DNA of 64,000 nucleotides, from NCBI GenBank assembly GCA_000091205.1, contig AP006488.2; one strand, written 5' to 3'. The notes under the pieces are model-generated. The model saw only the letters and a list, made by a program, of their open reading frames with translations, was not told where the DNA came from and made no database searches. The position numbers were made by a program, and so were the translations under genes. Shown here one piece after another: positions 1-64,000 of this stretch (positions within the stretch are counted from its first letter, which is position 1; the number at the start of each line of letters is the position of its first letter). This DNA comes from Cyanidioschyzon merolae. Taxonomy: Eukaryota.

Positions 1-377
1 GTCGAATCGTGCGTGACGAGCAGGATCCTTTATGCATTCGTGAAATCGTAGAAAAGAAACAGATCGATAGCATGCCAGAAACGAATCCTCGAAAGCGCAT
101 GCTCGCCGATTGCGATGAATTCAACTCTGGTATTTTCGTTGCCCGAGCCCCGGCACTGTTCAGAGCTCTCGGGAGTGTGCTTCCGCACAGAGTAGGTCAA
201 CATCGTTGTGAGTACTATGCCACAGACTTTGTGGAGCACATGGTTGCATATGGCCTTCACGTTTATGCATGGCAGGTACCAGCTGCACTACAGTTCAAGA
301 TAGAGGGTGCGAACACGTTGGAAGAGGCTCAAGAGCTCGAGCGGCGCTTGCGAACGCAGTCATCGAGCGGTAGATAG
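1..377 (+). CDS. C-terminal fragment of a sugar-phosphate nucleotidyltransferase (GlmU-N-terminal/NTP_transferase-like); 5' end lies outside the window
   Basis: The translation '...FNSGIFVA...HRCEYYATDFVEHMVAYGLHVYAWQV...' matches the 'NTGI...GEYYxTD...A..G..V' block of GlmU-type nucleotidyltransferases. The ORF runs to TAG at 375-377 and is open at the window start. Confidence 0.4.
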   Translation, partial: RIVRDEQDPLCIREIVEKKQIDSMPETNPRKRMLADCDEFNSGIFVARAPALFRALGSVLPHRVGQHRCEYYATDFVEHMVAYGLHVYAWQVPAALQFKIEGANTLEEAQELERRLRTQSSSGR

Positions 378-544
378 ACGCATGCGGTACCGTTGTCAAA
401 ATTTAAAACGGTAACGAATGTCGGCTCAACTTCCCGTGAGGAGTGCCGCTGCGTGTGGGTACGCTGTCATTCCAGGGGTAGAGAACCTGTTGCAAGCGGA
501 CGAAACCAGCGCGGTTGCCTCAAATGCTTACCTCGCTTTTTTTC

Positions 545-2791
545 GGTTATACTCAAAGCACTGAATTTTGGAACAGCTGTGCTGGCTCACCTTTTATGTT
601 TTTGTTTGTCTTTCTCTCAGGTCCCTCATAAAAGCAATCCATCCTTTGGGTGCGAGAACGCTCGCGGAAACACCAAAGGCCCTCACTGCCAGCTTGCGAG
701 CACAACGGCTTCAGTTCTACGAGTGAGTCACTCAGTGGGTTCATCAAGCGAATGAGCTACACGTCGCCTGGCCCTGATCCTGGGGCTCGGGAGCCCAAAA
801 CAGAACTTATCCAGCGCTACCCCAACGATTGCCTCTTCTTCAGCGCATTCCACTCCATGCGTACGCTGACAATGACTCCAAAACATGCCGCAGGATGTCG
901 GGTTTCGACACCCTTCATACGAATGGTGATGAAGAGTCACCGATGGAATACGCAGAAGCACGCGGCTATGGGAGGCCTTTGCGCGTCGCATACCTGGTCA
1001 TCGATTCCGTATGGAAACACGAGCTCGTATTCCGCGGGCAACGGACGTTTGCCGCTCTCGATGAGACACGTCCAGCTACGGACGCTCGACATGTGGCTAG
1101 GTACGCCACGAAGGGCATATTGCCGTCCTACACGACGACACAAGCGAGCATGAAGCCACCATGTGCTCCAGTGGCGACCACATCCCGCAGTTGCCACCGA
1201 GCCGCCAAACAGACATGTCCCTTCGACACACCTGATCGTTCGTCGACGCACTTTTGGCTTCTTGGTCCCACTCTCATCTGCCGCGATCTCAGAAGAGATC
1301 GCTGTCCAGTACGCCGTAGGTGCCATCGAGTACACACGCGAGGGCGGCGTTGAGCGGCTCGGCGATCCTGCATACTGGTTCAGGTTCAGAGCAGTCATAG
1401 GCCCCTTGTCGGTTGTCAACCGCCATACAAGCGCTCGCGGATCTATAGACGACGAGTCGTTCGCATCCGTGGACCCGAAAGCCGCAGAACGCCTTCAGAG
1501 CTCGCGCAGCTTCGTTCCTGGCGGATGCTCGCGCAGCTTCTCTAGCTTTGGTGCACCTCGTCCAGCAGCAGCTGTTCAGAGCAGCTGCGCATGCAGAGGA
1601 GCCAGCTGTGCGCATTCCTCGGGGCGTGCTCGAGCGAGCCTTTCCGAGGCACAGTACAGCTGATGCTCTGCACAGAGGATACGATACGGCGTGCTCGTGA
1701 ACTAGCGGAATTGCAAACAAACACATAAACACACTTACTCACATACACATAAACACAAACACACGTTCTAGCGTACCTTGACCTGCACGCTACCGCATCA
1801 GCGAACGCAAGTGCTACAGTATAGGTCCCTGAAGGAATCGAATGAGCACCACTATCCTAGAGCAGCTGCAGTTCCGCGCTGAGCGCTCCATGAGGCGCAC
1901 GCTTTTGATGCCGCATCCTACACTCAGTGGCCGAGAAAAGCGTGACTGATGCAGCGGATTCATGGCGCGTCGATAGAGCTAAACTGCGGAATAGTGGCGG
2001 AGACTGCAGTGGCAGCGGACTCGGAAGCGCTGCCCCAACGCCAGCCAGAGTCGCCCTCGCACCGAGCCAACAAGCTGGCTTTCGCTAGCGCGTTCCGCGA
2101 GTCGGAGAACAAAGTGGCCGATCAACTGCGTCGTTTGGAGGGAGCGTACGGCGTGGAGCACGCTACAGCGCACAGGCGCTTCTCTCCATTTCGCTTGACA
2201 CGAGCGTACGTCGAGTGCAGCGATCGGCTCTGCAGGACGCTCACCGACGCGTTCAGCACACCGTACGCACAGCACGAGCACGAGCACGAGCACGAACTCA
2301 CAACGAAACAGGTAGCGTGGACGAGTGTGAAGCAGTGCCGGACGCTCTAGACGGTGTACGGCAAGCTTGCCGGACGTCCGACGGCGATGCAACTGGACGC
2401 GGCAGGCTCTCTGGGGCGTGACCCCACCCCCCCGGCAGCGACGTACTGTAGGGCTCTCACTCTCCCCGAAACTCGAACGCCAGGCTCAGCGTCTGGAAAT
2501 ATGTCGGGCGTGTGGAGCGTCCAGCGAGTTTGTGCCGAACGAGTTCGCCAACGAATCCACGAGGTCTCAGTGTGGGCGTTGCGGTGAAACGCGACAGACT
2601 ACCGATGCAGCACTATCAGAGGCGAGTTGCCAGGAGAGCGTGTCCAACGGGTTTCCACCTGGAGTTAGACACCGAAATGGTACGTTTCAGGAAACCAGCG
2701 AGTTTGGTGTGTCGTTTATATACACCGGGATCGGTTCTTCTTCGCGGATACTGAACGATAATGGTTTTCAGCTATTCGATGCTAATGAGTA
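545..2791 (+). repeat. R1 dispersed repeat, copy 1 (2.25 kb)
   Basis: Near-identical to 7880-10145 and 14170-16423. Boundaries are where the three copies diverge: left 'GGTTATA(C/A)TCAAAGCACTG', right '...GATGCTAATGAGTA'. It contains a CA-rich tract, (CACGAG)n and a poly-C tract, with no convincing long CDS. The 3' part carries 'ICRACG...QCGRCGETRQTTDAAL', a possible degenerate zinc-ribbon/RuvC-III remnant. Confidence 0.85.
2267..2296. repeat. (CACGAG)n microsatellite, about 4 units, inside R1 copy 1
   Basis: Direct reading of the sequence. The same site has about 7 units in copy 2 and about 5 in copy 3. Confidence 0.9.
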
Positions 2792-3228
2792 CTGGCGTAC
2801 CACCCAAAAGCTGTACCTAGAAAGAATTCGTTTAAAATGTTTCATTCATAGAGAGGGATTCATGCAAGCTGAGGCAACCGGTTCCGAGGGGTCTAACAAT
2901 GAAGCCTCGTGGGCTGCACCCGGGCACTTGTCTTTTGTCTCGCAAAAGCATAAGTCACGTGTTTGTTCGGCTTTTCGTTTGCTTTGTGAGGTCGCACACG
3001 TGGGGCAAACTGTGATGCTATGGCCGGTAGGCCCTTTCTCAAACATCCGACAAGGGGAGTGTGCACGGTTATGCTGTCCACAAGCAGTTGAAAACGCTTT
3101 CTTGATATTCGCCCATCCTGTGTGTAGGTGGTCACGCCTCTGATTAGAGACGCCGGTAGCGCCGAAAGCAACAGCTCGCAAAACGTTCGCACCTTTTTCG
3201 GGAGCAGTCAGCACCCACATGTCTACTT

Positions 3229-4527
3229 CTAGACATTAAGAATTCCTAGGAACAGGGTCAAAAGAATACACAGAGGTATCAGAGACAGCAGATACGTCAC
3301 AAGAAGCTGACGGCCTGCATACGCTGCCTCGTCTGCGTCACCTTCGAGTTGGAGGCCAACCACGATATTCTGCGCGGGTGGCATCACTGCTTGGAGAATC
3401 ATTACGAAACGCATCAGGGTACCCGTTGGTCCCGCGGGAATCAATCCGAAAGCGTCCGCAAGTGGAAATATGAGTGCAAACGTCAAACATGGGAGAAGAA
3501 TACAGCGTGTTATCAACGCTGGAACCACAATTTCGAAATCTGCTGAGCCAAGAAGCCGCAGAGCCCGCTGATACAGTCCAACGATAAAGCTCAGCGGCAG
3601 AAACAGCTTGGTTGGGTGCGATGCAGTCGTTGATGATCCATTCCGTGCGACAAAACTGTATCTGGCGGAGGAGCCGTGCCCAGGTCTGCTCGCCAACGAG
3701 GCTGCTAAAACGAGCATAGCACATGCCCCGTTCGCTGCAGCCAAAGATTTCACTGTAAGGACGAGCCCAACCGAGAGCACGTGATTGTTCTGGAAGAGGA
3801 GGTTTCGCAGCGGAGCAACGAGTCCGCAGAGCAGACCGATAATCGATGCAAACGCGGGCGGTGTCCCGAGAGCATAGATCAGTGACCCTATTCGACGAAT
3901 GGCTACAGTGTAGAGGCCGCTGTGCAGTATCTTTGAAGTCGCTTCATACTTCGGTGGATCCCCCGATCGCTGTGGATCCATATCAGGGGCGCCCGTTTTC
4001 GTGCCTTCCAACTGCTGAGCGTTTTCAACATTTGGTGCACCGAAATTTGCATGAAGATAAGGCCAAAAAGCTGCAGTCCAAGTAATACAGTAGATCGACA
4101 TCAATCCTAAGCTGCTCGTCGCCCGACTTGGATCGGATGCAAAGATGCTACTATAAAAGAGTCCAGGCAAAGAGGTAGAGTTTCCAAAACCGCAAGCAAT
4201 TCTGATGAACCGGCGCTTATTCGAGGAAACTTGCAGGAGAGCAGATAGCAGCTCACCAGCGGCAATGCCTGCAATGATATGCAGGAACGCTGCAAAAAAG
4301 AGTGGCAACATGGATGTGTGCCCGCTTGAAGCCACATGTGCGGAAATATTCACAAAACACAGCGCCGGAAGAAAAATATGGTACACAGCTTTGGATAGAC
4401 CTTGAACGGTTTGAGGGTCCAATATATGTGTGCGATGAAGCAAATATCCAGTCATAAGAAACAGGGACATCTCCCAAACCGCAATGAGCGACGCACGGAC
4501 TACTTCAAGTCGGAAGACATATTCCAT
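3229..4527 (-). CDS. Membrane transport protein of the auxin efflux carrier (Mem_trans/PIN-like) family
   Basis: The 433-aa minus-strand ORF runs from ATG (complement 4525-4527) to TAG. It is a multi-helix hydrophobic protein with a central hydrophilic loop. The C-terminal block '...MILQAVMPPAQNIVVGLQLEGDADEAAYAGRQLLVTYLLSLIPLCILLTLFLG' is typical of the family. Confidence 0.7.
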   Translation of the reverse strand: MEYVFRLEVVRASLIAVWEMSLFLMTGYLLHRTHILDPQTVQGLSKAVYHIFLPALCFVNISAHVASSGHTSMLPLFFAAFLHIIAGIAAGELLSALLQVSSNKRRFIRIACGFGNSTSLPGLFYSSIFASDPSRATSSLGLMSIYCITWTAAFWPYLHANFGAPNVENAQQLEGTKTGAPDMDPQRSGDPPKYEATSKILHSGLYTVAIRRIGSLIYALGTPPAFASIIGLLCGLVAPLRNLLFQNNHVLSVGLVLTVKSLAAANGACAMLVLAASLASRPGHGSSARYSFVARNGSSTTASHPTKLFLPLSFIVGLYQRALRLLGSADFEIVVPALITRCILLPCLTFALIFPLADAFGLIPAGPTGTLMRFVMILQAVMPPAQNIVVGLQLEGDADEAAYAGRQLLVTYLLSLIPLCILLTLFLGILNV

Positions 4528-5729
4528 GGAGCGCCTATGTTTTGATACCTGTGCAGAAGAGAATCTGGCAGTGTCGGATGCAGCAGCGCACAGTTTCAGG
4601 CTTCGATGGCGTCCTAGTGCCGTTCCCATGGACCGCACACGACTTTCTGGAAACTCCTGCAGTCCCATCGACCATGGTCGATGCAATGGGGCAATGGTCG
4701 AAACCCGACACTGCAGCTTGACGCTCAACGGGGACTTTTTTCGAGTCTCGACGGAGACGCTTTCCCGCGTACTCCTGGTTGCCGCAACCGGCACGGGCAG
4801 TGTTGGTACCGGACTTTCCCCGAGATGCATTCGGGAACGCCGCACTAGACGAGCTGATCTTTTTGTCCAGTTGGATCCTCGTGCACCACATCTTCGCGAA
4901 TATGCAGCTTCCGGCGCATGCTTGGAGTTAATCAAGCCCTGCGCAGAAACCCCACAGAACGATAGACAGCGAGCACCCAGGGCGTCGCCAATCTCACAAG
5001 CTCCACCAGCGACGAGGCCTCGCGCTCGCGATAGGCAAACGTCATCTTTGGTTCCACATGCGAAGACATAAGGCATCATGAATGTTTCAGAAGCAAATTG
5101 GCTGTGCAGTTGCCAGCGTGCAAAGCACGACCCCAAGCGTGCACGGGAACGAGTGTTCGCCGCTCCCTATCAGGTCTCTCCAGACGCTTCCAAATAAAAG
5201 TACACCGAAATCAAAACCACCTCTGCCTATATCCTTCGAGTGTTGCCAACTTAACAGCTTACTGTAAACAAGCAAGAAATAGCACTGCAGCACAATGTAC
5301 CGGTGCCTGCACACCTCGCCAGGCAAAACTGCAACGCCAAGCCGCACCTTCACGCAGGCAAACGTGGTCGGAGGGAAAGCTCCTACCCGATTTCCAGTGC
5401 ACTCAATAAGCTTAGAGAGAGCAACTGGGAATGGAAGCGTTGAATTGAACAGAAGCTGCTACTGAGTTGCAACGAATCCTCTACGCATACGGGCACCGCT
5501 TCGTCTGCCCTGTATCGTATGACGCAACAGAATCGCGTCAGCGCTCTAGAGCGATTCCGCCACCGCTCATAGACGGTGTCGAACGTCGAAGCGAGGGATT
5601 CTCCGAGAGGCTCGGAAGCTCCCCGTGGGAACACGTTGACGTTTGGAAAGTTTCCGAGGCTGTTTGGTGACAGGCAGGGGCGAGCTACAGCGCAGCTTAC
5701 AGGACTGCTTTGTTGGCCTGCTGCTTCGG

Positions 5730-7337
5730 ATGTCCTCGCGGCCTGGCCCCGAGTTCAGCGGGGCACCGTTTCGAAGTCAGGAGTCGAATATTGTGGCGGC
5801 GGTCCCGCCGGGGAGCTCTCCTCCGGTCAAGATAGGGTCCTATGTGCTCGGAAAAACGCTTGGTGTCGGATCTTTTGGTAAAGTCAAGGAAGGCTATCAC
5901 GAGCTATGTGGTCAGAAGGTTGCCGTGAAGATTCTGAATAGAAGTAAGGTGCACGTCATGGATATGACGCCGAAAGTGCGTCGAGAGATCATGATTCTTC
6001 GCCTTCTGAATCATAAGCACCTCATCAAACTCTATGAGGTGATTGAGTGCCCCAGCGATATTTTTGTGGTCACTGAGTACATAAGCGGTGGCGAGCTCTT
6101 CGACTTTATCGTTGAGCGCGGACGGCTGCCGGAGAATGAGGCCCGGCGCTTCTTTCAACAGCTCATCGGTGGCGTAGAATATTGCCACCGACACATGATC
6201 ATACACCGAGATCTGAAACCAGAGAACTTGCTCTTGGACGAGAATTTGAACATCAAAATTGCCGACTTGGGCCTGGCGAACATCGCTCGAGATGGAGAGT
6301 TTTTACGCACCTCGTGCGGCTCCCCGAACTACGCGGCACCAGAGGTCATTAGCGGAAAGCCATATGCAGGCCCAGAAGTAGACATATGGTCCTGTGGTGT
6401 TATTCTGTACGCACTTCTGTGTGGCTCGTTGCCTTTTGATGATGAATCCATTGCGGCACTGTTTCGACGCATTAAGAGCGGTCAGTACCAGATGCCATCC
6501 TACTTGTCGCCGGGCGCCCGAGATTTGATCAGCAGAATGCTCATTGTGGATCCGCTCGCCCGAATTACGATAGAACAGATTCGCAAGCACCCTTGGTTTG
6601 TTGAGAACCTTCCACGGTATTTGTCGCTTCCACCGCCGACGGGGTGTGCGAGAAGCCGCTCTATCAATGTTGAGGTTCTGCGGGAATGCATTCGACGAAC
6701 AGGGTTTCCCGAGGAAAAAATTGTCTGGTCCTTGAAGCATGGGAAGCGAAATGCGTACACGGTGGCGTACGAGTTAATTCATGATGCAATGAATCGGATG
6801 GACGATTCTATGCTTCAGCCAGTGGATATTCGTTCACTGTTCAGCTTTCCCGGTATCGGCACTGGATCTCGGGAGAAGAATGTTCCCGAGAGCATAGATA
6901 CCGGAGCTCATGGTGATGCAGCTTCGCGAGCGGCAGTGTTGCCAAGTAGCGCAACAAGCGCTGCATCCGCATCTCCGTTGCAATATCTTGATGAGCTAGA
7001 CGAAGACGACATCATGCCATGCTTCGTCTTCGGGTCAGCATCTCGTCGAATCCAGCTCGGAATCGTCAATAGCTATCTTTCGGCTTCTGAAATTATGATG
7101 GAGCTGTACCGAGCGCTCTCCGTATTGCAGTGGAGATGGAAATCACCATCGGTTTACCATATTCGAGTGATAGCTGCGAGCATCGAGTCAGCGTTACCCG
7201 GTGCGAAACAGGTGCGATTGGTAATTCAGTTGTACAGAACGACAAGCCGCTTTGTCGTGGATATAGCACTTCACGATGGTGACCTTTTCAGCTTTATCCT
7301 CGCCTGTCATATGATCGTATGCGAGCTGCGGATCTAG
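5730..7337 (+). CDS. SNF1: SNF1/AMPK-alpha family serine/threonine protein kinase
   Basis: Full kinase catalytic domain: GxGxxG 'LGVGSFGKV', 'HRDLKPENLLLD', 'TSCGSPNYAAPEVISGKPYAGPEVDIWSCGVILYALLCGSLPFDDESIAALFRRIKSG'. It also has an AMPK-alpha-type C-terminal regulatory domain. ATG at 5730, TAG at 7335-7337, no introns needed. Confidence 0.9.
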   Translation: MSSRPGPEFSGAPFRSQESNIVAAVPPGSSPPVKIGSYVLGKTLGVGSFGKVKEGYHELCGQKVAVKILNRSKVHVMDMTPKVRREIMILRLLNHKHLIKLYEVIECPSDIFVVTEYISGGELFDFIVERGRLPENEARRFFQQLIGGVEYCHRHMIIHRDLKPENLLLDENLNIKIADLGLANIARDGEFLRTSCGSPNYAAPEVISGKPYAGPEVDIWSCGVILYALLCGSLPFDDESIAALFRRIKSGQYQMPSYLSPGARDLISRMLIVDPLARITIEQIRKHPWFVENLPRYLSLPPPTGCARSRSINVEVLRECIRRTGFPEEKIVWSLKHGKRNAYTVAYELIHDAMNRMDDSMLQPVDIRSLFSFPGIGTGSREKNVPESIDTGAHGDAASRAAVLPSSATSAASASPLQYLDELDEDDIMPCFVFGSASRRIQLGIVNSYLSASEIMMELYRALSVLQWRWKSPSVYHIRVIAASIESALPGAKQVRLVIQLYRTTSRFVVDIALHDGDLFSFILACHMIVCELRI

Positions 7338-7879
7338 ACGGGCCGTGCTTCATTTGGCTCCTTCCTTCGCTCATGTAGCGCGAACGCAACACCGCTCTAA
7401 ACGCCGGACGCAAAGCGCGTACTCACCGCTTCATCTGCCCTGGACTGAACCTGTCCAAGAAAGCGAAGAGTTCTGATAGTCAACAGAACGTCCCTTTCCT
7501 GAAGAATAGGTGGTTGCTCGAATGTCTGTTATGCAGCAAATGCATTGCAGGTGCTGTCGGCATATCTCGACGACTACTGGTGTTATCATCTTTAATGGTT
7601 TCTTTTGGCCATTCCATAGGTGTTGGCTAGACACAACGACCTACCATTGTAAAAGAGCTATTCGCTCGATTCGCACAAGAGGCTGTTCAGGAACATGGAG
7701 CACAGAATCAGTGGCGCATTCGCAACCGCCTCAGTACACTGTTCCGTTTGGAGGCGCTAAACTGCAAGTCGCTGATGTGGCTTTGTCGTCGGCGCGTCTG
7801 TTCAATCGTCACCTAGGTGCTCAGAAGCCACGACCCGTTATCTCTGGAATGCACGCTGAAGAACGACCTCGAGCACGAG

Positions 7880-9605
7880 GGTTATAATCAAAGCACTGAA
7901 TTTTGGAACAGCTGTGCTGGCTCACCTTTTATGTTTTTGTTTGTCTTTCTCTCAGGTCCCTCATAAAAGCAATCCATCCTTTGGGTGCGAGAACGCTCGC
8001 GGAAACACCAAAGGCCCTCACTGCCAGCTTGCGAGCATAACGGCTTCAGTTCTACGAGTGAGTCACTCTGTGGGTTTACCAAGCGAATGAGCTGCACGTC
8101 GCCTGGCCCTGATCCTGGGGCTCGGGAGCCCAAAACAGAACTTATCCAGCGCTACCCCAACGATTGCCTCTTCTTCTGCGCATTCCACTCCATGCGTACG
8201 CTGACAATGACTCCAAAACATGCCGCAGGGTGTCGAGTTTCCACACCCTTCATACGAATGGTGATGAAGAGTCACCGATGGAATACGCAGAAGCACGCGG
8301 CTATGGGAGGCCTTTGCGCGTCGCATACCTGGTCATCGATTCCGTATGGAAACACGAGCTCGTATTCCGCGGGCAACGGACGTTTGCCGCTCTCGATGAG
8401 ACACGTCCAGCTACGGACGCTCGACATGTGGCTAGGTACGCCACGAAGGGCATATTGCCGTCCTACACGACGACACAAGCGAGCATGAAGCCACCATGTG
8501 CTCCAATGGCGACCACATCCATCAGTTGCCACCGAGCCGCCAAACAGACATGTCCCTTCGACACACCTGATCGTTCGTCGACGCACTTTTGGCTTCTTGG
8601 TCCCACTCTCATCTGCCGCGATCTCAGAAGAGATCGCTGTCCAGTACGCGGTAGGTGCCATCGAGTACACACGCGAGGGCGGCGTTGAGCGGCTCGGCGA
8701 TCCTGCATACTGGTTCAGGTTCAGAGCAGTCATAGGCCCCTTGTCGGTTGTCAACCGCCATACAAGCGCTCGCGGATCTATAGACGACGAGTCGTTCGCA
8801 TCCGTGGACCCGAAAGCCGCAGAACGCCTTCAGAGCTCGCGCAGCTTCGTTCCCGGCGGATGCTCGCGCAGCTTCTCTAGCTTTGGTGCACCTCGTCCAG
8901 CAGCAGCTGTTCAGAGCAGCTGCGCATGCAGAGGAGCCAGCTGTGCGCATTCCTCGGGGCGTGCTCGAGCGAGCCTTTCCGAGGCACAGTACAGCTGATG
9001 CTCTGCACAGAGGATACGATACGGCGTGCTCGTGAACTAGCGGAATTGCAAACAAACACATAAACACACTTACTCACATACACATAAACACAAACACACG
9101 TTCTAGCGTACCTTGACCTGCACGCTACCGCATCAGCGAACGCAAGTGCTACAGTATAGGTCCCTGAAGGAATCGAATGAGCACCACTATCCTAGAGCAG
9201 CTGCAGTTCCGCGCTGAGCGCTCCATGAGGCGCACGCTTTTGATGCCGCATCCTACACTCAGTGGCCGAGAAAAGCGTGACTGATGCAGCGGATTCATGG
9301 CGCGTCGATAGAGCTAAACTGCGGAATAGTGGCGGAGACTGCAGTGGCAGCGGACTCGGAAGCGCTGCCCCAACGCCAGCCAGAGTCGCTCTCGCACCGA
9401 GCCGACAAGCTGGCTTTCGCTAGCGCGTTCCGTGAGTCGGAGAACAAAGTGGCCGATCAACTGCGTCGTTTGGAGGGAGCGTACGGCGTGGAGCACGCTA
9501 CAGCGCACAGGCGCTTCTCTCCATTTCGCTTGACACGAGCGTACGTCGAGTGCAGTGATCGGCTCTGCAGGACGCTCACCGACGCGTTCAGCACACCGTA
9601 CGCAC

Positions 9606-9648
<43 letters not shown>

Positions 9649-10145
9649 ACTCACAACGAAACAGGTAGCGTGGACGAGTGTGAAGCAGTGCCGGACGCTC
9701 TAGACGGTGTACGGCAAGCTTGCCGGACGTCCGACGGCGATGCAACTGGACGCGGCAGGCTCTCTGGGGCGTGACCCCCACCCCCCCGGCAGCGACGTAC
9801 TGTAGGGCTCTCTCTCTCCCCGAAACTCGAACGCCAGGCTCAGCGTCTGGAAATATGTCGGGCGTGTGGAGCGTCCAGCGAGTTTGTGCCGAACGAGTTC
9901 GCCAACGAATCCACGAGGTCTCAGTGTGGGCGTTGCGGTGAAACGCGACAGACTACCGATGCAGCACTATCAGAGGCGAGTTGCCAGGAGAGCGTGTCCA
10001 ACGGGTTTCCACCTGGAGTTAGACACCGAAATGGTACGTTTCAGGAAACCAGCGAGTTTGGTGTGTCGTTTATATACACCGGGATCGGTTCTTCTTCGCG
10101 GATACTGAACGATAATGGTTTTCAGCTATTCGATGCTAATGAGTA
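7880..10145 (+). repeat. R1 dispersed repeat, copy 2
   Basis: About 98-99% identical to copies 1 and 3. (CACGAG)n is expanded to about 7 units at 9608-9649. The poly-C tract is one C longer than in copy 1. Confidence 0.85.
9608..9649. repeat. (CACGAG)7 microsatellite inside R1 copy 2
   Basis: Direct reading. Copy number differs between the three R1 copies. Confidence 0.9.
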
Positions 10146-11944
10146 TGAATGGTTTTGGACTGTCTCTTGTGGCGTGAGGAGTATCGAAAAATTATGAACA
10201 TGTCCTCGGAGGCCCACTCGATAAGTTTGTCTGCGATAGGTGTCCACGCCCACGTGGATTTGGCTCAAGAAACCCCAAATATCTTTAATACTGCACCGGC
10301 GGGTATTTTGCACCTGTGATGCAACTTTGCGAGGCCTGCGTTCGGATATGCCCTCTGTGTGGCGTACAAGATCTTCATGTACGCCGGATACGCTGCAATA
10401 TTGACATGGGAGTTTGAGGCTACGTTGCGCTGCGTTCGTGCAGATGTAGATGCATTTGATCTGGATGCGTTGCTTTCGTTGTTTGCGCTGCCAGCTTGAG
10501 CAGCCTCGTCAGTCATAACAGGCAGTGATCCCTCGACATAAAGTGCTTTGGCGTGATTCTGGAACACTTGGTTGACGCGGAACGATCCGTATGCTTGATG
10601 CCGTTTCTCTTAATCAACCAATATTGTAGTCCGGCATTTTCTTTTGCAAATCTGTGCATTTTTGAATCCAAAGAAACGTTCAATGCTGAGCATGGACCGC
10701 ACAGCTGTAGTCGCGCTGCTTCCCCGTCGCGAGAAAGCTTTCGCTCTGCGGGCGCTCATGGGGCACTTCATGTAAGTATGTTTGGGCGGGGTCGCGGGTG
10801 CCCCGCTTCCTAGGCAGCTGTGCCGATGAAGGCACACTTTTTCCATGTTGGAGTCTATTGGAGACCAATAGGCTTGACGCTTTTGCCCGAGCAGTGCGCT
10901 TCATAGCTGGCACGGCGTCGGCTACTCCATAGCCATGAATTGTGGCATGCCAGCGCTTTATCCCTTTGTTCTTCGATGGGATCTCCACCGTCTACGAGTG
11001 AACGTGCGCCAGCAGGAGCCTTTCCGGAGGGAGCAGTCGTTACATGCGCGCAACATCGGACCCAAGCGTTTGGCAGTTCCAATTAGGTGCTGTAAGATAA
11101 GGAATACAATCCATCTCGTTGCTCTCTTTTACTCTAAATCGACCAGACGTTTGTCAGCTGCACCACTTTCATACATGAGTCAGACGGCAGCTGGATTAGT
11201 TGATGTGTCACATGCGATGCCTCCGCCGTCCTGTGAGCACATAAACATCTTCATTGCTTCTGCTTTCGAGTCCAAGCAGGTCCTAGCCTCGCTCAGCAGA
11301 TGCAGGATTAAGGTTTTAGGAATTAACTTCCAAGCTGTTGGAGAATCTGTCGATGGCAATTGAAACTCAAAGAAGTTTGTGGGGTATCCCTCTCTTTCAA
11401 CGGCACGTCAGCATGAGAAATCTTCAAACAGTGAATGCAATGCAGGCGAGAGTGTTCATTACCAGGTTACGCCCGTCTTCGCGAGAGGACTCTCTTTTCT
11501 GGAGAGGCGTTATTGAAACGCATCCTATGCGAGCAGCTCCTCGTTACACTGGGTCGTTCTCATCACAGGCACATAAAATTTTAGATGAGCTCATCCATTC
11601 ATTACGAATCCGTGGAGTACACGCTGAGCACCGTGCGCTCCAGCTGCGGAGAATCACTCGGAATTCAAGTGCAGTGCCTCCCAATTTGCACGATCTGCAC
11701 TCCAAGTCCAACGACTTGCATCGCTTGAATCTGGTTCCCTGTCCAAAGGACCCTGTCTTGCTGGCAGAAGCTGGGTGAATATTACGGACATTGGCGTTTG
11801 GAGCCCTGCCAACTCCAGCTGGTGGAACAGCAGTTTATGTTCTGCAATCCCCGCTTTTCCTTATACCTCCAAGATCCATGGTAAACGTGATCAGTAAAAC
11901 GAACGAAATCCCGCGACCATGGAGGGTAAACTGAAACCTACTGA

Positions 11945-13450
11945 CAGACGCCTCTCAGCCTTTTTCGACGCGCCGCCTGCTATCGGTTTCAGGTTATGCA
12001 GACGAGCCTCGACCCTCAGAGTCTTTCCCAAGAAGCTGGATCGTTTCAGATCCTCGGATCTTATCGTCAACACCGCACATCTTCTGATACTGATGGCGGT
12101 GTTGAAGTCTCGATTCAGAAACTCCTTGCGTGCATTACCGTTGGTTGAACACACCGATGCAAGAATTGCTAGAACTCATGCCCTCTGCGATATCATAGTC
12201 TTGTCATCATCGCGTCGCGCACACAATTTTTGTCGACTGTCTCCCTTGTTCTTCGTCTTCTTCGTTACGTGCCCTTCTTTGTTCGATTGTCGGCGGGATG
12301 ACGATTTTTCCGTTTGTTTTCGGCAGCTGGCGATGACGGCCCGCCAGGATCTTGGACTTCCATGTCCTTAACGTGCCCTTGGATATTTTATTTTTCCGAA
12401 TGTACTCGCTCCTGTATGCCCTTAGGTGAGGATCTTCCTGGATGGAATCGATTTTGCGGAAGAAGGATGATACGTGCGTCGGTGTCACCGCCCAGAACGC
12501 TACAGCGATTTGCCCTGTGGAGCGATTATTACATTCCATTACAAAAAAACAGTCAGACGATATGGTAGAACAACAAAAAGTTCTATGCAATGAAAAGCGG
12601 ATCTAGCCCAACAAAATGGGCAAACGCTTGGGCGTAACGAGAATGGTGAAATATCACGTTGTCCAGCAGAAGGACGTCGCCAGGCGTCAGCCAAAATTCT
12701 TCAATGATTCAACGCAGGGTGTGGTATTGTGTAAGCGATCTCTATGAGCGAATTTGAGGCTTCAAGATCAAACCATTCCAACTACCAAAGATGATGGTGT
12801 CGTCGTTCTCTTCCAGTTCGATTGTGTAAACAACGGGTGCCCCGTCCGCGAAAAAGACATGTACGCTCCGAGCGTCTCATCCGAAGCAAGTCCGATCGAC
12901 TGGAAAGAACCTGCGGATGTCGGTGTGCTTCATATCGTCCGCTGAGTTCCAGGAATTCTGCAGCTGAGATTTCAGTGGAAAATGGCCGCGCGTGAAATTC
13001 GGCTCTTTACGACTGTATCCCTGTGTTATCAGGACTACGTGAATCAGCTTGTGGGACAGAGAAACGCCTGTGGCGGCTATTACGGCTGCTTTTGCTTTTG
13101 GTAAGATGACCAACGGGTCGTTGTCTACCATTAACCGCAAGCAGTCTTTAAAAGTATCGGTTTTTGTTGGCACGTGGCACAATTGCTTTCTTTCATTGCT
13201 CCTTAAGTATTAGAGTGCTGTTGTATGACTGATCTGTAGGAGGAATACAGTCCTCCTTGCACTATGCAATAGAGAATATATCCGATAGTCAATTCGTCTA
13301 CGATCTGTACATGACTTTGCGTAGTGATTTCGACCGCTTACTAGAAACTGCGAAAATCCAGGCGGAAACACACAGAGGGACAGGAACCCAATGAAGTTGA
13401 AACTCTTTAATGCAACGGCGCACTTGCGACCGGCAATCTGCCGACAATGC
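11945..13450 (-). mobile_element. Family-1 Fanzor/TnpB-associated element, internally deleted non-autonomous copy D (minus orientation)
   Basis: Minus-strand ORFs 12207-12590 (N-terminal-like, 'KNKISKG...IEQRRARNEEDEEQ') and 11891-12154 ('KEFLNRDFNTAISIRRCAVL...LKPIAGGASKKAERRL') match the ends of the long copy at 20389-22704. The 3' terminus 'GGCTGAGAGGCGTCTG' is the complement of 11945-11960. The 5' region shares the conserved hairpin 13238-13257 with copies A and B. The 5' boundary is approximate, +/-150 bp. Confidence 0.55.
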
Positions 13451-13510
13451 AGACGTGATGTTTCCAACTACGCTGTTCCAACACATTTCAGGGTTGTACT
13501 TCTAGACGGT

Positions 13511-14044
13511 ATGGCATCTCAGGTGCCTGTCCTAGAGCCGCAAACCTTGCTAGAGGATCCGACTGGTCTGGTGAAGTCGTCACCACAAGGAGCGCGTCCC
13601 TATCTGGAACAACTCGAACTTCAGATTCGATATCGAAGAGCTTTAGAGCTTCGACTAAACTCGCGGCTCCAGGGACTGGAGTCGAAGGTTTCCGATCTCG
13701 AATCTGCGCTGGAGACGCTTGAATTTCTGCACACTGATAACACCGGTGAGCTGCAGCTGCTGGGGGAACTCGAGACCCGCTTCGAACTGTGCGACGGCGT
13801 CTACGCTCGCGCGGTGATTGATCGACAGTCCCTCAAAACAGTGTTTCTGTGGCTTGGGGCGAAGACTATGGTTGAGTTTTCCTGCGAAGAGGCGAAAGCC
13901 CTTCTTGAGAGGAATCTGGATCTGGCTCGAAAGTCAGTGAGGGAGCTGAAAGAGCAGCTCAATACGGTCCGTTCTGAAATAGTGACTGCGGAAGTGAACA
14001 TGTCACGTTTGTACAACGCGGAAGTTGAATTGCGAAGAAAATAA
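13511..14044 (+). CDS. PFD3: Prefoldin subunit 3 (VBP1-like, prefoldin alpha class)
   Basis: Two coiled-coil arms. '...VFLWLGAKTMVEFSCEEAKALLERNLDLARKSVRELKEQLNTVRSEIVTAEVNMSRLYNAEVELRRK' parallels the VBP1 C-terminus '...LWLGANVMLEY...TTEVNMARVYNWDVKRR'. ATG at 13511. Confidence 0.75.
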   Translation: MASQVPVLEPQTLLEDPTGLVKSSPQGARPYLEQLELQIRYRRALELRLNSRLQGLESKVSDLESALETLEFLHTDNTGELQLLGELETRFELCDGVYARAVIDRQSLKTVFLWLGAKTMVEFSCEEAKALLERNLDLARKSVRELKEQLNTVRSEIVTAEVNMSRLYNAEVELRRK

Positions 14045-14169
14045 TGACTTAGAATGAGGCGAGAAAGGAAACCGTCTAGAAGAGTGTCTCGGTCTCGACA
14101 AGATGCTGGTTCTTGTCAACGGTTGCTTTGGTATCGATTTCCTCAAGGATGTTTCTGTGTGTAATGATC

Positions 14170-16423
14170 GGTTATACTCAAAGCACTGAATTTTGGAACA
14201 GCTGTGCTGGCTCACCTTTTATGTTTTTGTTTGTCTTTCTCTCAGGTCCCTCATAAAAGCAATCCATCCTTTGGGTGCGAGAACGCTCGCGGAAACACCA
14301 AAGGCCCTCACTGCCAGCTTGCGAGCATAAGGGCTTCAGTTCTACGAGTGAGTCACTCTGTGGGTTCACCAAGCGAATGAGCTACACGTCGCCTGGCCCT
14401 GATCCTGGGGCTCGGGAGCCCAAAACAGAACTTATCCAGCGCTACCCCAACGATTGCCTCTTCTTCTGCGCATTCCACTCCATGCGTACGCTGACAATGA
14501 CTCCAAAACATGCGGCAGGGTGTCGAGTTTCCACACCCTTCATACGAATGGTGATGAAGAGTCACCGATGGAATACGCAGAAGCACGCGGCTATGGGAGG
14601 CCTTTGCGCGTCGCATACCTGGTCATCGATTCCGTATGGAAACACGAGCTCGTATTCCGCGGGCAACGGACGTTTGCCGCTCTCGATGAGACACGTCCAG
14701 CTACGGACGCTCGACATGTGGCTAGGTACGCCACGAAGGGCATATTGCCGTCCTACACGACGACACAAGCGAGCATGAAGCCACCATGTGCTCCAGTGGC
14801 GACCACATCCCGCAGTTGCCACCGAGCCGCCAAACAGACATGTCCCTTCGACACACCTGATCGTTCGTCGACGCACTTTTGGCTTCTTGGTCCCACTCTC
14901 ATCTGCCGCGATCTCAGAAGAGATCGCTGTCCAGTACGCCGTAGGTGCCATCGAGTACACACGCGAGGGCGGCGTTGAGCGGCTCGGCGATCCTGCATAC
15001 TGGTTCAGGTTCAGAGCAGTCAAAGGCCCCTTGTCGGTTGTCAACCGCCATACAAGCGCTCGCGGATCTATAGACGACGAGTCGTTCGCATCCGTGGACC
15101 CGAAAGCCGCAGAACGCCTTCAGAGCTCGCGCAGCTTCGTTCCCGGCGGATGCTCGCGCAGCTTCTCTAGCTTTGGTGCACCTCGTCCAGCAGCAGCTGT
15201 TCAGAGCAGCTGCGCATGCAGAGGAGCCAGCTGTGCGCATTCCTCGGGGCGTGCTCGAGCGAGCCTTTCCGAGGCACAGTACAGCTGATGCTCTGCACAG
15301 AGGATGCGATACGGCGTGCTCGTGAACTAGCGGAATTGCAAACAAACACATAAACACGCTTACTCACATACACATAAACACAAACACACATTCTAGCGTA
15401 CCTTGACCTGCACGCTACCGCATCAGCGAACGCAAGTGCTACAGTATAGGTCCCTGAAGGAATCGAATGAGCACCACTATCCTCGAGCAGCTGCAGTTCC
15501 GCGCTGAGCGCTCCATGAGGCGCACGCTTTTGATGCCGCATCCTACACTCAGTGGCCGAGAAAAGCGTGACTGATGCAGCGGATTCATGGCGCGTCGATA
15601 GAGCTAAACTGCGGAATAGTGGCGGAGACTGCACTGGCAGCGGACTCGGAAGCGCTGCCCCAACGCCAGCCAGAGTCGCCCTCGCACCGAGCCGACAAGC
15701 TGGCTTTCGCTAGCGCGTTCCGTGAGTCGGAGAACAAAGTGGCCGATCAACTGCGTCGTTTGGAGGGAGCGTACGGCGTGGAGCACGCTACAGCGCACAG
15801 GCGCTTCTCTCCATTTCGCTTGACACGAGCGTACGTCGAGTGCAGTGATCGGCTCTGCAGGACGCTCACCGACGCGTTCAGCACACCGTACGCACAGCGC
15901 GAGCACGAGCACGAGCACGAGCACGAACTCACAACGAAACAGGTAGCGTGGACGAGTGTGAAGCAGTGCCGGACGCTCTAGACGGTGTACGGCAAGCTTG
16001 CCGGACGTCCGACGGCGATGCAACTGGACGCGGCAGGCTCTCTGGGGCGTGACCCCCACCCCCCCGGCAGCGACGTACTGTAGGGCTCTCACTCTCCCCG
16101 AAACTCGAACGCCAGGCTCAGCGTCTGGAAATATGTCGGGCGTGTGGAGCGTCCAGCGAGTTTGTGCCGAACGAGTTCGCCAACGAATCCACGAGGTCTC
16201 AGTGTGGGCGTTGCGGTGAAACGCGACAGACTACCGATGCAGCACTATCAGAGGCGAGTTGCCAGGAGAGCGAGTCCAACGGGTTTCCGCCTGGAGTTAG
16301 ACACCGAAATGGTACGTTTCAGGAAACCAGCGAGTTTGGTGTGTCGTTTATATACACCGGGATCGGTTCTTCTTCGCGGATACTGAACGATAATGGTTTT
16401 CAGCTATTCGATGCTAATGAGTA
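14170..16423 (+). repeat. R1 dispersed repeat, copy 3
   Basis: Near-identical to copies 1 and 2. It ends 18 bp before the stop codon of the convergent ApaG gene. Confidence 0.85.
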
Positions 16424-16440
16424 CAGCCTCCGTCACTCTT

Positions 16441-17472
16441 TCAGATAAAGAAACCAAAGCGCCCAATTTTCACTTCGAAACTGAGTTCACCCAATGCGCC
16501 AGTCACAAACCGGTACGAGCCTTCCATTGACCCAACCAACTCGCCCGCCGCAGCAGGCCTCTTGAGTTTTATGGGGCATGCCGAAGTGTAAGTGAACTCC
16601 TCACCGCGCTCCAGCACGGGTTGCTTGCCAATCACGCCGGGGCCGCGAACCTCGGAAACGAGGCCCTCCTTTGTCTGAATACGCCAATAGCGGGCAACGA
16701 GCTGGATGGTCTTCGACGTCTCATTCACAATGCGGACGTTATACCCGAAGAGATACTCCCCTGCCTCAGGTTTGGAGTCTTCGAGACGATAGAATGTTTC
16801 CACGCGAACGCGGACACCATTGTCCACCGTGTCGGTAACGTTTGTTAGTCTCTGCTCCGCCTCTTGTGAAGAAGCAGGCGCTGGATTCGGCGTCGAACCG
16901 AAGGCTGCTTCAAGTCGCTTCAAGGCAGCCGAGAGCTCCGGCGAGGGTTTCGGATGCCTTGAGCCCCGCTTTCGACCCGCCTCCGGGAACGCGCTCCTTC
17001 TCGTGTCGGACGCCTTGCGACCAGTGTCTTTTTTCTGTGGTCCGGTACGTTTTTCCACAGCATGTTCCACTGGCGGCGGCGACTCCTTCGACAGCGCCTC
17101 ACGGAGCGCTTGAATCTCCTCTTCGCGCTTTGCCTCCTCAGCTTTCAGCAACGCCTGCTTGAGGTAGACGAAGCGGTCCGTTTGACGCGCTTCGTGCGCT
17201 TCATCTCGCAAACGTGCCGCATCCTCGAAACGCTCTTCTTCCACAGCACGTCGAACTTCCTCTTCGAGATGAAAGATGCGTTTCCAGAGAGCTCTGCGCG
17301 AGTTTTCGTCAAGTCGTGGCGGTGCTCTTTGAAGCGAATCCAGGCCGTTCACACACATTCGCGGACGTCGACCACGAGCCGTGGCAGTCGGAAACCGCAC
17401 ATGACCCACACGAACGCACTTGTAGCTCGCCCTGGGTGCCTTGGGTAAGAAAAAACTCACGTTTGCAAACAT
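16441..17472 (-). CDS. ApaG-domain protein with an N-terminal UVR-like helix
   Basis: The C-terminal ~120 aa, 'GVRVRVETFYRLEDS...YLFGYNVRIVNETSKTIQLVARYWRIQTKEGLVSEVRGPGVIGKQPVLERGEEFTYTSACPIKL...GSMEGSYRF', fits the ApaG/DUF525 fold as in FBXO3 and POLDIP2. 'RFEDAARLRDEAHEARQ' resembles a UVR motif. ATG at complement 17470-17472. Confidence 0.65.
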   Translation of the reverse strand: MFANVSFFLPKAPRASYKCVRVGHVRFPTATARGRRPRMCVNGLDSLQRAPPRLDENSRRALWKRIFHLEEEVRRAVEEERFEDAARLRDEAHEARQTDRFVYLKQALLKAEEAKREEEIQALREALSKESPPPVEHAVEKRTGPQKKDTGRKASDTRRSAFPEAGRKRGSRHPKPSPELSAALKRLEAAFGSTPNPAPASSQEAEQRLTNVTDTVDNGVRVRVETFYRLEDSKPEAGEYLFGYNVRIVNETSKTIQLVARYWRIQTKEGLVSEVRGPGVIGKQPVLERGEEFTYTSACPIKLKRPAAAGELVGSMEGSYRFVTGALGELSFEVKIGRFGFFI

Positions 17473-19399
17473 TTGTTTGGAGGTACACAGAGCACTTCAC
17501 GTTATCACACAGTTGTTCCCCAGGCAGGGGGTTCACCAGATCACAACGGATTCGCGAAGCAGCATCCACGCTCGAATCGGGAGCTCCGTGCGCCCTCGCC
17601 TGGGGCGAAGGCGCTCCCTGGGCTTTCTCTGACAAGCGAAGCTGACTCCGTGCCGGAACACCGGCCGGCAATGGGGTTGCCTCTGGGTGCCTGTGTCCCT
17701 GTGTGCATAGGATTCTGGAAGGAAAAAAACTTCGACTCTGGGGCGTACGCTCTCCTTGGCCAGAGAAGGTTTGGAAGCGGGGGCCTCTGATGTCGTCCTT
17801 ATCAGCTAGGTGGGAAATCTTTCGAAAATCGATTTGTCTATGAGCATCGATGTTCGTACTGAATCATGCCCATGTCAGACGGAAATGGAATAAGTCTCGC
17901 CTGGCTAGCTCGGACGTACACACTAACGTTTGTATCTCTTCCCACTGCCTTCAATACCAGACGTCGTGAGTTTTTTTCTGTGATTGCGTTCTTTTCCTCG
18001 CTCTTATTCCCTGTTTAGAACACGCCAGTCTCTCTTGGCCAACAAGATCCGTTCTTAGTAGTCGATGTATGTTGATGACGGCTTCAGAGTTCCGATTATT
18101 TCTCTTTCGGCAGCTGCCGACGCGCTGCATGCACAGATGATAGATATGAGTCACGATTCGCTTACAAGATTCATATTATTTTAATGTAGCCTCGAAGCGC
18201 CCTTCGCAGCGGTGACACTTGACCATGGTCAGGTTTTCACATATGCCTACCACCTCACCTACTCGTTCAAGGGCCGCCCTACGCCCTGTAAACGCATACT
18301 CTGTTGCTCGGCTCACGTCCTTGGCTGTTACAGAAGGCTCCGATCGATAACCCGCTCCGATTACGGACCCGGTGCCATACCCTGTGATCAGGGGCTTCAT
18401 CCGCGCGATCCCCTCGGCGGGAACGCTCTCCGCTGCACGTACTCCCTGTTCTGTGCTATAGAGGATTTGTGGAATGCCACGTTGTCCATGATGAAACAAG
18501 TCCCGAAACGAAGGTCGACGCTACAGACCAGATCCAGGAATTTCGATCTGTATATGCTGCTTTCGTGCAAACCGCTGTCGCACATTCCATTAAAAACGAT
18601 TGCTCCGATGGTTAAATTCCGAGTCCGAGACAGGTTCCCATACAAAACAAAGAGTCAGGAACCTTTCGGAGCGTACCCGTTGAGACGCATCACGCTGCTG
18701 TCGACTGCCGTTTCGTCGCTGGCGAAAGGACTGGAGGATTTGTCTTTCCAGTGGACTTGATGACATGTCTTGGCAAGTTCAATGAATACTCAGCATGAGC
18801 TTGTGCACAAGCCATCAGCGGGCATTGTATTATTCCCCCGTCAATGCAGCTGGCAAATTCGCTTCGCCTACTGGTCGCCTTGAAATAGGAAAACCGAAGC
18901 TTGAAGAATGCGTGGTTTGAACGCGTCGTTCGTTGGAGAAGGAGCACTGCGGAGGCCTCTAAGTATGAATGGCATGATGGAATCGGCTGTTTGTCAACTG
19001 CCGCTCATGGTTGTCGAGAAGCATCCCAATTCTCGTGATGTAACAAATTTCAGCGATAGCGAATCGAAGGATCCACAACAGAAAGACGACCGAGAATCCT
19101 AAAACTACACAAGAATCCCTTAGCTCCTACTTCTGCATCTTAAGTGTAGAGGCTGTACGCCTGGAAGAAAGTTCGGAAAAATCTATAGGCAGGAGTATAG
19201 CAAATGGTTCTACTCCTTTTGTTAATCTGATACGGGCTCGGTCCCGACGCACGTTCACGAACGTTGCAGCATTCTCAAGCAGTGCTGCCTTGCGGAACGC
19301 GTGTAGCACGTATTGCCGCTCAATTCCATAAAAAACATAATTGTCTTATTTATGTAGGCGTGTTTTGCCTTGTCCAGAATGACGCACTTGCACGCTGTT

Positions 19400-22300
19400 T
19401 GCCAACGTGGACAAAGATCGATTTGGACGTGCACGCTATCCAGCGGTCTTTGGAGCTTCGCGCACTGTTTCGGGGGTTTTTCTCAATGACAAAACGTTTA
19501 CATTTACCATGGATTTCAGATTGCGGGATGCATCATGGCTTTTAGGTTAGCATCCATCATGAAGCACCTACCACCAAGCTCCATTACCCATACTTCCTCT
19601 CGGATATTCTGGTCGTTTCGCACGCTCCATCGTGTGCCGAGTGCCTGCCGTGAGCACCCGCCATCGCGCTTAGACCGCTGAAGCAGATGCTGCGCGGAGA
19701 CAGAACGGTTTTGCCATACTACTGTGGGCGTCGGCTCGCGGAATCCTGTATCTGATACGCAATCTCGGCGAATTATCATTCTGGGAGCCTGCAAGCTGCG
19801 CAGTCAGAGGCGCTGTTTGCGACAGCGCAAAGCGATGTAGAAGGGTCCACTAGGACCCGGTCGACGCCCCAATGCGGCATACCTTCTACGAGTCCCAGAT
19901 TAAACTGCATTTCGGACGAGTCGCTCAGACCTTGCAGCGGCATATGTCACTTAAGAAACACGTAGCACCAGCCTACCAGACTAGTCCGGCTCGCGGTGCC
20001 TTCTGCCTAGAAGGTAAACTTTAGACAATACGGGAACATTTGTCCCCTTTGAACGTTAATCGTAGAGGAGGAAAAATATATAAAGAGTCGCAGGTGAATC
20101 CAGAGTCTCTGCTTTTTATTCTAAATAGCGCACTCGATACGCGCACATAGGACATCTGACAGTCACCGGATACGACGTCCATGTCGCCGTTGAAGGGAAA
20201 CGCGATCGTGATCAACAGCGTGTTGTACTGCCGGTAAAGTTGGACTTGCGTTAGAGTCATAGCAATGTATAGTTCTTCAATTCAATTTTGTTTCAGCCTT
20301 CAAGTAAGTATATTCAAGTGATTTTTCGCGAGTTCTGGTAGAAGCGTTCCATGAACGTTCTTTTCCAAAAAAATAAAAAAGGAAAGTTATGGAAGAGCAC
20401 GTCGACAATTGTGGAAGCCTGGTGTCGCCGGCTGGCAGAAAAAAACGAAAAACAGAGCCTATCCCGCAGGAACAGGAGAGGACGAAGAAGCGAAGGCAGG
20501 AGGCCCTACGTGGAAGGCTCCAAAAAAGACAACTGTACGACGAGATGGTGGTGAAATCCTGTCTTCGTAAACGTATCAGGGATCCATACAAGGAAAGGTT
20601 GCGAGACGCTATCAGAAACCTTGTCGATTCGTACTCCAAGAAGGATGTAAAGACATCGTCAGGACTAGCGCATTTGGCGAAGGAGATGTACGAAGATGTG
20701 GCGCATATGGAAACAGTCGAGGGTCTGGGCTAGTTCTTCAACATGACCATGATTCGTCGTCTGATGCTTGGTACAGGGGAATCTTCGACGAAAAAAGAGC
20801 TATTGCAAGCCCTCCGCGAAAACTTCGCGGAATTCCACTTCGAGGGTACTCGATACAGGGGTGACCGGGATATTTACACATGCGGGGCGATGAAGTTCAT
20901 CATGAACGTAAAGAACCATTTGACGATGAACCTCGAAAGTTTCATGATGAGCGCCGTGTTTGCGCTATACCTGGGCATCTCTCGCAAAGGAAAATGAGCG
21001 ATTATCAATGGCATCACGAACGATCGCCAGCATGAAAATGAGGTATAATTTGTCGACAAGAGGGCGTCAAAAGAGAGCACGGATGAAGCTTCTGTGATCC
21101 GTGCGGCTATTCAAGAGCACCGTGCAGTCTTAGGGTTGGTGAATCTAGCAGAAAAGATATCAGCGTTGAAAAAAGATAAGGAAAGATACTATCGCCTCGT
21201 CCTGCGCTATTTTGTGTTTCCGGACCGTGAACTCGAACGCAAGGCAGAGATGAAGCTGAGTGAGGAGACAAAAAAAGAGTGGTAGAGACGGAAGGCTTTT
21301 CTAATGGGGAAGCGCTTCAACGTCGTTCCAATGTGCAACATCAAGTCACATTTCGTGACTATCGACTAAAGAATCCTTCACGGCATCATGAAGGAGATGT
21401 GTCCGGAGTTCGATGTTAGCAGGGAGGAGTTCTCCGGTGAAAACCGGGAGACGTACTGGAAGAATATCTTCAGTTTCAAACGTCTGAGAGTGAGCAAGCA
21501 AAAGTTGTTTACTGGGATGATTGAAACCGATGGAGTAGCCTTGTGTATACACTATCGGCGGTTGAAGAGAGATCGTCCAGTTCCCCCCTCGGCGAACCAT
21601 GAAGATGAGAAAGAGGCGGATCTTGCGACGCAGGAGGTAGAGGATAACGACCTCGTCGTTGGCGTGACGAAGGATGAAGATGAGAAGAAGGAGGATCCTG
21701 CGACGCAGGAGATGCAGGATAACGACCTTGTCGTTGGCGCGACGAAGCATGAAGAAAAGAAGTAGGCGTGCCTTGAGACGAAGAAATTGCAGGATAACGA
21801 CTTTGTCGTTGGCGCGGACCCCGGAAACACAAATATCATCACCATCGCAGCACCGAAGCGTGCAGAAGAATGTACTGACGGCAACTTGCGTCCGAAAGAC
21901 ATGCGTCTTTTGAGGTTCTCGAGAGCGAGATACTATCAAGAATCCGGTATAATGAATGCAAGGAAGAAAATCGTTACGTAGAATGCAGGAATGAAGGATC
22001 ACCTGGAAGCTTTGAGCTAGGTGACAAGTCGAGGAGCGGACTTTGAAGCTTTTCGGAAATTCATGGAAGTTCGCATTGCGCATTGGGATGCGCTGTGGGA
22101 GGAGTATACAAAGCCCCGGCGGGCTCGTTTGCGAATGAATTTGTATTGTGGGAAGCAGCGGGCGTTCGCGAACTTTTTCAGTCAGTTGAGTGCCCTCAAA
22201 GAGGATGAAACTCAGCGGCTAGTAGTGGCGTACGGAGCAGGGCGCTAGATGACCCAAAAAGGGACTACGCCAGCTCCAACGACAAGAACATTCAAAGAGT

Positions 22301-22704
22301 GTGCACGGCGTTTTGTTACAATACCGATAGATGAGTTCCGAACGTCCTATACACACCATGAACTGGGATGTACACTTCAGCGAGTGGAGATGGAAAAGTG
22401 TCAGCGGAGCCCTGAGGAAATAGCAAAGTACGGACCACTGACGGAAGAGCAAATGGAAAGGAGGGTGAAAGTTCGTGGACTCCTTGCACTAGTAAGTACA
22501 ACGTCTAATGGCAAGAAACGAACGGAGTTTGTGAACCGTGACTTTAATGCCGCTATCAATATATGCAGATGTGCGGTGCTGGAGAGTAGACCTCCAAGGT
22601 CGACAAGAGTGAACTTTGTTGGACAACCCGTCAAAGTCGAACTATATGAGAATAAATTGGAACCAATAATAGGTGGCCGGTCCAAAAAGGCTGGGAGGCG
22701 TCTG
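19400..22704 (+). mobile_element. Family-1 near-full-length Fanzor/TnpB-bearing element (copy E): about 0.9-kb 5' 'F' region plus a 2.3-kb nuclease pseudogene
   Basis: The 5' part (about 19400-20300) is homologous to 54320-55100 and 46500-46760. The body is one reading frame from 20389 encoding NLS-like 'RKKRKTEP...KKRRQE', RuvC-I '[15 protein letters not shown]', 'IDEFRTS...C', RuvC-III 'EFVNRDFNAAINI' and 'LEPIIGGRSKKAGRRL'. The terminus is at 'GGCTGGGAGGCGTCTG' (22689-22704), where all five family-1 copies diverge into unrelated flank. The 5' boundary is uncertain. Confidence 0.55.
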
Positions 22705-22842
22705 CACATCAGCTGGAGAGTTCTTCTCCAGGGCCCCGGTCGCCACTACTGTACACTGCTGCCGGTAGCAACAAGTAGCAAAAGTTCAACCGACGAGTCC
22801 ACGGATGGATACTCGGCCAAAAGGTTCAGGTCACCGTTTTAG
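20389..22842 (+). pseudogene. Fanzor/TnpB-like RuvC nuclease (OrfB_Zn_ribbon-type) pseudogene
   Basis: One continuous frame; all seven ORF-track pieces start at coordinates congruent to 1 mod 3. It is interrupted by 10 in-frame stops (TAG at 20731, 21283, 21763, 21979, 22018, 22246; TGA at 20995; TAA at 21046, 21367) with no frameshift. The open frame continues 138 nt past the element terminus to TAG at 22840. Confidence 0.7.
21615..21830 (+). repeat. Internal about 72-bp x2.5 tandem duplication inside the nuclease ORF
   Basis: The repeated peptide 'KEDPATQE(V/M)(E/Q)DNDLVVG(V/A)TK(D/H)E(D/E)(E)KK' sits immediately upstream of RuvC-I '[16 protein letters not shown]' and duplicates its lead-in. 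Confidence 0.8.
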
Positions 22843-24088
22843 GGCTGCAGGGGCCTTCGTGGTGTGGACGGTCATCAGTGTCTTGCACCTCTACGTGACG
22901 CGGGAGTTGTTAGCGCGCTTCTTTGTCTCTGAGGTCCTACTGACGTTTATTCAGACACTTCTTAGCGCCATCTACGGCATCATTTTACTCCGCTTTGTTC
23001 GCGGTGCGGACTCGTTGCGCAAACTTTTTCGCAAAAAGCTATTGGTGAAGCTGTTGCCGGTTGCCGCTGTCGCCGTTTTCCGTGACGTGTCAAAGTTCGG
23101 GGGACTTGCGCGCATATCAGTCAACCTGACGGTCACGATACGCTCGCTCTCGCCGGTAGCGAGCGTCGTGCTGCAAAAGTTGTTCTGGGGCGAGGATTTT
23201 CCTTTGGAGACTGTCATCACTCTGATTCCAATCGTGGGAGGTGTCTCGCTCGCCTCGGCTGGTGACCTGCTCGAGGCAAGCGCTGCGTCAATGGAGCGCC
23301 TTCAAGACGTGCAGAGTGAACCTGCGTTACACTCTCTTTTGGGTCAAGGATTAGGTGACCTCAGTCGTTTTCTGGTCGGCTGCTTGTCCTGTATATTTTC
23401 TGTTTTCTTGGGTGTTGGTCATTCAATGCTCACGAAGCGACAATTTGCCGGGGCGCAGGACCGCTTGGATCCGCTCAGCATGCAGATTGCCCAGTCTGTA
23501 CTGTCCCTGGCATTCTTGGCTCCGTACTTTGGGCTAAGATTTTTTGTGGGCTGTTTTGGTGTGAGTCGAGGGAAGAATACTTTTGTACAAATCTTGACAG
23601 GGAGAGCCGTTCGTTTGTTTCAAGAATGCACAGCTTCCGGTTCAAGATTTCGGGCGTCAAAAATGGTTCTCCAATCACTGGTAGGGGCGTCCGGCGACCC
23701 TGAAATCATCCAACGGCGGAAGAGCCTGTTCTGCATGCTAGCGTTGAAAGGACTTGTGAATTTTGTGCAGTCGTTGTTCTCTCTGATTTCCCTGAACGAG
23801 CTCAACAATGTGAGTTTTACCATAGCTAGCTCGATGCGCAGAATGATCAGTGGGATGATCACCGTTGTGCTTTTTTATCGGGCAAGCGTCAGCTCTTACG
23901 GTATCCTGGGGATCGCCATGAGCATTGCCGGCTGCGTCTTGTATGAACGTACATCCTCTCTTGGACATCGAAACCCTTGGGGAAAGACTCTTAAATGGGA
24001 GCGAGATACGCATGAGCGAGCTCCAGAGAGGTCTTCCCGAGTATGCGAGACACATCAGGTGAGCATCTCTGATAAATCGCTGCCATGA
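22805..24088 (+). CDS. Triose-phosphate/nucleotide-sugar transporter family (TPT, DMT superfamily) membrane protein
   Basis: About 10 TM helices. TPT signatures 'VTIRSLSPVASVVLQKLFWGEDFP...LIPIVGGVSLASAGDL' and a C-terminal 'SFTIASSMRRMISGMITVVLFYRASVSSYGILGIAMSIAGCVLYE'. ATG at 22805, 100 bp after the element E terminus. Confidence 0.6.
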   Translation: MDTRPKGSGHRFRAAGAFVVWTVISVLHLYVTRELLARFFVSEVLLTFIQTLLSAIYGIILLRFVRGADSLRKLFRKKLLVKLLPVAAVAVFRDVSKFGGLARISVNLTVTIRSLSPVASVVLQKLFWGEDFPLETVITLIPIVGGVSLASAGDLLEASAASMERLQDVQSEPALHSLLGQGLGDLSRFLVGCLSCIFSVFLGVGHSMLTKRQFAGAQDRLDPLSMQIAQSVLSLAFLAPYFGLRFFVGCFGVSRGKNTFVQILTGRAVRLFQECTASGSRFRASKMVLQSLVGASGDPEIIQRRKSLFCMLALKGLVNFVQSLFSLISLNELNNVSFTIASSMRRMISGMITVVLFYRASVSSYGILGIAMSIAGCVLYERTSSLGHRNPWGKTLKWERDTHERAPERSSRVCETHQVSISDKSLP

Positions 24089-24389
24089 TAGGAACTTTCC
24101 TCCAATGATCGTGGTTCCTCTCTGAATTGAATACTGATTCACGATCTTCGGGTTCCAGGTCTTTGCTTTGCCAGTTCAGGAAGTACGTAGCATCAAAAAC
24201 TACTGAAGCAACCCACAAACCAGCAAGGAGTGTATATCTCATGCAAGGAACCGGGTGCAGCTATGTGGCTTGTAAACCGAAAATACATGGAGCGTCTTGT
24301 AATGGAGTTACTCCGGTGATATTTTCTATCACGAGCTACGTGTGCGGGCATAAGATTTCGACAAGTCCGGATCTTATAATCTTTTAACT

Positions 24390-25776
24390 TGTTTCTGGTC
24401 CACTCCCTCTGAGTCCAGTCGAATGCGTTCTCGCGGTGAAGAGCAAGCGACCGAAATCACTCTAGGATGTACGTTATAGATCGGAGACGAATTGCTTACG
24501 GGATATGTATGCTTTACTGAGTAGTGCAAGGGGGACAGCACCCCCCGCCCTGCGGCTCATTCGTATCGCAGTTCTCAGATGGTCGGGGGTCATTGAAAGA
24601 AACAAGTAGATGCTCTCAGCGCCAAGAGCTGATACTCTCCAAAGAGCTCTCGGTCTATGGTAGAAAACGACCCATTGATTAGCTTACGGAACGCAGAAGC
24701 GACGATAGTAGTCGCTGTGGGCGTCTCTGTTTCTCAACAGCTTGTTCAATGGTCCTGAAAACACCGGGATACAGTAGCAAAAAACTTTCCACTTCAGTCA
24801 CGACAATATTCCACGGCATTCGCTACTACAATCGAATTCCTGTAACGTCGCGATCTGTATGAAGCACAGGACGTTGATTTGTATTTTCAGCCGATGGGAC
24901 TTCCGTCGGACGAGAAGGTCGTGGGAAATATGGCCATTCGCGGAGCAGGGAGCTCGTTGTATTTAACATCGAATCTGGGGAGAAAGATGACATCATTATC
25001 TGTTCTGATTGCAATGGATTCATTCGACGGCGTCATTTCCACTCGCAGAGCAGGCGCATACAACAGCACCAATCACTTCGTCGAACCACTGAAGACTTTT
25101 TCCCTGAAGTCTGGCGAAGACCCTCTGCTGCACAACGTTGTAATTCACCATTCCGGTTGCGTTCGAGCTTTTGCTGATTCAATCGGGCTAGAGCTGCGTT
25201 TCATTCCATTGTACGCAACGTTGTTTTACCCCATCAAAGGACTGTTTTCTATTGTGAATCGTAATGATCGCTCCACTAGGCGAATCGCTGAAGCGTTCGA
25301 CACACGGTGACACAACGGGGCACATTTCGTCTTTCTTCAGCACGTCCTTCTCCCTCCGGGGAGGTCTCCACCCATGGGTATACACAAGTAGGTTCATTTA
25401 AAAAAATAAAAAATCCAAGGGAGAGTCATGGGCATGGAAGTCGAGGATCCTTGAGGAGCTTTGTTGCCGGCTTCGAAAAAACAAGGAACAAAAATCCTCT
25501 TCTCGCCAACCATCGAGAGAAGAAGAACAAGTGAAGAAGAGGAAGAAGAGGGAGACAGGCAAGAAAATGTGTTTGCTCGACCGTACGACAACGAGATTTC
25601 AGTGGCAGAGAGGGTATGCGTTCTAGGAATCCTCGCATTGATGAGTTCCACCAGCTGCAGTAACCGAGGAATTGACGAGATACGATTTTGTGGAGCAGCC
25701 TCTCAGGCACGAGGTGTGCCTTGATAACCTGGAACCGATAGCGGGCTGCTAGTCAAAGAGGGCTGGGAGGCGTCCG
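24390..25776 (+). mobile_element. Family-1 internally deleted non-autonomous copy A
   Basis: It shares about 700 bp of 5' 'L' region with copies B, C and D: hairpin 24530-24546 and the conserved block 25254-25330 'GTGAATCGTAATGATCGCTCCACT.GGCGAATCGCTGAAGCGTTC...'. It has an N-terminal-like segment ('NKNPLLANHREKKNK...EEEEEEG') fused to the 3' tail '...LEPIAGC*SKRAGRRP' and terminates at 'GGCTGGGAGGCGTC' (25761-25774). The 5' boundary is approximate. Confidence 0.55.
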
Positions 25777-27052
25777 TGACTGGGATTATAAATGCGCTCT
25801 ATTGTTGCGAAACGTTTTCGTGTCACTGACGATACAAGAAATTCGCAATTTCCAGTGCTTCGATGACTGCGTTGTGTATTTGGCAAGCTGCTGCTTGTCA
25901 GTTCCACGCGTTTACTTCTGAAGCGATCGTTGCGTCAGCTGCGAATCCCGTTGAACACATTTTTTGTGCTGCTGAGAACATGTCGCTCCTAAAAAGGAAA
26001 CTTGTTTTCGTTCTTGAGGAACTCCGAACCCAGCGGAGCCAAAAGTTTCCTACCGCCATTCATGTCGAATAAGCCTAAAAAACAGACGACTTCGGTACGG
26101 GTGCCAAGGAGCGGATACCCTTACCGATTTGATCAGACTCGACTACCTGACGCATACGTCGAAGAATGCAGTCAGCCTGCACAGTTCAACTCGGGGACGG
26201 CGAAGGGTTCCGAGGCGTCAGCGCCTCTCCATCGGTTAGCACACAACAGGGGACCTCTCTATCAATTCCAGCATTTATGAGCGATCTCAGAATCAGCGCA
26301 TCAATTCCATTTCGAGACTGAGCGAGAGCGGCAGTAAACCGTTCTTGAGTCGCCCCATTTCGCCAAAATCGCATGCTTGCGCATGCGCGCGAAGCCCTGA
26401 AAAGACAGTACCGAAACTCACGCTCGTCTGTTCCATTGGGCCGTATGAACACGTTATTGAGAAACCGCTAGATAGCAGGATTTTCTGCACCATAAAGCAA
26501 AACAAGTTTTTTCATTAAATAGCCAGTACGCTCACTCGTTCTACGGGTCACTGCGTAGCGCCTGCCCCCGGCGATGCACGGGTGCCGCTGCGCCCGATGC
26601 GCGTGCAGCATCGGGCGCAGCAGGCACGCATTGAGGATAGAAATGTCCATTGTATAGTTATGTCCCTAATTTTTATACCCGCGCCTCGTTACCGCGCGAC
26701 GCCGGTATTTCGAAATCGGAGGCATCGACTCGGTACGCTGAGAGCTTGACGTGTGCTGAGTCGGGGCGACGACGTTTCCGAGAGTATTCACTTTTCCGCG
26801 TTGTAATCAGCTTGCTTCCTATTGCTTACGTGGCAGTTGGGTGTCAAGTTGGAGCCCTTTGCCGTCGGGCCTGGAGAAGAGGTTCGTTTTCCGAACAGGA
26901 ATTCTGTCTTAAAGAATATGCTTCTATAAAACCGGCACAGCGCAAGTAGCGACTCTTTCTGTGGGTGAACTCTGGTACACGCACACGATTCCAAGTTCGC
27001 CTTGCGAGGTTGATGTTCTGAGAGATCCAACGGTGAACTCTTCTGAGCAAGT

Positions 27053-27940
27053 ATGGAGCGGTCGGGAGGAAGAGGCGACGGCGCTGCACCGCCGCACGAG
27101 CAGCCCGGAGTGCCCTGCCCCGGAGATTCACTGGCCGGGCAGGCACTATCTCGTGCCTTGAGTGGCTCTCCAGCGGAATCAAGCCCCGAGAGCAGCCAAT
27201 CGACATCAAGAGGGATCCTGTCCACTAGCGGTGGCTTCATGCAATCGGAACCATCAGCAGGGGCTGGAAGTTCCATGTCCAGAGCTCCGACACGTGCAGG
27301 CCTGAGCCCGCTCTCTGCATCGCCGGTTCTCCTGGAAATTCCATACGGCTACACAGCCCAGCAACCGTTCGTAGGAACTGCGGGGATGATAGCTCGCCAT
27401 GGACATTTTTTCCATGCAGTTTCTGGAATCCGCCATGAGCTGCGGACACCAGTGCTGGCACCCTTTCCGATGCAGAACATTTCCTCGATCGATGCAGCCG
27501 GTCGTATTTGGCTGCCTTATATTCAAACCATGTGTTCGGGAGCTGGCAATACCGCTTCGATGGGATATTTCGTTGACCCCCGGCGGTATTATCGGATTGT
27601 CAGCCGAAGAGAACGGCGTTTTCTCCAGTGGATGCGCATTCGAGGTCGCGAGACAAGCGTCCAGCAATCGTTTCATGACATGCATGTAATGAGCCACGCT
27701 ATGTTTGTGCAAAGGAATATGTCGTTATGTGCGGGCAGAAGAAGGCGGCGGCATGAGTCGCGAAGGGCTCATGCCCTCCGTCGCCGCCGCGATAACTCTG
27801 GAAGGTTCCTGTCTGGTCCTGCGACGCGCCCGCACTCAACAGTATCCCAGCAAAGTCATTCAACAGCGTCGATGGAGCCACGGACGGGCACCGAAAGCGT
27901 CGAAAAGAACGACCAGGCATCGTTCCATGGTGAGTCATAA
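27053..27940 (+). CDS. Hypothetical low-complexity Ser/Ala/Arg-rich protein
   Basis: 295-aa ORF with no recognisable domain. It could be a chance ORF in GC-rich sequence. Confidence 0.2.
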   Translation: MERSGGRGDGAAPPHEQPGVPCPGDSLAGQALSRALSGSPAESSPESSQSTSRGILSTSGGFMQSEPSAGAGSSMSRAPTRAGLSPLSASPVLLEIPYGYTAQQPFVGTAGMIARHGHFFHAVSGIRHELRTPVLAPFPMQNISSIDAAGRIWLPYIQTMCSGAGNTASMGYFVDPRRYYRIVSRRERRFLQWMRIRGRETSVQQSFHDMHVMSHAMFVQRNMSLCAGRRRRRHESRRAHALRRRRDNSGRFLSGPATRPHSTVSQQSHSTASMEPRTGTESVEKNDQASFHGES

Positions 27941-29121
27941 TTGAATTCGTGAAGCTCCGGCCCTGTTCATTGCAATTGTACAGCGGCAACTGGGGAACCC
28001 TATTCATTTTTATGCTGTTCTACATCAACATTTGATAGGATTCGCGCGAACTTTCCTTTTTGGAAAAGCAGATGCCTCGCTTATGAAGGCTCAAACTGTT
28101 CAAGCCCTGTCCATTGTCTATTTTGGTCGTAAAGGAGTCGTCACATATTGAAGCTTTCCGCGTCAAAACACAGAACTCAGACGGTAGTGAAGGGTAGCTT
28201 GCTTTTTCGTGATGTCGTGTGCGGCATGCGCCCACAGAGCGCACTGATGTTTATGAGCAGGCGCTGCGGTGGCCGTTAACACTACTGGACGGCGCCATCT
28301 CTCAGGTGCTGCTTCGTACTGCGTCATCGGCGGATCTGGAGACCCTTCGGACCTGGTTCCTTCGGCAGTCGTCAACTAAGGAACCTGGAAAGTGCTCCAC
28401 CCGAGGGTGCGCTCATCGAAATACAGAACGACAAGCAGCCGCAGGATCGGCGTTGCACACAGTTGACACCGGCCTTCGCCTGATGCGTTTCATGACACGG
28501 GTGCTTACGGGACAGCACCGAATTTTATGAGCACTCCTTTGGGTGGTCATGGAGCGAGTCCGAGTGGCAAAGCGCGCTGCGCAGATCATGCTCGGAGAGC
28601 TTGCGGACAACAGGTTTGCATTGATATATTGAACATCTGCATGCGAACGCTCTATAGGATAGCGACAATAACATTACGACCGGCTGATGTTGCTGCCAAA
28701 AATCGCTCAGGCAAGTTTGAGTCTCAGTGAATACAGATTCGGAGACGGAATTTCTCAGGTCTACGTTGCAAGCTGGTAAAATTGTTGCCCGGAGCTGCGC
28801 TTCAATGCTTGTCCTTTGATTGTTCAGGCCGACCAAATATTTTCTCGCATCGTACCTGTATCATAAAAGGTACAAAAATTCTCGTTCCAGTGCCTCATGA
28901 CCTTTGTCTTAACGATAAAGAATCGCTGTAGTTTGTTTCTCTAGCATGCACTGGGATGCGCATACCTTGTCGCTGCCGCGGACACGATTAAACGTTCGAT
29001 AAACTTCAGCTGAGACGCGCTACAGCATAACGATCATCGATTGCATCCGCTCTCGTTTGCCTCTGCCGTACATTGAAGTTCTGGTACATTCCAGTCGTAG
29101 ACTTTTAAAGGTGGATACAAG

Positions 29122-29652
29122 TCATCGGCTCTGAAACTTCTGAAGTAGCTGATCAAGCAGTTTTTCGAGACGCAAAAACCGCGGTGCGAACTGGAATGGT
29201 ACCCAGAACCCAATAGGAACGTAGCCGTTTCCGATACCGGTAACAAGCCCGGCACTGAAACCGATACCGCAGACAGCTCCAGCTCCGAAACCACCTCCAA
29301 AGACGGCAATCGGTCGAGGTAAAACGAGTCCGCCCACAGCGCCTGGTGCTGAAAGCGCATACCCTGCACCAATGCCGAGAAACGGGCCACCGACGGCACA
29401 GCCGAATCCGAAAACCCAACCCAGTCCCCCGAAGAGATAGCTTTTTGGTGGAGGCGGGGCCCCGTAGGGATAGCTTTTCTCCTGCAAAATTTTGTGAAGT
29501 TCCTCAAGCTCCGAAAGCTTTCTATCAGTTGCGACGATACGAGTTATGCTTAAACGTGTTGCGAGCGACTTGCTCCGCGGCGGCTGCACGCAGGGCATAG
29601 TCGCTGGATGTCGTGACTGAAGCAGTGCTTCCTTAACAGCGCCCCGTTTCAT
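29122..29652 (-). CDS. Hypothetical glycine-zipper-rich small membrane protein
   Basis: 176-aa ORF with long GxxxG/glycine-zipper hydrophobic stretches 'FGGLGWVFGFGCAVGGPFLGIGAGYALSAPGAVGG...GGGFGAGAVCGIGFSAGLVTGIGNG' and a charged helical N-terminus. No specific family is recognised. Confidence 0.3.
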   Translation of the reverse strand: MKRGAVKEALLQSRHPATMPCVQPPRSKSLATRLSITRIVATDRKLSELEELHKILQEKSYPYGAPPPPKSYLFGGLGWVFGFGCAVGGPFLGIGAGYALSAPGAVGGLVLPRPIAVFGGGFGAGAVCGIGFSAGLVTGIGNGYVPIGFWVPFQFAPRFLRLEKLLDQLLQKFQSR

Positions 29653-29769
29653 GACTCTCTACCATTGTCGACGCGTTGGAGCTTTTCCCGCTCCCAGGCG
29701 TAACGAAAGGACGCACGCAAGTATTGTGTCAACTCGATGCCCCGTAAAGACCGTGAAAAATCGGGATTG

Positions 29770-31253
29770 GTTGCTCAGGCAGCAGAGCGCCCGGGACTGT
29801 GAACCTAATCTTGTGTTTCAACTTGATTTTGTTTCATCCGCACTGTGGTGTATAGAAGGAGACAGAAACCACGATGCAATGTATCGCATATATTGTAGAC
29901 GAATGCCTGTGGGATATACTCTGTACTGAACAGTACAGGGAGGACTGCATTCCTCCTTCAGGTCAGTCATGCCGTCGTACGCAGATGGTTGCGGAACACT
30001 GCAAGAACAACGTATATGCGGTCTGCGCTAAAAACCCCATATTTTAGAAGACTTCTTGCCGTCAATGAAAGGAACCGAACCGTTGATCACCGTACGGAAC
30101 GCAGAAGCGACGAAAGTAGTCGCCACGGGCATCTCTTTTTCTCAACAGCTTGTTCGAGTCGTCCGGAAAACACTGGGATACGGTCGCGAAAAATGTTCTA
30201 GTCGAATCACGAACACTTTCTACCAAAATAGCGACGACAGCGTTCATAGAACGTCACAATCCGTGTAAAGCCGAGGGAGGTCGGTTTGTATCTTCAGTCG
30301 ATGAGACTTTATTCTGACGAAACCGTCGAAGCGTACAGGGGTATTCGAGGTGAAGGATCCCGTTGTACGTACGCTTGAACTCGAATAGAACGAGGACATT
30401 ATCTGTTCTAGCTTTAGTGGATATGTTTGGTGGCCTCAGTTTCGCTCGTAGAGAAGGCGCATAGAATAGCACCAATTTTGCCGAATCATTGAAGGCTTTT
30501 CCCCAGACGTCTGGCGACTTCCTTTAGCTGGACAACATGGCATTTCCCCCTTTCGGTTACGTTCAAGCTTTTGCACATCGTATCGGGCTAGAGCTGCTTT
30601 TCATTACTTAGTAATTTCCGTTGTTTTACCGCATCGGAGGAGTCTTTTCCATCGTGAATCGTAATGATCGCTCCACTGGGCGAATCGCTGAACCGTTCAG
30701 CACACAGTGAAACAACGGGGCACATGTCGCCTCTCTTCCGCAAGTCCATCTCACTCCAGGAAGGTCCTGACCCAGGAACATAAACAAGTGCGTTCGTTTG
30801 AAGCAACAGAGATCCAAGGGAAAGGTATGGGCGTACAAGTTGAGGATCCTGGTGTACCGTCATTGCCAGGTTCTCCAAAACAACGAAGAAAATCATCTTC
30901 TCGCCGATAATCGAGCGATGGAGAGCAACGCACGACGAAGAGGAGGATGACAATGAGTAAGGCGAGAAGAGGTGTTTACCCCACAGGACGACAACGAGAC
31001 TGTAGTGGCGTATAGGGCACGAGTTCGAGGAATCCCGGCAAAGATGAGTTTCACCATCGCCGGTAAATGCAGGGAATACGTAAATCGAGAATTCAACGCT
31101 GCTATAAGCACCAGACGATGTGCGATGCTGAAGAATAGACCTGAGGCGCTGACATGATCTAATTTTGTAGGGCAGCCTCTCAGGGTCGAAGTGCACAAGG
31201 AGCGGCTGACGCCGATAGCAGGATACCGGTCGAAACAAACTGGGAGGCGTCTG
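29770..31253 (+). mobile_element. Family-1 internally deleted non-autonomous copy B
   Basis: 5' L region with the perfect palindrome 'CTGTACTGAACAGTACAG' (29921-29938) and hairpin GGAGGA-ctgcat-TCCTCC (29939-29956). Conserved block 30654-30730. ORF 30972-31157 '...QDDNETVVAYRARVRGI...KCREYVNREFNAAISTRRCAML'. Terminus 'TGGGAGGCGTCTG' at 31241-31253. The 5' boundary is at or before 29770. Confidence 0.55.
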
Positions 31254-32813
31254 CGGATGGATAGTGATTCGCCCTGTGATCGCGAGGCTTTTCCGCACCA
31301 CTTATCACACTTGAATCATGATCGAAGAGTGGTAAATCGCATTGTTTCCCGAAAGACGAGTCATCAGTACCTGCGAAACATCTTCTCTACCATGTGAATG
31401 ACCATCTCCTGCGGTATTTTGAAAATGGAGTGCAATAAGTGATTTTTTTCGTTCGTATAGCTCAAAGAATTCCGCTCTTAGACGTGATTACTTGCGGCTG
31501 GCAAGCAATATGCACCGTCGCATTGCATGGTGCGAATCGTGACCGGGCAACGCAGTCATCGAAAACAAGAATGTGATGAGGTCCGACTAACTTTGCAGAT
31601 GCATCTCGAGAGACGCGTGCTTCCAAACGCCCCGAAATTAGGCTCAGCGTGCGCTTTCGAACAAGCTTCGCATGCAGACATGCTCAGCAATCGCACCCCT
31701 GGTCCATCTGATACGCGCTTCGGATTGGCGTACGGTGCGCTTTCAGAAAGGCCGTACTCGAAGCGAACATGCCGAGCAACTTTGCCAAGTAGCGATATAC
31801 CGCGGATCCGGAGCGCAGCCAGTCGCACGACGAAGCTGCCCACTATCTACAGAGTATACTGGGCATACGGACTTGGCAACATCCATTCATCGGGCGATCT
31901 GTGGCCTGCATGGGGTTTTCACTTGGTCCGCTCTGAAGCTGCTCGTAAACAACAACATGCCGTCCAAAACGCGGTTCCTATGTTGAACGCTGCATGGTGA
32001 TTCTATACCTCGCGATCCATTTCCATCAAAACCGGTAAACCTCGTCAAAACTGGATCTTCGCCCGACATATTGATGAGACTGAGACAACCACCTCATTAA
32101 CATATGGTCTCTGATGAAGTCGTCGTCCGTACGGGTGTCAAAACAACGTGTCCAGTAACGAGTCTCAACGATGCTCGGCTAAACGTGTACATTTCGAAAA
32201 CCTGCTGCGTGCCTCGATCGCCACACAGCGACATCCTCTGAGCAAACAGTTTTGTCTATATCTATACCATAATTTCCTTTTCTTTCATTCCACGGCGCGA
32301 TCGCTCCAAGCCGCAGAGGCTGCGCTCGCGGCGGTCCGCAGTGACGCGCCCTGCGATCTGTGCGTCGCCCTCTGTAGCATGCCTTGTGCCGACGGTGCAG
32401 AGCGTATCGAAGCTTGCGTCAAAACGACAACTCCGTCAGCATAACACGTTGTCGAAGGACGTATTTCGGAAACCTGGAGGGAGACTGTGTTCCGTGACCA
32501 AGCATCCTCGTGCGAGGTCGGCCGATTCCACTTTTAAGACGTTCAGCGGCGGCGTACGAGTGGAGAGAGATCACGCAACGCGGCAAGGTGTGGTGCGGCT
32601 GTTGCCAGGTTTCGTGCCTGAAGAGAGGCCGCGCTTGCCGTTAACTTCTGACCTTTGGCGACTGAAAAGCCATTCTAAATCACCAGAACGGGACTATTGG
32701 GGTTTGCAATCTTCCAGCAGAGCCCTCTGGGCACACATTTGACGTCCAGAGAACGGTGAAGCTCGGACAACAGCACCCGCCGGCAGCATTATTGCTCGCG
32801 TACTGTGCGCTCC

Positions 32814-35183
32814 ATGCAAGCCCCCAAAACTGGTATATGGGAGGGCCATGCAGAGCGTGAACCTACCCCGACGCAACAAGGGATGGATAGCGAGCGCTCT
32901 CGTGCGGAGTCCGCGGTGCGTTCCGCTCCGGTGGCGATACCCCGTCGAGGTGCTCAGAGCACTGGGGGTCGTAGCGCGAGCACTAGTTCCGGTGGCTCTG
33001 GCTCCACCGGATCGCGAAACTTTGAAGACGTTATGCCTGAGGACTTGCGACCATCAAGTCCGAAAACAGCGCATGACTGGCCGCGCGCGATGTCACCTCG
33101 GGGACCCGCTTTCCTGGCGTTTCGAAACACCGCGGGGAACGATTCTCGAGAAGTGCCTCAAGCGGAATCCAATGGTGCTCGCGATACCACGGAAGCGGCC
33201 GTTTTGGAAATCGATGAACAGATCGACTCCCGACCGACTGCTCCGTCGTCGCCTCCGCCGCCGGCGTCCACGCTCCATGTGCAGCAACGGATGCCGCCGG
33301 ATGCTTCGGTGCATCCGGCCGTGGCGGCTGCCGCGGCTGCAGCGGCATCCTCGTCCAACTCACCGCGAACGCAGCCGACCAATGCAGGGAGCATCGGTTT
33401 ATCAGGTTCGCTGAACACTGACTTGCTGACATCAGCCCGATCAGGTACGCCGGGCAGCTGGGACGCGCGTCGCTCTCCGTCGCCGACGCCGGAACCCACC
33501 TCAGTGTTTTACGGGTTACCGGCGCTGAGCGAGGTGCAGAATCCACGAGCTCGTCGTGAGCTCTTGTGCCGAAAATTGCATCTGTGTTGCGAGATCTACG
33601 ATTTCATGGACCCGACGAAGGACATCGTGGATAAGGAAGGCAAACGGATTGCGCTGATCGAAATCGCAGATGCGCTGTCGAACATGAAAGGCATCTTAAC
33701 GGATGAGGTCTGCGCCGCTCTGGTTGAAATGATCACGAAAAATCTGTTTAGAACGCTTCATATGTCGCCGCCGACTGCACCGGAGGCGATTCTGGCGGGC
33801 GAGCTCGAAGAAGACGAACCCACTCTGGAACCAGCTTGGCCACATCTACATGTTGTCTATGAAATACTGCTACGATTCGTGACGTCCCCAGACCTCGATC
33901 CCCGCACGGCGCGGCGGTATATCGATCAGAAGTTTCTGTTGGGACTTTTGGACCTATTTGACTCAGAAGATCCCCGGGAACGCGATTATCTGAAGATGAT
34001 CCTACACCGGATTTATGGAAAGTTCATGCCGCTGCGGCCTTTTATTCGACGATCGATCGCCAATGTATTCTTTTATTTTGTATTCGAGTCAGAGCGGCAT
34101 AATGGCATCGCGGAGTTGCTGGAAATCCTGGGATCAATCATTAATGGCTTCGCGTTGCCACTCAAGGAGGAACACAAGAATTTTCTACGCAAGGCACTCA
34201 TTCCATTACATATTCCGCGCACAGTTGCGCTGTACCACCAGCAGCTGGTGTACTGCATGACTCAGTTCGTGGAAAAGTATCCGCCACTTGCCGTGGATAT
34301 CTTGAGAGGTTTACTGCGATACTGGCCGCTCACAAACTCCCAGAAAGAAGTGCTCTTTCTTGCCGAGCTCGAGGAGATCATCGAGCAGACGCATCCACGC
34401 GAATTCAGTATCGTTCTGGAGGATCTTTTCCGGCGCATCGCCAAGTGCATGCAGTCGCCACACTTTCAGGTGGCTGAGCGCACCCTGTTTCTTTGGAATA
34501 ACGAATACCTGGTATCTCTAATTTTGCAATATCGCGAAAGGGTCTTTCCTATTGTATTTGGGGCGCTCGTACATAACGAGCGGAATCACTGGAATCCCAC
34601 TGTAACCAATTTGACTTGCAACGTGCGAAAGCTAATGATCGAGATGGACCTTCCGCTCTTCGAACGATGTGCACGTTTGCACGAGCGGCTACATGCGCAA
34701 AAGGCGGATGCTGAGCGTGACGACGACGGCAAACGACACCCGGACGGGGACAACATGCCGCATATGTCCGTCGTGAACGCGCCGATGGCTGTCCCAGGTA
34801 GCAGAGGAGCCTCGAAACTGCCGCTCACGGAGCCGATTCCTATTCAGAGCACAGGCAATGCGGCGGGCGCGAGGCGGCGAACTCCGCGGACACTGGGGGC
34901 TCCAGATGCACCAGAGACGTTGCGAGCCTCGTGCGTCGACCCTGGAGAACACCTGAGTTCATCAGCAACGGGGACCGGCGCGCATCAGGAAGAGTCTTGG
35001 AGCACGAACGGCGCCTCGGAGGATCCGAGTGATGAGACGCTTTACGCGCGCTCGTCATCGACTCGAGAGCGCATGCTTGTGAAACCCCGGGAAACGACGA
35101 CCTTTGAGTCGTACAGAGGACAGGCAGGTCAAGATTTTGTGGCGAAAATGCATGCGATGGACCTGGGCCATGAGAAGCACTGA
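32814..35183 (+). CDS. Protein phosphatase 2A regulatory subunit B56 (B'), with a ~240-aa low-complexity N-terminal extension
   Basis: B56 core from 'RRELLCRKLHLCCEIYDF' through 'EHKNFLRKALIPLHIP...YHQQLVYCMTQFVEKYP...LRYWPLTNSQKEVLFLAELEEIIE...FQVAERTLFLWNNEYL...NHWNPTV'. The first ATG is at 32814 (the ORF-track start at 32805 is GTG). TGA stop. Confidence 0.9.
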   Translation: MQAPKTGIWEGHAEREPTPTQQGMDSERSRAESAVRSAPVAIPRRGAQSTGGRSASTSSGGSGSTGSRNFEDVMPEDLRPSSPKTAHDWPRAMSPRGPAFLAFRNTAGNDSREVPQAESNGARDTTEAAVLEIDEQIDSRPTAPSSPPPPASTLHVQQRMPPDASVHPAVAAAAAAAASSSNSPRTQPTNAGSIGLSGSLNTDLLTSARSGTPGSWDARRSPSPTPEPTSVFYGLPALSEVQNPRARRELLCRKLHLCCEIYDFMDPTKDIVDKEGKRIALIEIADALSNMKGILTDEVCAALVEMITKNLFRTLHMSPPTAPEAILAGELEEDEPTLEPAWPHLHVVYEILLRFVTSPDLDPRTARRYIDQKFLLGLLDLFDSEDPRERDYLKMILHRIYGKFMPLRPFIRRSIANVFFYFVFESERHNGIAELLEILGSIINGFALPLKEEHKNFLRKALIPLHIPRTVALYHQQLVYCMTQFVEKYPPLAVDILRGLLRYWPLTNSQKEVLFLAELEEIIEQTHPREFSIVLEDLFRRIAKCMQSPHFQVAERTLFLWNNEYLVSLILQYRERVFPIVFGALVHNERNHWNPTVTNLTCNVRKLMIEMDLPLFERCARLHERLHAQKADAERDDDGKRHPDGDNMPHMSVVNAPMAVPGSRGASKLPLTEPIPIQSTGNAAGARRRTPRTLGAPDAPETLRASCVDPGEHLSSSATGTGAHQEESWSTNGASEDPSDETLYARSSSTRERMLVKPRETTTFESYRGQAGQDFVAKMHAMDLGHEKH

Positions 35184-38100
35184 GCCCAAGTTCGACGAAA
35201 ATCCATAGCAGGCGCGTGGGCTGTGCGTTGCGACCAGCGAAAGCACGCGCTTCTGTGTTCGAGTTTGTTTGTTTGTTTGTGTGTCGCATGCAGCGGTATA
35301 CAAGGCATCAGATGCCTCGATACTCGTGATGGCACTGAGATCGGCCTGGACGGCGACTCTGGAGCGGATCTGGTGCTTCCGCGGGGCCGCGTCGCTTCCC
35401 GGGGATCTGACCAAGGATGCGGCGCTTCGCAAATGCTTCATCGGATGCACTAGTTCGATGCCACGGTCGCGCAGCTTACGCATGCGTGTGCCCAGATACC
35501 AAAGCGCGTCTTCAGAACGAGCTTGCGACGCGTTTCATGCAAACGCAAGGCGCTCTTGTTGTGAGCGCGCTCGTGTCATGGACTGCATAATCGAGACTAA
35601 CAGATGTGATGGCTTGAAGCGCTTGGTTGGACGTCGTCGGTCGTGCGCCCTGGCGGTGATACCCGAGCCCCTCCTGTTTATCCAGCATGAACGCGCGCCA
35701 CTTTTCCATGCGTACCTGCCCCGCGCGCTTGCTTGGGTAGTTGCGCCAAACCGCGCGTCGACCTGTCATAGTCACCAGGAGCGTCGTGAACGAGCTTGCC
35801 CTGGGCGCAACGCTTCCGGGCGTGCAGCGGCATCCCACGAGGTTACCCTGGAGACGATCTCGCGACGACCGGTTGCCTTTGGTAAGCACCGGGTACTTTT
35901 CTCGATAGCGAACCACTGAGGACCGGACTCATGTTGTACAATAATGTCTTCTAAAGCGAAAGAATCTTAATCCGATGCCAAAATCGCACGCAACTCACAG
36001 ATGCAGCTATGTGTGGTGCATCCTTGCAGTTCCACCGCGATCGCCAGCATCGACACTGGAACACCCGGGCGAGCTCCGTAGCGATCAGTTTTCAGGTTCC
36101 AGGGCAGCAGGGACGAGCTCGTGACGTCTCGGGCAAGCCTTCCGTTGCTGGCGGTACACTAGCGGTTACCGGATTGCGTCAAGACTCGAAGGTGATGCGA
36201 TGAACGCACACCCTGTGTTGGGCCCGTGGGATTGAGTCCACTGGGAGCTGGAAGGCTTTGAATGGGAGCCTCAAGGTTCCCGGGGTATTGGAAGCCCGCC
36301 AGCGAACTACCCTGCGGGTGCACCGGTGCCCATGGGCGGCTCCAAGCTTCCCTGGATGCAGGGACACGGCAGCGTGCATTGCTGTTGTTGAGCCTGGCTC
36401 GAGAGACTCGGGCGGGTATGCACGCTTGAACGTAGCCAAGGCGACATTGGGATTTTCGTACCTTCGAGCTGCGGCAACTCTTTGAAGATTTACGTTATGT
36501 AAACTGCACTAATGCCAGAATAAACTGGAACTGGTGGTCTCATTCAGGAGTACACCCTAGCGTACGAGTCGCTTTCCGTTGTTAAGAAAACTAGTCTCTA
36601 CGGGCTTTGAAGGCGACTGCTTCATGCTCCTCCTACTTATCTCCGGCCTGAAATACGCCAGTTTATGCTGTCCGTCCATCGATGTTGATGGCATCGTTAA
36701 AGTCACGATTTTGCTTCCTCTAGACACTGTTCACGCATATCATGGACAGGTGGAAGTTGCGATCGACGATTCGCTTACCGTGCTCATCAGCTTCGTTTGC
36801 AATCTCGCTGCGCGCTTCGCAGCGTTGACACTGAACGGGGTTTTGAGGTTCCCATTAGTCTATGGCATGTTCTGGCCCGAGTGGCGCCCTGTGGCACGTA
36901 GACTAATGGGAACCGTCTTGGACACACGCTGTCCTAGTACAGCAGGCTACCCGCCATGAACTCCTCGGTTCGCGCGCCCGTTGCCGAACCCTACGATCAC
37001 GGCGTCTTCTGGGCGGTCTTCTCAGCGAGTACTCTGTCTGCTGCGCGAGGACGCAAATGCTGTCGTGCTCTTCGATAGGGGATTTCTGGAACGCGATGTT
37101 CTTTATGGTTGAACAAGAACCGGGAGGAGAATCCAGGTTCAGAACAATTCGAGAAATTACAATCTGTCTGCGCTTCCGTTGTGCAAAGCAGTGACGTATT
37201 TTCGATTCCACACGGTCGCTGCGATGACACGAGTCCGACTCCAAAACCCTTTGCGATGGGAGCGGTAGAGACGGCACCCGCTGGTAGCACATCCGGTGTG
37301 CAGGAACGTGCTGGTGACGAATCCCGCGTAGTCGATGTTCACTGAGAGGGAGGGTTTTGTGTTTCGGACAGATTTGACTATTATTCGGCGTGAAATGTTC
37401 AGTGTACAAGTCTGCTCGAGCAAGTGCGTCGAGATTCTTTTATCTTCAATGCAAGGACGCCAATCGATGCGCCTATGAGGTGCCTTGAAACAGAACTAGT
37501 GAAAACTCGTAGAATGCGTGATTTGAGCGTGCTATAAGTTCGGAATGGCAGGATTCAGAGGCTCGAACGCGTGAACCGGATAATGAAAGTGGCTATTTTA
37601 GGAACCGTTATTGGAGAACGTTGCGAATTATCTTGATTTCGGTGATGTAACACATGCCAGCTACAAAGCGGCGACGTAGCCACTCCAAAGAAACGACTGA
37701 GAATCCTCATGCAATACGTGAATCGATTCGCTTTTCCGCTTGCACTGCAAATGTTTGGCGTGTGTGCAGTTCGCAAAGCTCTGAACTATCGATATACTGC
37801 AGCTGGGCGAGCAGTCCAGTGTTCTATTTTAATTTGGCTGAATCTGAACGGCAACAAAGTGTCGGCATGGAGGTTGCCCCAGCTCTCTGCGACGCCTATT
37901 CGGATGTTGGAACAACGTCCTAGATTCGTGATTCGCCCCAAGGGTCGCTTGATTGCGTTTACACTTCACGGACGAACTCGGAAACAGCGATAGAGATCGT
38001 CAACGACCTGCTACCCGGAAGCCTTCTGGCGAGTTCACTGCCTTGACTATACCTGCAACAACTGGCAGCGAGCGCTACACAGTTCGATACTCGGATCCTG

Positions 38101-38665
38101 TACTGTACAAGGGCTTCATTTTGTTGGGTGCACGCATGCACTGCAGCCAACACTCAGAGGCTGTTGGTATGGATCAAGTCACACGTTTCGGGCACCAGTG
38201 CGCTGTGCTGGTGGTGCGTTCGACGCGGGTTTCGTCGAAGCCCCCGAAACCCCACGGAGCTGACCGCTGGCTTCGTGTCCTCTCCTGGTCTGTGGACGCT
38301 TCGACATTGCAACAGCGCAGAAAACGGTTGCCGAATGCGGTTCTTTGGCGCTTATCCCGTCTTTGGAAAGAGACAACGAGCGTACCGACTTGAGCCCGGA
38401 AAGCACGCGTGTCTCGACTTGTGCATGAGTATCCAGATCTTACGCAAAAAGACCTATTCTGTTCTGGTTTACAATTTTGGGATTAGGCGTTGTCGTAGAC
38501 GAGCGCTCACTCTGAGACGTAACCGGGTTTCGTTCAGTTGAAGAAGCGACCCGGGTGGGTCAGGAGCGCACCTGGTTCCGTCTGCCGCTGCGTACGAGGG
38601 TGCAAAACGCTTTTTTACAAGCATTCGTGTGAGAGCTGCTATTCTAGCCGCTGATCATCTTGAGT

Positions 38666-39226
38666 ATGAACGACGCCAGCGCAGAGGAAAGTTGCACGCG
38701 GCTATCGCCGATCCACTTGGAAGCCTGGATCAAGAAGAACAGAGACCTGTTGCGACCGCCGGTGGGCAACGTCGTCCTGGCAGATGGTGGATTTCTCGTA
38801 ATGCTCGTCGGTGGTCCCAACGTCCGAACCGACTACCATATTGAGAACTATGAAGAAATCTTTTACCAGATTGAGGGCGATATTTCATTAAAAATCGTTG
38901 ACGAACACCAGAGTCCTCCCGCGTTCAAGGAGGTGCGTATCAGAGAGGGCGAGCTCTTTGTACTTCCAGCAAGGGTCCCGCATTCTCCGCAGCGACCAGC
39001 TGGGACTGTCGGCCTGGTCATCGAGCGAAAGCGAGCCGCCGACGACCTCGATATCCTGCGATGGTACTGCCAGTCCTGTAGTGCGGTTCTCCACTCGAGC
39101 GAGTTTCACTGCAAGGATATCGGAAAGGATCTCGTCCCCATTATTCGAGAATATTTCGCTGATCGTTGTCTACGCACCTGCCGTCATTGTGGTTGGATCG
39201 AGCCTGCGCCCACAGAGCAGCGATAG
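38666..39226 (+). CDS. HAAO: 3-hydroxyanthranilate 3,4-dioxygenase (kynurenine pathway)
   Basis: Cupin HAAO signatures: 'VMLVGGPNVRTDYHIENYEEIFYQIEGD', 'REGELFVLPARVPHSPQRPAGTVGLVIERKR', and a C-terminal 'C..C...C..C' rubredoxin-like site. The first ATG is at 38666 (the track start at 38660 is TTG). Confidence 0.85.
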   Translation: MNDASAEESCTRLSPIHLEAWIKKNRDLLRPPVGNVVLADGGFLVMLVGGPNVRTDYHIENYEEIFYQIEGDISLKIVDEHQSPPAFKEVRIREGELFVLPARVPHSPQRPAGTVGLVIERKRAADDLDILRWYCQSCSAVLHSSEFHCKDIGKDLVPIIREYFADRCLRTCRHCGWIEPAPTEQR

Positions 39227-40720
39227 AAGCTGCGTATCCCGTGACGGTGATCGGTATTCGCTACCTTGAAGAGTCGAGACCTCTCAGAAGACATGAAGCA
39301 GCGTTACGTTTCGATGGAATCAGCGGTGCCTGCTGCATTTTCTGACGGATGGCGCTCATCGGCTCATACCTGCGAATCCGCCTCGAGTTTTCGTGGGCTT
39401 GTGTATACGTTTGTGCACGCTGCATATCAGATAGCGACTTGAGGGCTTCCAGAGGCTGAAGTAGCGTAGCCGAGTAGAGGCTCATGGCTAGGATAGAACG
39501 TGTACGTCGTCAAAAAATATTCCACTGGGGCTGCCCTGTCCAGTGTGTGTACCCGCTTTTCACGGCGGACTGTGAGCGTACCGGGGCCAGCGCAACGACG
39601 TTCATAGCACCCGAGCTTTGCCATATTTCAGCACCAACAGTTTCATACTCGTTTCGCGAGGATACCCGAAATATGCGGGCTTTGATCAGGCTTCTCTGTC
39701 GCCGGCAACCTGGATGAAATGATTACGTTTTGCGACCTGTGCAGCCGAACGACATCCTTGCTGGGAACATTGGCAGCGAGTACCGTTCAGGGGCAAAGCG
39801 CTATACTCCGGAAACTGCATTGACATTTCCATACTTTCTAAATGAGAGCATACTCGGTATCCGTGATGAGAATGTGCGGCTACCACATGCGGCGGCCTGC
39901 ACCGATGCGTGCGTCGGATCGAACATTGTTTTTGGCGCTTTGAAAAGCGACTTGAGGTTGCACCACGGCTTGTGTCTCTTTCGGAACTCATGAGAAGCAT
40001 ATGTACTCCACGTGAATATCTGCATTCATTCACGTCGCGACGGCGCGTATTTTCACTGACGTTAGAAACGGATCGCCATGGTCGAGACGATCATTGTGTG
40101 TATACGTTCTGTTGGCGCTCACGGGTTCTCCATTTGCCACGCTGCTTCACCAGGGACGACGCAGACCAAACTTATGTACAAGCAGCGTGCTCCACTGTGG
40201 TTCCGTTGTTGCACAAGCCGTTCCAGTGACTTTTTGGCCGTCTTTCGAGCAAATGATCTGTTACTTTCATCGTTGAAGCGCCGAAGCCGATGAGCACGGT
40301 GGGGTCCACGCAGACAGCGCAGCCGCTGTGGAGTGCGAGAACGCAAGATGCGGCGAATAAGAGGTTCCACTTCAAGCCATAAATTGACCCCTATTTGCAA
40401 GTTTTCTGAGTCTTGGCAAATATCGGGAAAAGCCGCACCATGCATGCGGCTTTCTACCGGTGCGCAGCAGGCGCGAAGAAACTGTTGTATGGCCCAGACG
40501 ACCCCGATTGCTACATGAGTAGCTTTTTGGCGTGAGCTGACTTCAAGACGAAACGTCATCATTGGGGTGCTGCAGAAACGTGCAGTATGCGACGTGCATC
40601 GACGACACGCCCTGGTGCCGGAAAACACACCATGCCGCTACCGAGTTGAGAGATGCAGGGCAGCCTCAGACGAAGTTGGCAGGTGCGGGACCCGAATACC
40701 TGTAGCTGCTAATCTCTGCA

Positions 40721-42159
40721 CCAGTGTAAGCACAATATGGGAGAGACCCTTTTCTGCTGGCGTACACGCTAACGTTTGGGTCGCGTCCCACGCTGATCGA
40801 CACCAGCCTTTGTTCGCGTTTTCTACCACCGCCTCCTTTTGCTCGCTTTTAGCTCCAGCGTGAACTACGACGGTCTCAACTGTCCCGCCAGCTCCACTTT
40901 CAGGAGTCGAAGCATGTCGATGGCAGCGTTCAGGTCGCGGTTGCGCTGCCTCCGGCTGGTGTCAAGGCTCCGCCAGCACCGGCAAAAAAGGTCGCGATCG
41001 ACGCCTCGCTTGCCACCTTCGTGTTCTTTGAATGGAGCCACGAAGCGGCCCGGCACAGCGGTGACACTTGGCACTGGTCAGAGGCTCGAGCGTATTCACC
41101 ACACCCTGTGAGCCGCGGACGACCCTGTAGCGCGTCAGGGCTCGCTTCATCGCTCGGTAAACGCTCTACCTGGAACAGAAGCGTCCTATCAATACGATTC
41201 TCGGTCTCAACGACTGGTGCACTGTCCTAGAAGCACGGGATTCTCGCCGACGATACCCTGGGCGGGGGCTTTGCCCGCTGCACACACACACACACACACA
41301 TACGTACATCCATCCATCCATACATACATACATACGCACACACAGCATCGTGTGCAGTTCCATTCCATTGAGGGCTGTGGAGCGCGAGTTCTGCATAAGA
41401 TGGAACAATTGCCTTGACGAACTTGCTGGCTCTAGATCGAGTAGAGATACTGCGATCTGTCGAGGCTTCCTGCGACCAAGGCGGTGACACTTGTGGTACC
41501 ACAGGCGATCGCCGCGGTAATCGAGTCCCAAGTCGAGCATTCTTTTCCAAACAAACAGAAGAGACAGTGCTTCTCGGGGCTTGGTAACGAAGCGGTAGCA
41601 TACTGCTGCCGAATGCCGCCTCGATCCTGGTCACAGAGACCCGAGGATTCGTCTCCCGCACGGAATGGATTCCATGACGCCAGGAGTCCAGTGAACTCTC
41701 TGTGTGTGAGCTTGCGAACAGGTCGTCCGAGCACGACATACACTTCTCTCCATCTCCATCGGCCTGCCGGGCGCATATTGCTGCACCCAAGCGTTGCCTC
41801 AATATAGAACGATCGAAAACTTGAGGTATGCACGGCGTGAGCGTGCTGCTCACTCGCAAACGAGAGGACTGGCGGCTTGTACGCGTGCAACGGATGCTCA
41901 TTGCAATGTTTCCGTATGAACCGCTGTACGAGTGTATCGCGAAGCATCCTGACTCTGGTAGCGTGACGAATTCGGGCGGGACAGCGTCGAGGAAGCCGCA
42001 CCAAAACGTCGACCGATGATCCTGAAACGACGCATGAATCCATCATACGTTGTTGGTGCACCTCGAATGTCGAGCGTGTTCGTGTACCAAGAAAACGCTG
42101 GAGACAATATCCAGCGGCATCGACAGAACAAACAGTTCAGCGTTCCAGTTTGAGATCCG
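40721..42159 (-). mobile_element. Family-2 element (R2), copy X, carrying a degenerate TnpB/Fanzor-like gene on the minus strand
   Basis: Minus-strand frames give 'NTLEPLTSAKCHRCAGP' (TSxxCxxCG zinc-ribbon motif) and, after a frameshift, 'RRQRNRDLNAAIDMLRLL' (RuvC-III). It also contains (CA)n and (CATC/CATA)n at 41279-41345. It is about 97% identical to 49752-51202. Boundaries are where the two copies diverge. Confidence 0.7.
41279..41345. repeat. (CA)n plus (CATC/CATA)n compound microsatellite inside R2
   Basis: Direct reading. The homologous tract in copy Y (about 50310-50378) differs in length. Confidence 0.9.
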
Positions 42160-42485
42160 GAACGGATGTAGACCGTGGCTCCCCATGTAACCAAATCGAA
42201 CGTCTTGAACGTCGTGAATTTCGCAAGAACGACTAGTGGAGCTCCCCGAGCTATCCGTTCAGGATCAGTTGCGGAAACTGGGGACGCTCCTAGCTGAGTG
42301 CATTCTGACGGTCTTCAGGAGCGGGGGGTCGCACACGAGCAAACCACCCACGTAGCAGGTCGTCGGAGTTTCACGCCCCGTTCCAAGGCCAGCAGTTAGA
42401 ACCTGGTTGCCGTAAACTGGGCCAGTCGGTTTGGGGCCTGGGGGTCGTTGCAGGCTTTCGCTTGCGAAGACGTTGCGGCCTCGTC

Positions 42486-45400
42486 ATGGACAAGGTCGCA
42501 ATTTCGAGGACGAACACAGCCTCGGCGACCCCGGAGGCTGGCAAATCCCACAAGCCGGTACATTTGCCAGCGGGGTCTCTTCAGGAAACCGTGGAAACAC
42601 CCGACGGCAGGGCGGCTTCAGACCCTCTAGAGCGCTACTTTGTGAATACGGAGCAACTATGGACGACACTGGAACAGGAGTTTCGGCAGTCGGACTACGA
42701 GTTTGGCGTTTCTGCGGCTGCCTTGCTTGCGCAGATACCCGAAGCGTACCGGGTGTCTGCGAAGAACTTTGAGCTTACAAGCACCCCTGAGTTTCAATAC
42801 TTGTCCCGAAAACTTGGTGCGTCCCACGACTTGGTGGAAACAGAAGCCGAACTCACGCGCTCACTCGAACGATATATAAGGTTCAGCAACCGATGCTTCG
42901 AAATGCAGGTTGCAGCCGAAGACCCATCGGCACCAACGCTGCGTAGATGCACGAGCTTGGGTGCTGTGGCTGAGACGGAGTCCTCGCTTCGGGACTTGGT
43001 GAGTGAGTTGTCATCAGAATGGCCGCGACAACTGAAAACGCTCTCCGGAGCGTTAGGCGCCCTTAACCTCAGTCGACAACGGCTCGAGCGAGAGCGACAG
43101 CGACTCGGGTCCCTCATCGCCGTACTGGAACAGCTCAAAAGCGTTCGCGATATTTCGCGAGCCGCAGAGCTCTACGAAGAGCACCAGGATCTATTGAAAG
43201 CTGCATATACTTACCAGCGTCTGGATGCGTGTGCACACGAGGTTTTTCGAAAGTGGGATGCGGTACCGCACGCGAGTGACGTCCGCAGCGCAGGGCCAGC
43301 TGAACGCTCGGCGTCAGCAGACCGCCAGTTTGACATTGCTGATGTTCGTCTCGTCGAGGACTTTTCCCGACACCACAGGGCCTTGAGACGGCGACTGGGG
43401 ACGGCGCTCGAGCACCAAATCGTTGCACAATTTCAGATTACACTGAGTTTCGTTTGGAGTGCAGCCGCCGAACCCGCTCCACCAATACCGACGTCGACGT
43501 CGATGTCGACACGAACGCCCGAACGACTCACTTCTGAGCAGACTCCAGGGTCGTCTCTGGCGCTGCTTTGCACACTGCGCGAGGAGATCACACCTTTTGT
43601 GGCGGCGCTTTATCAGATTGGCATGGCAAGCGGTGCCCTGTACCGCGTAACCACAGGCCTGCTTCATGAGCTGAACAATATTGTATCTGCTGAACAGGAT
43701 GCGTGGGCATGCGATTCCGCGCAGGCATTCACCACATTCTTGTCAAAGTGTCGCACTTTTGTTCCAGGAGCCGTTGCAGTCATCGACACGTTTTTCGAGG
43801 TGGCGAGTCAGCTGGAGAGCCTCGAGGCCTCCGGTCATGTGCCGCACAGGTCACACGTCGAGCGTGCAGATGTCCTCAGCGCTTTCCGCGATGGCTTTGG
43901 AGCGCGATTTCGAGATGCTGTCGATAGTGTTGTACAGGCCTGTCGACCGGCCGACTTTGAACAGGTGAGGTTTCTCCTGAAAATTCATGTGGAAACGCGC
44001 GATTTTCTCAAGTTTTTGGATCGCATACTCGAGGTGCGGAATGATCGCCCCGCCGCCTCGTCCTCAGTAGTACTGGTTGATCTGCGGGACCGCATTCGAA
44101 ATACGATGCAAGCTGCGTTTGAGAAAAAGCTGGAGTCCATGCAGGTTAGCCTGAACGCAGAGCGTTGGGTTCCAGCGACAAGCACTGCAGCATTGCAGTC
44201 TCTTTTGGATCGCCTTGTTCGAGATACGTCTGCTCCTTTGTATGCAGAATCGATGACCATGGAAGATGGCAAGGTCCGTGAGCATTCCGAAGGCCAGCCA
44301 GCGACAGTCGTGCTCATGGGAGAGCGATTTGTGCTTGTTGACGCCTCGCAGGACCTTTTTGAACTGTTGGATGCGTGCGCGCTCTGCTTCCGAGACGCAT
44401 TACATTGCGAAGAAGTTGCATTGGCGCACGCGTTGAGTATGCGCGTTCTCGAGGCTTTGCGGACGTTCAACCAACGGTCGCTGCAGTTAGTTCTCGGAGC
44501 AGGCGCGATGAAGACGGCGCACCTCAAGGCCATTACCGCAAAGCATTTGGCCGTCTGTGCGCGCACCGTGGACCTGTTGCTCCGTCTTTTGCATCCACAA
44601 GAGAGTGATCGATACCAGGGCCTCCAGAGGTGGTTCTGCCCGACGCTTCGCCAGGCGGATGTCGGCATGGACCCGGATGCAAAACCCGCTTTGGAAAGGA
44701 ATAGCCCTCGTGCTGAAGACGCGGCGCGCCAGCATGCAATAGAATTGTCGGATGCCACTGCTGGGAAGCTTCATGTGGTCCCCGGTGTGCCACAGGAGCC
44801 ATCATCATCACCGCAGACGGAAGGCGGTGCTGCGACAGTGCACGCCGTTCCCGAGTTGGCGACGCCAAGGGAGCCATCCGCGCAGTCTGTCGTTCGTGAC
44901 GCGGATCTCGAACGGGCTTTTGAGCGTACGATCGCGGATCTGCAGGTACATCGGGCGCAGCTGCTCAACAAGATCGTAATTATCATGCAGACTCGCTTAC
45001 GAAATCGCATAGCGGAGCTTCGACGACTACCCTTGGAACAGTACGCAGTGGTCTCTGAGACAGGGTGCGCTGCACCCAGCACTTGGGCATCTGCTTTGAT
45101 TCGAGATATCACCACGCTGGAGCGCATCCTGAGTTCTGTGCTGCCGACCGTTGCGCTTCGATCCCTGTTTGAACAGATTATTGCCGCGTATTCCCAGAAT
45201 CTTCGGGCGGAATTCGTCCGGCTAACTGAAGAGTATCTCGGTGGGAATCGCGGGCCGTCAACGAATGTGGAAGCAGGGGCGGTTCCACCCCTGGGCACCA
45301 TGCTGAACCAGGTCGCCGCGGATGCCACGGCCCTGGCGGAGGCTGTTCGGAACCTTGTGAGCTCCCTGAATGCGAATATAAGTGAGAGCTACGTTGCCGA

Positions 45401-45566
45401 TTTCGATGCAATCGCACATACGTACCATAATCTTGCTGAAAAGCACGCATCTGCTTCGTCGCCCGTTGACCCAGCTGAAGCGCCTTGTGCGGCTACCACT
45501 GGAGGCAGTGCGTGCGAAAACGAGGTCACGCCGTCCACGGATCCCATTGAAGGCGACGCGCGCTGA
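42486..45566 (+). CDS. Large conserved-looking hypothetical protein, about 1026 aa, no family assigned
   Basis: Uninterrupted 3.1-kb ORF with balanced composition and predicted helical/coiled-coil stretches. It might be a vesicle-tethering-type subunit, but no diagnostic motif is recognised. The first ATG is at 42486 (the track start at 42462 is TTG). Confidence 0.4.
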   Translation: MDKVAISRTNTASATPEAGKSHKPVHLPAGSLQETVETPDGRAASDPLERYFVNTEQLWTTLEQEFRQSDYEFGVSAAALLAQIPEAYRVSAKNFELTSTPEFQYLSRKLGASHDLVETEAELTRSLERYIRFSNRCFEMQVAAEDPSAPTLRRCTSLGAVAETESSLRDLVSELSSEWPRQLKTLSGALGALNLSRQRLERERQRLGSLIAVLEQLKSVRDISRAAELYEEHQDLLKAAYTYQRLDACAHEVFRKWDAVPHASDVRSAGPAERSASADRQFDIADVRLVEDFSRHHRALRRRLGTALEHQIVAQFQITLSFVWSAAAEPAPPIPTSTSMSTRTPERLTSEQTPGSSLALLCTLREEITPFVAALYQIGMASGALYRVTTGLLHELNNIVSAEQDAWACDSAQAFTTFLSKCRTFVPGAVAVIDTFFEVASQLESLEASGHVPHRSHVERADVLSAFRDGFGARFRDAVDSVVQACRPADFEQVRFLLKIHVETRDFLKFLDRILEVRNDRPAASSSVVLVDLRDRIRNTMQAAFEKKLESMQVSLNAERWVPATSTAALQSLLDRLVRDTSAPLYAESMTMEDGKVREHSEGQPATVVLMGERFVLVDASQDLFELLDACALCFRDALHCEEVALAHALSMRVLEALRTFNQRSLQLVLGAGAMKTAHLKAITAKHLAVCARTVDLLLRLLHPQESDRYQGLQRWFCPTLRQADVGMDPDAKPALERNSPRAEDAARQHAIELSDATAGKLHVVPGVPQEPSSSPQTEGGAATVHAVPELATPREPSAQSVVRDADLERAFERTIADLQVHRAQLLNKIVIIMQTRLRNRIAELRRLPLEQYAVVSETGCAAPSTWASALIRDITTLERILSSVLPTVALRSLFEQIIAAYSQNLRAEFVRLTEEYLGGNRGPSTNVEAGAVPPLGTMLNQVAADATALAEAVRNLVSSLNANISESYVADFDAIAHTYHNLAEKHASASSPVDPAEAPCAATTGGSACENEVTPSTDPIEGDAR

Positions 45567-46499
45567 TACTTGCGTTCAGATTACCATGTCCGAGAACTTG
45601 CGGAAACAAAGCATGCACATGAGCAATGTCTGCTGAGGCGCAGGCGCCGGCTGACAGCCGGTCCATGTCCGCTGTGTTAGAAGCGGGCCGTCATTCTGCC
45701 CCAGCCGAGCACGCATTTCGTTGTAGTGGTACCAGTGGGCATGCCGCATACGCAAGGTAGGCACCTGGGTTTCGTTTCAATGCCGCTGGCGCAGACAAAT
45801 GATGGCGTACAAGCGCCTGTGCCCGAGAACGCCAGGCCCGCGCAAACCCGAACGCCGCACCAGCGTAAAGCGACAGCGCGCTGGCGTGTTCCAGGCCGCG
45901 GGACCTGCGCACCTCTGGGGGTCGCGGGATTCACATTGTGGATGAAGGCAAACGGCATCGCTCTGTAAAAGAGACTTGTCGAAATATCACGCTTCATCGT
46001 TCCATTGCCCCGCATGGAAACAGCATGCGAATGGATTCACATCATAACGCACTGGTGCTGCGTCCACAGAGCGCACAGTTCGCACCCGAGACCCTAGTCA
46101 CGATATCCGCACCATTCATGATCGCGCTGTTCAAACGGTGCCTTCATGCTTGGGTATTGGCAAGCACGCAGAGCACCTGCAACGTGAACGTTTCAGGGTC
46201 TCGCTGGCGATTTGCATATCGCCTTGAACCGCCATAATCATGCACAATCCATCATATCTTCAACAAGTTGTCCCTGGAGGCCAGCTTCGCCTATCTCAAT
46301 CATATATACCAATGCTGAGTCGAACAACTTGAAGTGAGATTCGCGAGATGACGCACACGAATTGTTCGTAGATGCGTGTCCGCACGCATGTTGCTGTATG
46401 CATGCGTGCGCAGCTTTTTTTTTCTTTTTTTTCTTCATTGACAAAACGTTTCCATAGGCCAGCGTTCTCCGATGATGCGCATTTTTCTTTTCTTTTCCG

Positions 46500-46760
46500 G
46501 TTTTATTCAGTACGCGGTGAGTTATCCATCAAACCCCCTACTCCCAAGTTATATGACCTATGCTTCTTCTCGGATATTCAGGTCGTTTCGCACGTCCTAT
46601 CGTGTGTGCCTAGTGCCTGCCGAAAGCGACAGCAATAGCGCCTATAGCGCCGGTGCGGTCGCTGCACCGAGACAGAATGGCGTTGCCGTACCACAAAGGG
46701 CGTCGGCTCGAGGCTGCGACCGATAATACCGGCAGCAGCGCCCGCTGCAATCGATGCATC
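46500..46760 (+). repeat. Partial copy (F3) of the 5' 'F' region of the family-1 long element
   Basis: 'CTTCTTCTCGGATATTCAGGTCGTTTCGCACGTCCTATCGTGTGTGCCTAGTGCCTGCC...GAGACAGAATGGCGTTGCCGTACCACAAAGGGCGTCGGCTCGAGG' aligns with 19586-19740 and 54480-54600. Confidence 0.4.
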
Positions 46761-47224
46761 GATCGTACGCAAAAGAAATGGAATGCCTTGACGGATGTAC
46801 CTGGTTCGGTGAATCGATCTTACATGATAAAACTAGTATGCTTTGAAGGATATTCGGGGCCTACGTGGACGCTGCCGGCCAGTCAGCAGCAAGTTGCGCA
46901 AATCATCCGTTTCTTTCCGAGAAGCAGCCATCGATCCACACAAACACCTGCTGCTGCGCCAGCGCTGCCAGTCACGACCTAGCAGACACAATTCGCGCGC
47001 GCTCTACACACGCCTCTGCATTCCGTGAGCTCCAGCCCAGTGATCCCATCCAGAAGAGCTGTTGGTGTCGATCCAGATACCTGGTTGGTGCCGAGCACCG
47101 TCTGGGCGCTTGCTGCGGCATCAGCGATACCGCAACGAACGTTGCGAGGGCGCATCCCACGTGCACCACGCGCACTGCCGTACAGGGAACGCCTGCAGCA
47201 GAGCAGGGCACCTGTGCGAGCGAT

Positions 47225-47300
47225 TCATCGATGGATCCATCGATTCATCCATCGATCCATCCATCGATTCATCCATCGCAGCGCCGCCGCCGCCGCCGCT
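47225..47300. repeat. (CATCGATG/CATCC)n-like tract followed by (GCC)n
   Basis: Direct reading in the region upstream of the PLP-enzyme gene. (CCA)n at about 47527-47560 and (CAG)10 at 47745-47774 follow. Confidence 0.85.
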
Positions 47301-47743
47301 GGTGCCGCTGCCATCCGCCGACGCATCGTACTCGGGGATGCCGCGGCTGCGGGGCACAGCGTTACGGTGCACGTCGCGCTAACGACCTGGGTTACCGCAG
47401 GCGTTCCCTTTTCCTGGTATGCGTAGAGGTCGTGGTGAGCCTTGTGAAACCGGGGCTCGACGGGAGCTGGCGTGTACGTTGAGCTTCGTTCCGCCTGGGT
47501 CGGCTGGCGGGTGGACTCGTGGTAAGCCGCCACCACCACCACCAACACCAACACCACGTGCACCATTATCACCACGATCACCGCCAGGTTCGTGTCAACA
47601 AGTTTCAAGGACGATACCAGCGTCGGCACGAGCCAACAATTGCGAGCGGGTACGCATTCACGCAGTCGATTCGTGTGTTTCTCTAGTCGCGTTGCGGCGA
47701 CGAGACTCGAGCGGGATCGGCGTTCTAGGTCGTGACCGCGCCC

Positions 47744-47744
<1 letters not shown>

Positions 47745-47774
<30 letters not shown>
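47745..47774. repeat. (CAG)10 trinucleotide repeat
   Basis: Direct reading. It encodes poly-Ser in the long ORF frame upstream of the likely start of the PLP-enzyme gene. Confidence 0.9.
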
Positions 47775-47775
<1 letters not shown>

Positions 47776-47940
47776 TTCTGGTTGGCGAACACGCCAACTC
47801 GGCGCTGGTGCACCGGCCTCGAGGCGCGCGGTACGGGCTTTTTCGTGCCGCGCTCTTCAGAGCACCTACTTTACAATTGGGGTTCCCGAAGGCACGTAGT
47901 GCAGCGAGGCACTTGCCAACGGGCTAGCGCTGGAGCTCTG

Positions 47941-49608
47941 ATGCTCTCGCTGACCAGCCACCGTCGCCAAGAGACGCCATGCTCATCGCGGACAAACGCC
48001 GGCGATACATTCACGTCGGATGAATTGGCCACTGTGGAGCAGCTGTTAGAGGTCGCGCCGCAAGAGCGTGCGGAACTCGACCGGGGAGGCACTCTGTCTG
48101 AATCAGACGGTAATGGGCGCGGTGAAGCCGAGGGTGTAGCTGCGACAGCTCCGGCTGCGACAGAAGGCATGGACCGTCAACGTGCGCGCCTCATCCAGGA
48201 CGCTCGGTCGTCGACCCGTGCTGTGCACGGCGGTGAACGTGCCAAGGGCGGAAAGAAGGCCAAAGCGACGGCGGACTCGTTGACAACACCCATCGTGCAG
48301 TCTTCAACGTTCACGTTCCGCAATACGCGGGAATGTATCCAATATAACTTAGGTAAGTACTCCTCGTTCGAATACGGAAGGTACGGAAACCCAACGACAC
48401 GGGCTGCGGAGGAGAAACTAATCGACCTCGAGTGCGGGAATCTGGCACAGCAGGATGCTCATCCGGACTCCGCCGTCTATGATGCGCTCTTGTCGGCCTC
48501 CGGTATGAATGCCGTCACCACCATGTTGTTTGCATTGTTCGCCTTGGACAATGCAGATGTACGGGGCGCGGGGCTCGGTACCACGGTCTCAGAGGAGGGC
48601 ACTGGTGGTTGCCTCATCACGACGACAGACTGCTATCGCCGAACGCGCCAGTTTATTGAAGAAATGATGCCCCGACTCAACGTGCGCGTCGTGATCATGG
48701 ATCCAAGCGACCTTGCGCTGCTGGAAAGTACGTTGCGGGAAATACGAGAGTCCACCGACGGCGCCATCACCCAGCAGAGAGTCGTGTTCTTCAGTGAGTC
48801 GCCGACGAACCCCCTTCTGCGTCTAGTGGATGTGCCGCGCATTGTTGCACTGGCGCGTCAATACGATATGATGGTCTGCATTGATAGCACGTTCGCCACA
48901 CCAATCAACCATCGACCGCTAGAGCTTGGGGCGGATCTCGTGCTCCACAGTGCGACCAAGTACCTGGGTGGCCACAACGACATTCTTGCCGGCGCTCTGA
49001 TCGGCCGTGCTGAACTCATCGCAAAGGTTCGTCGCGCGCACGGCATCCTTGGTGGCGTCATTGATCCCCACACGAGTTATCTGCTCCTGCGTGGACTCAA
49101 GACCCTCAAGATCCGTGTGGACGCCCATAATCAGAATGCTGCCGCTCTCGCACATCGACTGGCCAATGATGAGCGCATCGCCTGTGTCCATTGGCCGGGT
49201 TTACCTGAACACCCCGATTATCACCTCGGTCGCCGCCTTCATGAAGCGTATGCTCAGTTTAGGGCAGCGGATGGTGGTTGCGGCTTTGGTGGTGTGCTCT
49301 CCTTCGAGTTGCGTGGTCACTTGCGCGGTGGCGCCGACGATCCCTACGGTGCGGAGACGTTTCGCCGTACGGGAAAGTTCATCGACGCACTCCGCATACC
49401 GTACATCGGCCCGAGCCTGGGCGGCACGGAAACTCTCGTCGAACAAGTCTGCATCATGGGCTATTTTGATCAACCGCTTTGGCGACGACGCCGTCTCGGA
49501 ATCACTTGCGGTCTCGTGCGTTTCTCCTGTGGAATCGAGGACGCTGAGGATATCGTTCAAGACGTGATGCATGCACTAGACGTGGCGTTCGAGGATACGT
49601 ACGTGTGA
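47941..49608 (+). CDS. Cys/Met-metabolism PLP-dependent enzyme (cystathionine gamma-synthase/beta-lyase family) with an N-terminal extension
   Basis: '[11 protein letters not shown]...[11 protein letters not shown]...YGRYGNPT...', the PLP-lysine context '[18 protein letters not shown]', and the C-terminal '[13 protein letters not shown]'. The start could be ATG 47941 (MLSLTSHRR, targeting-peptide-like) or ATG 48169. The ORF is open from 47419 through microsatellites. TGA stop. Confidence 0.8.
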
Positions 49609-49751
49609 GGTTCAGCAGGGTAGGCTCGCTACCAGAGCGACTTGAGCTCACCAGAGCAGCGCATAATAGCATCTCCGTCGGATGCTCGACATGCTATAAA
49701 CAGAGGCAGGATCATTTACGATACCGCTTGTTCGTAAACCGGAATGGATGC

Positions 49752-51202
49752 CCAGTGTAAGCACAAAACGGGAGAGACCCTTTTCGGCTGGTGTACACGC
49801 TAACGTTTGGGTCGCGTCCCACGCTGATCGACACCAGCCTTTGTTCGCGTTTTCTACCACCGCCTCCTTTTGCTCGCTCTTAGCTCCAGCGTGAACTACG
49901 ACGGTCTCAACTGTCCCGCCAGCTCCACTTTCAGGAGTCGAAGCATGTCGATGGCAGCGTTCAGGTCGCGGTTGCGCTGCCTCCGGCTGGTGTCAAGGCT
50001 CCGCCAGCACCGGCAAAAAAGGTCGCGATCGACGCCTCGCTTGCCACCTTCGTGTTCTTTGAATGGAGCCACGAAGCGGCCCGGCACAGCGGTGACACTT
50101 GGCACTGGTCAGAGGCTCGAGCGTATTCACCACACCCTGTGAGCCGCGGACGACCCTGTAGCGCGTCAGGGCTCGCTTCATCGCTCGGTAAACGCTCTGC
50201 CTGGAACAGAAGCGTCCTATCAATACGATTCTCGGTGTCAACGACTGGTGCACTATCCTAGAAGCACGGGATTCTCGCCGACGATACCCTGGGCGGGGGC
50301 TTTGCCCGCTGCACACACACACACACACACTCATACGTACATCCATCCATCCATACATACATACATACGCACACACAGCATCGCGTGCAGTTCCATTCCA
50401 TTGAGGGCTGTGGAGCGCGAGTTCTGCATAAGATGGAACAATTGCCTTGACGAACTTGCTGGCTCTAGATCGAGTAGAGATACTGCGATCTGTCGAGGCT
50501 TCCTGCGACCAAGGCGGTGACACTTGTTGTACCACAGGCGATCGCCGCGGTAATCGAGTCCCAAGTCGAGCATTCTCTTCCAAACAAACAGAAGAGACAG
50601 TGCTTCTCGGGGCTTGGTAACGAAGCGGTAGCATACTGCTGCCGAATGCCGCCTCGATCCTGGTCACAGAGACCCGAGGATTCGTCTCCCGCACGGAATG
50701 GATTCCATGACGCCAGGAGTCCAGTGAACTCTCTGTGTGTGAGCTTGCGAACAGGTCGTCCGAGCACGACATACACCTCTCTCCATCTCCATCGGCCTGC
50801 CGGGCGCATATTGCTGCACCCCAAGCGTTGCCTCAATATAGAACGATCGAAAACTTGAGGTATGCACGGTGTGAGCGTGCTGCTCACTCGCAAACGAGAG
50901 GACTGGCGGCTTGTACGCGTGCAACGGATGCTCATTGCAATGTTTCCGTATGAACCGCTGTACGAGTGTATCGCGAAGCATCCTGACTCTGGTAGCGTGA
51001 CGAATTCGGGCGGGACAGCGTCGAGGAAGCCGCACCAAAACGTCGACCGATGATCCTAAAACGACGCATGAATCCATCATACGTTGTTGGTGCACCTCGA
51101 ATGTCGAGCGTGTTCGTGTACCAAGAAAACGCTGGAGACAATATCCAGCGGCATCGACAGAACAAACAGTTCAGCGTTCCAGTTTGAGATCCGGAACGGA
51201 TG
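49752..51202 (-). mobile_element. Family-2 element (R2), copy Y
   Basis: About 97% identical to copy X. Here the minus-strand ORF 49993-50772 is continuous through the microsatellite into '...YRVVRGSQGVVNTLEPLTSAKCHRCAGPLRG'. It lies between the PLP-enzyme stop (49608) and the UTP7 stop (51336). Confidence 0.7.
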
Positions 51203-51335
51203 AAGATGCTCTCCGATGGAGCTCTTGTCAAATGTAACCTGCCTTTCCACGCGAATGACTGAGCGTCGGGGCCTCTCAACGATGATTCTTTCACAAAATC
51301 TGCCACTCCTAGTAAACCTTACCCGAATTTACAGG

Positions 51336-53273
51336 CTACCGTTGGTGTTGGTGAAAGCTTTGCAACGCCCGCGGCATCAACTTTGCGAGATGTGCGCGGT
51401 TTGTGTGCCTCTCGCTGCGCAGTGTCGCTTGAGTGGCATCCTTGGATGAGCGCTGCCCAGTTTCATGATCATGAACACGAGGATGGCCTCGTTGACGACG
51501 ACGACGACGATGCTGAAGCATTTGCACTAGACGGGTTCGGAGCGCTTCGGCCTTCGTGTCGATCACATTTTGTTGACGCCTTCGTAGTCGATTGGCGAGA
51601 GCATTCCTCCCACGGCTCTTTCGGAGTGAGGGGTGCTTCACCCGACGCCGCCACGGCGGTACCGAAGCCGACAAACCCCCGTTCTCATCGGTCTGTGCAT
51701 CCTCGGGTGCCGAGCTCTGGTCTTCTCGAGGTGCTGCCTCGTTGGGTGCAGTTTCTGCTGGTGGTCGGTAGCGAAGCTGCGAGACTCGCCTTCCTGTGCG
51801 CTGGACTCTGCGGTGATCTCGTTCTACCCGTCCAATAAAGTTCGGGTCGAGCGCGATGGTTTCTGGTGGGAGCTTCTCCAGCAGCAGCTGCACTTGCGCT
51901 GCGCGGCGCTGTGCTTTCTGCCAGTAGGGGTTAGGCTCAAGCGCATCAAACTCGGGCTCTCCGGATCCAGGGACGAGGCACGACTCGAACCCAGTAGAGT
52001 AGCCAACACCGAGCACATCTTCGAAAGGCGCAAAAGCAACAGCGCTGATCCGCGTCCCGCCGGCTCCAACACCGACCCGTGTCTGCAGGTAGGGCTCGTA
52101 CGCCTTGGCCTCGTACAGTGCCCAGTCCTTCCAGATGATCACTCGACCTCCAGCGCTGTGCCCGATCGCCAAGAGCCCAGTTTGACTGACGTCCATTGAG
52201 GTAATCAAACCACCGCTTTTCGATTCGTAGGAATGAATCGGTCGGAACAGTTTCCGCATGTCCCATACGGCAAAGTGTCGACTCGCTGCCCCGGCGGTTA
52301 CCAGGTAACGACCGCCGTGATCGGTGGCGACGGCAGCAACGCCACCGTAACCCGGATGCGCAAGAACCTTTGCCAACGGCTCGTTTGGCATAGCCGGAGA
52401 CCACAGCTGCACCGTTCCGTTGGCATGTCCGGTGAACGCGACGCCATGGTAGGGGCTCGTCGTGAGCGCAGCGCTCGGTCTGCCCAGATGCGTCGGGAAC
52501 TGGGCCACCGTCATTCCATTCGAGACGTCGGTGTAGTGGAGTTCGCCCGTCTCGCTCATACTCAATAACAAAAGATGATATCGCAGAAAATCGAGACTAT
52601 GTGGGCGCGAGTGTTGACGCAGGCAGTGGATCTGGGCACCACTGACGGCGTCGTGGATAGCGACAGCACGTTCCACGGCCGCTGCAAACAACCCGTCTGT
52701 ATGCAACATCACAACATCGCGGAGGTGTTCTCCAAGGTGCAATTCTGGTGCCATGGTGCGCTTGCGGCGCCAGTCCAGAACGACGACATGGCCGTTGTGG
52801 AGTCCTCCCAGCAGCAAGACACGCGAGCTTGCAGAATAACGAGCTCGGTAGCCCATGGTGGGATGTTCGACACCGTTCGAGCTAGCGGCTCGTTCTTGCT
52901 TGCGGAGTACCTGCGAGGCGCGAGTTCGCGAGTAGTCCTCAAAGTCGAGGCGAAAACGCCCTCGTTGTGCATAGAGGCTGCTTGCTTCCTGTAGCGCTTG
53001 CTGAGAAACGTGGCTCGTATGGCGTTCGAGTTCAGACTCGGGCTCGATGAAACCACGCCGGCCTTCCCGATCGAGCAGCAAGTCAAGTTCAGCAGACCGT
53101 TCGGCTGCCTCTCGAGACTGGTGCACCACTTGTTCGATCTTATGCCGAAGGGAACGCTGCGAGACCCGCACCATCGTGTGATCGCTCAGCAGTGCAGTGG
53201 CGGCCGGGGGCAGTCGCTGGTACCGCTTGTAACCGGGTGTCGCCTCGAGCGTCGTCACGCGTTCCTCCACCAT
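51336..53273 (-). CDS. UTP7: U3 snoRNP / SSU-processome WD40 protein UTP7 (WDR46/BING4)
   Basis: WD40 repeats plus the BING4 C-terminal domain 'FAPFEDVLGVGYSTGFESCLVPGSGEPEFDALEPNPY', and a basic C-terminus. ATG at complement 53271-53273. The 116 codons of open frame upstream are taken to be non-coding leader. Confidence 0.8.
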   Translation of the reverse strand: MVEERVTTLEATPGYKRYQRLPPAATALLSDHTMVRVSQRSLRHKIEQVVHQSREAAERSAELDLLLDREGRRGFIEPESELERHTSHVSQQALQEASSLYAQRGRFRLDFEDYSRTRASQVLRKQERAASSNGVEHPTMGYRARYSASSRVLLLGGLHNGHVVVLDWRRKRTMAPELHLGEHLRDVVMLHTDGLFAAAVERAVAIHDAVSGAQIHCLRQHSRPHSLDFLRYHLLLLSMSETGELHYTDVSNGMTVAQFPTHLGRPSAALTTSPYHGVAFTGHANGTVQLWSPAMPNEPLAKVLAHPGYGGVAAVATDHGGRYLVTAGAASRHFAVWDMRKLFRPIHSYESKSGGLITSMDVSQTGLLAIGHSAGGRVIIWKDWALYEAKAYEPYLQTRVGVGAGGTRISAVAFAPFEDVLGVGYSTGFESCLVPGSGEPEFDALEPNPYWQKAQRRAAQVQLLLEKLPPETIALDPNFIGRVERDHRRVQRTGRRVSQLRYRPPAETAPNEAAPREDQSSAPEDAQTDENGGLSASVPPWRRRVKHPSLRKSRGRNALANRLRRRQQNVIDTKAEALRTRLVQMLQHRRRRRQRGHPRVHDHETGQRSSKDATQATLRSERHTNRAHLAKLMPRALQSFHQHQR

Positions 53274-53632
53274 ACTGAATTTGAATAGAACCCGAGATGC
53301 AATATCTAACGTAGTTTGACGCCAGAGAGCAAGTCGCGGAATCCGTGGAAGCGACCCGCGATTCGTCGACGACTCAGGCGCCGTGTGGCACACGCGGCAC
53401 CGCCAAGCCGTGTTTGCACCGGCGACGTTTGCGTTCCCGAGCTCGAACGCCTGCGTGCAGCTGTCGCGCAGGTTGATGAGCTTTAGGTTTAGATCCGATG
53501 GTGTCAGGTTGCTTTGATCAACGAAGGTCAAACGGACAACAAACGGGTCGTCATAAGATGTTGGCGAGTCCGCGTGGCATACGCAGGCCAAGTCTGCAAA
53601 CCGGATATGGATGTAGGTCAATACTTGAATGT

Positions 53633-54303
53633 TTTGTACAAAAGTATAACAAAGATCCCTTAGCGGCGATGCGACTTTCTCATGGCGGGTATCGACGTCG
53701 TACCATATTAACCATTATTGGTCTAAAAAGTACAACAAAGGTCCCTTAGCGGCGATGCGACTTTCTCATGGCGGGTATCGACGTCGTACCATATTAACCA
53801 TTATTGGTCTAAAAAGTACAACAAAGATCCCTTAGCGGCGATGCGACTTTCTCATGGCGGGTATCGACGTCGTACCATATTAACCATTATTGGTCTAAAA
53901 AGTACAACAAAGGTCCCTTAGCGGCGATGCGACTTTCTCATGGCGGGTATCGACGTCGTACCATATTAACCATTATTGGTCTAAAAAGTACAACAAAGGT
54001 CCCTTAGCGGCGATGCGACTTTCTCATGGCGGGTATCGACGTCGTACCATATTAGCCATTATTGGTCTAAAAAGTACAACAAAGGTCCCTTAGCGGCGAT
54101 GCGACTTTCTCATGGCGGGTATCGACGTCGTACCATATTAGCCATTATTGGTCTAAAAAGTACAACAAAGATCCCTTAGCGGCGATGCGACTTTCTCATG
54201 GCGGGTATCGACGTCGTACCATATTAACCATTATTGGTCTAAAAAGTACAACAAAGATCCCTTAGCGGCGATGCGACTTTCTCATGGCGGGTATCGACGT
54301 CGT
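53633..54303. repeat. 86-bp tandem array, about 8 units
   Basis: The unit 'CCCTTAGCGGCGATGCGACTTTCTCATGGCGGGTATCGACGTCGTACCATATTAACCATTATTGGTCTAAAAAGTACAACAAAG(A/G)T' starts at 53657, 53743, 53829, 53915, 54001, 54087, 54173 and 54259. Unit variants are A/G and TTAACC/TTAGCC. The array abuts the 5' end of the F2 repeat. Confidence 0.9.
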
Positions 54304-54319
54304 GCTCCATTGCGTTCGA

Positions 54320-55100
54320 TCACTCGGGTTTTTGTTTGATGGTACGTCTACATTGACCTGGGGTTCCAGATTCCAGGTTGGATAATAGCATTCTTGAAAG
54401 TGCCCATCATGGTGCACCATACCTCCATGCGCCATTCCACATACTTGCTCTTGGACGTACCGGCCGCTTGATACGTTCTATTGTTCGCAGAGTGCCTGCG
54501 CTGCGCACCTGCCATAGCGCCTAAACCCCTGGTACAGATGCATCACGGAGACAGAACGACTTTACCATACTAGCAAGGGCATCGGCATGAGGCGCGCTCC
54601 ACTCGACACGGAATCAGGATTCATCATCATCCTGAGCATAGGGAAGCTGCGCAGACGGACCTACTGCATGCCGCAGCGCGAAGCGATGTACTAGGAGTCC
54701 ACTGCGACCGGGGCGACGTCCAGATGCAGCTTACTTGTTCCTTGTCCCAGAATAAACTGCATTGCGGACGCGTTGCTCAGGTCTCGACACAACACCCCGG
54801 TATTGGAAGGAGCACGAGGCACTAGGCTGGCAGACTCGTCCGGCTCGCGTGATTCTCCGCCTGCAAAGTCAACTTGAGAAAATACGGAAAACTCTGTTCC
54901 ATATGCAACGCTGAACATGAAGCTTGAATGAAAGTGTTATCCAGGTGCTTGTCAGTTGTCACTTTCTGTACTCTCGAACAGACTTTCTCGCAGGGTATTT
55001 GTGCCCGGAAATTGTTGCTCGTTGCCAATCTTCAGGAAACAGCATCGCCACCGGAGTATTCGGAATGGATCGCTCTTTACAAGTTTGACGTCAACCTCTT
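54320..55100 (+). repeat. Solo copy (F2) of the 5' 'F' region of the family-1 long element
   Basis: Homologous over about 600 bp to 19440-20100: 'CATACTTGCTCTTGGAC...AGTGCCTGCGCTGCGCACCTGCCATAGCGCC...CGGAGACAGAACGACTTTACCATACTA...GAAGCTGCGCAG...AAGCGATGTACTAGGAGTCCACT...AATAAACTGCATTGCGGACG'. No nuclease ORF follows. The 3' boundary is approximate. Confidence 0.5.
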
Positions 55101-55572
55101 CAAACGCGGATGAGCATAATCGACGCACAACGACAGTCAGGTATCTGGATCATACATAGGCATACTTTCATGGACACACTTGGGAGTAACATGGCGGTCT
55201 CGGAATTCCCGTGGAGGACGTTCCCAGCGCTTGACCTGGCGATGCGTCCGAAAGCGCACCTGTGCAATGCGTTCCGCGAAGCACATGTCCGTAGACGGGC
55301 CGGGGCGCGAGAAAACTTTACTTCTGGCGTCTGCAGTCACTTTAGGGCTTTGCGCTGCGTTCAATATACGCTGACGATCCTGTACTCCGTCATTGGTAGC
55401 GTTCGCTTCCTTCTCGAGCGAACACGGGTACCCGTTGCAACCAGCGCCCGAACGTACGTGCGCCTGGAGCCCGTGCCCCAGCACCAGCACTCTCTCGCTA
55501 CTTGAACGCTGTCCGCGAGACTCGTGCACTTTTCCACCGAACCTTTCGAAAACGTCACCTGGCAGCGGCTTG

Positions 55573-55983
55573 ATGCAAGGCAGACTGTTTCTGCGGGGTT
55601 TACGATTTTTTGGTTATCACGGCGCGGTGGCGGCAGAGCGAACGCTTGGCCAAGTGTTCCAGGTGGACCTCGAGGTTGCCACCAGCGTCCTCGGTCGAGC
55701 AGCGCGAAGCGATTCCCTTCAAGATACCCTCGATTATGTGAAACTGTACGAAATCGTAAAAGAGGTTGTGCAGGGCCCTCCAAGGAACCTCGTTGAAACC
55801 TTAGCCCTCGATATTATTCAGCGAGTTTTCCAGTCGTTTCAAGATGCCGAGGAGGTCTCGTGCGCAGTGCACAAACCCGCGATTTCGATTCCGGGAAAAG
55901 TGGACCAAGGCTCTATCGGTGTTCAGTTTACCAGGACAAGGCAAGCTTCATGCAGCAGCAACAGCGCCGCCACACCGTGTTAG
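55573..55983 (+). CDS. folB: Dihydroneopterin aldolase (folate biosynthesis), stand-alone
   Basis: 'MQGRLFLRGLRFFGYHGAVAAERTLGQVFQVDLEV...SDSLQDTLDYVKLYEIVKEVVQGPPRNLVETLALDIIQRVF...VHKPAISIPGKVDQGSIGVQFTR' matches FolB along its whole length, about 136 aa. ATG at 55573. Confidence 0.8.
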   Translation: MQGRLFLRGLRFFGYHGAVAAERTLGQVFQVDLEVATSVLGRAARSDSLQDTLDYVKLYEIVKEVVQGPPRNLVETLALDIIQRVFQSFQDAEEVSCAVHKPAISIPGKVDQGSIGVQFTRTRQASCSSNSAATPC

Positions 55984-56791
55984 AGAACGCCTTGTAGCTA
56001 GTTGCCAGAGCAGTACCCGGTCTGCTTGAAGGGTACATTCACAGGTCTAGCGAGGAACTGCAGTGCTCGCCACTGCGGCTCTAGTGCATGACGAAAAATG
56101 GATATGCATTCAACGCGAACCGATCATCCCGGAATTGTGTATGTCGCAAGCAAGCACGTGCCGCCTGGTATCGCTGACCAGTTCGAACACGGGCGCAGAC
56201 GATGTGCCGTGGCACGCTCAGCGCCCCCGGTCTCTCTCCTGGAGTGTGTGTGTGTGTGTGTGTCTATCGATACACCTGGTAATCGCGTCTGTCTTTCCTA
56301 TTTCAGCGGGCCGGGAAACGCGCGCCGCTGCGAATGCTCACGGACGGGCTGTCTTCGTGGTCGTCGTCGTCGTCGTCGTCGTCGTCACGATTATCATGAT
56401 CATCATCATACTGTGCAGTTTGGGGCGATTCCCAGTCGCGTTCGTGCCAACACAAGCATCTGGCGTGGCCGCTCGTTCCGCATATCAGCGGAAACGCGCT
56501 TCCGCGGAAAAAGCTCATTGGCGCCGATACTCCAAAGGCCCCGTTGATGCAGCCTCGGACGCACGCCAAGCTCACGACATCAACTCGTGTACGCGATACG
56601 CGTCCGCGAGTCCATTGCCTGATAGTAGCGAAAGACGGTGCCTTGAGCATAGCCCTCCTCTCTCATTGCGTCCATCAACGGGTCGACGCAACTGCTGCAT
56701 CTGGTCTGTAGACGGTGCGAGCCAGCGCTTCCCCCTGGGAGGCACTCCACGCAAGGTCGAACGCTTTCAGACAGCAGCACCAGTGCGATAC

Positions 56792-59332
56792 TCAGGGTGT
56801 AGGACCGCCAACGGTCTCGACGCCTTGCCCGGGATCCGCACCGGATAGCGCTTTGTCCTGCGCCACGGTTGCCGCTTTTCCGGTCGGCGAAGCGCCCTGG
56901 GCGAGTTCGTCAAAAGTCTTGTGCTCTACAAAGGGGCGCTTCCCGAGTAGCGTTTCCATACCCTCCCGCGTAATCATTTCATTCGCCAGTAACTCCTCTG
57001 CAACAAGGCGAACCTGTTCCTTCTTCTCCTCGAGTAAACTTCGAGTTCGCTCGTAGGCACTGCGCACAAGCTGACGAACCTCTTCGTCAATCTTCTGGGC
57101 AGTTTTATCGCTGTACGGCTTGTAGAAGCGCGGTGATGTATCATCATTCCGCCGCTGGAAAGCAAGATTTCCCAGTGCATCGCCCATACCCCATTGGGTC
57201 ACCTGGTTGTACGCCATGGTGGTGATCTTTGAAAAGTCGTCGGCCGCACCAGTACTTATCTGACCAAAGAAAATCTCCTCGGAAACGCGTCCAGCTAGGG
57301 TCATGCACATGAGGTCCAGCAGCTGTTCCCGCGAATACAGTCGCTGGTCCCGCGGCTGGTACTGTGCATAGCCGAGCGCTGCAGAGCCCCGCGGCACGAT
57401 CGAAACTTTCAGCAGTGGACTTGCGTATTCCAGAAACCAGCCCGCAACTGCGTGCCCCGCTTCGTGATACGCCACGGTTCGCTTTTCCTCGGGTGACATG
57501 ACCATGGTTTTCTTCTCAATGCCACCGATTACCCGATCTATCGCTGCTTCAAAGTGAGCGCGCGCGACCCCTTTGGCACCAGCGCGGGCAGCGATCAATG
57601 CAGACTCGTTACAGACATTTGCGATATCCGCGCCCGCAAAACCCGGAGTTCGTGCGGCAAGCTCTTTCGCGATAGCCTCTCGATCGATGGAGGGGTCCAG
57701 TTTCAAGGGGCGCAAGTGCACCAGGAAGATATCTTTGCGGCCTTTGATGTCGGGTGGATCGATGGCGATCTGCCGATCAAAGCGACCTGGACGCAGGAGC
57801 GCTGGATCCAAAACGTCTACCCGATTGGTACCAGCGAGAACGACCACCCCGCTGTTGGGCTGGAAGCCGTCCATCTCCACAAGCAGTTGATTCAAGGTAT
57901 TTTCGCGTTCATCGTTACCTCCAATGAGGCCACCACGGCCTCGTGATCGACCGATGGCGTCGATCTCGTCGATAAAGACGATGCACGGGGCAAGCTGCCG
58001 TGCTTGTGCGAAGAGGTCGCGAACGCGCGAGGGGCCCACTCCAACAAATAGCTCCATAAAGTCGGAACCATTGATCGTCAGGAAAGGGACGCCAGACTCG
58101 CCAGCGGTGGCTTTCGCGAGCAGCGTCTTGCCGGTGCCGGGCGGGCCGTGTAAAAGTGCGCCCTTGGGTATCTTTGCACCGATGCGCTTGTACCGCTCTG
58201 GACTTTTCAGATAGCTCACAAATTCCATGATTTCTTCTTTGGCTTCATCAAGTCCCGCCACATCACTGAACCGAGTGCCGATGCGGCTCTTTGGATCTCG
58301 ATTGAGCACCGTCACGGAAGCGCGTCCGACGTTGAAAATGCCGCCACCGGTGATGCCGCCGGCGCCGCTGCCGCTGCCAGTGCTACCGCTGCTTCCTGGC
58401 GGACGCAGCATGCCACCAAAAGGGAAGCCCGCCCCTGTACCGCCGCGAGCTCCGAAGCCGCCCAGTCCACTCATTCGTCTCACAATGTAGATGTAGGCTC
58501 CGATAAGGAGAATGGTGGGCGCCCAGTTCACCAGGGTCGACAGCGCAGAGGTCTCATTTCGGTATACAATCGGAATGTAATCGATGGGCTCCAGACCCAT
58601 GCGCGACTGAATATCCTCGAGTCGTCGTTCCAGGACATCGACACTGGGCACCACAAAGGTTGCCACGGGTCTCTGCCACGGGCTCTCCCACGGCGACCCG
58701 TTGCCGGGGCGAGCACTTGCACGACCCTGCGCCTCGCGTTTGAGAAAGACACGGGCTTCGCTGCGGTTCACGACCACGATGTGGGATACGAGCCCTCTCT
58801 CCAGATACTCACGACTGAACTCTTGGAACGAGATCTGACGCGGTTTGGGTGTGCTGAACGGGTTGCTCGCACCTGACTCGGATCCGCTCAGCCAGAGCGC
58901 TGCGGCTAGACCGGAGCCAAACACGAGAAGCGCCCACCAGTTGGGTCCGGGTGCGCCTCCGCCGCTTCTGCTGCCTTTCGCTCGGGAGGCGTCGCCGCGC
59001 TCGGGTTGGGTATCACTAGCCAGACCCTCCCGGTCTGCTGGCGAACCGACCCCCGGTTTTAAGGTTGGCTGCTCTTCTGGCGGCTTTCCCTTCTTCCAAC
59101 CACGTGGGTACAAGTCGCGAAACGAGGAGTTCCATCTGTTTGCAGACAAGCAGCGTGCAAGCAGTTCGTCGGGAGCGCGTACCACTCTATGTACCACTTC
59201 ACGTCGCAACAGACCAGCGTTCTGGGAGTCAGCCCCAGAGCAGCGCAGGTGCACAGCAGCTTTTTGCGCACCGCTCAGCGCTGAACCTCTCCACAGGTGT
59301 ACCAATAATCTTCTACTACAGAGCGCTTGCAT
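56792..59332 (-). CDS. Mitochondrial inner-membrane m-AAA protease (FtsH/AFG3L2/YTA12-type)
   Basis: FtsH extracellular-like domain, two TM segments, AAA module (Walker A '[17 protein letters not shown]', Walker B '[11 protein letters not shown]', SRH) and an M41 peptidase domain with 'HEAGHAV'. The N-terminus from ATG 59332, '[16 protein letters not shown]', looks like a presequence. TGA stop at 56792-56794. Confidence 0.9.
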
Positions 59333-61389
59333 CGAGAGCCAAAAGCTCGGTGCCTTGGCCTGCACCTCACGAGGCACACTGCCTGTACTGGACGCCAGCT
59401 GGTTGCCCCCGTATTCACCCGCAAGCAAGCAGGTACATGAGCATAGAAGCGCGCATTACCGTTGCCGTTCTGTACCGGGCGACGGTGCCTTGTGCTGGAG
59501 GCGAAGCGGGGGCATAAATGTAGTTATTCATCCTAGTATGGATTTATTCATATAGGCATGTCTCATTCACACTTTGATTGCGCGCATGCACCGATGCCAC
59601 GCAATACGTTGCCTGATCGCTAAGTATGTACATTAATGAACCTTTTAGACTAAAAGAGTACCCATCCACTGGATCATGAAGACACAGCGGAAGCTGACTA
59701 GCCAGCCAGCAGGCCGGCAGGCGCCGCCCCGTGCGCGACCCTGCCGTCGAGCGGTTCGTCGAGAGCGCTCGCGCGCGCATGAGCCATGGGATCTCTGTGT
59801 CGGGCTGCGAGCGTTTAGCGCTTTCACGGCTGGCTGTGTGGGCGGCAGCTTTGCGTGAGCGGACTTAAGAGTATTGAACAGTGCTTGTCCCGGGAACCTG
59901 ACCGAATACTTCTTATTTTGAGTTCATCTTGCGAGATAGTGTTGCACAGACGCTCTCTAGAAACCCATGTCCATGAACCGAACTGGAACGGACTGGCACC
60001 CTTGGCCGGCCGTTGCGCGTTTTCCAAAGTCTGTCCAGCTTCTCGGAGGTGTCGGTTTATCGCTTGTATTTGCGTATACCATGGTGGAGTTCTCGCGACG
60101 CATCGGAAGCCGTCCGCGAACGGTGGTGGAGGACTGGCAGGCGGAAACGGAGAAGCGCGCGCTCCAAAAGGAGCGTGAAGCCGGTGAACCTACCGTGCTG
60201 AACCCCATTTCCCGCTCGTTCAAGTAACGGCTCGCTATCGCTCTGGTTGCGGTAGGGACAGGTGTCGTGCGTGTCGCGGCCTAGTGCTGTGGGGGCAACG
60301 GCTAAGAAGCACACTGCAGCGGTTCAGTGGTGGTATTATTGCGAAGGTGCACGGGGCTCTGGCCAAAAGCTCACTGGCACCAGAAGCTCGGCGAGTGGTC
60401 GCTGGGTGCGCACCAGATGTTCGCGCGATCGGAGAGCAACCGTGTCCGATACGAGAATCAACGTCGTGGATCAGGTTTGGTGGCGTGGAGCCCGCGGGAA
60501 CTTTTGGGTCTGAGGCTGGTCTAGGGAGCGCACCCGTTTTTGGTCTCGTGTGCGTAACGCGGACGCGGCACCGACTGAATGATCGCAGAAGCTGTTTTTG
60601 AACTAGGCATGTGCGGAAGCGCACCGCGACCGTAAACCGAGCATCCGCAACACATGAAGTCTCCGGCTGAGTGCACGCAGTCTCGCACGTTAGGTTTGCG
60701 CAATCGTAGGATACGCCGCACCTCTCCAGCTGGTGCGCTTCTTGCCTCGGTTCGTTGCAGGGAAACGGGGATGCGTCCTAATGGACGTCTGGGGGCATGC
60801 TAGTGCAGCGTTGAAATGTCGATGTTCTGCTTTCCAGAACGTCGTTTTTTTTTGAGGAGACGAGCTACGTCTTCTCCGATTCCGCATGTGGTTGATCAAG
60901 CACCCTGGCGACGGAATGTGAGGTTGCCGACGAAAAATGTACGTCTCGAAGGAGCGGTTTCACTACTGGTACGCTTCGATCTGGACATGCCGCATCATCG
61001 CCGTCTCGTTAGCTCGACCGATGGATTTTGAGCATCGCGCACACGAACCTGTTCCTTTGACATGCAATAACGGTACACTGAAGTGCCTGCGCTGTTCCTG
61101 ACTTGCGACGTTTTTCCGAATTTTTGTTAAATGGACAGCATCGATGTTGGACGTGCAGCAATAAACGATAGAATGCATTCCTTTTCCTATGATTTTCGGT
61201 TGTGTATTCGGAGTGGCTCCTTCGATTCTTTACGCCGGAAATTCTGACGTCACCGGGATCTGGCTGATTTACGAAGCCCGCCAATAGAGCCCAGGAAAAT
61301 GACCGATATGATCCTGCAATGCTTCCATACAAGCCTACATTCTGCTCCTCTTCTTACATGAAGCATACTCGATTATCGCATGCTGCAAG

Positions 61390-62420
61390 TTTTTGAGGGT
61401 TCTTGTTCACTGTAAGCTGTGGGCGCGGCAACTCGCGCCCCGGGATCGACAAGGAAACGTCTGGAAGACATCGCTTGACGACGTCTTTGCAAGCTCATGC
61501 CGATCGTTCACTGCAGTGGTCATCTCAAAGGATGGATTCCGTTCGAAAGATGAAACCTCGTTTTTTTTCTGGTCATCGAAGAAACTGCTCCAGACAGCAG
61601 CATGATAGCGCTCACGGGATCTGCACCGAGAGGTTCCCGTCCCTGTTGTCTGCGGGGAGAAGGGCCTCAGGCTCGGACGCGAGTCATTGCGGCGATTGCC
61701 TGCCGTGGAGCAAGTCTCATCGTTTTGTGCGAAGGGTGCCTAGACGAATTGCAAGTTCACATGTTTTTTCCAATGTCCATTTTCCAGCGGTAGCTTTTTT
61801 CAGCGTGTACAACATCGCATTCCGCAAATCCTCTATCGAATGAAATAGCTCGCAGGTGCATGTGAACCGGACCCAATGCTCGCCGAATGTTTCTCCAGGG
61901 GGAAGTACGCGATCGTCCGGTGCGGTACCAGGAGCGGTACCGGAGGTCGGCACAGAGAGCGGAGCCTTCTGTACCAGTCAACGGCACGTACCGGGCGACG
62001 AAGAAGATGTTAACGGGGCGCCGGGCAGCGCTCGGCGGTGCTGCGTTGTCGACATATGGGAAGACCTTGTTACATTCAAGTGTTCACGCTGCGAAGATCG
62101 CAACGAAGCTGTAACCAATGAAGAAGGACATAGTAGGCAAAGCGTCGATAGCGCCCTCCGCCCGTACATCGAATGCGTGGACCACTGCTGGAAGCCACGA
62201 GATCGGGACTCGAACGCCGCCATCACTATGCTTTGACTGTGAACATCGTAGCTGGAAAGAAAGGGCACACCAGCTACTTGAAAACTGGAGATGTGGTAGA
62301 GAAACGAATCCGTAGTAGGAACAGCTCGCCGAGGTCGCAGTTGCGAAACACCTGGGAGCAAAGCAAACCGAATCGTGCACATCGGCATGATCAAAGTGTA
62401 CCCGTCCCATTCCAAGCTAA
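61390..62420 (+). mobile_element. Family-2-related element, diverged copy Z (plus orientation), TnpB/Fanzor-like remnant
   Basis: ORF 61856-62236 ends 'FKCSRCEDRNEA...YIECVDHCWKPRDRDSNAAITML' (zinc ribbon plus RuvC-III). ORF 61602-61793 'RVIAAIACRGASLIVL' parallels 'SITAAIACGTTSVTALVAG' of R2. There is partial nucleotide similarity to R2 around the RuvC-III region. Boundaries are approximate. Confidence 0.4.
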
Positions 62421-62439
62421 CGTGGATAGATACCACTGC

Positions 62440-63891
62440 CATGATCAAATCGCTTGTAGACTATCAACGTACTTTGGGTTCACCCCTGATACGGTACATA
62501 GCAGGAGATCGAATTCGCGATGCAATGTAATCTATAGATTGGAGACGGATTGCCTGTAGAATAGATTCATTTCTGAACAGTACATAGCGGACTGTGTTCC
62601 TCCTTCAGTTCAGTTATACGACAGTACTCAGATGGTTGAGGAAGACTGATAAATACAAGAAGATACGCGCTGTGCCAAAAACTGATATTCTCAAAAGTGC
62701 TTTCGGTCCGTGGCAGAAAACGACCTGTTGATTACCGTACAGGAAGCAAAACCGACGATCGTAACGACCACAAGCGTCTCTGTTTCTCAACAGATTGTAA
62801 GTACCGTCCTGAAAACAATGGGATCTAGTTGCAGATAAAGAGTCCTTGGTCATACACGGCAAACTTCCAGCGAAATCGCAACGAATACAGCGTTCCTGGA
62901 AAGTCATTGTAAGTATGAAACACGGGCACGTCGCTGTGTTTGTTCAGTCAATGAAACTTGCTTCGGAAGAAACGATCGGACCATGCACGGGTATCTTCGA
63001 GGTGCATGGAGCTCTTTTTATGTACGATCAAACTCGAAGCGAACGATAACACCATCTCTTCTATCTGGAGTGTATTCATTTGGCGACCTCAGTTTCGATC
63101 GCAGAGGAGGCTTGTAGATCAGCATCCGCTTTGTCGAATCATTGAAGACTTTCCTCTGACGTCTTGCGCCGTCCTGCTGTTGGACAACATGACATTTCAC
63201 CATTCGGGTTGCAAGCGTGATTCTGTCTATTCTCACTAGGTAAAGCTGGTTTTCGTTCCCCAGTACTTTTCGTTGGTCGACCCCATCGAGGGAGTCTGCT
63301 CTATCGTGAAACGTAGTCATCGCTCCAATGGGCGATTCGCTGAAGCGTTCAGCGCACGGTGACCCACCGGGGCACATGTCGTCTCTCTTCCACAAGTCCT
63401 TGTCTCTCGGGGAAGACGCTCACCCAGGGTCGTCAAGAAATGCGTTTATCTTGAAAAAATCAAAGGGAAAGTTATGGACATGCAACTCGAAGATGCTTGA
63501 GAGCGCCGTCACCACCCCGTTCCACAAAAAACGAAAAAGATCCGTTTCTCGCCAAGTACCGAGTGACGAAGAAGACGACGATGAGGGATAGACGAGAAAA
63601 ACAGGATGTTTGCCCTGCGGAACGATAATGAAACTACAGTGGTTCAGAGGGAGCGAATCCGAGGAATCCTCGCAACGCTGAATCCCATCAGATGCAAGAA
63701 ACGCATGGAGTTCGTGAACCGAGACCTTAACGCTGCTATGAATAGCAGACAATGTGCGATACTGAAGAAAATACCCGAGGAAAGAACACAATTGAACTTT
63801 CTGGGGCAGCCTCTTAGACTCTAGAAACGCACAAGGAGAAGCTGAAACTCATAGGAGGCCACCGGTCGAAGAACGCCCGAGAAGCGTCTCG
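62440..63891 (+). mobile_element. Family-1 internally deleted non-autonomous copy C
   Basis: L region with 'CGATGCAATGTA...TTCCTCCTTCAGTTCAGT...CAGATGGTTG', conserved block 63306-63380, N-terminal-like 'KGKLWTCNSKML...KKRKRSVSRQVPSDEEDDDEG', then '...NDNETTVVQRERIRGI...RMEFVNRDLNAAMNSRQCAIL'. Terminus 'GAGAAGCGTCTCG' at about 63891. It abuts element Z on its 5' side. Confidence 0.55.
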
Positions 63892-64000
63892 ACGTTGGTG
63901 TGGATTCACGCGACAGCCGCGGAACTGCGCTTGAGAATTTGTGGCAGTCTATCGTGAAACGCTGACCCAGAATGAACTGATGACGATTAATCAAAACGAG

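Follow-up and report, generated by a model that had tools for sequence, protein, structure and literature searches.

The CMe-1A/CMe-1 family of Cyanidioschyzon merolae, published in 2013, comprises about 150 copies per genome of a repeat of about 3 kb, which are about 80% identical to their consensus and have no terminal inverted repeats (TIRs) (PMC3627910). According to Bao and Jurka, the 5' 635 bp of CMe-1A is TE-N2_CMe (PMC3627910). A rearranged RuvC-II, with G or P at the canonical position, has been described for Fanzors (PMC10530073). Among these, SpuFz1 (PDB 8gkh, 9ceu-9cez), GtFz and PpFz resemble the CMe-1 family in the rearranged active site with a Glu further downstream in a motif of the DEF/DEY type, in the basic N-terminus, and in the full-length fold match obtained with the model of a CMe-1 relative. 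SpuFz1 is, however, only 12-14% identical in sequence to the CMe-1 family and retains the CxxC...CxxC zinc-ribbon cysteines that the family has lost, while the family differs from it further in a variable acidic 25-residue tandem repeat preceding RuvC-I.

The likeness extends to the bacterial TnpB of the IS200/IS605 elements (e.g. ISDra2), in which a RuvC-based nuclease gene is also carried by a mobile element without TIRs, with a possible guide-RNA region that overlaps the ORF's 3' end and extends to the right end of the element, and with a hairpin in subterminal position on the 3' side. Unlike those elements, CMe-1A has neither TnpA nor any other transposase, its host is eukaryotic, the N-terminus of its protein is NLS-like, the RuvC-II Glu is relocated, and the CMe-1 family gives no Pfam OrfB_Zn_ribbon match. 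In the literature searched, no published report was found of a guide RNA, a TAM, nuclease activity or a transposition mechanism for the C. merolae family.

A degenerate copy of the CMe-1A family

The window, i.e., the whole stretch of DNA analysed, is 64,000 nucleotides long and derives from C. merolae (contig AP006488.2); the ORFs flanking the locus are exact matches to the strain 10D proteins BAM79506.1/XP_005535792.1 and BAM79507.1/XP_005535793.1. The locus is an individual degenerate copy of the already known family CMe-1A, catalogued in 2013. It is 3305 bp in size, as compared with 3169 bp of the published consensus (supplementary file 2 of Bao and Jurka 2013, Mobile DNA 4:12; PMC3627910), and in a global alignment it matches consensus bases 1-3169 end to end with 84.3% identity, a divergence that fits the published value for the family. 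The homology shared with metagenomic copies sets in at 19478-19490 and runs to 22756-22764. The element shares with CMe-1A the organism and the 5' module of about 635 bp, which also occurs as solo repeats; TIRs were looked for in it and none were found. It differs from the consensus in nine premature stops, the loss of the natural stop, the decay of the terminal hairpin, an additional 138 bp (two extra 75-bp repeat units) and eight small indels in non-coding parts. The coordinates of its features are collected in Table 1.

The 5' module and the first 635 bp of the consensus share 79.9% identity. The module is absent from many family copies, which begin at the equivalent of 20115-20173, and solo copies of it lie elsewhere in the window (54344-54910 and 46524-46713). 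The Fanzor1 gene (CMe-1) is the only gene of the element, no second long conserved ORF being present in it. Inspection of the 5' and 3' junctions of the copies for a target-site duplication (TSD) or target motif gave no clear TSD, in agreement with Bao and Jurka; the 5' ends of the copies start with a T-run, and beyond the 3' ends lies a loosely G/T-rich, TGGTG-like stretch. The element ends about 17 bp before the ATG (22805) of a gene for a phosphate/PEP-translocator-like protein. Searches of the window for further Fanzor copies (tblastn and HMM) revealed only short C-terminal remnants.

Table 1. Features of the CMe-1A copy and of its Fanzor1 ORF remnant
Feature	Position	Strand	Remarks
CMe-1A copy, complete but decayed, Fanzor1-bearing repeat	19484..22788	+	Global alignment to consensus
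5' module, about 630 bp, counterpart of TE-N2_CMe by published description	19484..20113	+	Consensus alignment
Fanzor1 (CMe-1) ORF remnant, conserved family ATG to natural-stop position	20389..22731	+	9 premature stops, 0 frameshifts
A-rich tract encoding NLS-like basic cluster RKKRKT	20434..20455	+	Family frameshift hot spot; in frame here
Stop 1, TAG from GAG/GAA (G>T)	20731..20733	+	10D-specific; L046 GAG; GAG in 25 copies, GAA in 4; published consensus GAA
Stop 2, TGA from TGG (G>A)	20995..20997	+	Common to L046
Stop 3, TAA from GAA (G>T)	21046..21048	+	10D-specific; L046 GAA; GAA in 32/36 copies
Stop 4, TAG from GAG (G>T)	21283..21285	+	10D-specific; L046 GAG; GAG in 33/36 copies
Stop 5, TAA from TCC via TCA (C>A)	21367..21369	+	Last step 10D-specific; L046 TCA; TCC in 33/36 copies
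75-bp tandem repeat, 3 copies, 25 residues per unit	21593..21816	+	Acidic linker directly upstream of RuvC-I
Stop 6, TAG from GAG (G>T)	21763..21765	+	Common to L046
RuvC-I catalytic Asp codon, D477 in GADPGN	21817..21819	+	Intact; invariant column, alignment A1
Stop 7, TAG from TGG (G>A)	21979..21981	+	Common to L046
Stop 8, TAG from GAG (G>T)	22018..22020	+	Common to L046
Stop 9, TAG from TGG (G>A)	22246..22248	+	Common to L046; adjoins on its 3' side AYGAG, the site of the RuvC-II Glu in canonical TnpB
Alternative RuvC-II Glu codon, E649 in DEFRTS	22333..22335	+	Intact; invariant column, alignment A1
RuvC-III Asp codon, D718 in NRDFNAA	22540..22542	+	Intact; invariant column, alignment A1
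3' end region, coding C-terminal tail and about 57 nt non-coding	22627..22788	+	Candidate omega-RNA scaffold, degraded here
Family natural stop position	22729..22731	+	TAG in consensus and L046; CAG in 10D

The reading frame and its relation to Fanzor1

The original prediction of a single plus-strand frame at 20389-22704 with nine or ten stops, mostly TAG, and no frameshift proved accurate: the frame comprises 772 codons with exactly nine in-frame stops (six TAG, two TAA and one TGA), it is covered by a single tblastn HSP, and the multiple alignment shows no frameshifting indel in this copy. The motifs quoted in that prediction, from the basic N-terminus RKKRKTEP through RuvC-I to RuvC-III, including EFVNRDFNAAINI, are all present in the translation. 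The ORF is 86.5% identical in DNA to the CMe-1A consensus, and BLASTP aligns its translation with the published CMe-1 protein (734 aa) over 777 residues at 73.6% identity. In 10D the natural stop codon of the family has been replaced by a sense codon, so that the frame continues to 22842. The claim that the gene was inactivated only by stops holds within the ORF, whose sole indel relative to the consensus is the in-frame 138 bp. The non-coding parts of the element do have indels, namely seven small ones within the 5' non-coding 0.9 kb and, at 22736, a deletion of 2 bp. Such a contrast (eight small indels in the non-coding sequence of about 1.07 kb vs none in the 2.2-kb ORF) weighs against the neutral reading given below; it would be easiest to understand if a large part of what separates the copy from the consensus had accumulated in lineages that were still active.

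Two parts of the ORF vary in length or frame within the family. In the A-rich tract of the N-terminal basic cluster L046, the orthologous locus from the Yellowstone metagenome, has an extra AAG. P0001/L001 is out of frame by -1 with the conserved ATG in an A-tract, and among the 36 non-redundant metagenomic copies there are 17 in which the frame is lost in the stretch from the conserved ATG to codon 28. The tandem repeat (Tandem Repeats Finder: period 75, 3.0 copies, 82% matches) accounts for a region 138 bp longer in the window than in the consensus, and its copy number differs among relatives, P0007 having more units and P0002 fewer.

A near-full-length Fanzor1/TnpB-like gene, as originally proposed, is supported by the profile match, by the model of a relative and by the similarity to CMe-1. 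A PDB search with the window sequence alone gave E=0.71 only for SpuFz1, and a profile search was needed: the profile of alignment A1 matched SpuFz1 (8gkh) with E=4.4e-11 over the RuvC half. Structure comparison relied on an AF2 model of the relative P0001, of moderate quality (pLDDT 60.8, pTM 0.41), whose top seven PDB matches were all SpuFz, GtFz or PpFz (probability 1.00, E from 5e-11 to 3e-7), the next match after the Fanzor1 structures having E=0.34; a WED-REC-RuvC fold is thus predicted for the ORF via this model. The RuvC-I Asp, the relocated RuvC-II Glu and the RuvC-III Asp are all present and invariant in A1. E649 lies 33 residues past the G (AYGAG) that replaces the canonical RuvC-II Glu, and this spacing together with the G at the canonical site fits the rearranged Fanzor active site (PMC10530073).

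In a Pfam scan, no match to TnpB/OrfB_Zn_ribbon (PF07282) was obtained for the window copy or for P0001, P0002, P0030 and P0032. The zinc-ribbon cysteine positions read THHELGC ... STTSNG in the CMe-1 family, while the distant relatives P0033-35 keep CxxC...CxxC and score 26.9 bits (P0033), 25.0 (P0034) and 25.1 (P0035) with PF07282, the first above and the other two just below its gathering cut-off of 26.3.

Origin of the premature stop codons

The origin of each stop was read from the family codons in 36 copies, from the ortholog L046 and from the published consensus. Five stops descend from GAG/GAA, three from TGG and one from TCC via TCA, and the changes responsible are transversions in six of the nine cases (five G>T and one C>A) and G>A in the other three, with no C>T; ancestry in CAG, CGA or CAA was sought among the nine stops and found in none. 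L046 is 98.5% identical to the window across the flanks and shares five of the stops, but it lacks the other four and carries a +1 frameshift of its own. Divergence between the two is about 2.8% inside the element as compared with 0.35-0.9% in the flanks.

With a confidence that leaves little room for doubt, the locus can be regarded as an old, dead CMe-1A copy and an ordinary pseudogene, whose stops arose by ordinary neutral decay. It would have inserted upstream of the phosphate/PEP-translocator-like gene before the 10D and Yellowstone lineages split, and five nonsense codons would already have been present at the split, with neutral drift since. Thereafter the 10D lineage would have acquired a further four nonsense codons, its natural stop being lost as well, and the Yellowstone lineage would have gained the +1 frameshift; the RNA-like 3' region of the copy, with its terminal hairpin, has decayed too. 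The stops-only appearance may be ascribed to point substitution in an ORF rich in GAG, GAA and TGG, within a family in which frameshifting indels are rarer than nonsense changes. The 36 copies contain 84 frameshifts and 120 stops in total. At family rates about 2.45 frameshifts are expected in the window copy, the probability of none is 0.087, and seven of the 36 other copies likewise have none; the absence of frameshifts, which had been held to be unlike random decay, is not statistically remarkable. At strongly conserved sites about 3.9 stops before the split and 1.4 in 10D were expected, as against 5 and 4 observed. Against this reading, the 10D lineage has an excess of nonsense changes (4 of 26 polarised substitutions, p=0.02-0.05). 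It is almost certain that no directed mutational or recoding process underlies the stops-only pattern.

One such process had been put forward in the original prediction, in which the stops were taken for pure transitions from CAG, TGG, CGA and CAA, left by RIP-like or methylation-driven C>T and G>A mutagenesis of a repeat and producing nonsense codons without indels. The size of the family (about 150 copies) accords with this, as do the three stops in which TGG became TAG or TGA, and no other single class of change in the ORF relative to the consensus is as common as G>A and C>T (63 and 40 of 283, respectively). Yet the predominance of transversions among the stops does not fit the expected pattern, transitions and transversions number 155 and 128 relative to the consensus and 10 and 16 among the 10D-specific changes, and other copies carry frameshifts as well as stops, so that RIP-like mutagenesis is extremely improbable here. 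Equally improbable is a gene that still functions, its stops lying in short spliceosomal introns or being bypassed by read-through, recoding or RNA editing. The 772-codon frame is unbroken, the three RuvC catalytic codons are intact, and the GTAAGT on which the intron proposal was based does exist (at 22492-22497), but it codes for conserved residues (LVSTT), and all nine stops fall in collinear alignment columns in which homologues have conserved sense codons (E, W or S), none within an insertion. C. merolae, moreover, has very few introns, which counts against splicing. Reassignment of TAG, already discounted in the original prediction, is contradicted by its use as the terminator of the family's own ORF. 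The sets of stops differ between strains as close as 10D and L046, and the changes accumulated after the two diverged show no preference for any codon position (19/20/19; dN/dS 0.75, the values between family copies being 0.34-0.57).

A somewhat less improbable, though still unlikely, modification of the neutral reading is that the 10D-specific stops reflect a mutational bias of the lineage or sequence errors, enriched in G:C>T:A changes of the oxidative-damage type. It is about as doubtful that, under such a bias, the efficient conversion of GAR and TCR codons to stops makes the abundance of stops and the lack of frameshifts partly an effect of the spectrum. All four 10D-specific stops are of the G>T/C>A class, which makes up 9 of the 26 changes in the 10D lineage, compared with 1 of 16 in the L046 lineage (Fisher p=0.06) and 8 of 101 older changes (Fisher p=0.0014), all small counts. 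Even with the 10D spectrum, however, only 1.4 stops are expected as against the four observed (p=0.046), and five stops, ordinary G>A changes among them, are older than the split. As to sequence errors, a look-up of the 114-aa ORF ending at stop 1 found no independent 10D assembly.

The locus is of small significance in itself, being a dead member of a family already catalogued in 2013, with a mutation pattern that calls for no special mechanism. Between the conserved ATG and the natural stop, every one of the 36 non-redundant Yellowstone copies is disrupted, so that finding an active relative requires a census of the 10D genome or rebuilding of the consensus. C. merolae lives at low pH and at temperatures of about 42-45 °C, and has efficient DNA recombination. 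With these properties of the host, a reconstructed CMe-1 consensus could be useful, the rebuilt protein being a candidate for a heat-tolerant eukaryotic RNA-guided nuclease. By analogy with characterised Fanzors, functional CMe-1 members would be directed to the nucleus by the N-terminal basic signal, the protein would bind an omega RNA transcribed from the 3' end of the element, and the RuvC site formed by D477, the relocated E649 and D718 would cut matching DNA.

The 3' end and a candidate omega RNA

In the better-preserved copies, the 3' region is predicted to form a long-range stem with inner hairpins and a terminal hairpin (RNAalifold, 22 copies). The fold was obtained with a cleaned 22-sequence subset, the raw alignment of 35 3'-end sequences giving almost nothing. 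The equivalent region of L001 folds with -61.5 kcal/mol (z=-2.38), as compared with z=-0.84 for the window copy. Covariation in this fold, assessed by pair counting, was not significant (86-161 of 500 shuffles reached the observed values), and the region has no match in Rfam. The terminal hairpin is found in most copies and in the consensus and is unrecognisable in the window copy, which in nhmmer matches only positions 1-142 of the 165 of the 3'-region model. Most of the region is also coding: its 35-codon tail is open in the published consensus and in most copies, and P0001 has a premature TAA ahead of it. A tentative proposal, rather less probable than its negation, is that the CMe-1 family represents an uncharacterised Fanzor1 variant of a thermoacidophilic alga, devoid of the zinc-ribbon cysteines, with a guide RNA located in the last 100 or so nucleotides of the ORF and the tail of about 57 nt that ends in the conserved terminal hairpin.

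An unrelated non-coding repeat of 1.4 kb has four copies in the window, and three of them likewise carry a diverged form of the 3' module at their 3' end. Should the proposal of a 3' guide RNA be true, this location would suggest that the 3' end alone suffices for mobilisation or guide production in trans.

A complete CMe-1A copy and its Fanzor1 protein

The element listed in the table aligns from first to last base with the published 3169-bp CMe-1A consensus, so that the boundaries of the original prediction (19400-22842) bracket one complete CMe-1A copy; the family itself was described in 2013. CMe-1A is present in Cyanidioschyzon merolae in ~150 copies, each ~80% identical to a ~3-kb consensus, lacks terminal inverted repeats, has no determinable target site duplications, and comprises another repeat, TE-N2_CMe, as its 5' 635 bp and a single gene, coding for a Fanzor1 protein (the consensus and the 734-aa CMe-1 protein are in the supplementary files of Bao and Jurka 2013, PMC3627910). 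Terminal inverted repeats are likewise absent from the window copy; translated conceptually, it shares 73.6% identity with CMe-1 across 777 residues. The TE-N2_CMe-like solo 5' modules in the window share 69-75% identity with 19494-20055 and are not followed by a Fanzor ORF, and a ~190-bp piece of the module (equivalent to 19549-19741) is inverted immediately 5' of the core in several metagenomic copies.

Features of the window (identity to the CMe-1A consensus where stated)
Feature	Window position	Strand	Remark
CMe-1A copy	19484-22788	+	84.3% identity
5' module	19484-20113		79.9% identity
Spacer			82.1% identity
ORF			86.5% identity
3' end			75.9% identity
Stops 1-9	20731 TAG, 20995 TGA, 21046 TAA, 21283 TAG, 21367 TAA, 21763 TAG, 21979 TAG, 22018 TAG, 22246 TAG	+	numbered 5' to 3'
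Solo 5' modules	54344-54910; 46524-46713		
~1.4-kb repeat	13342-11945	-	one of four window copies
~1.4-kb repeat	24442-25777	+	one of four window copies
~1.4-kb repeat	29854-31254	+	one of four window copies
~1.4-kb repeat	62500-63889	+	one of four window copies
Repeat of at least 2.1 kb	665-2791; 8000-10145; 14290-16423		three copies, 98% identical, spacing 6.3-7.3 kb
BAM79506.1	16441-17472	-	ORF, exact match to C. merolae 10D protein
BAM79507.1	22805-24088	+	ORF, exact match to C. merolae 10D protein

The identification of the gene as a Fanzor was right. All 35 relatives returned by a protein search come from JGI metagenomes; the best one shares 70% identity across 93% of the query, and the three most distant match Pfam PF07282 (Cas12f1-like TNB domain), to which the CMe-1 family gives no match. 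The family profile matches, in the RuvC half, Fanzor1 of Spizellomyces punctatus (SpuFz1), a protein of solved structure (E=4.4e-11). An AlphaFold model of the metagenomic relative P0001, of moderate quality (pLDDT 60.8), has significant PDB matches only among Fanzor1 structures (SpuFz, GtFz, and PpFz, E 5e-11 to 3e-7), the first other match having E=0.34. The catalytic residues, D477 in GADPG, E649 (the alternative Glu) in DEFRTS, and D718 in NRDFNAA, do not vary across the alignment and are all preserved in the window copy, while G (in AYGAG) occupies the position of the canonical TnpB RuvC-II Glu. This is the pattern that Jiang et al. 2023 (PMC10530073) described for the rearranged active site of Fanzors. 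Four zinc-ribbon cysteines, kept by SpuFz1 and by P0033-35, the distant relatives, are absent from the CMe-1 family, whose zinc-ribbon region (22340-22520, residues ~651-711) reads THHELGC...STTSNG instead of CxxC...CxxxxC.

Nonsense codons: origin and age

Translation of 20389-22704 (+) gives 772 codons in one frame interrupted by exactly nine stops (6 TAG, 2 TAA, 1 TGA). A 752-aa relative used as a tblastn query yields a single HSP in one frame, the family DNA alignment places no frameshifting indel in the window copy, and the sole difference in ORF length from the published consensus is 138 bp, in frame, within a tandem repeat. The non-coding part differs from the consensus by seven small indels 5' and a 2-bp deletion in the 3' end. 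The predicted single ~2.3-kb frame with nonsense codons and without frameshift is thereby borne out, with all the motifs quoted for it; the damage was correctly described, and the mechanisms proposed for the stops were wrong.

Those mechanisms were RIP-like or methylation-driven transition mutagenesis and the placement of stops within short spliceosomal introns. Ancestral codons were inferred from 36 non-redundant metagenomic copies and, independently, from the published consensus; for stops 1-9 in order they are GAG/GAA, TGG, GAA, GAG, TCC (via TCA), GAG, TGG, GAG, and TGG. Six stops thus arose by transversion (five G>T, one C>A), three by G>A, and none by C>T, and the whole ORF differs from the consensus by 155 transitions and 128 transversions, which rules out a RIP-like or methylation origin. 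Introns are ruled out as well, because in a collinear alignment the homologues have conserved sense residues at all nine stop columns.

The age of the damage is indicated by L046, a locus on contig Ga0078972_1000969 of a Yellowstone metagenome (PMC8986864). It is 98.5% identical to window 18000-24500, both flanks included, and hence is this very insertion as carried by a sister population. Stops 2, 6, 7, 8, and 9 are common to strain 10D and L046, which has sense codons at stops 1, 3, 4, and 5 (GAG, GAA, GAG, and TCA), its own +1 frameshift after 21296, and TAG at the natural stop (22729-22731), where 10D has CAG. Divergence between the two is ~2.8% within the element vs 0.35-0.9% in the flanks, the differences are spread 19/20/19 over codon positions, and dN/dS is 0.75 (0.34-0.57 between family copies). 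By the time the two populations separated the copy was already dead, and it has since evolved neutrally, as indicated by the divergence, the codon-position spread, and dN/dS.

At strongly conserved sites the older changes (n=101) predict 3.9 stops, with 5 observed, and the 10D-specific changes (n=26) predict 1.4, with 4 observed (p=0.02-0.05). Frameshifting indels number 84 and in-frame stops 120 in the 36 other copies, of which seven are frameshift-free between codons 28 and 744. Scaled by substitutions, 2.45 frameshifts are expected in the window copy (P(0)=0.087), and P(0) falls to roughly 0.05 when the N-terminal A-rich tract is counted as a further frameshift hot spot. The stops-only pattern lies at the edge of ordinary decay, yet within it. 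An oddity is seen among substitutions in 20400-22437 polarised against L046, where G:C>T:A changes make up 9/26 of those specific to 10D vs 1/16 in the Yellowstone lineage and 8/101 of the older ones; all four 10D-specific stops are of this class.

None of the relatives recovered is intact. An uninterrupted 752-codon frame occurs in one copy only, that of P0001 (locus L001), and this copy too is damaged: it is -1 out of frame with the conserved ATG in the A-rich tract and ends 35 codons early by CAA>TAA. Some 10D copies of CMe-1A are intact according to Bao and Jurka (PMC3627910). The A-rich tract (20434-20455) encodes the NLS-like basic cluster and differs in length among copies, 17/36 being out of frame there; this variation (L001:5940-6010 in the P0001 locus) may reflect decay, assembly error, or slippage. 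Copy number also varies in a 75-bp tandem repeat (25 acidic residues; 21593-21816) immediately 5' of the RuvC-I motif, with ~1 unit in the published consensus, 3 in the window copy, and ~6 in the relative P0007.

The 3' end and a candidate omega RNA

Most copies and the consensus share a conserved 3' stretch, consisting of a coding 35-residue tail ending in TAG and then ~57 nt with GCCACTACTGTACAC and a terminal hairpin, which occurs in two forms, CGTCGTTCGACTTTCGAACGGCG and the GCGTTTTTCTTTTGAAAGGCG variant. The consensus fold of the cleaned alignment has a long-range stem, CAGTAGTGGGTGG paired with CCGCCACTACTG, together with inner hairpins and the terminal hairpin. The 3' region of one well-preserved copy folds better than shuffles (z=-2.38); covariation in the fold is not significant, and an Rfam search of the region gave no family match. 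TnpB and other Fanzors suggest, by analogy, that this is the likely omega-RNA region. In the window copy the long-range stem has G>A mismatches and no recognisable terminal hairpin remains; its fold does not surpass shuffles (z=-0.84), and the nhmmer match is limited to positions 1-142 of 165.

Neighbouring genes and other repeats

The accessions of the flanking genes are consecutive, so no annotated gene lies between them. Only ~17 bp (22789-22805) separate the end of the CMe-1A copy from the ATG of BAM79507.1, a phosphate/PEP-translocator-like gene, so that the 3' end of the transposon makes up most of this gene's promoter region, in 10D as well as in the Yellowstone population.

The ~1.4-kb repeat is a separate family (pairwise identity of the four window copies 65-73%). 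Its ~1.1-kb upstream part shows no Fanzor similarity; in three of the four copies the last ~200-250 bp resemble the Fanzor element 3' end (HMM E 1e-11 to 3e-9), from the remnant of the RuvC-III coding sequence into the first part of the tail. In each repeat of at least 2.1 kb an (HE)n run occurs within a short ORF that weakly resembles the Fanzor AYG...KEC...DEFRTS region (EGAYGV...YVECSDR...DAFSTPY, HMM E 2e-4 to 2e-3), a resemblance that is possibly spurious.

Follow-up and report, generated by a model that had tools for sequence, protein, structure and literature searches.

A hairpin module downstream of the nuclease coding end as candidate guide-RNA scaffold of CMe-1A Fanzor elements in Cyanidioschyzon merolae

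In eukaryotes, TnpB and Cas12 have their counterparts in the Fanzor nucleases, which are under development as compact genome editors. Before a new family of these nucleases can be tested, the scaffold of its guide RNA and the ends of the transposon encoding it have to be defined. A locus of Cyanidioschyzon merolae raises this question. Within the 64,000-nucleotide stretch of DNA that was analysed here (termed the window), a degenerate nuclease gene (copy E) shares its last codons with four further repeats (copies A–D). An earlier note on this DNA had proposed that all five copies end at a common terminus at position 22704, and that the 165 nucleotides preceding it (22540–22704), besides encoding the C-terminus of the protein, harbour the scaffold of a guide RNA (ωRNA) whose guide is read from the adjacent flank. 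We thus became interested in where the reading frame and the element terminate, and where such an RNA would be encoded. All coordinates refer to the plus strand of the window unless stated otherwise.

The host is identified by three open reading frames of the window that exactly match the C. merolae 10D proteins BAM79506.1, BAM79507.1 and BAM79513.1. A protein search with copy E returned 35 homologues, all originating from JGI metagenomes, the close ones being 70–79% identical to its Fanzor1 protein. A scan of metagenomes identified 352 relatives, from which 80 loci were taken, among them the locus of copy E in a near-identical strain (L003, 99% identical). Searches of Pfam with the translation of copy E and of the PDB with the single sequence P0001 in phmmer gave nothing useful, and solved Fanzor1 structures were reached by the family profile only, which matches the structure of SpuFz1 from Spizellomyces punctatus (8GKH) with E = 9.3e-14 over 365 positions and that of GtFz1 from Guillardia theta (9CER) with E = 0.012. 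The former match bears out the assignment of the gene to TnpB/Fanzor-type nucleases in the earlier note. The C-terminal zinc-ribbon/TNB domain PF07282 is detected in the distant homologue P0033 (26.9 bits at a cut-off of 26.3), whereas P0001, with 12.1 bits, is found below this cut-off; the CMe copies do not contain the four-cysteine pattern and read HHELGCTLQRVEMEKCQR. One Fanzor1 family described in C. merolae is CMe-1A (Bao and Jurka, 2013; PMC3627910), with about 150 copies that are each about 80% identical to a consensus of about 3 kb. The family carries no terminal inverted repeats, its 5' 635 bp constitute a separate element termed TE-N2_CMe, and its ends and target-site duplications were left undetermined at the time (PMC3627910). 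The family of copy E fits this description with respect to copy number, identity, length and the presence of a TE-N2 head, and copy E is thus a dead member of the published family. In the tail region, the CMe-1A relatives show copy identities of 77–87%.

The Fanzor1 pseudogene of copy E extends from 20389 to 22728 and its translation is interrupted by nine in-frame stops; intact relatives are found outside of the window, one example being the ORF of 772 codons in locus L019. Despite its decay, copy E has retained an N-terminal nuclear localization signal (RKKRK, 20437–20451) and the three RuvC motifs (RuvC-I, GADPGNTN, 21805–21834; RuvC-II, IDEFRTS, 22327–22347; RuvC-III, NRDFNAAINI, 22534–22563), with the respective Asp, Glu and Asp residues in correct order and all three kept in the homologues. 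The tail flagged in the earlier note starts at the Asp codon of RuvC-III at 22540, is in frame with the long interrupted reading frame starting at 20389 and covers the last 55 codons that are conserved in the nuclease (DFNAAINI...GRRL), with the final residue of the peptide ...VGQPVKVELYENKLEPIIGGRSKKAGRRL being encoded up to 22704. When compared to 44 other non-redundant copies, this interval displays the periodicity of a coding sequence, with identities of 0.911, 0.911 and 0.853 at codon positions 1, 2 and 3 (p = 0.0013 for the lower value at position 3). Its synonymous sites are only marginally better conserved than those in the 750 nucleotides of the ORF upstream (0.853 vs 0.824, p = 0.059), and the excess at third positions is mostly confined to the last four codons, which constitute the junction motif described below. 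Structure analysis across more copies, which the earlier note had suggested for the tail, gave a negative result. The fold energy of the last 150 nucleotides carries no signal in copy E (z = –0.39), L052 (–0.48), L009 (+0.25) and the intact L019 (+0.99), or in copies A, B, C and D (–0.06, –0.53, –0.23 and –1.16), and RNAalifold did not find a covarying helix over 22540–22704 in an alignment of 47 tails. Since codon identity is periodic and neither a fold signal nor covariation is detected, the flagged interval, which comprises the C-terminal end of the nuclease, has the character of normal coding sequence, here in a dead copy.

According to the earlier note, the nuclease ORF has no stop inside the element and reads through into the flank, with a different C-terminal tail in each copy. 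For the family as a whole this does not apply, as the position corresponding to 22729–22731 contains a stop codon in 45 of 72 distinct copies (TAG in 33 and TAA in 12). The canonical stop is embedded in GTCTAGG, 25–27 nucleotides past the junction motif, and the protein ends with ...GRRLHVSWRRFV. Locus L003 has TAG at this ancestral stop position, whereas copy E has CAG, and the read-through into the flank is a TAG-to-CAG lesion of copy E alone.

We then turn to the proposed terminus. In the five-copy alignment, the best-conserved window of 12 nucleotides is GGGAGGCGTCTG (22693–22704), with a mean pairwise identity of 0.85 compared to 0.45–0.69 in the rest of the tail and 0.3–0.5 after the motif, and not even the catalytic RuvC-III codons reach this level. 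The 12-mer is exact in copies E and B and the terminal 18-mer in E only, with one mismatch in D, two in A and more in B and C. In the family, third codon positions at the motif are 0.84–0.95 identical, compared to an ORF average of 0.82. For the relatives of copy E, homology continues beyond this point: 73 of 88 blastn alignments of its tail with related loci extend at least 45 nucleotides past 22704, column conservation in 68 distinct tails persists for about 90 nucleotides before it drops to the level of the flank, and copy E itself matches the family up to 22764–22771. With homology in more copies thus continuing for about 90–100 nucleotides, the shared end is not a terminus for the E family. 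Instead, three things meet at GGAGGCGTCTG, which are the end of the 1.4-kb family to which copies A–D belong, the start of a conserved module and the start of a solo, ORF-less copy of this module, which begins at GGAAGCGTCTG and is preceded by unrelated sequence. Latter was found at loci L038, L064 and L080, which we considered as separate ghost repeat copies, an interpretation that was rejected since the three loci are orthologous, each lying next to a POR-like gene in one of three lineages, and therefore count as a single event. The raised third-position identity begins at about 22693, and the covariance model of the module introduced below begins at 22695. Hence, GGGAGGCGTCTG constitutes a junction, while the Fanzor transposon has its right end further downstream. 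Mechanisms that may have produced this junction are processing or nicking at this site, end bypass and recombination at the motif.

For copies A–D, the situation is different. Copy A, a Fanzor-less repeat of about 1.4 kb, is located at 24435–25776, copy B at 29853–31253 (with an approximate start), copy C, where the motif reads GAAGCGTCTC and ends at 63890, at 62498–63890, and copy D on the minus strand at 11945–13331. In tblastn, their C-terminal tails end at 25773/25776 in A, 31253 in B, about 63890 in C and 11945 (minus strand) in D, with 44–56% amino-acid identity to copy E. The four copies are pairwise 65–71% identical over 1.2 kb of non-coding sequence, all six blastn alignments among them terminate within +1 to –21 of the motif, and a fifth copy of the family in L009 has the same end point. 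Beyond it, the 100-nucleotide flanks of A–D show no significant similarity to each other, and a search for the downstream module after these copies gave no match in nhmmer and no significant Smith-Waterman scores against shuffled sequences. A pattern of the type CCACT...ACAC-hairpin-GTG noticed by hand after copy B is not claimed, given that the covariance model scores this flank with just 6.4 bits (E = 3.2), and neither do we rely on HMM matches to an N-terminal Fanzor remnant in A and D, which are weak (E = 0.02–3). The common terminus proposed in the earlier note therefore holds for A–D, whose mutual homology stops there, but not for the E family. The common coding tail is detected in all five copies by tblastn, but A–D share with E no more than its last ~136–190 nucleotides and are therefore not simple deletion derivatives of E. 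Copies A–D are an old, separate family of 1.4-kb repeats, in which the C-terminal coding region of a Fanzor persists as a fossil and which end exactly at the junction motif.

The conserved and structured non-coding sequence of the element is located downstream of the flagged tail, where it extends from GAGGCGTCTG to a covarying hairpin. Its consensus is GAGGCGTCTG CACGTCAGTTGGAGACnnnnTGTCTAGGGCGGGTTTCTCGCCACTACTGTA CAC-(hairpin)-GTG, and past the junction it encompasses eight codons and the ancestral stop, one or several small hairpins, a 16-mer CGCCACTACTGTACAC and a terminal hairpin. In copy E, this module of about 100 nucleotides, a candidate for ωRNA scaffold and right end, is truncated (22695–22771), and its terminal hairpin has no 3' arm. 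The non-coding 16-mer (22741–22756) is near-invariant, with column identities of 0.89–0.98 in 44 other copies, and its final CAC forms the base of the terminal hairpin; over the interval 22705–22756, identity amounts to 0.855 and shows no codon periodicity. The terminal hairpin comprises 35–55 nucleotides and is directly followed by unrelated flank. In the minimum-energy folds of 28 of 46 copies, the closing pair of the hairpin involves the first, second or third base of CAC, and at least five consecutive closing pairs of the CAC...GTG type are found in about half of the copies (21/47). Its arms occur in different versions, including CGTCGTTCGA/TCGAACGGCG, CAACGTTTTTC/GAAAGGCGTTTG and CCGGCGAGCACGCGC/GCGCGTGCTCGCCGG, and its base in the variants CACCG/TGGTG, CACGC/GCGTG and CACCGC/GCGGTG.

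RNAalifold, applied to a MAFFT alignment of the 47 tails, missed the terminal hairpin because its arms are misaligned, and it was thus replaced by folds of individual sequences and by a covariance model of the 102-nucleotide module built from six canonical copies, with which 96 matches are obtained across related loci totalling 615 kb. In the alignment of these matches, which is fitted to the model and whose counts thus lean towards structure, 85.9% of the cells pair compared to 80.1% in shuffles, both sides have changed in 23 of 29 pairs with 12.1 expected, and the covariation score amounts to 0.167 compared to 0.102 in shuffles and 0.035–0.053 in slid controls. In this alignment, the inner terminal helix covaries in all ten of its pairs. 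For hairpins H1 and H2 in the module, covariation is low or absent, and an alternative helix GCGTCT/AGACG was discarded as observed and shuffled values are equal. The module folds better in the sense than in the antisense direction (mean energies of –18.7 and –13.7 kcal/mol, Wilcoxon p = 2.7e-7), an asymmetry that results from G·U pairs, which account for 135 of 731 pairs in the folds. Five related copies were folded, with z-scores between –3.5 and –4.3 in four of them and of –1.5 in the divergent L020. For the module of copy E, the z-score is 0.01, its homology in nhmmer covers 22705–22764 and the covariance model assigns 37.7 bits (E about 3e-9), the lowest score among tail modules located immediately behind a main Fanzor copy. 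With nine stops in its ORF and a module without the 3' arm of the hairpin, copy E cannot work. No relevant Rfam family was found with the whole window at gathering thresholds or with an intact tail searched up to E = 10, and no tRNAs were found. Downstream of the module of copy E, the translocator gene BAM79507.1 has its start codon at 22805.

At its opposite side, the Fanzor core of copy E is directly preceded by a TE-N2_CMe-like head of about 650 bp (19478–20128). Homology in related loci starts either at about 19478, including this head, or at about 20130 with the core only, which matches the published statement on the 5' 635 bp of the family (PMC3627910); solo copies of TE-N2 are located in the window at 54344–54910 and 46524–46713. 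The left end of the core (20129–20146) contains a GC-rich hairpin, which reads CGCACTCGATACGCGCAC in E and CGCGCTCAgTGAGCGC in the family consensus, with variant forms of GCGCTCAnTGAGCGC occurring. All 5' alignments meet at this end, upstream of which at least four unrelated classes of sequence are found, and the boundary is fixed by an inverted TE-N2 head that adjoins it in L060 and L079. The element can be written with CGCGCTCAGTGAGCG... as left and ...CAC-hairpin-GTG as right end. The left-end flanks contain a hint of CA(T/G) in about five of seven distinct contexts, and a target-adjacent motif (TAM) of this type would be predicted. On the right side, the 36 distinct flanks after ...GGTG have no motif in common, as would be the case for any transposon boundary.

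How could these features relate to a guide RNA? From characterized systems, one would expect the guide RNA to be encoded at the 3' end (PMC10432273, PMC10530073), with ORF-less ghost loci supplying functional ωRNAs in case of SpuFz1 (Saito et al., 2023; PMC10432273) and guide RNAs bound by other Fanzors originating from the 3' non-coding region that abuts the right end (PMC10530073). A 3' module of the ωRNA type is thus likely for CMe-1A, as the earlier note had anticipated for the kind of system and its arrangement, although not for the interval or the end of the element, since the flagged 165 nucleotides are of coding type and the candidate module begins at the supposed terminus and lies downstream of it. 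By precedent of the characterized Fanzor and TnpB systems, this module would most likely be the ωRNA scaffold of CMe-1A, with the guide starting after ...GGTG. In such a mechanism, transcription of the module would take place along with that of the nuclease mRNA or after it, its RNA would be bound by the Fanzor protein and the 15–20 nucleotides of flank following ...GGTG would serve as guide. The same terminal hairpin may also act as right-end transposition signal, and together with the GC-rich hairpin CGCGCTCAgTGAGCGC at the left end it could provide single-strand signals as found in IS200/IS605 elements. We consider it somewhat probable that copy E is a dead CMe-1A element in which 22540–22704 is the end of the coding region and the ~100-nucleotide module downstream is the ωRNA scaffold. 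Several observations count against this explanation. A terminal hairpin on one strand would also be expected of a signal in single-stranded DNA transposition, A–D were amplified without the module, which is consequently not needed by every element with a coding tail, the solo module represents a single independent event, H1 and H2 hardly covary and Rfam offers no family match.

These reservations lead to alternative explanations, of which the one closest to the earlier note would place the scaffold in the last ~165 nucleotides overlapping the C-terminus of the nuclease, with elements ending at ...GCGTCTG and the guide following directly, at least in the parent lineage of A–D. A precedent exists in ISDra2-type TnpB, where scaffold and ORF overlap at the 3' end of the latter. 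Such a location would be in line with the five copies of the 1.4-kb family that end at the motif and continue into unrelated flanks, with the amplification of a family that has kept little of the Fanzor ORF beyond its ~136–190-nucleotide tail, and with a motif that is more conserved than coding requires. Yet fold energies in the tail of every copy (z between –1.16 and +0.99) are without signal, no covarying helix is found, synonymous sites are just marginally above those upstream, the downstream module is present in every Fanzor-encoding copy examined, and retention of the tail in A–D reflects one ancestral deletion instead of four independent ones. We thus regard a scaffold within the tail as unlikely, and the arrangement proposed in the earlier note finds no positive support in the elements A–D, which truly end at the motif. 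Even less credible is the assumption that there is no special site at all and that the similarity of the five copies fades where coding constraint ends and neutral decay takes over. The stop codon is located only eight codons past the motif, and A–D are as distant from E as they are from one another (57–70% identity), both of which would be compatible with gradual decay, but A–D are 65–71% identical over their 1.2 kb of non-coding sequence and still stop at the motif in six of six pairs, the conservation of the motif exceeds that of the catalytic RuvC-III codons, and the solo module starts at the same point, which together leave very little probability for this explanation.

A different possibility concerns the role of the module, which together with its terminal hairpin might act exclusively as DNA-level transposition signal, equivalent to the right end of an IS200/IS605 or rolling-circle element, with no guide RNA involved. 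The location of one hairpin exactly at the right end and of a GC hairpin at the left end, the lack of terminal inverted repeats and of a determined target-site duplication (PMC3627910), and the alternative 5' heads and nested 3' ends (GCGTCTG and ...GTG), which resemble variants generated by end bypass, would all be compatible with this role, and the strand asymmetry would suit folded top-strand DNA as well as RNA. Conversely, G·U pairs, which RNA readily accommodates whereas their G·T equivalents in DNA are weak, make up 18% of all pairs, no HUH/Y1 transposase was noticed in passing in the window or the loci, and conservation starts about 60 nucleotides upstream of the hairpin inside the end of the ORF, which is the place of the ωRNA in characterized Fanzor systems. 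As both roles coexist in IS200/IS605 elements, a DNA signal would also not be exclusive of an ωRNA. An exclusive function in transposition is thus rather improbable, and we retain the assignment of the module as candidate ωRNA scaffold as the preferred explanation. In a wider and decidedly speculative interpretation, CMe-1A could be a Fanzor1 with an IS200/IS605-style layout, containing hairpins at both ends without inverted repeats or target duplications and a portable cassette of about 100 nucleotides that combines ωRNA and right end, whose 5' edge GGAGGCGTCTG is a hot spot of recombination or cleavage. Such a hot spot would explain the end of the 1.4-kb family, the start of the solo cassette and the interchangeable 5' heads.

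For a family whose boundaries were left open in 2013, both ends of the element are now defined, the natural stop is placed and a candidate scaffold is located at GAGGCGTCTG...CGCCACTACTGTACAC-hairpin-GTG. The host is a genetically tractable hot-spring alga living in acidic water, which makes a thermotolerant Fanzor plausible, and intact copies of CMe-1A, if still active, would constitute the Fanzor system of a thermoacidophilic alga.

Among known systems, the termini of Helitrons and related rolling-circle elements share with CMe-1A a 3' hairpin marking the end, variable 5' regions and the possibility of nested 3' ends arising by end bypass. However, CMe-1A is devoid of the CTRR end, the A/T insertion site and the Rep/helicase gene of Helitrons, and its hairpin is located at the very end, whereas the Helitron hairpin is found 10–12 nucleotides upstream. 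The resemblance extends further in case of the ωRNA (reRNA) of ISDra2 and other IS200/IS605 TnpB systems, where the nuclease gene equally contains the scaffold at its 3' end, from where it continues into the right end, the guide is derived from the flank, and subterminal hairpins occur in the absence of inverted repeats and target-site duplications. With hairpins at both ends and no inverted repeats (latter as reported in PMC3627910), CMe-1A shows features of IS200/IS605-like elements. These systems are bacterial and have a Y1 TnpA transposase as partner, and the ISDra2 TnpB scaffold overlaps more than 100 nucleotides of the ORF, compared to a supported overlap of only about 12 codons in CMe-1A. 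The SpuFz1 elements (PMC10432273) differ by inverted repeats of 30 nucleotides, which are absent in CMe-1A, whose module overlaps the last 8–12 codons and ends in a long hairpin. On the other hand, the protein families are related (8GKH, E = 9e-14), and the elements have in common a conserved non-coding module of about 75–100 nucleotides between the region of the stop codon and the right end with variable sequence following next, the existence of ORF-less copies of the module and a CA dinucleotide that often precedes the left end. The agreement with the published CMe-1A (PMC3627910) comprises the organism, a Fanzor1 ORF of about 750–770 residues, copies of about 80% identity, an optional 5' head of about 635–650 bp corresponding to TE-N2 and the lack of terminal inverted repeats. 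That paper predates the discovery of RNA guidance, and the right-end hairpin, the 16-mer, the position of the stop, the left-end hairpin and the 1.4-kb family ending at GGAGGCGTCTG are not described in it. Thus, while the CMe-1A family was described in 2013 and the principle of RNA guidance became known in 2023, the candidate scaffold, the position of the stop codon, both ends of the element and the nested 1.4-kb family are new.

Copy E, a dead Fanzor1 (CMe-1A) transposon copy, lies on the same strand as BAM79507.1, a gene encoding a phosphate/PEP-translocator-like protein, whose ATG at 22805 is located 34 nt downstream of the truncated 3' end of the element (22771). The read-through ORF of the copy extends to 22842 and overlaps with the start of the gene, whose 5' region may therefore be supplied in part by the dead element. 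Within the Fanzor ORF of the same copy, a 75-bp tandem repeat (21590-21816) encodes acidic units, whose number varies among family members, as illustrated by the homologous proteins P0001 and P0007.

The 3' module, the conserved hairpin-bearing stretch at the end of the Fanzor ORF, is also found as an ORF-less solo version in related metagenome loci (L038:1235-1339, L064:924-1035 and L080:1517-1611; also L014:1-86). This solo module begins at GGAAGCGTCTG, is adjoined by a protochlorophyllide-reductase-like ORF and constitutes a single locus kept across three algal lineages. The covariance model also gave marginal matches (E-values of 0.045 and 0.33) on the two strands of 26521-26687 in the window, where a palindrome that is long, perfect and rich in GC (GCTGCGCCCGATGC...GCATCGGGCGCAGC) bears no relation to the Fanzor tail.

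Further remnants were identified in a 1.46-kb repeat, whose two copies (40717-42172 and 49749-51206) share 98.7% identity and both contain the RuvC-III-like sequence NRDLNAAIDM (minus strand; 40892-40942 in the first copy, 49923-49973 in the second). This repeat probably represents a second Fanzor/TnpB-like family. A weak Fanzor-like C-terminal fragment with the sequence NRDFNDAINI is located at 36681-36833 on the minus strand (tblastn E = 0.07). Three copies of a 2.26-kb repeat (543-2792, 7880-10145 and 14168-16424), with no obvious conserved ORF in any of them, are at 98.3-98.8% identity much younger than the Fanzor copies. Tandem repetition with a period of 86 bp and about 98% identity is found at 53640-54303, immediately 5' of a solo copy (54344-54910) resembling the published element TE-N2.

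The 1.4-kb family, which comprises the Fanzor-less copies A-D, has a left end of its own (approximately TTCAACTT..., at 29853-29900, 24435, 62498 and, on the minus strand, 13331) that is unrelated to that of the Fanzor core, and neither an inverted repeat nor a target duplication was evident at the ends of its four copies in the window. The Fanzor core opens at its left end with a GC hairpin, found at 20129-20146 and in L060, L079 and other loci. This end is abutted by TE-N2-like elements in both orientations, suggesting a common insertion preference. Directly 5' of it, CA(T/G) is found in about five of seven distinct contexts, which recalls the CA dinucleotide and the CATA TAM of SpuFz1.

Follow-up and report, generated by a model that had tools for sequence, protein, structure and literature searches.

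A modestly slower-decaying patch in the dead transposase gene of a transposase-Fanzor1 element of Cyanidioschyzon merolae

Why should one stretch of 77 nucleotides look nearly the same in three copies of a repeat whose flanking sequence shows only about 70% pairwise identity? The question is posed by copies A, B and C of an element in a 64,000-nt stretch of DNA (the window) from chromosome 6 of C. merolae 10D, in which the neighbouring 427-aa TPT transporter is identical to BAM79507.1. An earlier note on this DNA had called the stretch an 'ultra-conserved core' and proposed a promoter, an RNA motif or a transposase-binding site. The sequence that it quoted is indeed present at all three sites (Table 1), and its placement inside a repeated mobile element was correct, the element copies being dead transposons with a decayed transposase gene. 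The core itself is an ordinary relic of that gene and not an ultra-conserved element: the substitution rate dips across the whole family over about 25246-25310, to about 0.65-0.7 of background, an effect that is real but modest.

Table 1. Coordinates in the window of the core copies, the slower-decaying patch and the elements discussed in the text.
Feature	Position	Strand	Remarks
Core copy A	25254..25330	+	transposase codons VNRNDRSTRRIAEAFDTR, premature TGA (25308-25310), 20 nt beyond
Core copy B	30654..30730	+	69/77 identical to A
Core copy C	63306..63382	+	65/77 identical to A
Core copy D	12467..12539 (approximate)	-	4-nt deletion; background-level divergence; overlooked by the earlier note
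Reproducibly slower-decaying patch	25246..25310	+	divergence from consensus about 12% here and 16-21% outside, consistently across the three copy sets
Longest open transposase (DDE_3) remnant, copy A	24879..25310	+	143 codons; Pfam DDE_3 E = 2.3e-4
Fanzor1 remnant, copy A	25428..25790	+	N terminus (ATG 25428/25434, 'MEVEDP...') fused by internal deletion to C-terminal region
Element copy A	24428..25829 (right end approximate)	+	decayed IS630/mariner-like transposase, then internally deleted Fanzor1
Element copy B	29847..31305 (right end approximate)	+	same family as copy A
Element copy C	62492..63940 (right end approximate)	+	same family as copy A
Element copy D	11890..13356 (right end approximate)	-	found by sensitive self-comparison of the window
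Full-length CMe-1A Fanzor1 element	19486..22769	+	context; without core

The sequence identity of the core is secure. The surrounding 'L region' of the earlier note is a decayed transposase gene of the IS630/Tc1-mariner type, and the core is a dead stretch of its coding sequence, reading through the codons ...FSIVKRNDRSTGRIAEAFSTR to a premature stop. It codes for ...VKRNDRSTGRIAEAFSTR, followed by the TGA and a further 20 nt; its central 32-mer is ATCGCTCCACTGGGCGAATCGCTGAAGCGTTC, and in copy A the Fanzor ATG (25428) follows 98-174 nt downstream. Both short translations quoted earlier exist, in ORFs at 24879-25310 (+) and 25188-25397 (-).

The assignment to a transposase rests mainly on the family consensus, a majority consensus of ten copies. 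Copy A alone scores 21.5 bits against Pfam DDE_3 (E = 2.3e-4); the consensus reaches 67.5 bits (cutoff 28.6; E = 1.5e-18), and its 98.7 bits against NCBIfam IS630 (E = 4e-28) fall just below the curated cutoff of 100. The likeness to IS630 (NF033545; DDE_3, PF13358) covers profile positions 72-275 of 299 and includes the catalytic triad D...D(35)E (DD35E), readable in the consensus as VDET ... LLLDN ...(35)... NRIEG. The consensus is also 25% identical to the mariner transposase of PUl-1 (E = 2e-9). In contrast to IS630, the C. merolae gene belongs to a eukaryote, has decayed and stops about 25-30 codons short, and in individual copies the catalytic residues are substituted, H replacing the second D in copy A. 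While a word-seeded protein search found decayed copies only, a full profile search reached intact relatives of about 300 aa, which carry the protein motif FSIVKR-x7-I-xx-AF at the position of the core. These proteins run on for another 25-30 residues past the position of the family's TGA, which marks that stop as premature.

Behind the transposase follows a Fanzor1 gene. It has been internally deleted, since the downstream ORF of the consensus is an in-frame fusion of an N terminus (MDVQVKDPG..., compared with MEKEVEDPG in CMe-1) with a C terminus (EFVNRDFNAAINI...). The RuvC-III motif of the Fanzor1 C terminus (RDxNAAxNI) is recognisable in the consensus (EFVNRDFNAAINI), in copy C (EFVNRDLNAAMN) and in copy B (EYVNREFNAAIS); copies B, C and D retain VNR(D/E)xNAA, and copy A has lost the motif through a 65-nt deletion. 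The full RuvC-I/II and zinc finger of an intact nuclease are missing from these copies, removed by an internal deletion of about positions 960-2840 of the CMe-1A consensus, and Pfam Cas12f1-like_TNB matches the remnant with an E of only 0.14. There are two Fanzor deletion subfamilies, the second having a different internal deletion.

CMe-1A was described as a 3169-bp Fanzor1 element without terminal repeats and was left unclassified (Bao & Jurka 2013, PMC3627910). Its consensus, which we took from the supplement of that paper, is matched by copies A-D in blastn only at about 869-961, around the Fanzor ATG, and at 2840-3084, the Fanzor C terminus. CMe-1A (TE-N2_CMe) and copies A-D belong to the same Fanzor1 lineage: homology, at 68-75%, extends over some 40 bp before the ATG, the first codons and the final 250 bp. 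The difference lies in the 5' part: CMe-1A has its own region of about 900 bp (TE-N2-like) with neither transposase nor core, whereas copies A-D have the transposase gene in its place. Local alignment finds no core in CMe-1A, and the core motifs do not occur in the window outside copies of the composite element. A short piece at 22511-22704 represents a further element, of which it is the 3' end, as judged from self-comparison of the window and the CMe-1A consensus. CMe-1A probably corresponds to the 3.2-kb repeat with a WSV486-like ORF of which C. merolae has 253 copies (Nozaki et al. 2007, PMC1955436).

Copies A-D represent an old, non-autonomous composite transposon of C. merolae. Their boundaries are precise only to about 10-20 nt, and over the whole element of about 1.4 kb the pairs in the window are 68-72% identical, slightly lower than the 'about 75%' given for the surrounding sequence in the earlier note. 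Beyond these four copies, the analysis draws on 14 DNA copies from metagenomes, 18 in all, and on nine further protein fragments. A metagenome scan seeded only with sequence from the left half of the core gave 32 loci, six of which were unrelated chance hits; the 26 true copies collapse to ten paralogous loci (A-D and six others), each present in two to four strain variants that are 98.6-99.8% identical. Because such a seed favours copies whose core is conserved, eight further DNA copies were retrieved by protein search with the consensus transposase. None of these eight contains the exact seed, all share 5-residue query words outside the core, and their neighbours are C. merolae genes on other chromosomes. 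The nine extra fragments stem from a profile search and were chosen by a family-specific motif outside the core. In total, the family has at least 27 members.

How did these copies come to differ? Among the 18 DNA copies, every pairwise identity falls within 62-74%, a flat matrix that amounts to a star phylogeny. Codon positions are equally diverged throughout, with no periodicity on either strand; the dN/dS-like ratio in the transposase ORF, calculated against the family's own mutation spectrum, is 0.97; and the counts of singleton and shared variants match simulated independent mutation on a star tree. The copies therefore go back to one burst from an already defective master copy and have decayed neutrally since, each now standing about 18-20% from the consensus.

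Against this background, the contrast seen in A, B and C is sharp. Of the 77 columns, 61 are identical in all three (69 between A and B, 65 in each of the pairs with C), and a 75-nt sliding window reaches its maximum at the core, with 0.79 invariant columns compared with about 0.5 elsewhere. The word 'ultra-conserved' does not hold for the family, which has only about 30% fewer substitutions in the interval, or to copy D, which is at background with 18 substitutions in 73 nt, where 18.1 are expected. A, B and C have 6 substitutions each where about 14.5 would be expected, whereas D, F, H, J and L037 show background divergence. A winner's curse explains part of the contrast, since A, B and C are among the best-conserved of the 18 copies in this interval, and a selection effect thus adds to the dip: the interval was picked where these three are best preserved.

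What remains after this effect is smaller and reproducible. The ratio of observed to expected substitutions over 25254-25330 is 0.60 for A-D and 0.66 for the 12 copies outside the in-core-seed retrieval, and in a column permutation of these 12 the core is the most conserved window of 45-77 nt (p < 0.001). The eight independent copies have 75 substitutions in the interval compared with 109 expected (ratio 0.69, z = -3.6), and amino-acid changes in the nine extra fragments stand at 0.72 in the core compared with 0.99 in the segment upstream, both replication sets having been found through ORFs or profile scores to which the core contributes, with a small bias toward conserved cores possible. The earlier note had named a uniform substitution rate over more aligned copies as the outcome that would speak against its core; the rate is not uniform, and the dip persists while shrinking from about 0.4 to about 0.7 of background. 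Conservation of the 20 nt after the TGA is not reproducible between copy sets. As a caution, three paralogues picked by eye can turn a 30% effect into apparent ultra-conservation.

Ancient repeat families with selectively conserved cores exist in vertebrates, among them MER121 and LF-SINE. The C. merolae family resembles them in that a short internal segment is more conserved than the rest of a dispersed repeat. In MER121 and LF-SINE, however, the conservation is strong and holds between orthologous copies across species, whereas here it amounts to about 30% and is seen between paralogous copies only.

What could slow the decay of a patch in a dead gene? The star phylogeny requires the dip to date from after insertion, which leaves three options: weak selection on a DNA element, an intrinsically lower mutation rate, or short-tract recombination toward the consensus. 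The earlier note had rightly raised the need to separate coding from nucleotide-level constraint, and its proposed dN/dS-like analysis of each strand gives ratios of 0.89 (sense) and 0.82 (antisense) in the core, with no coding signal. Any constraint would act on the nucleotide sequence and not on a protein, since codon periodicity is absent, synonymous sites in the sense frame of the core are depleted like nonsynonymous ones (0.70 and 0.63 of neutral expectation), and neither ORF is consistently open across copies, all six frames carrying stops in most of them. At the nucleotide level, all four mutation classes are reduced alike, to 0.51-0.71 of background, so that a cold spot specific to one class is ruled out; base composition and CpG do not account for the deficit either, as 111 substitutions are observed and 173 expected once they are allowed for. 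A search of the patch for a sharp motif found none, the conservation being diffuse, and a search for gene conversion in the form of excess shared variants in the patch was negative, the counts fitting independent mutation.

We favour a neutral reading, to which we would assign an even chance. The dip would then reflect DNA-level regional heterogeneity in the decay of dispersed repeats, and might stem from a locally lower mutation rate or from copies correcting one another now and then over short tracts, in an alga with ready homologous recombination. Our preference rests on the effect being slight and diffuse and differing between copies, and on negative results for every functional signature that could be tested.

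Some observations sit less comfortably with neutral decay. A uniform deficit across mutation classes in three copy sets would also be expected from weak purifying selection. Gene conversion has left no positive trace, and at about 70% identity recombination between copies should by now be rare. Finally, 19 chosen central positions are fully intact in ten of the at least 27 copies, which exceeds what a uniform 12% divergence would give if the family is small, six of the ten having been retrieved by that very pattern.

The main rival to the neutral reading, to be taken seriously though we think it clearly the less probable, is that the patch acts in cis as a DNA element that purifying selection maintains in many dead copies, either a relic of the Fanzor1 upstream control region or a binding site, terminator or insulator adopted by the host, whose genome is very compact. 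The dip recurs in independent copy sets, and the even reduction of synonymous and nonsynonymous sites and of all mutation classes is what selection at the DNA level would give. The location is suggestive as well, between the catalytic core of the transposase and the Fanzor ATG, the consensus holds a perfect palindrome (GCTGAA-GCG-TTCAGC), and transcription of the related repeats that bear Fanzor has been reported (Nozaki et al. 2007, PMC1955436). However, the effect is only about 30% and is spread over some 65-90 nt without a sharp motif, several copies (D among them) are at background, and the 3' arm of the palindrome is variable, with no compensatory changes. Conservation is independent of whether a copy retains the Fanzor ATG, and polymorphism between strains is not significantly lower in the core (5 of 693 sites, compared with 93 of 8234 outside; p = 0.45); the ratio is the same as for the substitutions, but the comparison is without power among variants that are 98.6-99.8% identical. 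The promoter proposed in the earlier note is weakened in particular, because the core is absent from CMe-1A, although the Fanzor start region is common to both, and is unconserved at the DNA level in an intact relative, in which the codons of the patch are 43% identical compared with 59% upstream.

Two candidate motifs were followed up and rejected. A promoter common with CMe-1A reduces to a shared 10-mer, GAAGCGTTCA, with no extended similarity in local alignment. A palindrome resembling a heat-shock element, GAAGCGTTC, has the wrong spacing, 3 nt in place of 2, and is confined to these elements.

But is there a family-wide dip at all? A pure sampling artefact, in which A, B and C were chosen by eye and the added copies carry a retrieval bias, appears less likely than a cis-element. 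Copy D, the one copy free of bias that also played no part in the discovery, shows no conservation; six copies were obtained with an in-core seed and the other sets come from ORFs or profile hits that include it; and rate variation between windows is somewhat over-dispersed (SD of z 1.2-1.6). Against this stand the two replications described above, with query words or selection motif outside the core, and the permutation result for the copies that the in-core seed had not fetched.

We are a little more doubtful still that the patch is a sequence-specific DNA element selected in many dead copies, that is, a binding site, terminator or insulator dispersed by a transposon and adopted by the host in a minimal genome, or that it has been kept uniform through nuclease-triggered homologous repair between copies. 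The core itself matters little: dead coding sequence decays modestly more slowly there, and no functional sign accompanies the dip.

Protein-coding constraint, whether on a C-terminal motif of the transposase or on the antisense ORF 'DMCPVVSPC..ERFSDSPSGAIITIH', is very improbable. Intact relatives do conserve the FSIVKR motif here and the antisense ORF is long in copy B (237 aa), but the patch has no codon periodicity (p = 0.14-0.17), the depletion of synonymous sites, the strand-wise ratios and the stops in all six frames count against it, the premature TGA is already present in the consensus, and the rest of the ORF evolves at an omega of 0.97.

A structured RNA, be it the scaffold of a Fanzor guide (omega) RNA, a snoRNA or the core of a tRNA-like SINE, is more improbable again. 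The element does contain a Fanzor gene, three small hairpins are possible in the consensus, and there is a weak resemblance by eye to C/D and A/B boxes. Folding z-scores are nonetheless about zero (+0.1 sense, +0.3 antisense), RNAalifold finds a consensus of 4 pairs at -1.3 kcal/mol with a covariation term of -0.02, and Rfam gives nothing at the gathering threshold, its only weak hit lying outside the core, so the earlier idea of an RNA motif is not borne out. Guide RNAs of TnpB and Fanzor lie at the 3' end of the nuclease gene, whereas the patch is upstream of it. A tRNA or SINE origin, suggested by a minus strand that looks like an A box or D arm and a plus strand that looks like a B box, was rejected, as ARAGORN reports nothing in the window and no cloverleaf could be drawn by hand. 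A C/D-box snoRNA was likewise discarded: AUGAUC and CUGA are present, but a terminal D box and Rfam support are not.

Equally improbable is that the patch is the transposase-binding site of the earlier note, or that it was once a terminal inverted repeat of the mariner-like part. In favour are two copies of ATCGCT at a distance of 17 nt and a location near the end of the mariner-derived half. However, neither the patch nor the surrounding 200 nt has an inverted or direct counterpart at the element ends above shuffle expectation, or indeed anywhere in the element; the patch lies within the ORF in intact relatives; and, the phylogeny being a star, a binding site required for transposition would have had no protection once the copies had inserted. 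An origin of the core from a terminal or internal repeat was rejected on the same comparison with shuffled sequence.

C. merolae has been described as nearly devoid of class II elements, with only eight that are transposase-related (Nozaki et al. 2007, PMC1955436), and its CMe-1A Fanzor1 repeat as unclassified; a description of the present transposase-Fanzor1 family for this alga was not found in the searchable literature. The gene order recalls the mariner/Tc1 transposons with Fanzor1, among them PUl-1 from Pythium ultimum and PGv-1 (Bao & Jurka 2013, PMC3627910), which likewise combine a DDE transposase of the IS630/mariner type, a short spacer and a Fanzor1 gene on the same strand. They differ from the C. 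merolae family in two respects. No terminal inverted repeats were detected in the latter: comparison of the left end of the consensus with the reverse complement of its right end gave nothing above shuffle expectation, a weak negative given that the ends are old and diverged, and a terminal pair was not found in the intact relative L047 either. Moreover, all C. merolae copies are dead, with a premature stop, frameshifts and a Fanzor gene deleted in two different ways.

An intact pair of the two genes does still exist. In two intact relatives, the transposase is followed after 58-114 bp by an ORF of 629-660 aa on the same strand. One of them, L047, from the public read archives SRR24204716 and SRR26937325, pairs a transposase of 300 aa, across a 114-bp spacer, with a Fanzor1 of 629 aa that is 38% identical to CMe-1 (E = 7e-34) and ends in KFVNRDVNAALNI; its architecture is identical in gene order to that of the mariner-Fanzor elements. 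From these relatives we infer that the ancestral unit was a transposase plus Fanzor1, like the elements of Bao & Jurka. The at least 27 copies show that the same Fanzor1 lineage as in CMe-1A once travelled with a transposase of the IS630/mariner type, and the persistence of an intact pair in L047 makes this context of some interest to transposon specialists.

The nearest intact relative of the dead Cyanidioschyzon merolae transposase-Fanzor family is a gene pair on a contig from public read archives, L047:393-3299 (Logan SRR24204716), which encodes a 300-aa IS630/DDE_3 transposase and, after a 114-bp spacer, a 629-aa Fanzor1. A second contig, L048, also belongs here, as does probably a contig of ENA ERZ1426830. 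The L047 contig showed no terminal inverted repeats. Seen against these relatives, the consensus TGA of the transposase family (25308-25310 in window copy A, and the equivalent positions in the other copies) is premature: the intact proteins extend 25-30 residues beyond it, and read-through past the stop (HTGAHVVFLPQVLL) still yields a peptide similar to their tail (VTPSHVKSFFRHAL). A premature stop in the consensus, followed by a recognizable remnant of the intact tail, shows that the master copy was already defective by the time of its amplification.

The decayed copies, from the window (A-D) and from metagenomes, fall into two deletion subfamilies: F, G, I, J, L038, L042, L044 and L046 versus A, B, C, D, H, K, L037, L039 and L045. 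In one subfamily the Fanzor start codon (ATG) is retained together with about 45 codons of the N-terminus; the other has lost this part but keeps about 35 extra C-terminal codons. Comparison of the two revealed no difference in conservation of the core, the segment at 25254-25330 of copy A. A private 65-nt deletion (window ~25663) removed the Fanzor RuvC-III motif from copy A, while B, C and D still carry it.

Besides these old elements, the window holds further repeats, including a full-length copy of the published Fanzor1 element CMe-1A.

Further repeats and duplications in the window
Feature	Position	Strand	Remarks
CMe-1A Fanzor1 element, full-length	19486-22769	+	82-88% identity to published consensus
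CMe-1A 5' 635-bp module (TE-N2_CMe-like), two copies	54344-54972 and 46537-46713		one complete, one fragment
Tandem array, 86-bp unit	53554-54455		at least 8 copies; inner copies 98-99% identical
Large direct duplications	545-2721 / 7880-10075 / 14170-16353		97-100% identical; spacing 6.3-7.3 kb
Large direct duplications	40721-42085 / 49752-51119		97-100% identical; spacing 9.0 kb

Both sets of direct duplications arose recently, as segmental or tandem duplications of genes, and have no relation to the old elements. The 86-bp array lies immediately 5' of the TE-N2-like element. Within the full-length CMe-1A copy, 75 bp are triplicated (21593-21817), and its 3' end (consensus 3100-3169; window ~22700-22769) carries a GC-rich hairpin (GCCGCCA...TGGCGGC) with a T run behind it; a guide RNA of Fanzor, or an end of Helitron type, would be expected at this place. 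The 5' terminus of CMe-1A (AACGTTTACATTGACCATGGATCC) resembles ACGTTTACCATGGATC, found directly beyond the right end of copy D (window ~11890-11930, minus strand), a similarity that suggests an adjacent or nested insertion at this flank.

Follow-up and report, generated by a model that had tools for sequence, protein, structure and literature searches.

Two directly repeated sequences of about 1.45 kb, here named copies X and Y of the repeat R2, bracket a pair of genes in the 64-kb window (the whole stretch of DNA that was analysed), which comes from the red alga Cyanidioschyzon merolae 10D and probably belongs to its chromosome 6. The best explanation overall, and one that we regard as quite probable, is that the pair represents a non-autonomous, already dead member, present twice, of an old nuclear repeat family with a ~1.4-kb unit, itself derived from Fanzor1. 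The pair forms an ordinary repeat arrangement. The features on which the analysis is based are listed in Table 1.

Table 1. Features of the X/Y locus and of related sequences in the window (positions are those of the whole stretch).
Feature	Position	Strand	Remarks
R2 copy X	40721..42172	-	1452 nt; decayed, putative Fanzor1-type element; coding sense on the minus strand
R2 copy Y	49752..51206	-	1455 nt; orientation as X
Microsatellite in X	41278..41350	.	compound (CA)n/(CATC)n/(CATA)n
Microsatellite in Y	50309-50383		2 nt longer than in X
TSAKCHRCAG, remnant of the first zinc-ribbon CxxC	X 41049..41078; Y 50080-50109	-
NRDLNAAIDML, RuvC-III remnant	X 40910..40942; Y 49941-49973	-
Older full-length R2 relic (18-kb relic)	17911..19212	-	~65% identical to X; nhmmer E 1.5e-83, X positions 33-1416
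Older R2 relic	36523..37833	-	2.9 kb upstream of X; nhmmer E 2.4e-64, X positions 19-1438
Older R2 relic	61067..62399	+	nhmmer E 6.7e-63, X positions 22-1427
Near-full-length CMe-1A copy	19486-22769		blastn of the published consensus; several further fragments in the window
Short CMe-1A fragment	46537..46713	+	between the bracketed genes; 78% to CMe-1A consensus positions 84-256
3-hydroxyanthranilate 3,4-dioxygenase (3-HAO), left neighbour	38666..39226	+	anchors the A flank in population contigs
Vps54-like, GARP complex subunit, bracketed gene 1	42486..45566	+	PF07928, E 8e-21
Cystathionine gamma-synthase (CGS), bracketed gene 2	47419..49608	+	PF01053, E 1e-91; 729 aa annotated in 10D
BING4/UTP7-type WD40 nucleolar protein, right neighbour	51336..53621	-	PF08149, E 1.6e-27; anchors the C flank

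X is flanked by the 3-HAO gene and by the 5' end of the Vps54-like gene; Y separates the CGS and BING4/UTP7 genes, whose 3' ends converge on it. The sequence-only reading had proposed two direct copies in the same orientation, and this is what we found; it had also placed their left ends correctly, while the true right ends are further out than it gave, by 13 nt for X and by 4 nt for Y. Its estimate of ~97% identity gives way to a measured 98.76%, made up of 15 substitutions (10 of them transitions) and 3 gap columns, and, judged by length and identity, a 1.45-kb match at 98.8% cannot be a product of chance. The homology ends sharply on both sides, the flanks of X and Y are unrelated, and the edges match the termini of the repeat family to ~10-35 nt. 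A search for homology past the repeat edges among X, Y and all the relics returned nothing significant; TACGAACA, which the 18-kb relic and Y have in common in their 3' flanks, is no more than chance would give. No terminal inverted repeat, target-site duplication, common target motif or TAM-like motif was found at X and Y, and no transposase was found in them. The internal microsatellite, once taken to be the main difference between the copies, contributes a 2-nt difference in length, the remaining differences being scattered. This block is an insertion peculiar to the X/Y lineage. Since it is missing from all older family members, we rejected its interpretation as a conserved intron.

Both peptides quoted in the sequence-only reading, TSAKCHRCAG and NRDLNAAIDML, are present on the minus strand of X and Y, with the CHRC and NRD motifs sitting in separate reading frames. 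Specifically, a +1 frameshift falls straight after CHRCAG in X/Y (GGGCCGCTTCG, versus GGGCGCTTCG in the 18-kb relic), and the coding remnants of X are scattered across three frames. Measured against the family consensus frame, X carries ~8 frameshifting indels and 7 stops and Y ~8 and 8, nearly all of them common to the two copies; neither copy holds an intact ORF for the nuclease. Because X and Y share these frameshifts and stops, together with a +1 shift that has no counterpart in the 18-kb relic, their coding sequence is read as having been dead already before the duplication.

By sequence comparison, X and Y are young members of an old family with a unit of ~1.4 kb. Five members lie in the window, three of them older relics ~65% identical to X and Y, and two more full-length relics were recovered by nhmmer in JGI contigs. 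In the 18-kb relic the CHRC and RuvC-III motifs still share one frame, and a majority consensus drawn from six lineages gives one frame of ~394 aa with a single stop. In an exhaustive representative search, the 259-aa ORF of Y matched just two relatives, both decayed, and these led to the family members L017 and L021. Neither a scan of metagenomes for the terminal 34-mer nor four look-ups of cluster members revealed a third young copy; all yielded the X and Y loci only. Parts of the 3' tail of R2 are conserved (CAAACGTTAG.GTGTAC and the terminus). When the last 220 nt at the 3' end of five lineages were folded together by RNAalifold, the energy was only -8.4 kcal/mol and the covariation term was unfavourable; no convincing omega-RNA-like conserved structure was found in the tail by this approach. 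Rfam gave no relevant match on R2, a mir-297 match at E 0.21 being a microsatellite artefact.

The element had been described as TnpB-like. Membership in the superfamily is supported via the family consensus, while the bacterial-style TnpB label does not hold: the comparisons support a more precisely Fanzor1-like R2 ancestor, and X/Y would be pseudogenes of the Fanzor1 type within the nuclear genome of a eukaryote. In Pfam, the raw ORF fragments of the two copies had no match. With PF07282 (Cas12f1-like TNB domain), the stitched X/Y sequence reached E 0.01 (16 bits) and the family consensus E 7e-5 (23.3 bits), under the gathering cut-off of 26.3 bits, which the intact relative P0048 clears with 32.7 bits. 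The zinc ribbon and the RuvC-III segment can be seen in R2 itself (CHRC...C(M/R)(Q)C...NRDLNAAI). The R2 consensus matches the intact proteins P0046, P0047 and P0048 at E 1e-30 to 1e-35 (P0048, E 3.5e-30), and P0046-48 match six-frame pieces of X/Y directly at E 3.7e-7 to 1e-5. In addition, NRDLNAAIDML of X aligns with NRDFNAAINI of P0046/P0048 and with published Fanzor1. When P0048, P0046, P0047, P0045 and the R2 consensus were compared by hhalign with the published Fanzor1 profile, a probability of 99.6% was obtained (E 2e-23, 290 columns), in an alignment that lines up DPG, GYG, E..TS..C and NRD.NAA, the R2 consensus itself having the last three only. With phmmer, within a set of six sequences, the R2 consensus matched CRe-4 at E 1.7e-9 and P0048 matched CRe-2 at E 9e-10. 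The six published Fanzor1 proteins, searched by phmmer against the six-frame window, matched CMe-1A and the R1 repeat and missed R2; the link between R2 and Fanzor1 required the consensus and the intact relatives. R1 is present as a triplet (543-2792, 7880-10145 and 14168-16424) whose level of divergence equals that of X/Y.

In Fanzor1 the RuvC-II motif is rearranged, the canonical strand lacking its Glu and an alternative Glu standing just before the TS..C start of the zinc ribbon. In the R2 consensus the canonical position is occupied by VILGYGTG, and DIWEHLTTVKC precedes the ribbon (NTLEPLTSAKC in X/Y); the rearranged RuvC-II is thus present. The RuvC-I DPG motif reads GLDPGRV in P0046 and ALDPGRV in P0048; at this stretch the R2 consensus reads, with low confidence, LFQGNSW or LCDQRRSG according to the alignment, and no RuvC-I aspartate motif is recognisable in X/Y or in the family consensus. 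Sequence searches of the PDB with the stitched X/Y, the family consensus, P0048 and a five-sequence profile returned no Fanzor or TnpB, and an AlphaFold2 model of P0048 from a four-sequence alignment (pLDDT 40) was too poor for a fold test.

Fanzor1 proteins and elements are eukaryotic homologues of TnpB (Bao & Jurka 2013, PMC3627910). R2 resembles them in the GYG-type strand that replaces the RuvC-II Glu of bacterial TnpB, in the Glu just before TS.KC, in the CxxC...CxxC zinc ribbon, in NRD.NAA.N (RuvC-III) and in its eukaryotic nuclear host; the profile match of 99.6% probability covers CMe-1, CRe-1/2/4, CVu-1 and VCa-1. As in R2, terminal inverted repeats and a determinable target-site duplication are missing from several Fanzor1 families. 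It differs from them in that X/Y are pseudogenes, in a unit of only ~1.4 kb versus ~3 kb, and in a consensus ORF of ~394 aa versus the 600-900 aa typical of Fanzor1. This consensus aligns solely to residues ~185-536 of the closest intact relative, and no RuvC-I DPG is recognisable in it.

A Fanzor1 family with ~150 copies, CMe-1A, was already described in C. merolae (Bao & Jurka 2013, PMC3627910), and the WSV486-like repeat of Nozaki 2007 (253 copies, 3.2 kb) is probably the same family. R2 shares with it the host genome, the superfamily, old age with decayed copies, the lack of terminal inverted repeats and an unsettled classification. However, its unit is 1.4 kb and that of CMe-1A 3.2 kb, and R2 retains the CHRC zinc-ribbon cysteines, which CMe-1 has lost. 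The 3169-bp CMe-1A consensus, to which members of that family are ~80% identical, gave no blastn match to X/Y, and tblastn with the CMe-1 protein hit only the 12-residue RuvC-III motif at a non-significant E of 9. With no nucleotide and no significant protein match, we rejected the assignment of R2 to CMe-1A. These data indicate that C. merolae has at least one more Fanzor1-derived repeat family besides CMe-1A. That CMe-1A is a different element, that three more relics of R2 are present and that the coding sequence is dead had all been absent from the sequence-only reading. C. merolae is a minimal model eukaryote, and its genome is described as holding very few transposons.

The closest intact relatives, P0046, P0047 and P0048, show 38-43% identity to the R2 consensus over the C-terminal 170-250 residues and have near-identical motifs, such as KKPVI(I/L)GYGTGRGNG and NRD(L/F)NAAIN. 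Unlike R2, they are intact, measure 536-610 aa and have N-terminal regions that are missing from it, and in two of them the zinc ribbon is interrupted by long insertions. P0046 and P0047 are encoded on densely packed, giant-virus-like metagenomic contigs, next to genes for RNA polymerase Rpb2, an RNA ligase and Peptidase_S74, a location that hints at exchange between viruses and red algae.

Two other systems are worth comparing. Bacterial IS200/IS605 elements that carry only tnpB are, like R2, ~1.4 kb long, comprise one TnpB-family ORF and a 3' non-coding tail, and are devoid of inverted repeats and target duplications. R2 differs from them in that no omega-RNA-like conserved structure, Rfam match or conserved TAM-like motif by its 5' end was found, in a Fanzor1-type protein with a rearranged RuvC-II, and in its eukaryotic host. 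Helitrons, in which some Chlamydomonas Fanzor1 families are carried, have 5'-TC...CTRR-3' termini, an A/T insertion site, a 3' subterminal hairpin and, in autonomous copies, a Rep/Hel gene. In coding orientation the R2 unit starts with TCT(A/T)CATCC and ends with ...ACACTGG, which is compatible with TC...CTRR, but the flanking bases, G/T at X and A/G at Y, depart from the A|T rule of Helitrons. No Rep/Hel gene was seen with R2.

The sequence-only reading had also considered the two copies as substrates for recombination. This is plausible and has partial support: recombination between X and Y could in principle delete or duplicate the Vps54-CGS block, and two sites bear the mark of conversion. 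At 41391 and 41398, both copies of strain 10D have C and A, and all environmental X and Y copies have T and T. Because these two lineage-specific sites are common to both copies, they suggest that X and Y exchanged sequence by gene conversion; as interior metagenome variants cannot be phased between X and Y, this is drawn from the two finished 10D copies and the uniform environmental contigs. For homologous-recombination engineering in C. merolae, 1.45-kb direct repeats of 98.8% identity around two genes are a practical hazard.

In five contigs from five samples (L022/L041, a 115-kb contig; L033; L034; L039; L035, k=31 Logan assembly), the flank left of X (A) is followed by one R2 copy (R) and then by the flank right of Y (C), which is the predicted deletion junction. 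Assembler repeat collapse accounts for these A-R-C contigs equally well as a real deletion does. It is possible, though on balance unlikely, that natural Cyanidioschyzon populations segregate for this structure, unequal recombination between two dead Fanzor1 relics having produced a 9-kb deletion (or an excised circle), that is, a haplotype without one repeat and the 7.6-kb Vps54-CGS block (B), alongside the reference arrangement. The recurrence of the same order in five samples speaks for it, as does the fact that the reciprocal false path, B-R-B, was never seen, though random misjoining should yield both in equal numbers. However, where a direct repeat exceeds the reads or inserts in length, the assembly graph contains a loop, which assemblers commonly resolve into A-R-C and a B contig of its own; for two of the five samples the B block does form such a unitig, with k-sized repeat overhangs (L011 with L022; L007 with L033). 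In addition, such a deletion would cost the cell a methionine-pathway gene and a GARP gene in a genome that is haploid in culture. Were it true, it would represent a repeat-mediated structural polymorphism, with loss of Vps54 and cystathionine gamma-synthase, in a genome usually called almost free of transposons and rearrangements.

As for the origin of the pair, the ancestral R2 element would have encoded a compact Fanzor1-type RuvC/zinc-ribbon protein, a eukaryotic relative of TnpB. A protein of this type is an accessory nuclease and no transposase. The X/Y lineage would then have gathered frameshifts, stops and the microsatellite insertion, and only afterwards would a single copying event have placed the whole dead unit, from edge to edge, in another intergenic region 9 kb away. 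The likeliest route may be transposition by a factor supplied in trans; given only two young copies, a non-transpositional form of copying is also conceivable. X and Y would now be passive 1.45-kb direct repeats with gene conversion between them. That a dead R2 copy was duplicated after the loss of its frame is relevant to the question of how Fanzor elements, which encode no transposase themselves, are able to spread; the X/Y locus leaves what is currently understood of TnpB/Fanzor biology unchanged.

A different history, in which ancient R2 insertions stood at both sites and one long ectopic gene conversion overwrote one of them with no new insertion, appears improbable. It draws on the age and local density of the family, with five copies in 64 kb, on the two sites that point to X-Y conversion, and on the fact that transposition hallmarks (target-site duplications and terminal inverted repeats) were not found. 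Nevertheless, the X/Y identity stops abruptly at edges that fall within ~10-35 nt of the family termini, with no leftover ~65% homology beyond; such a conversion would have to begin between copies that were ~35% diverged; and the relic at 36523-37833, merely 2.9 kb from X, was not homogenised.

Only its geometry, two direct copies around a cargo, recommends a composite transposon in which X, the two genes and Y move as a unit, and this is very improbable: the copies are pseudogenes of a non-transposase protein, the ensemble has no target-site duplication and its outer flanks share none, and the block, which has no second copy in the window, consists of single-copy housekeeping genes whose synteny with their neighbours is conserved in every contig.

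The sequence-only reading had further raised a segmental event or an assembly artefact. The former finds no support in the extent of the duplication, which comprises only the element, with no flanking sequence and with edges roughly at the family termini. The latter, one copy being an assembly duplication in the reference, has a negligible probability: misassemblies in an earlier genome draft, later corrected, were all that could be found in its favour, and the genome was finished telomere-to-telomere by BAC/PCR Sanger sequencing (PMC1955436). Four distinct junctions, A-to-X, X-to-B, B-to-Y and Y-to-C, recur in independent assemblies of many samples (over 30 contigs, drawn from JGI, ENA and Logan), and L005, L023 and L036 cross Y with both of its flanks; because of these independent junction contigs, an assembly duplication is already refuted. 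Moreover, 18 differences divide the copies, and those close to the junctions are constant across samples: positions 40736/40738 follow the flank in every sample, and L001 is the one contig in which 42169 departs from this pattern. No empty-site allele was seen among the contigs reaching the two sites, ~13 at X (ten look-up contigs, L040-L049, plus L001, L022 and L024) and 15 at Y. Across all sampled relatives of strain 10D, X and Y are fixed insertions.

With regard to the bracketed genes, the ~1030-aa gene previously listed as unknown is identified as Vps54-like by its match to PF07928; its ORF is open from 42462, and gene callers begin at 42486, giving 1026 aa. The second gene, earlier assigned to the cystathionine-synthase family, proves to be a cystathionine gamma-synthase. 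Its ORF corresponds exactly to BAM79513.1 / XP_005535799.1 of C. merolae 10D, and metagenome gene callers take an internal start that leads to a product of 555 aa.

Three approaches (repeat finding, pairwise alignment and self-BLAST) agreed that copies X and Y form a direct repeat pair, which bears out the sequence-only reading of two near-identical copies in the same orientation. The alignment, 1455 columns long, gave 98.76% identity, with 15 substitutions (10 transitions) and 3 gap columns, higher than the ~97% given in that reading. The left ends it had set were correct, the true right ends lie 13 nt (X) and 4 nt (Y) further on, and the microsatellite, described as the main difference between the copies, accounts only for a 2-nt length difference. 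X and Y do each contain the peptides TSAKCHRCAG and NRDLNAAIDML on the minus strand, but the two peptides do not share a reading frame.

Features of the window (window coordinates)
Feature	Position	Strand	Remarks
R2 copy X	40721-42172	-	coding sense minus strand
R2 copy Y	49752-51206	-	same orientation as X
R2 full-length relic	17911-19212	-	~63-68% identical
R2 full-length relic	36523-37833	-	~63-68% identical
R2 full-length relic	61067-62399	+	~63-68% identical
R1 copy	543-2792	+	~2.26 kb; R1 copies 98.3-98.8% identical, direct, 6-7 kb apart
R1 copy	7880-10145	+	as above
R1 copy	14168-16424	+	as above
CMe-1A near-full-length element	19486-22769	+	82-88% identical to published consensus
CMe-1A short fragment	11933-12223
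CMe-1A short fragment	25397-25773
CMe-1A short fragment	31014-31254
CMe-1A short fragment	46537-46713		inside bracketed block
CMe-1A short fragment	63694-63814
1034-aa ORF			Vps54-like; bracketed block
729-aa ORF			Cys/Met PLP enzyme; identical to cystathionine gamma-synthase (CGS) BAM79513.1, C. merolae 10D
761-aa ORF			BING4/UTP7 WD40 protein; right of Y

The suspicion that one copy is an assembly artefact did not survive comparison with independent JGI, ENA and Logan assemblies, in which the locus is present at 98.3-99.4% identity and all junctions recur. Specifically, X was entered at 40721 in all 10 contigs that were retrieved via the gene to its left and in L001, L022 and L024, and Y at 49752 in all 15 contigs reaching its site from the CGS side. 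Two environmental contigs (L003, L011) span from inside X over the entire block into Y, and three (L005, L023, L036) run through Y into the right flank. The differences at the left edge (40736 and 40738) follow the flank in all samples, as does that at the right edge (42169) except in one contig. The presence/absence comparison across samples revealed no empty X or Y site among the contigs reaching them. Both copies are genuine, and their insertions are fixed among the lineages sampled. The C. merolae 10D genome is itself finished, telomere to telomere (PMC1955436).

The window is eukaryotic nuclear DNA. X has a 3-hydroxyanthranilate dioxygenase gene on one side and the Vps54 gene, with its 5' end facing X, on the other; Y occupies the space where the CGS and BING4 genes converge with their 3' ends. 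No gene is interrupted by either copy. Of the two bracketed genes, that left as 'unknown' from the sequence alone proved to be Vps54-like, and the cystathionine-synthase assignment held. Tandem repeats at 47221-47278 (12-nt unit, 4.4 copies) and 47744-47774 (GCA, 10 copies) fall within the N-terminal extension of the annotated CGS; metagenome gene calls place the start at a Met inside the annotated protein, for a length of 555 aa, which leaves the true start uncertain. One environmental contig (L037) lacks ~83 nt of the BING4/UTP7 ORF region (51940-52023) relative to 10D, and gene callers give 648 aa there, compared to the 761-aa open frame of the window.

The coding remnants of X and Y are scattered across all three minus-strand frames. 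Raw fragments matched nothing in Pfam, the stitched C-terminus matched PF07282 alone (E 0.01), and a word-indexed protein search returned only other copies of the same element. An exhaustive search with the longest Y ORF led to two decayed relatives; together with nhmmer, its matches define the old R2 family, with units of ~1.3-1.45 kb, X and Y among them, and further members on JGI contigs. A majority consensus of six lineages recovered one ~394-aa frame with a single stop, which shows that the ancestor of the family coded for a protein. This consensus matched PF07282 (E 7e-5) and three intact metagenomic proteins of 536-610 aa (E 1e-30 to 1e-35), one of which (P0048) exceeds the Pfam gathering score; these relatives also match actual six-frame pieces of X and Y. 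A profile of the R2 consensus and the intact relatives, compared with a profile of the published Fanzor1 sequences (PMC3627910 supplement), aligned with 99.6% probability (E 2e-23), with the DPG, GYG, E..TS..C and NRD.NAA motifs in register. Taken together, the PF07282 match, the intact relatives and the profile alignment show that R2 is Fanzor1-derived, which refines the TnpB-like assignment. X and Y do not belong to CMe-1A, the Fanzor1 family reported from C. merolae by Bao and Jurka (PMC3627910): its consensus and the CMe-1 protein match strongly elsewhere in the window, and not X or Y. R2 is a second, undescribed-looking family of this kind in the alga.

Measured against the consensus frame, each of the two copies has approximately 8 frameshifting indels and 7 or 8 stops, counts made approximate by the difficult alignment, and nearly all lesions are common to both; their common ancestor was therefore already a pseudogene. 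One clear lesion, a +1 shift right after CHRCAG, occurs in X, Y and the environmental copies in which that stretch is read; the relic at 18 kb lacks it, and its zinc ribbon and RuvC-III share one frame. Only X of 10D has the TAG at 41166-41168. An intron was considered for the compound microsatellite and rejected, since only the X/Y lineage carries this insertion. The pair is a dead, non-autonomous Fanzor1-derived element in two fixed direct copies. The R2 3' non-coding tail retains conserved blocks despite ~35% divergence between copies; its consensus fold is weak and shows no covariation, and a comparison with Rfam gave nothing relevant. As the protein is dead, any guide RNA would have no partner in cis.

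Concerning the origin of the pair, the duplicated sequence is the unit alone, without flanks: identity stops sharply at both edges, these match the family termini within alignment resolution, and a sensitive local search found no similarity of the flanks to each other or to any other family member. The simplest reading is that a dead element would have been copied and inserted once, 9 kb away in the same orientation, by an activity supplied in trans. Nothing at X or Y points to a mechanism: neither a transposase nor inverted repeats, a target duplication or a conserved target motif are present, and no third young copy was found by a metagenome scan and cluster-member look-ups. In the main alternative, two old copies would already have been resident and gene conversion would have overwritten one with the other over the entire unit, which fits the sharp edges poorly; a diverged relic 2.9 kb from X has not been homogenised.

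At positions 41391 and 41398, both copies of finished 10D carry C and A, while T and T stand in all environmental contigs anchored at X or at Y. Lineage-specific states that X and Y have in common call for either gene conversion or a double change that occurred twice in parallel, and these two sites suggest conversion between the copies. The deletion product anticipated from the sequence alone, in which the X left flank, one repeat and the Y right flank are joined, does appear in five contigs from five samples, a pattern that collapse of an assembler loop fits equally well; the reference paths are represented by two contigs (X left flank into the block) and three (block into the Y right flank). 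In assembly graphs built from short reads, a direct repeat of 1.45 kb produces a loop, and its resolution into this junction plus a separate block is a known outcome. A separate block contig with k-sized overhangs was present in 2 of the 5 samples, and we consider it unlikely that the junction contigs represent a real deletion.

Two of the three closest intact relatives (P0046, P0047) are encoded on densely coded contigs, among the JGI and ENA metagenome contigs L025-L031, with many small ORFs and genes for RNA polymerase Rpb2, RNA ligase, 2H-SAK and Peptidase_S74. By gene content these look like giant-virus genomes, in agreement with the Fanzors already known from large DNA viruses (PMC3627910), and this context raises a possible virus-alga exchange of this Fanzor1 lineage.

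The divergence and local direct layout of the R1 copies equal those of X and Y, and one episode may have duplicated both. In each R1 copy there is a weak phmmer match (E ~1e-6) to residues 546-608 of the CMe-1 Fanzor1 protein, at 35% identity, so that R1 is probably another decayed Fanzor1-derived family. The near-full-length CMe-1A element has a Fanzor1 ORF with 74% identity over aa 1-731 and nine in-frame stops, and begins 274 bp from the R2 relic at 18 kb; in JGI contig L017 a CMe-1A copy likewise has an R2 relic a short way upstream, with another relative orientation of the two. Given its five copies of R2, three of R1, one full CMe-1A and the short fragments, the window holds far more Fanzor-derived repeats than would be expected from the reported transposon content of 0.7%. 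The eight 'class II' elements of the genome paper (Nozaki 2007), with weak similarity to bacterial transposases (E 0.071 to 6e-7; PMC1955436), could be R2-type TnpB-like relics. Finally, a tandem array of 86-bp units (7.7 copies, 98% matches) at 53640-54303 adjoins a 630-bp segment (54344-54972) with 78% identity to the initial 635 bp of CMe-1A, which corresponds to TE-N2_CMe of Bao and Jurka.
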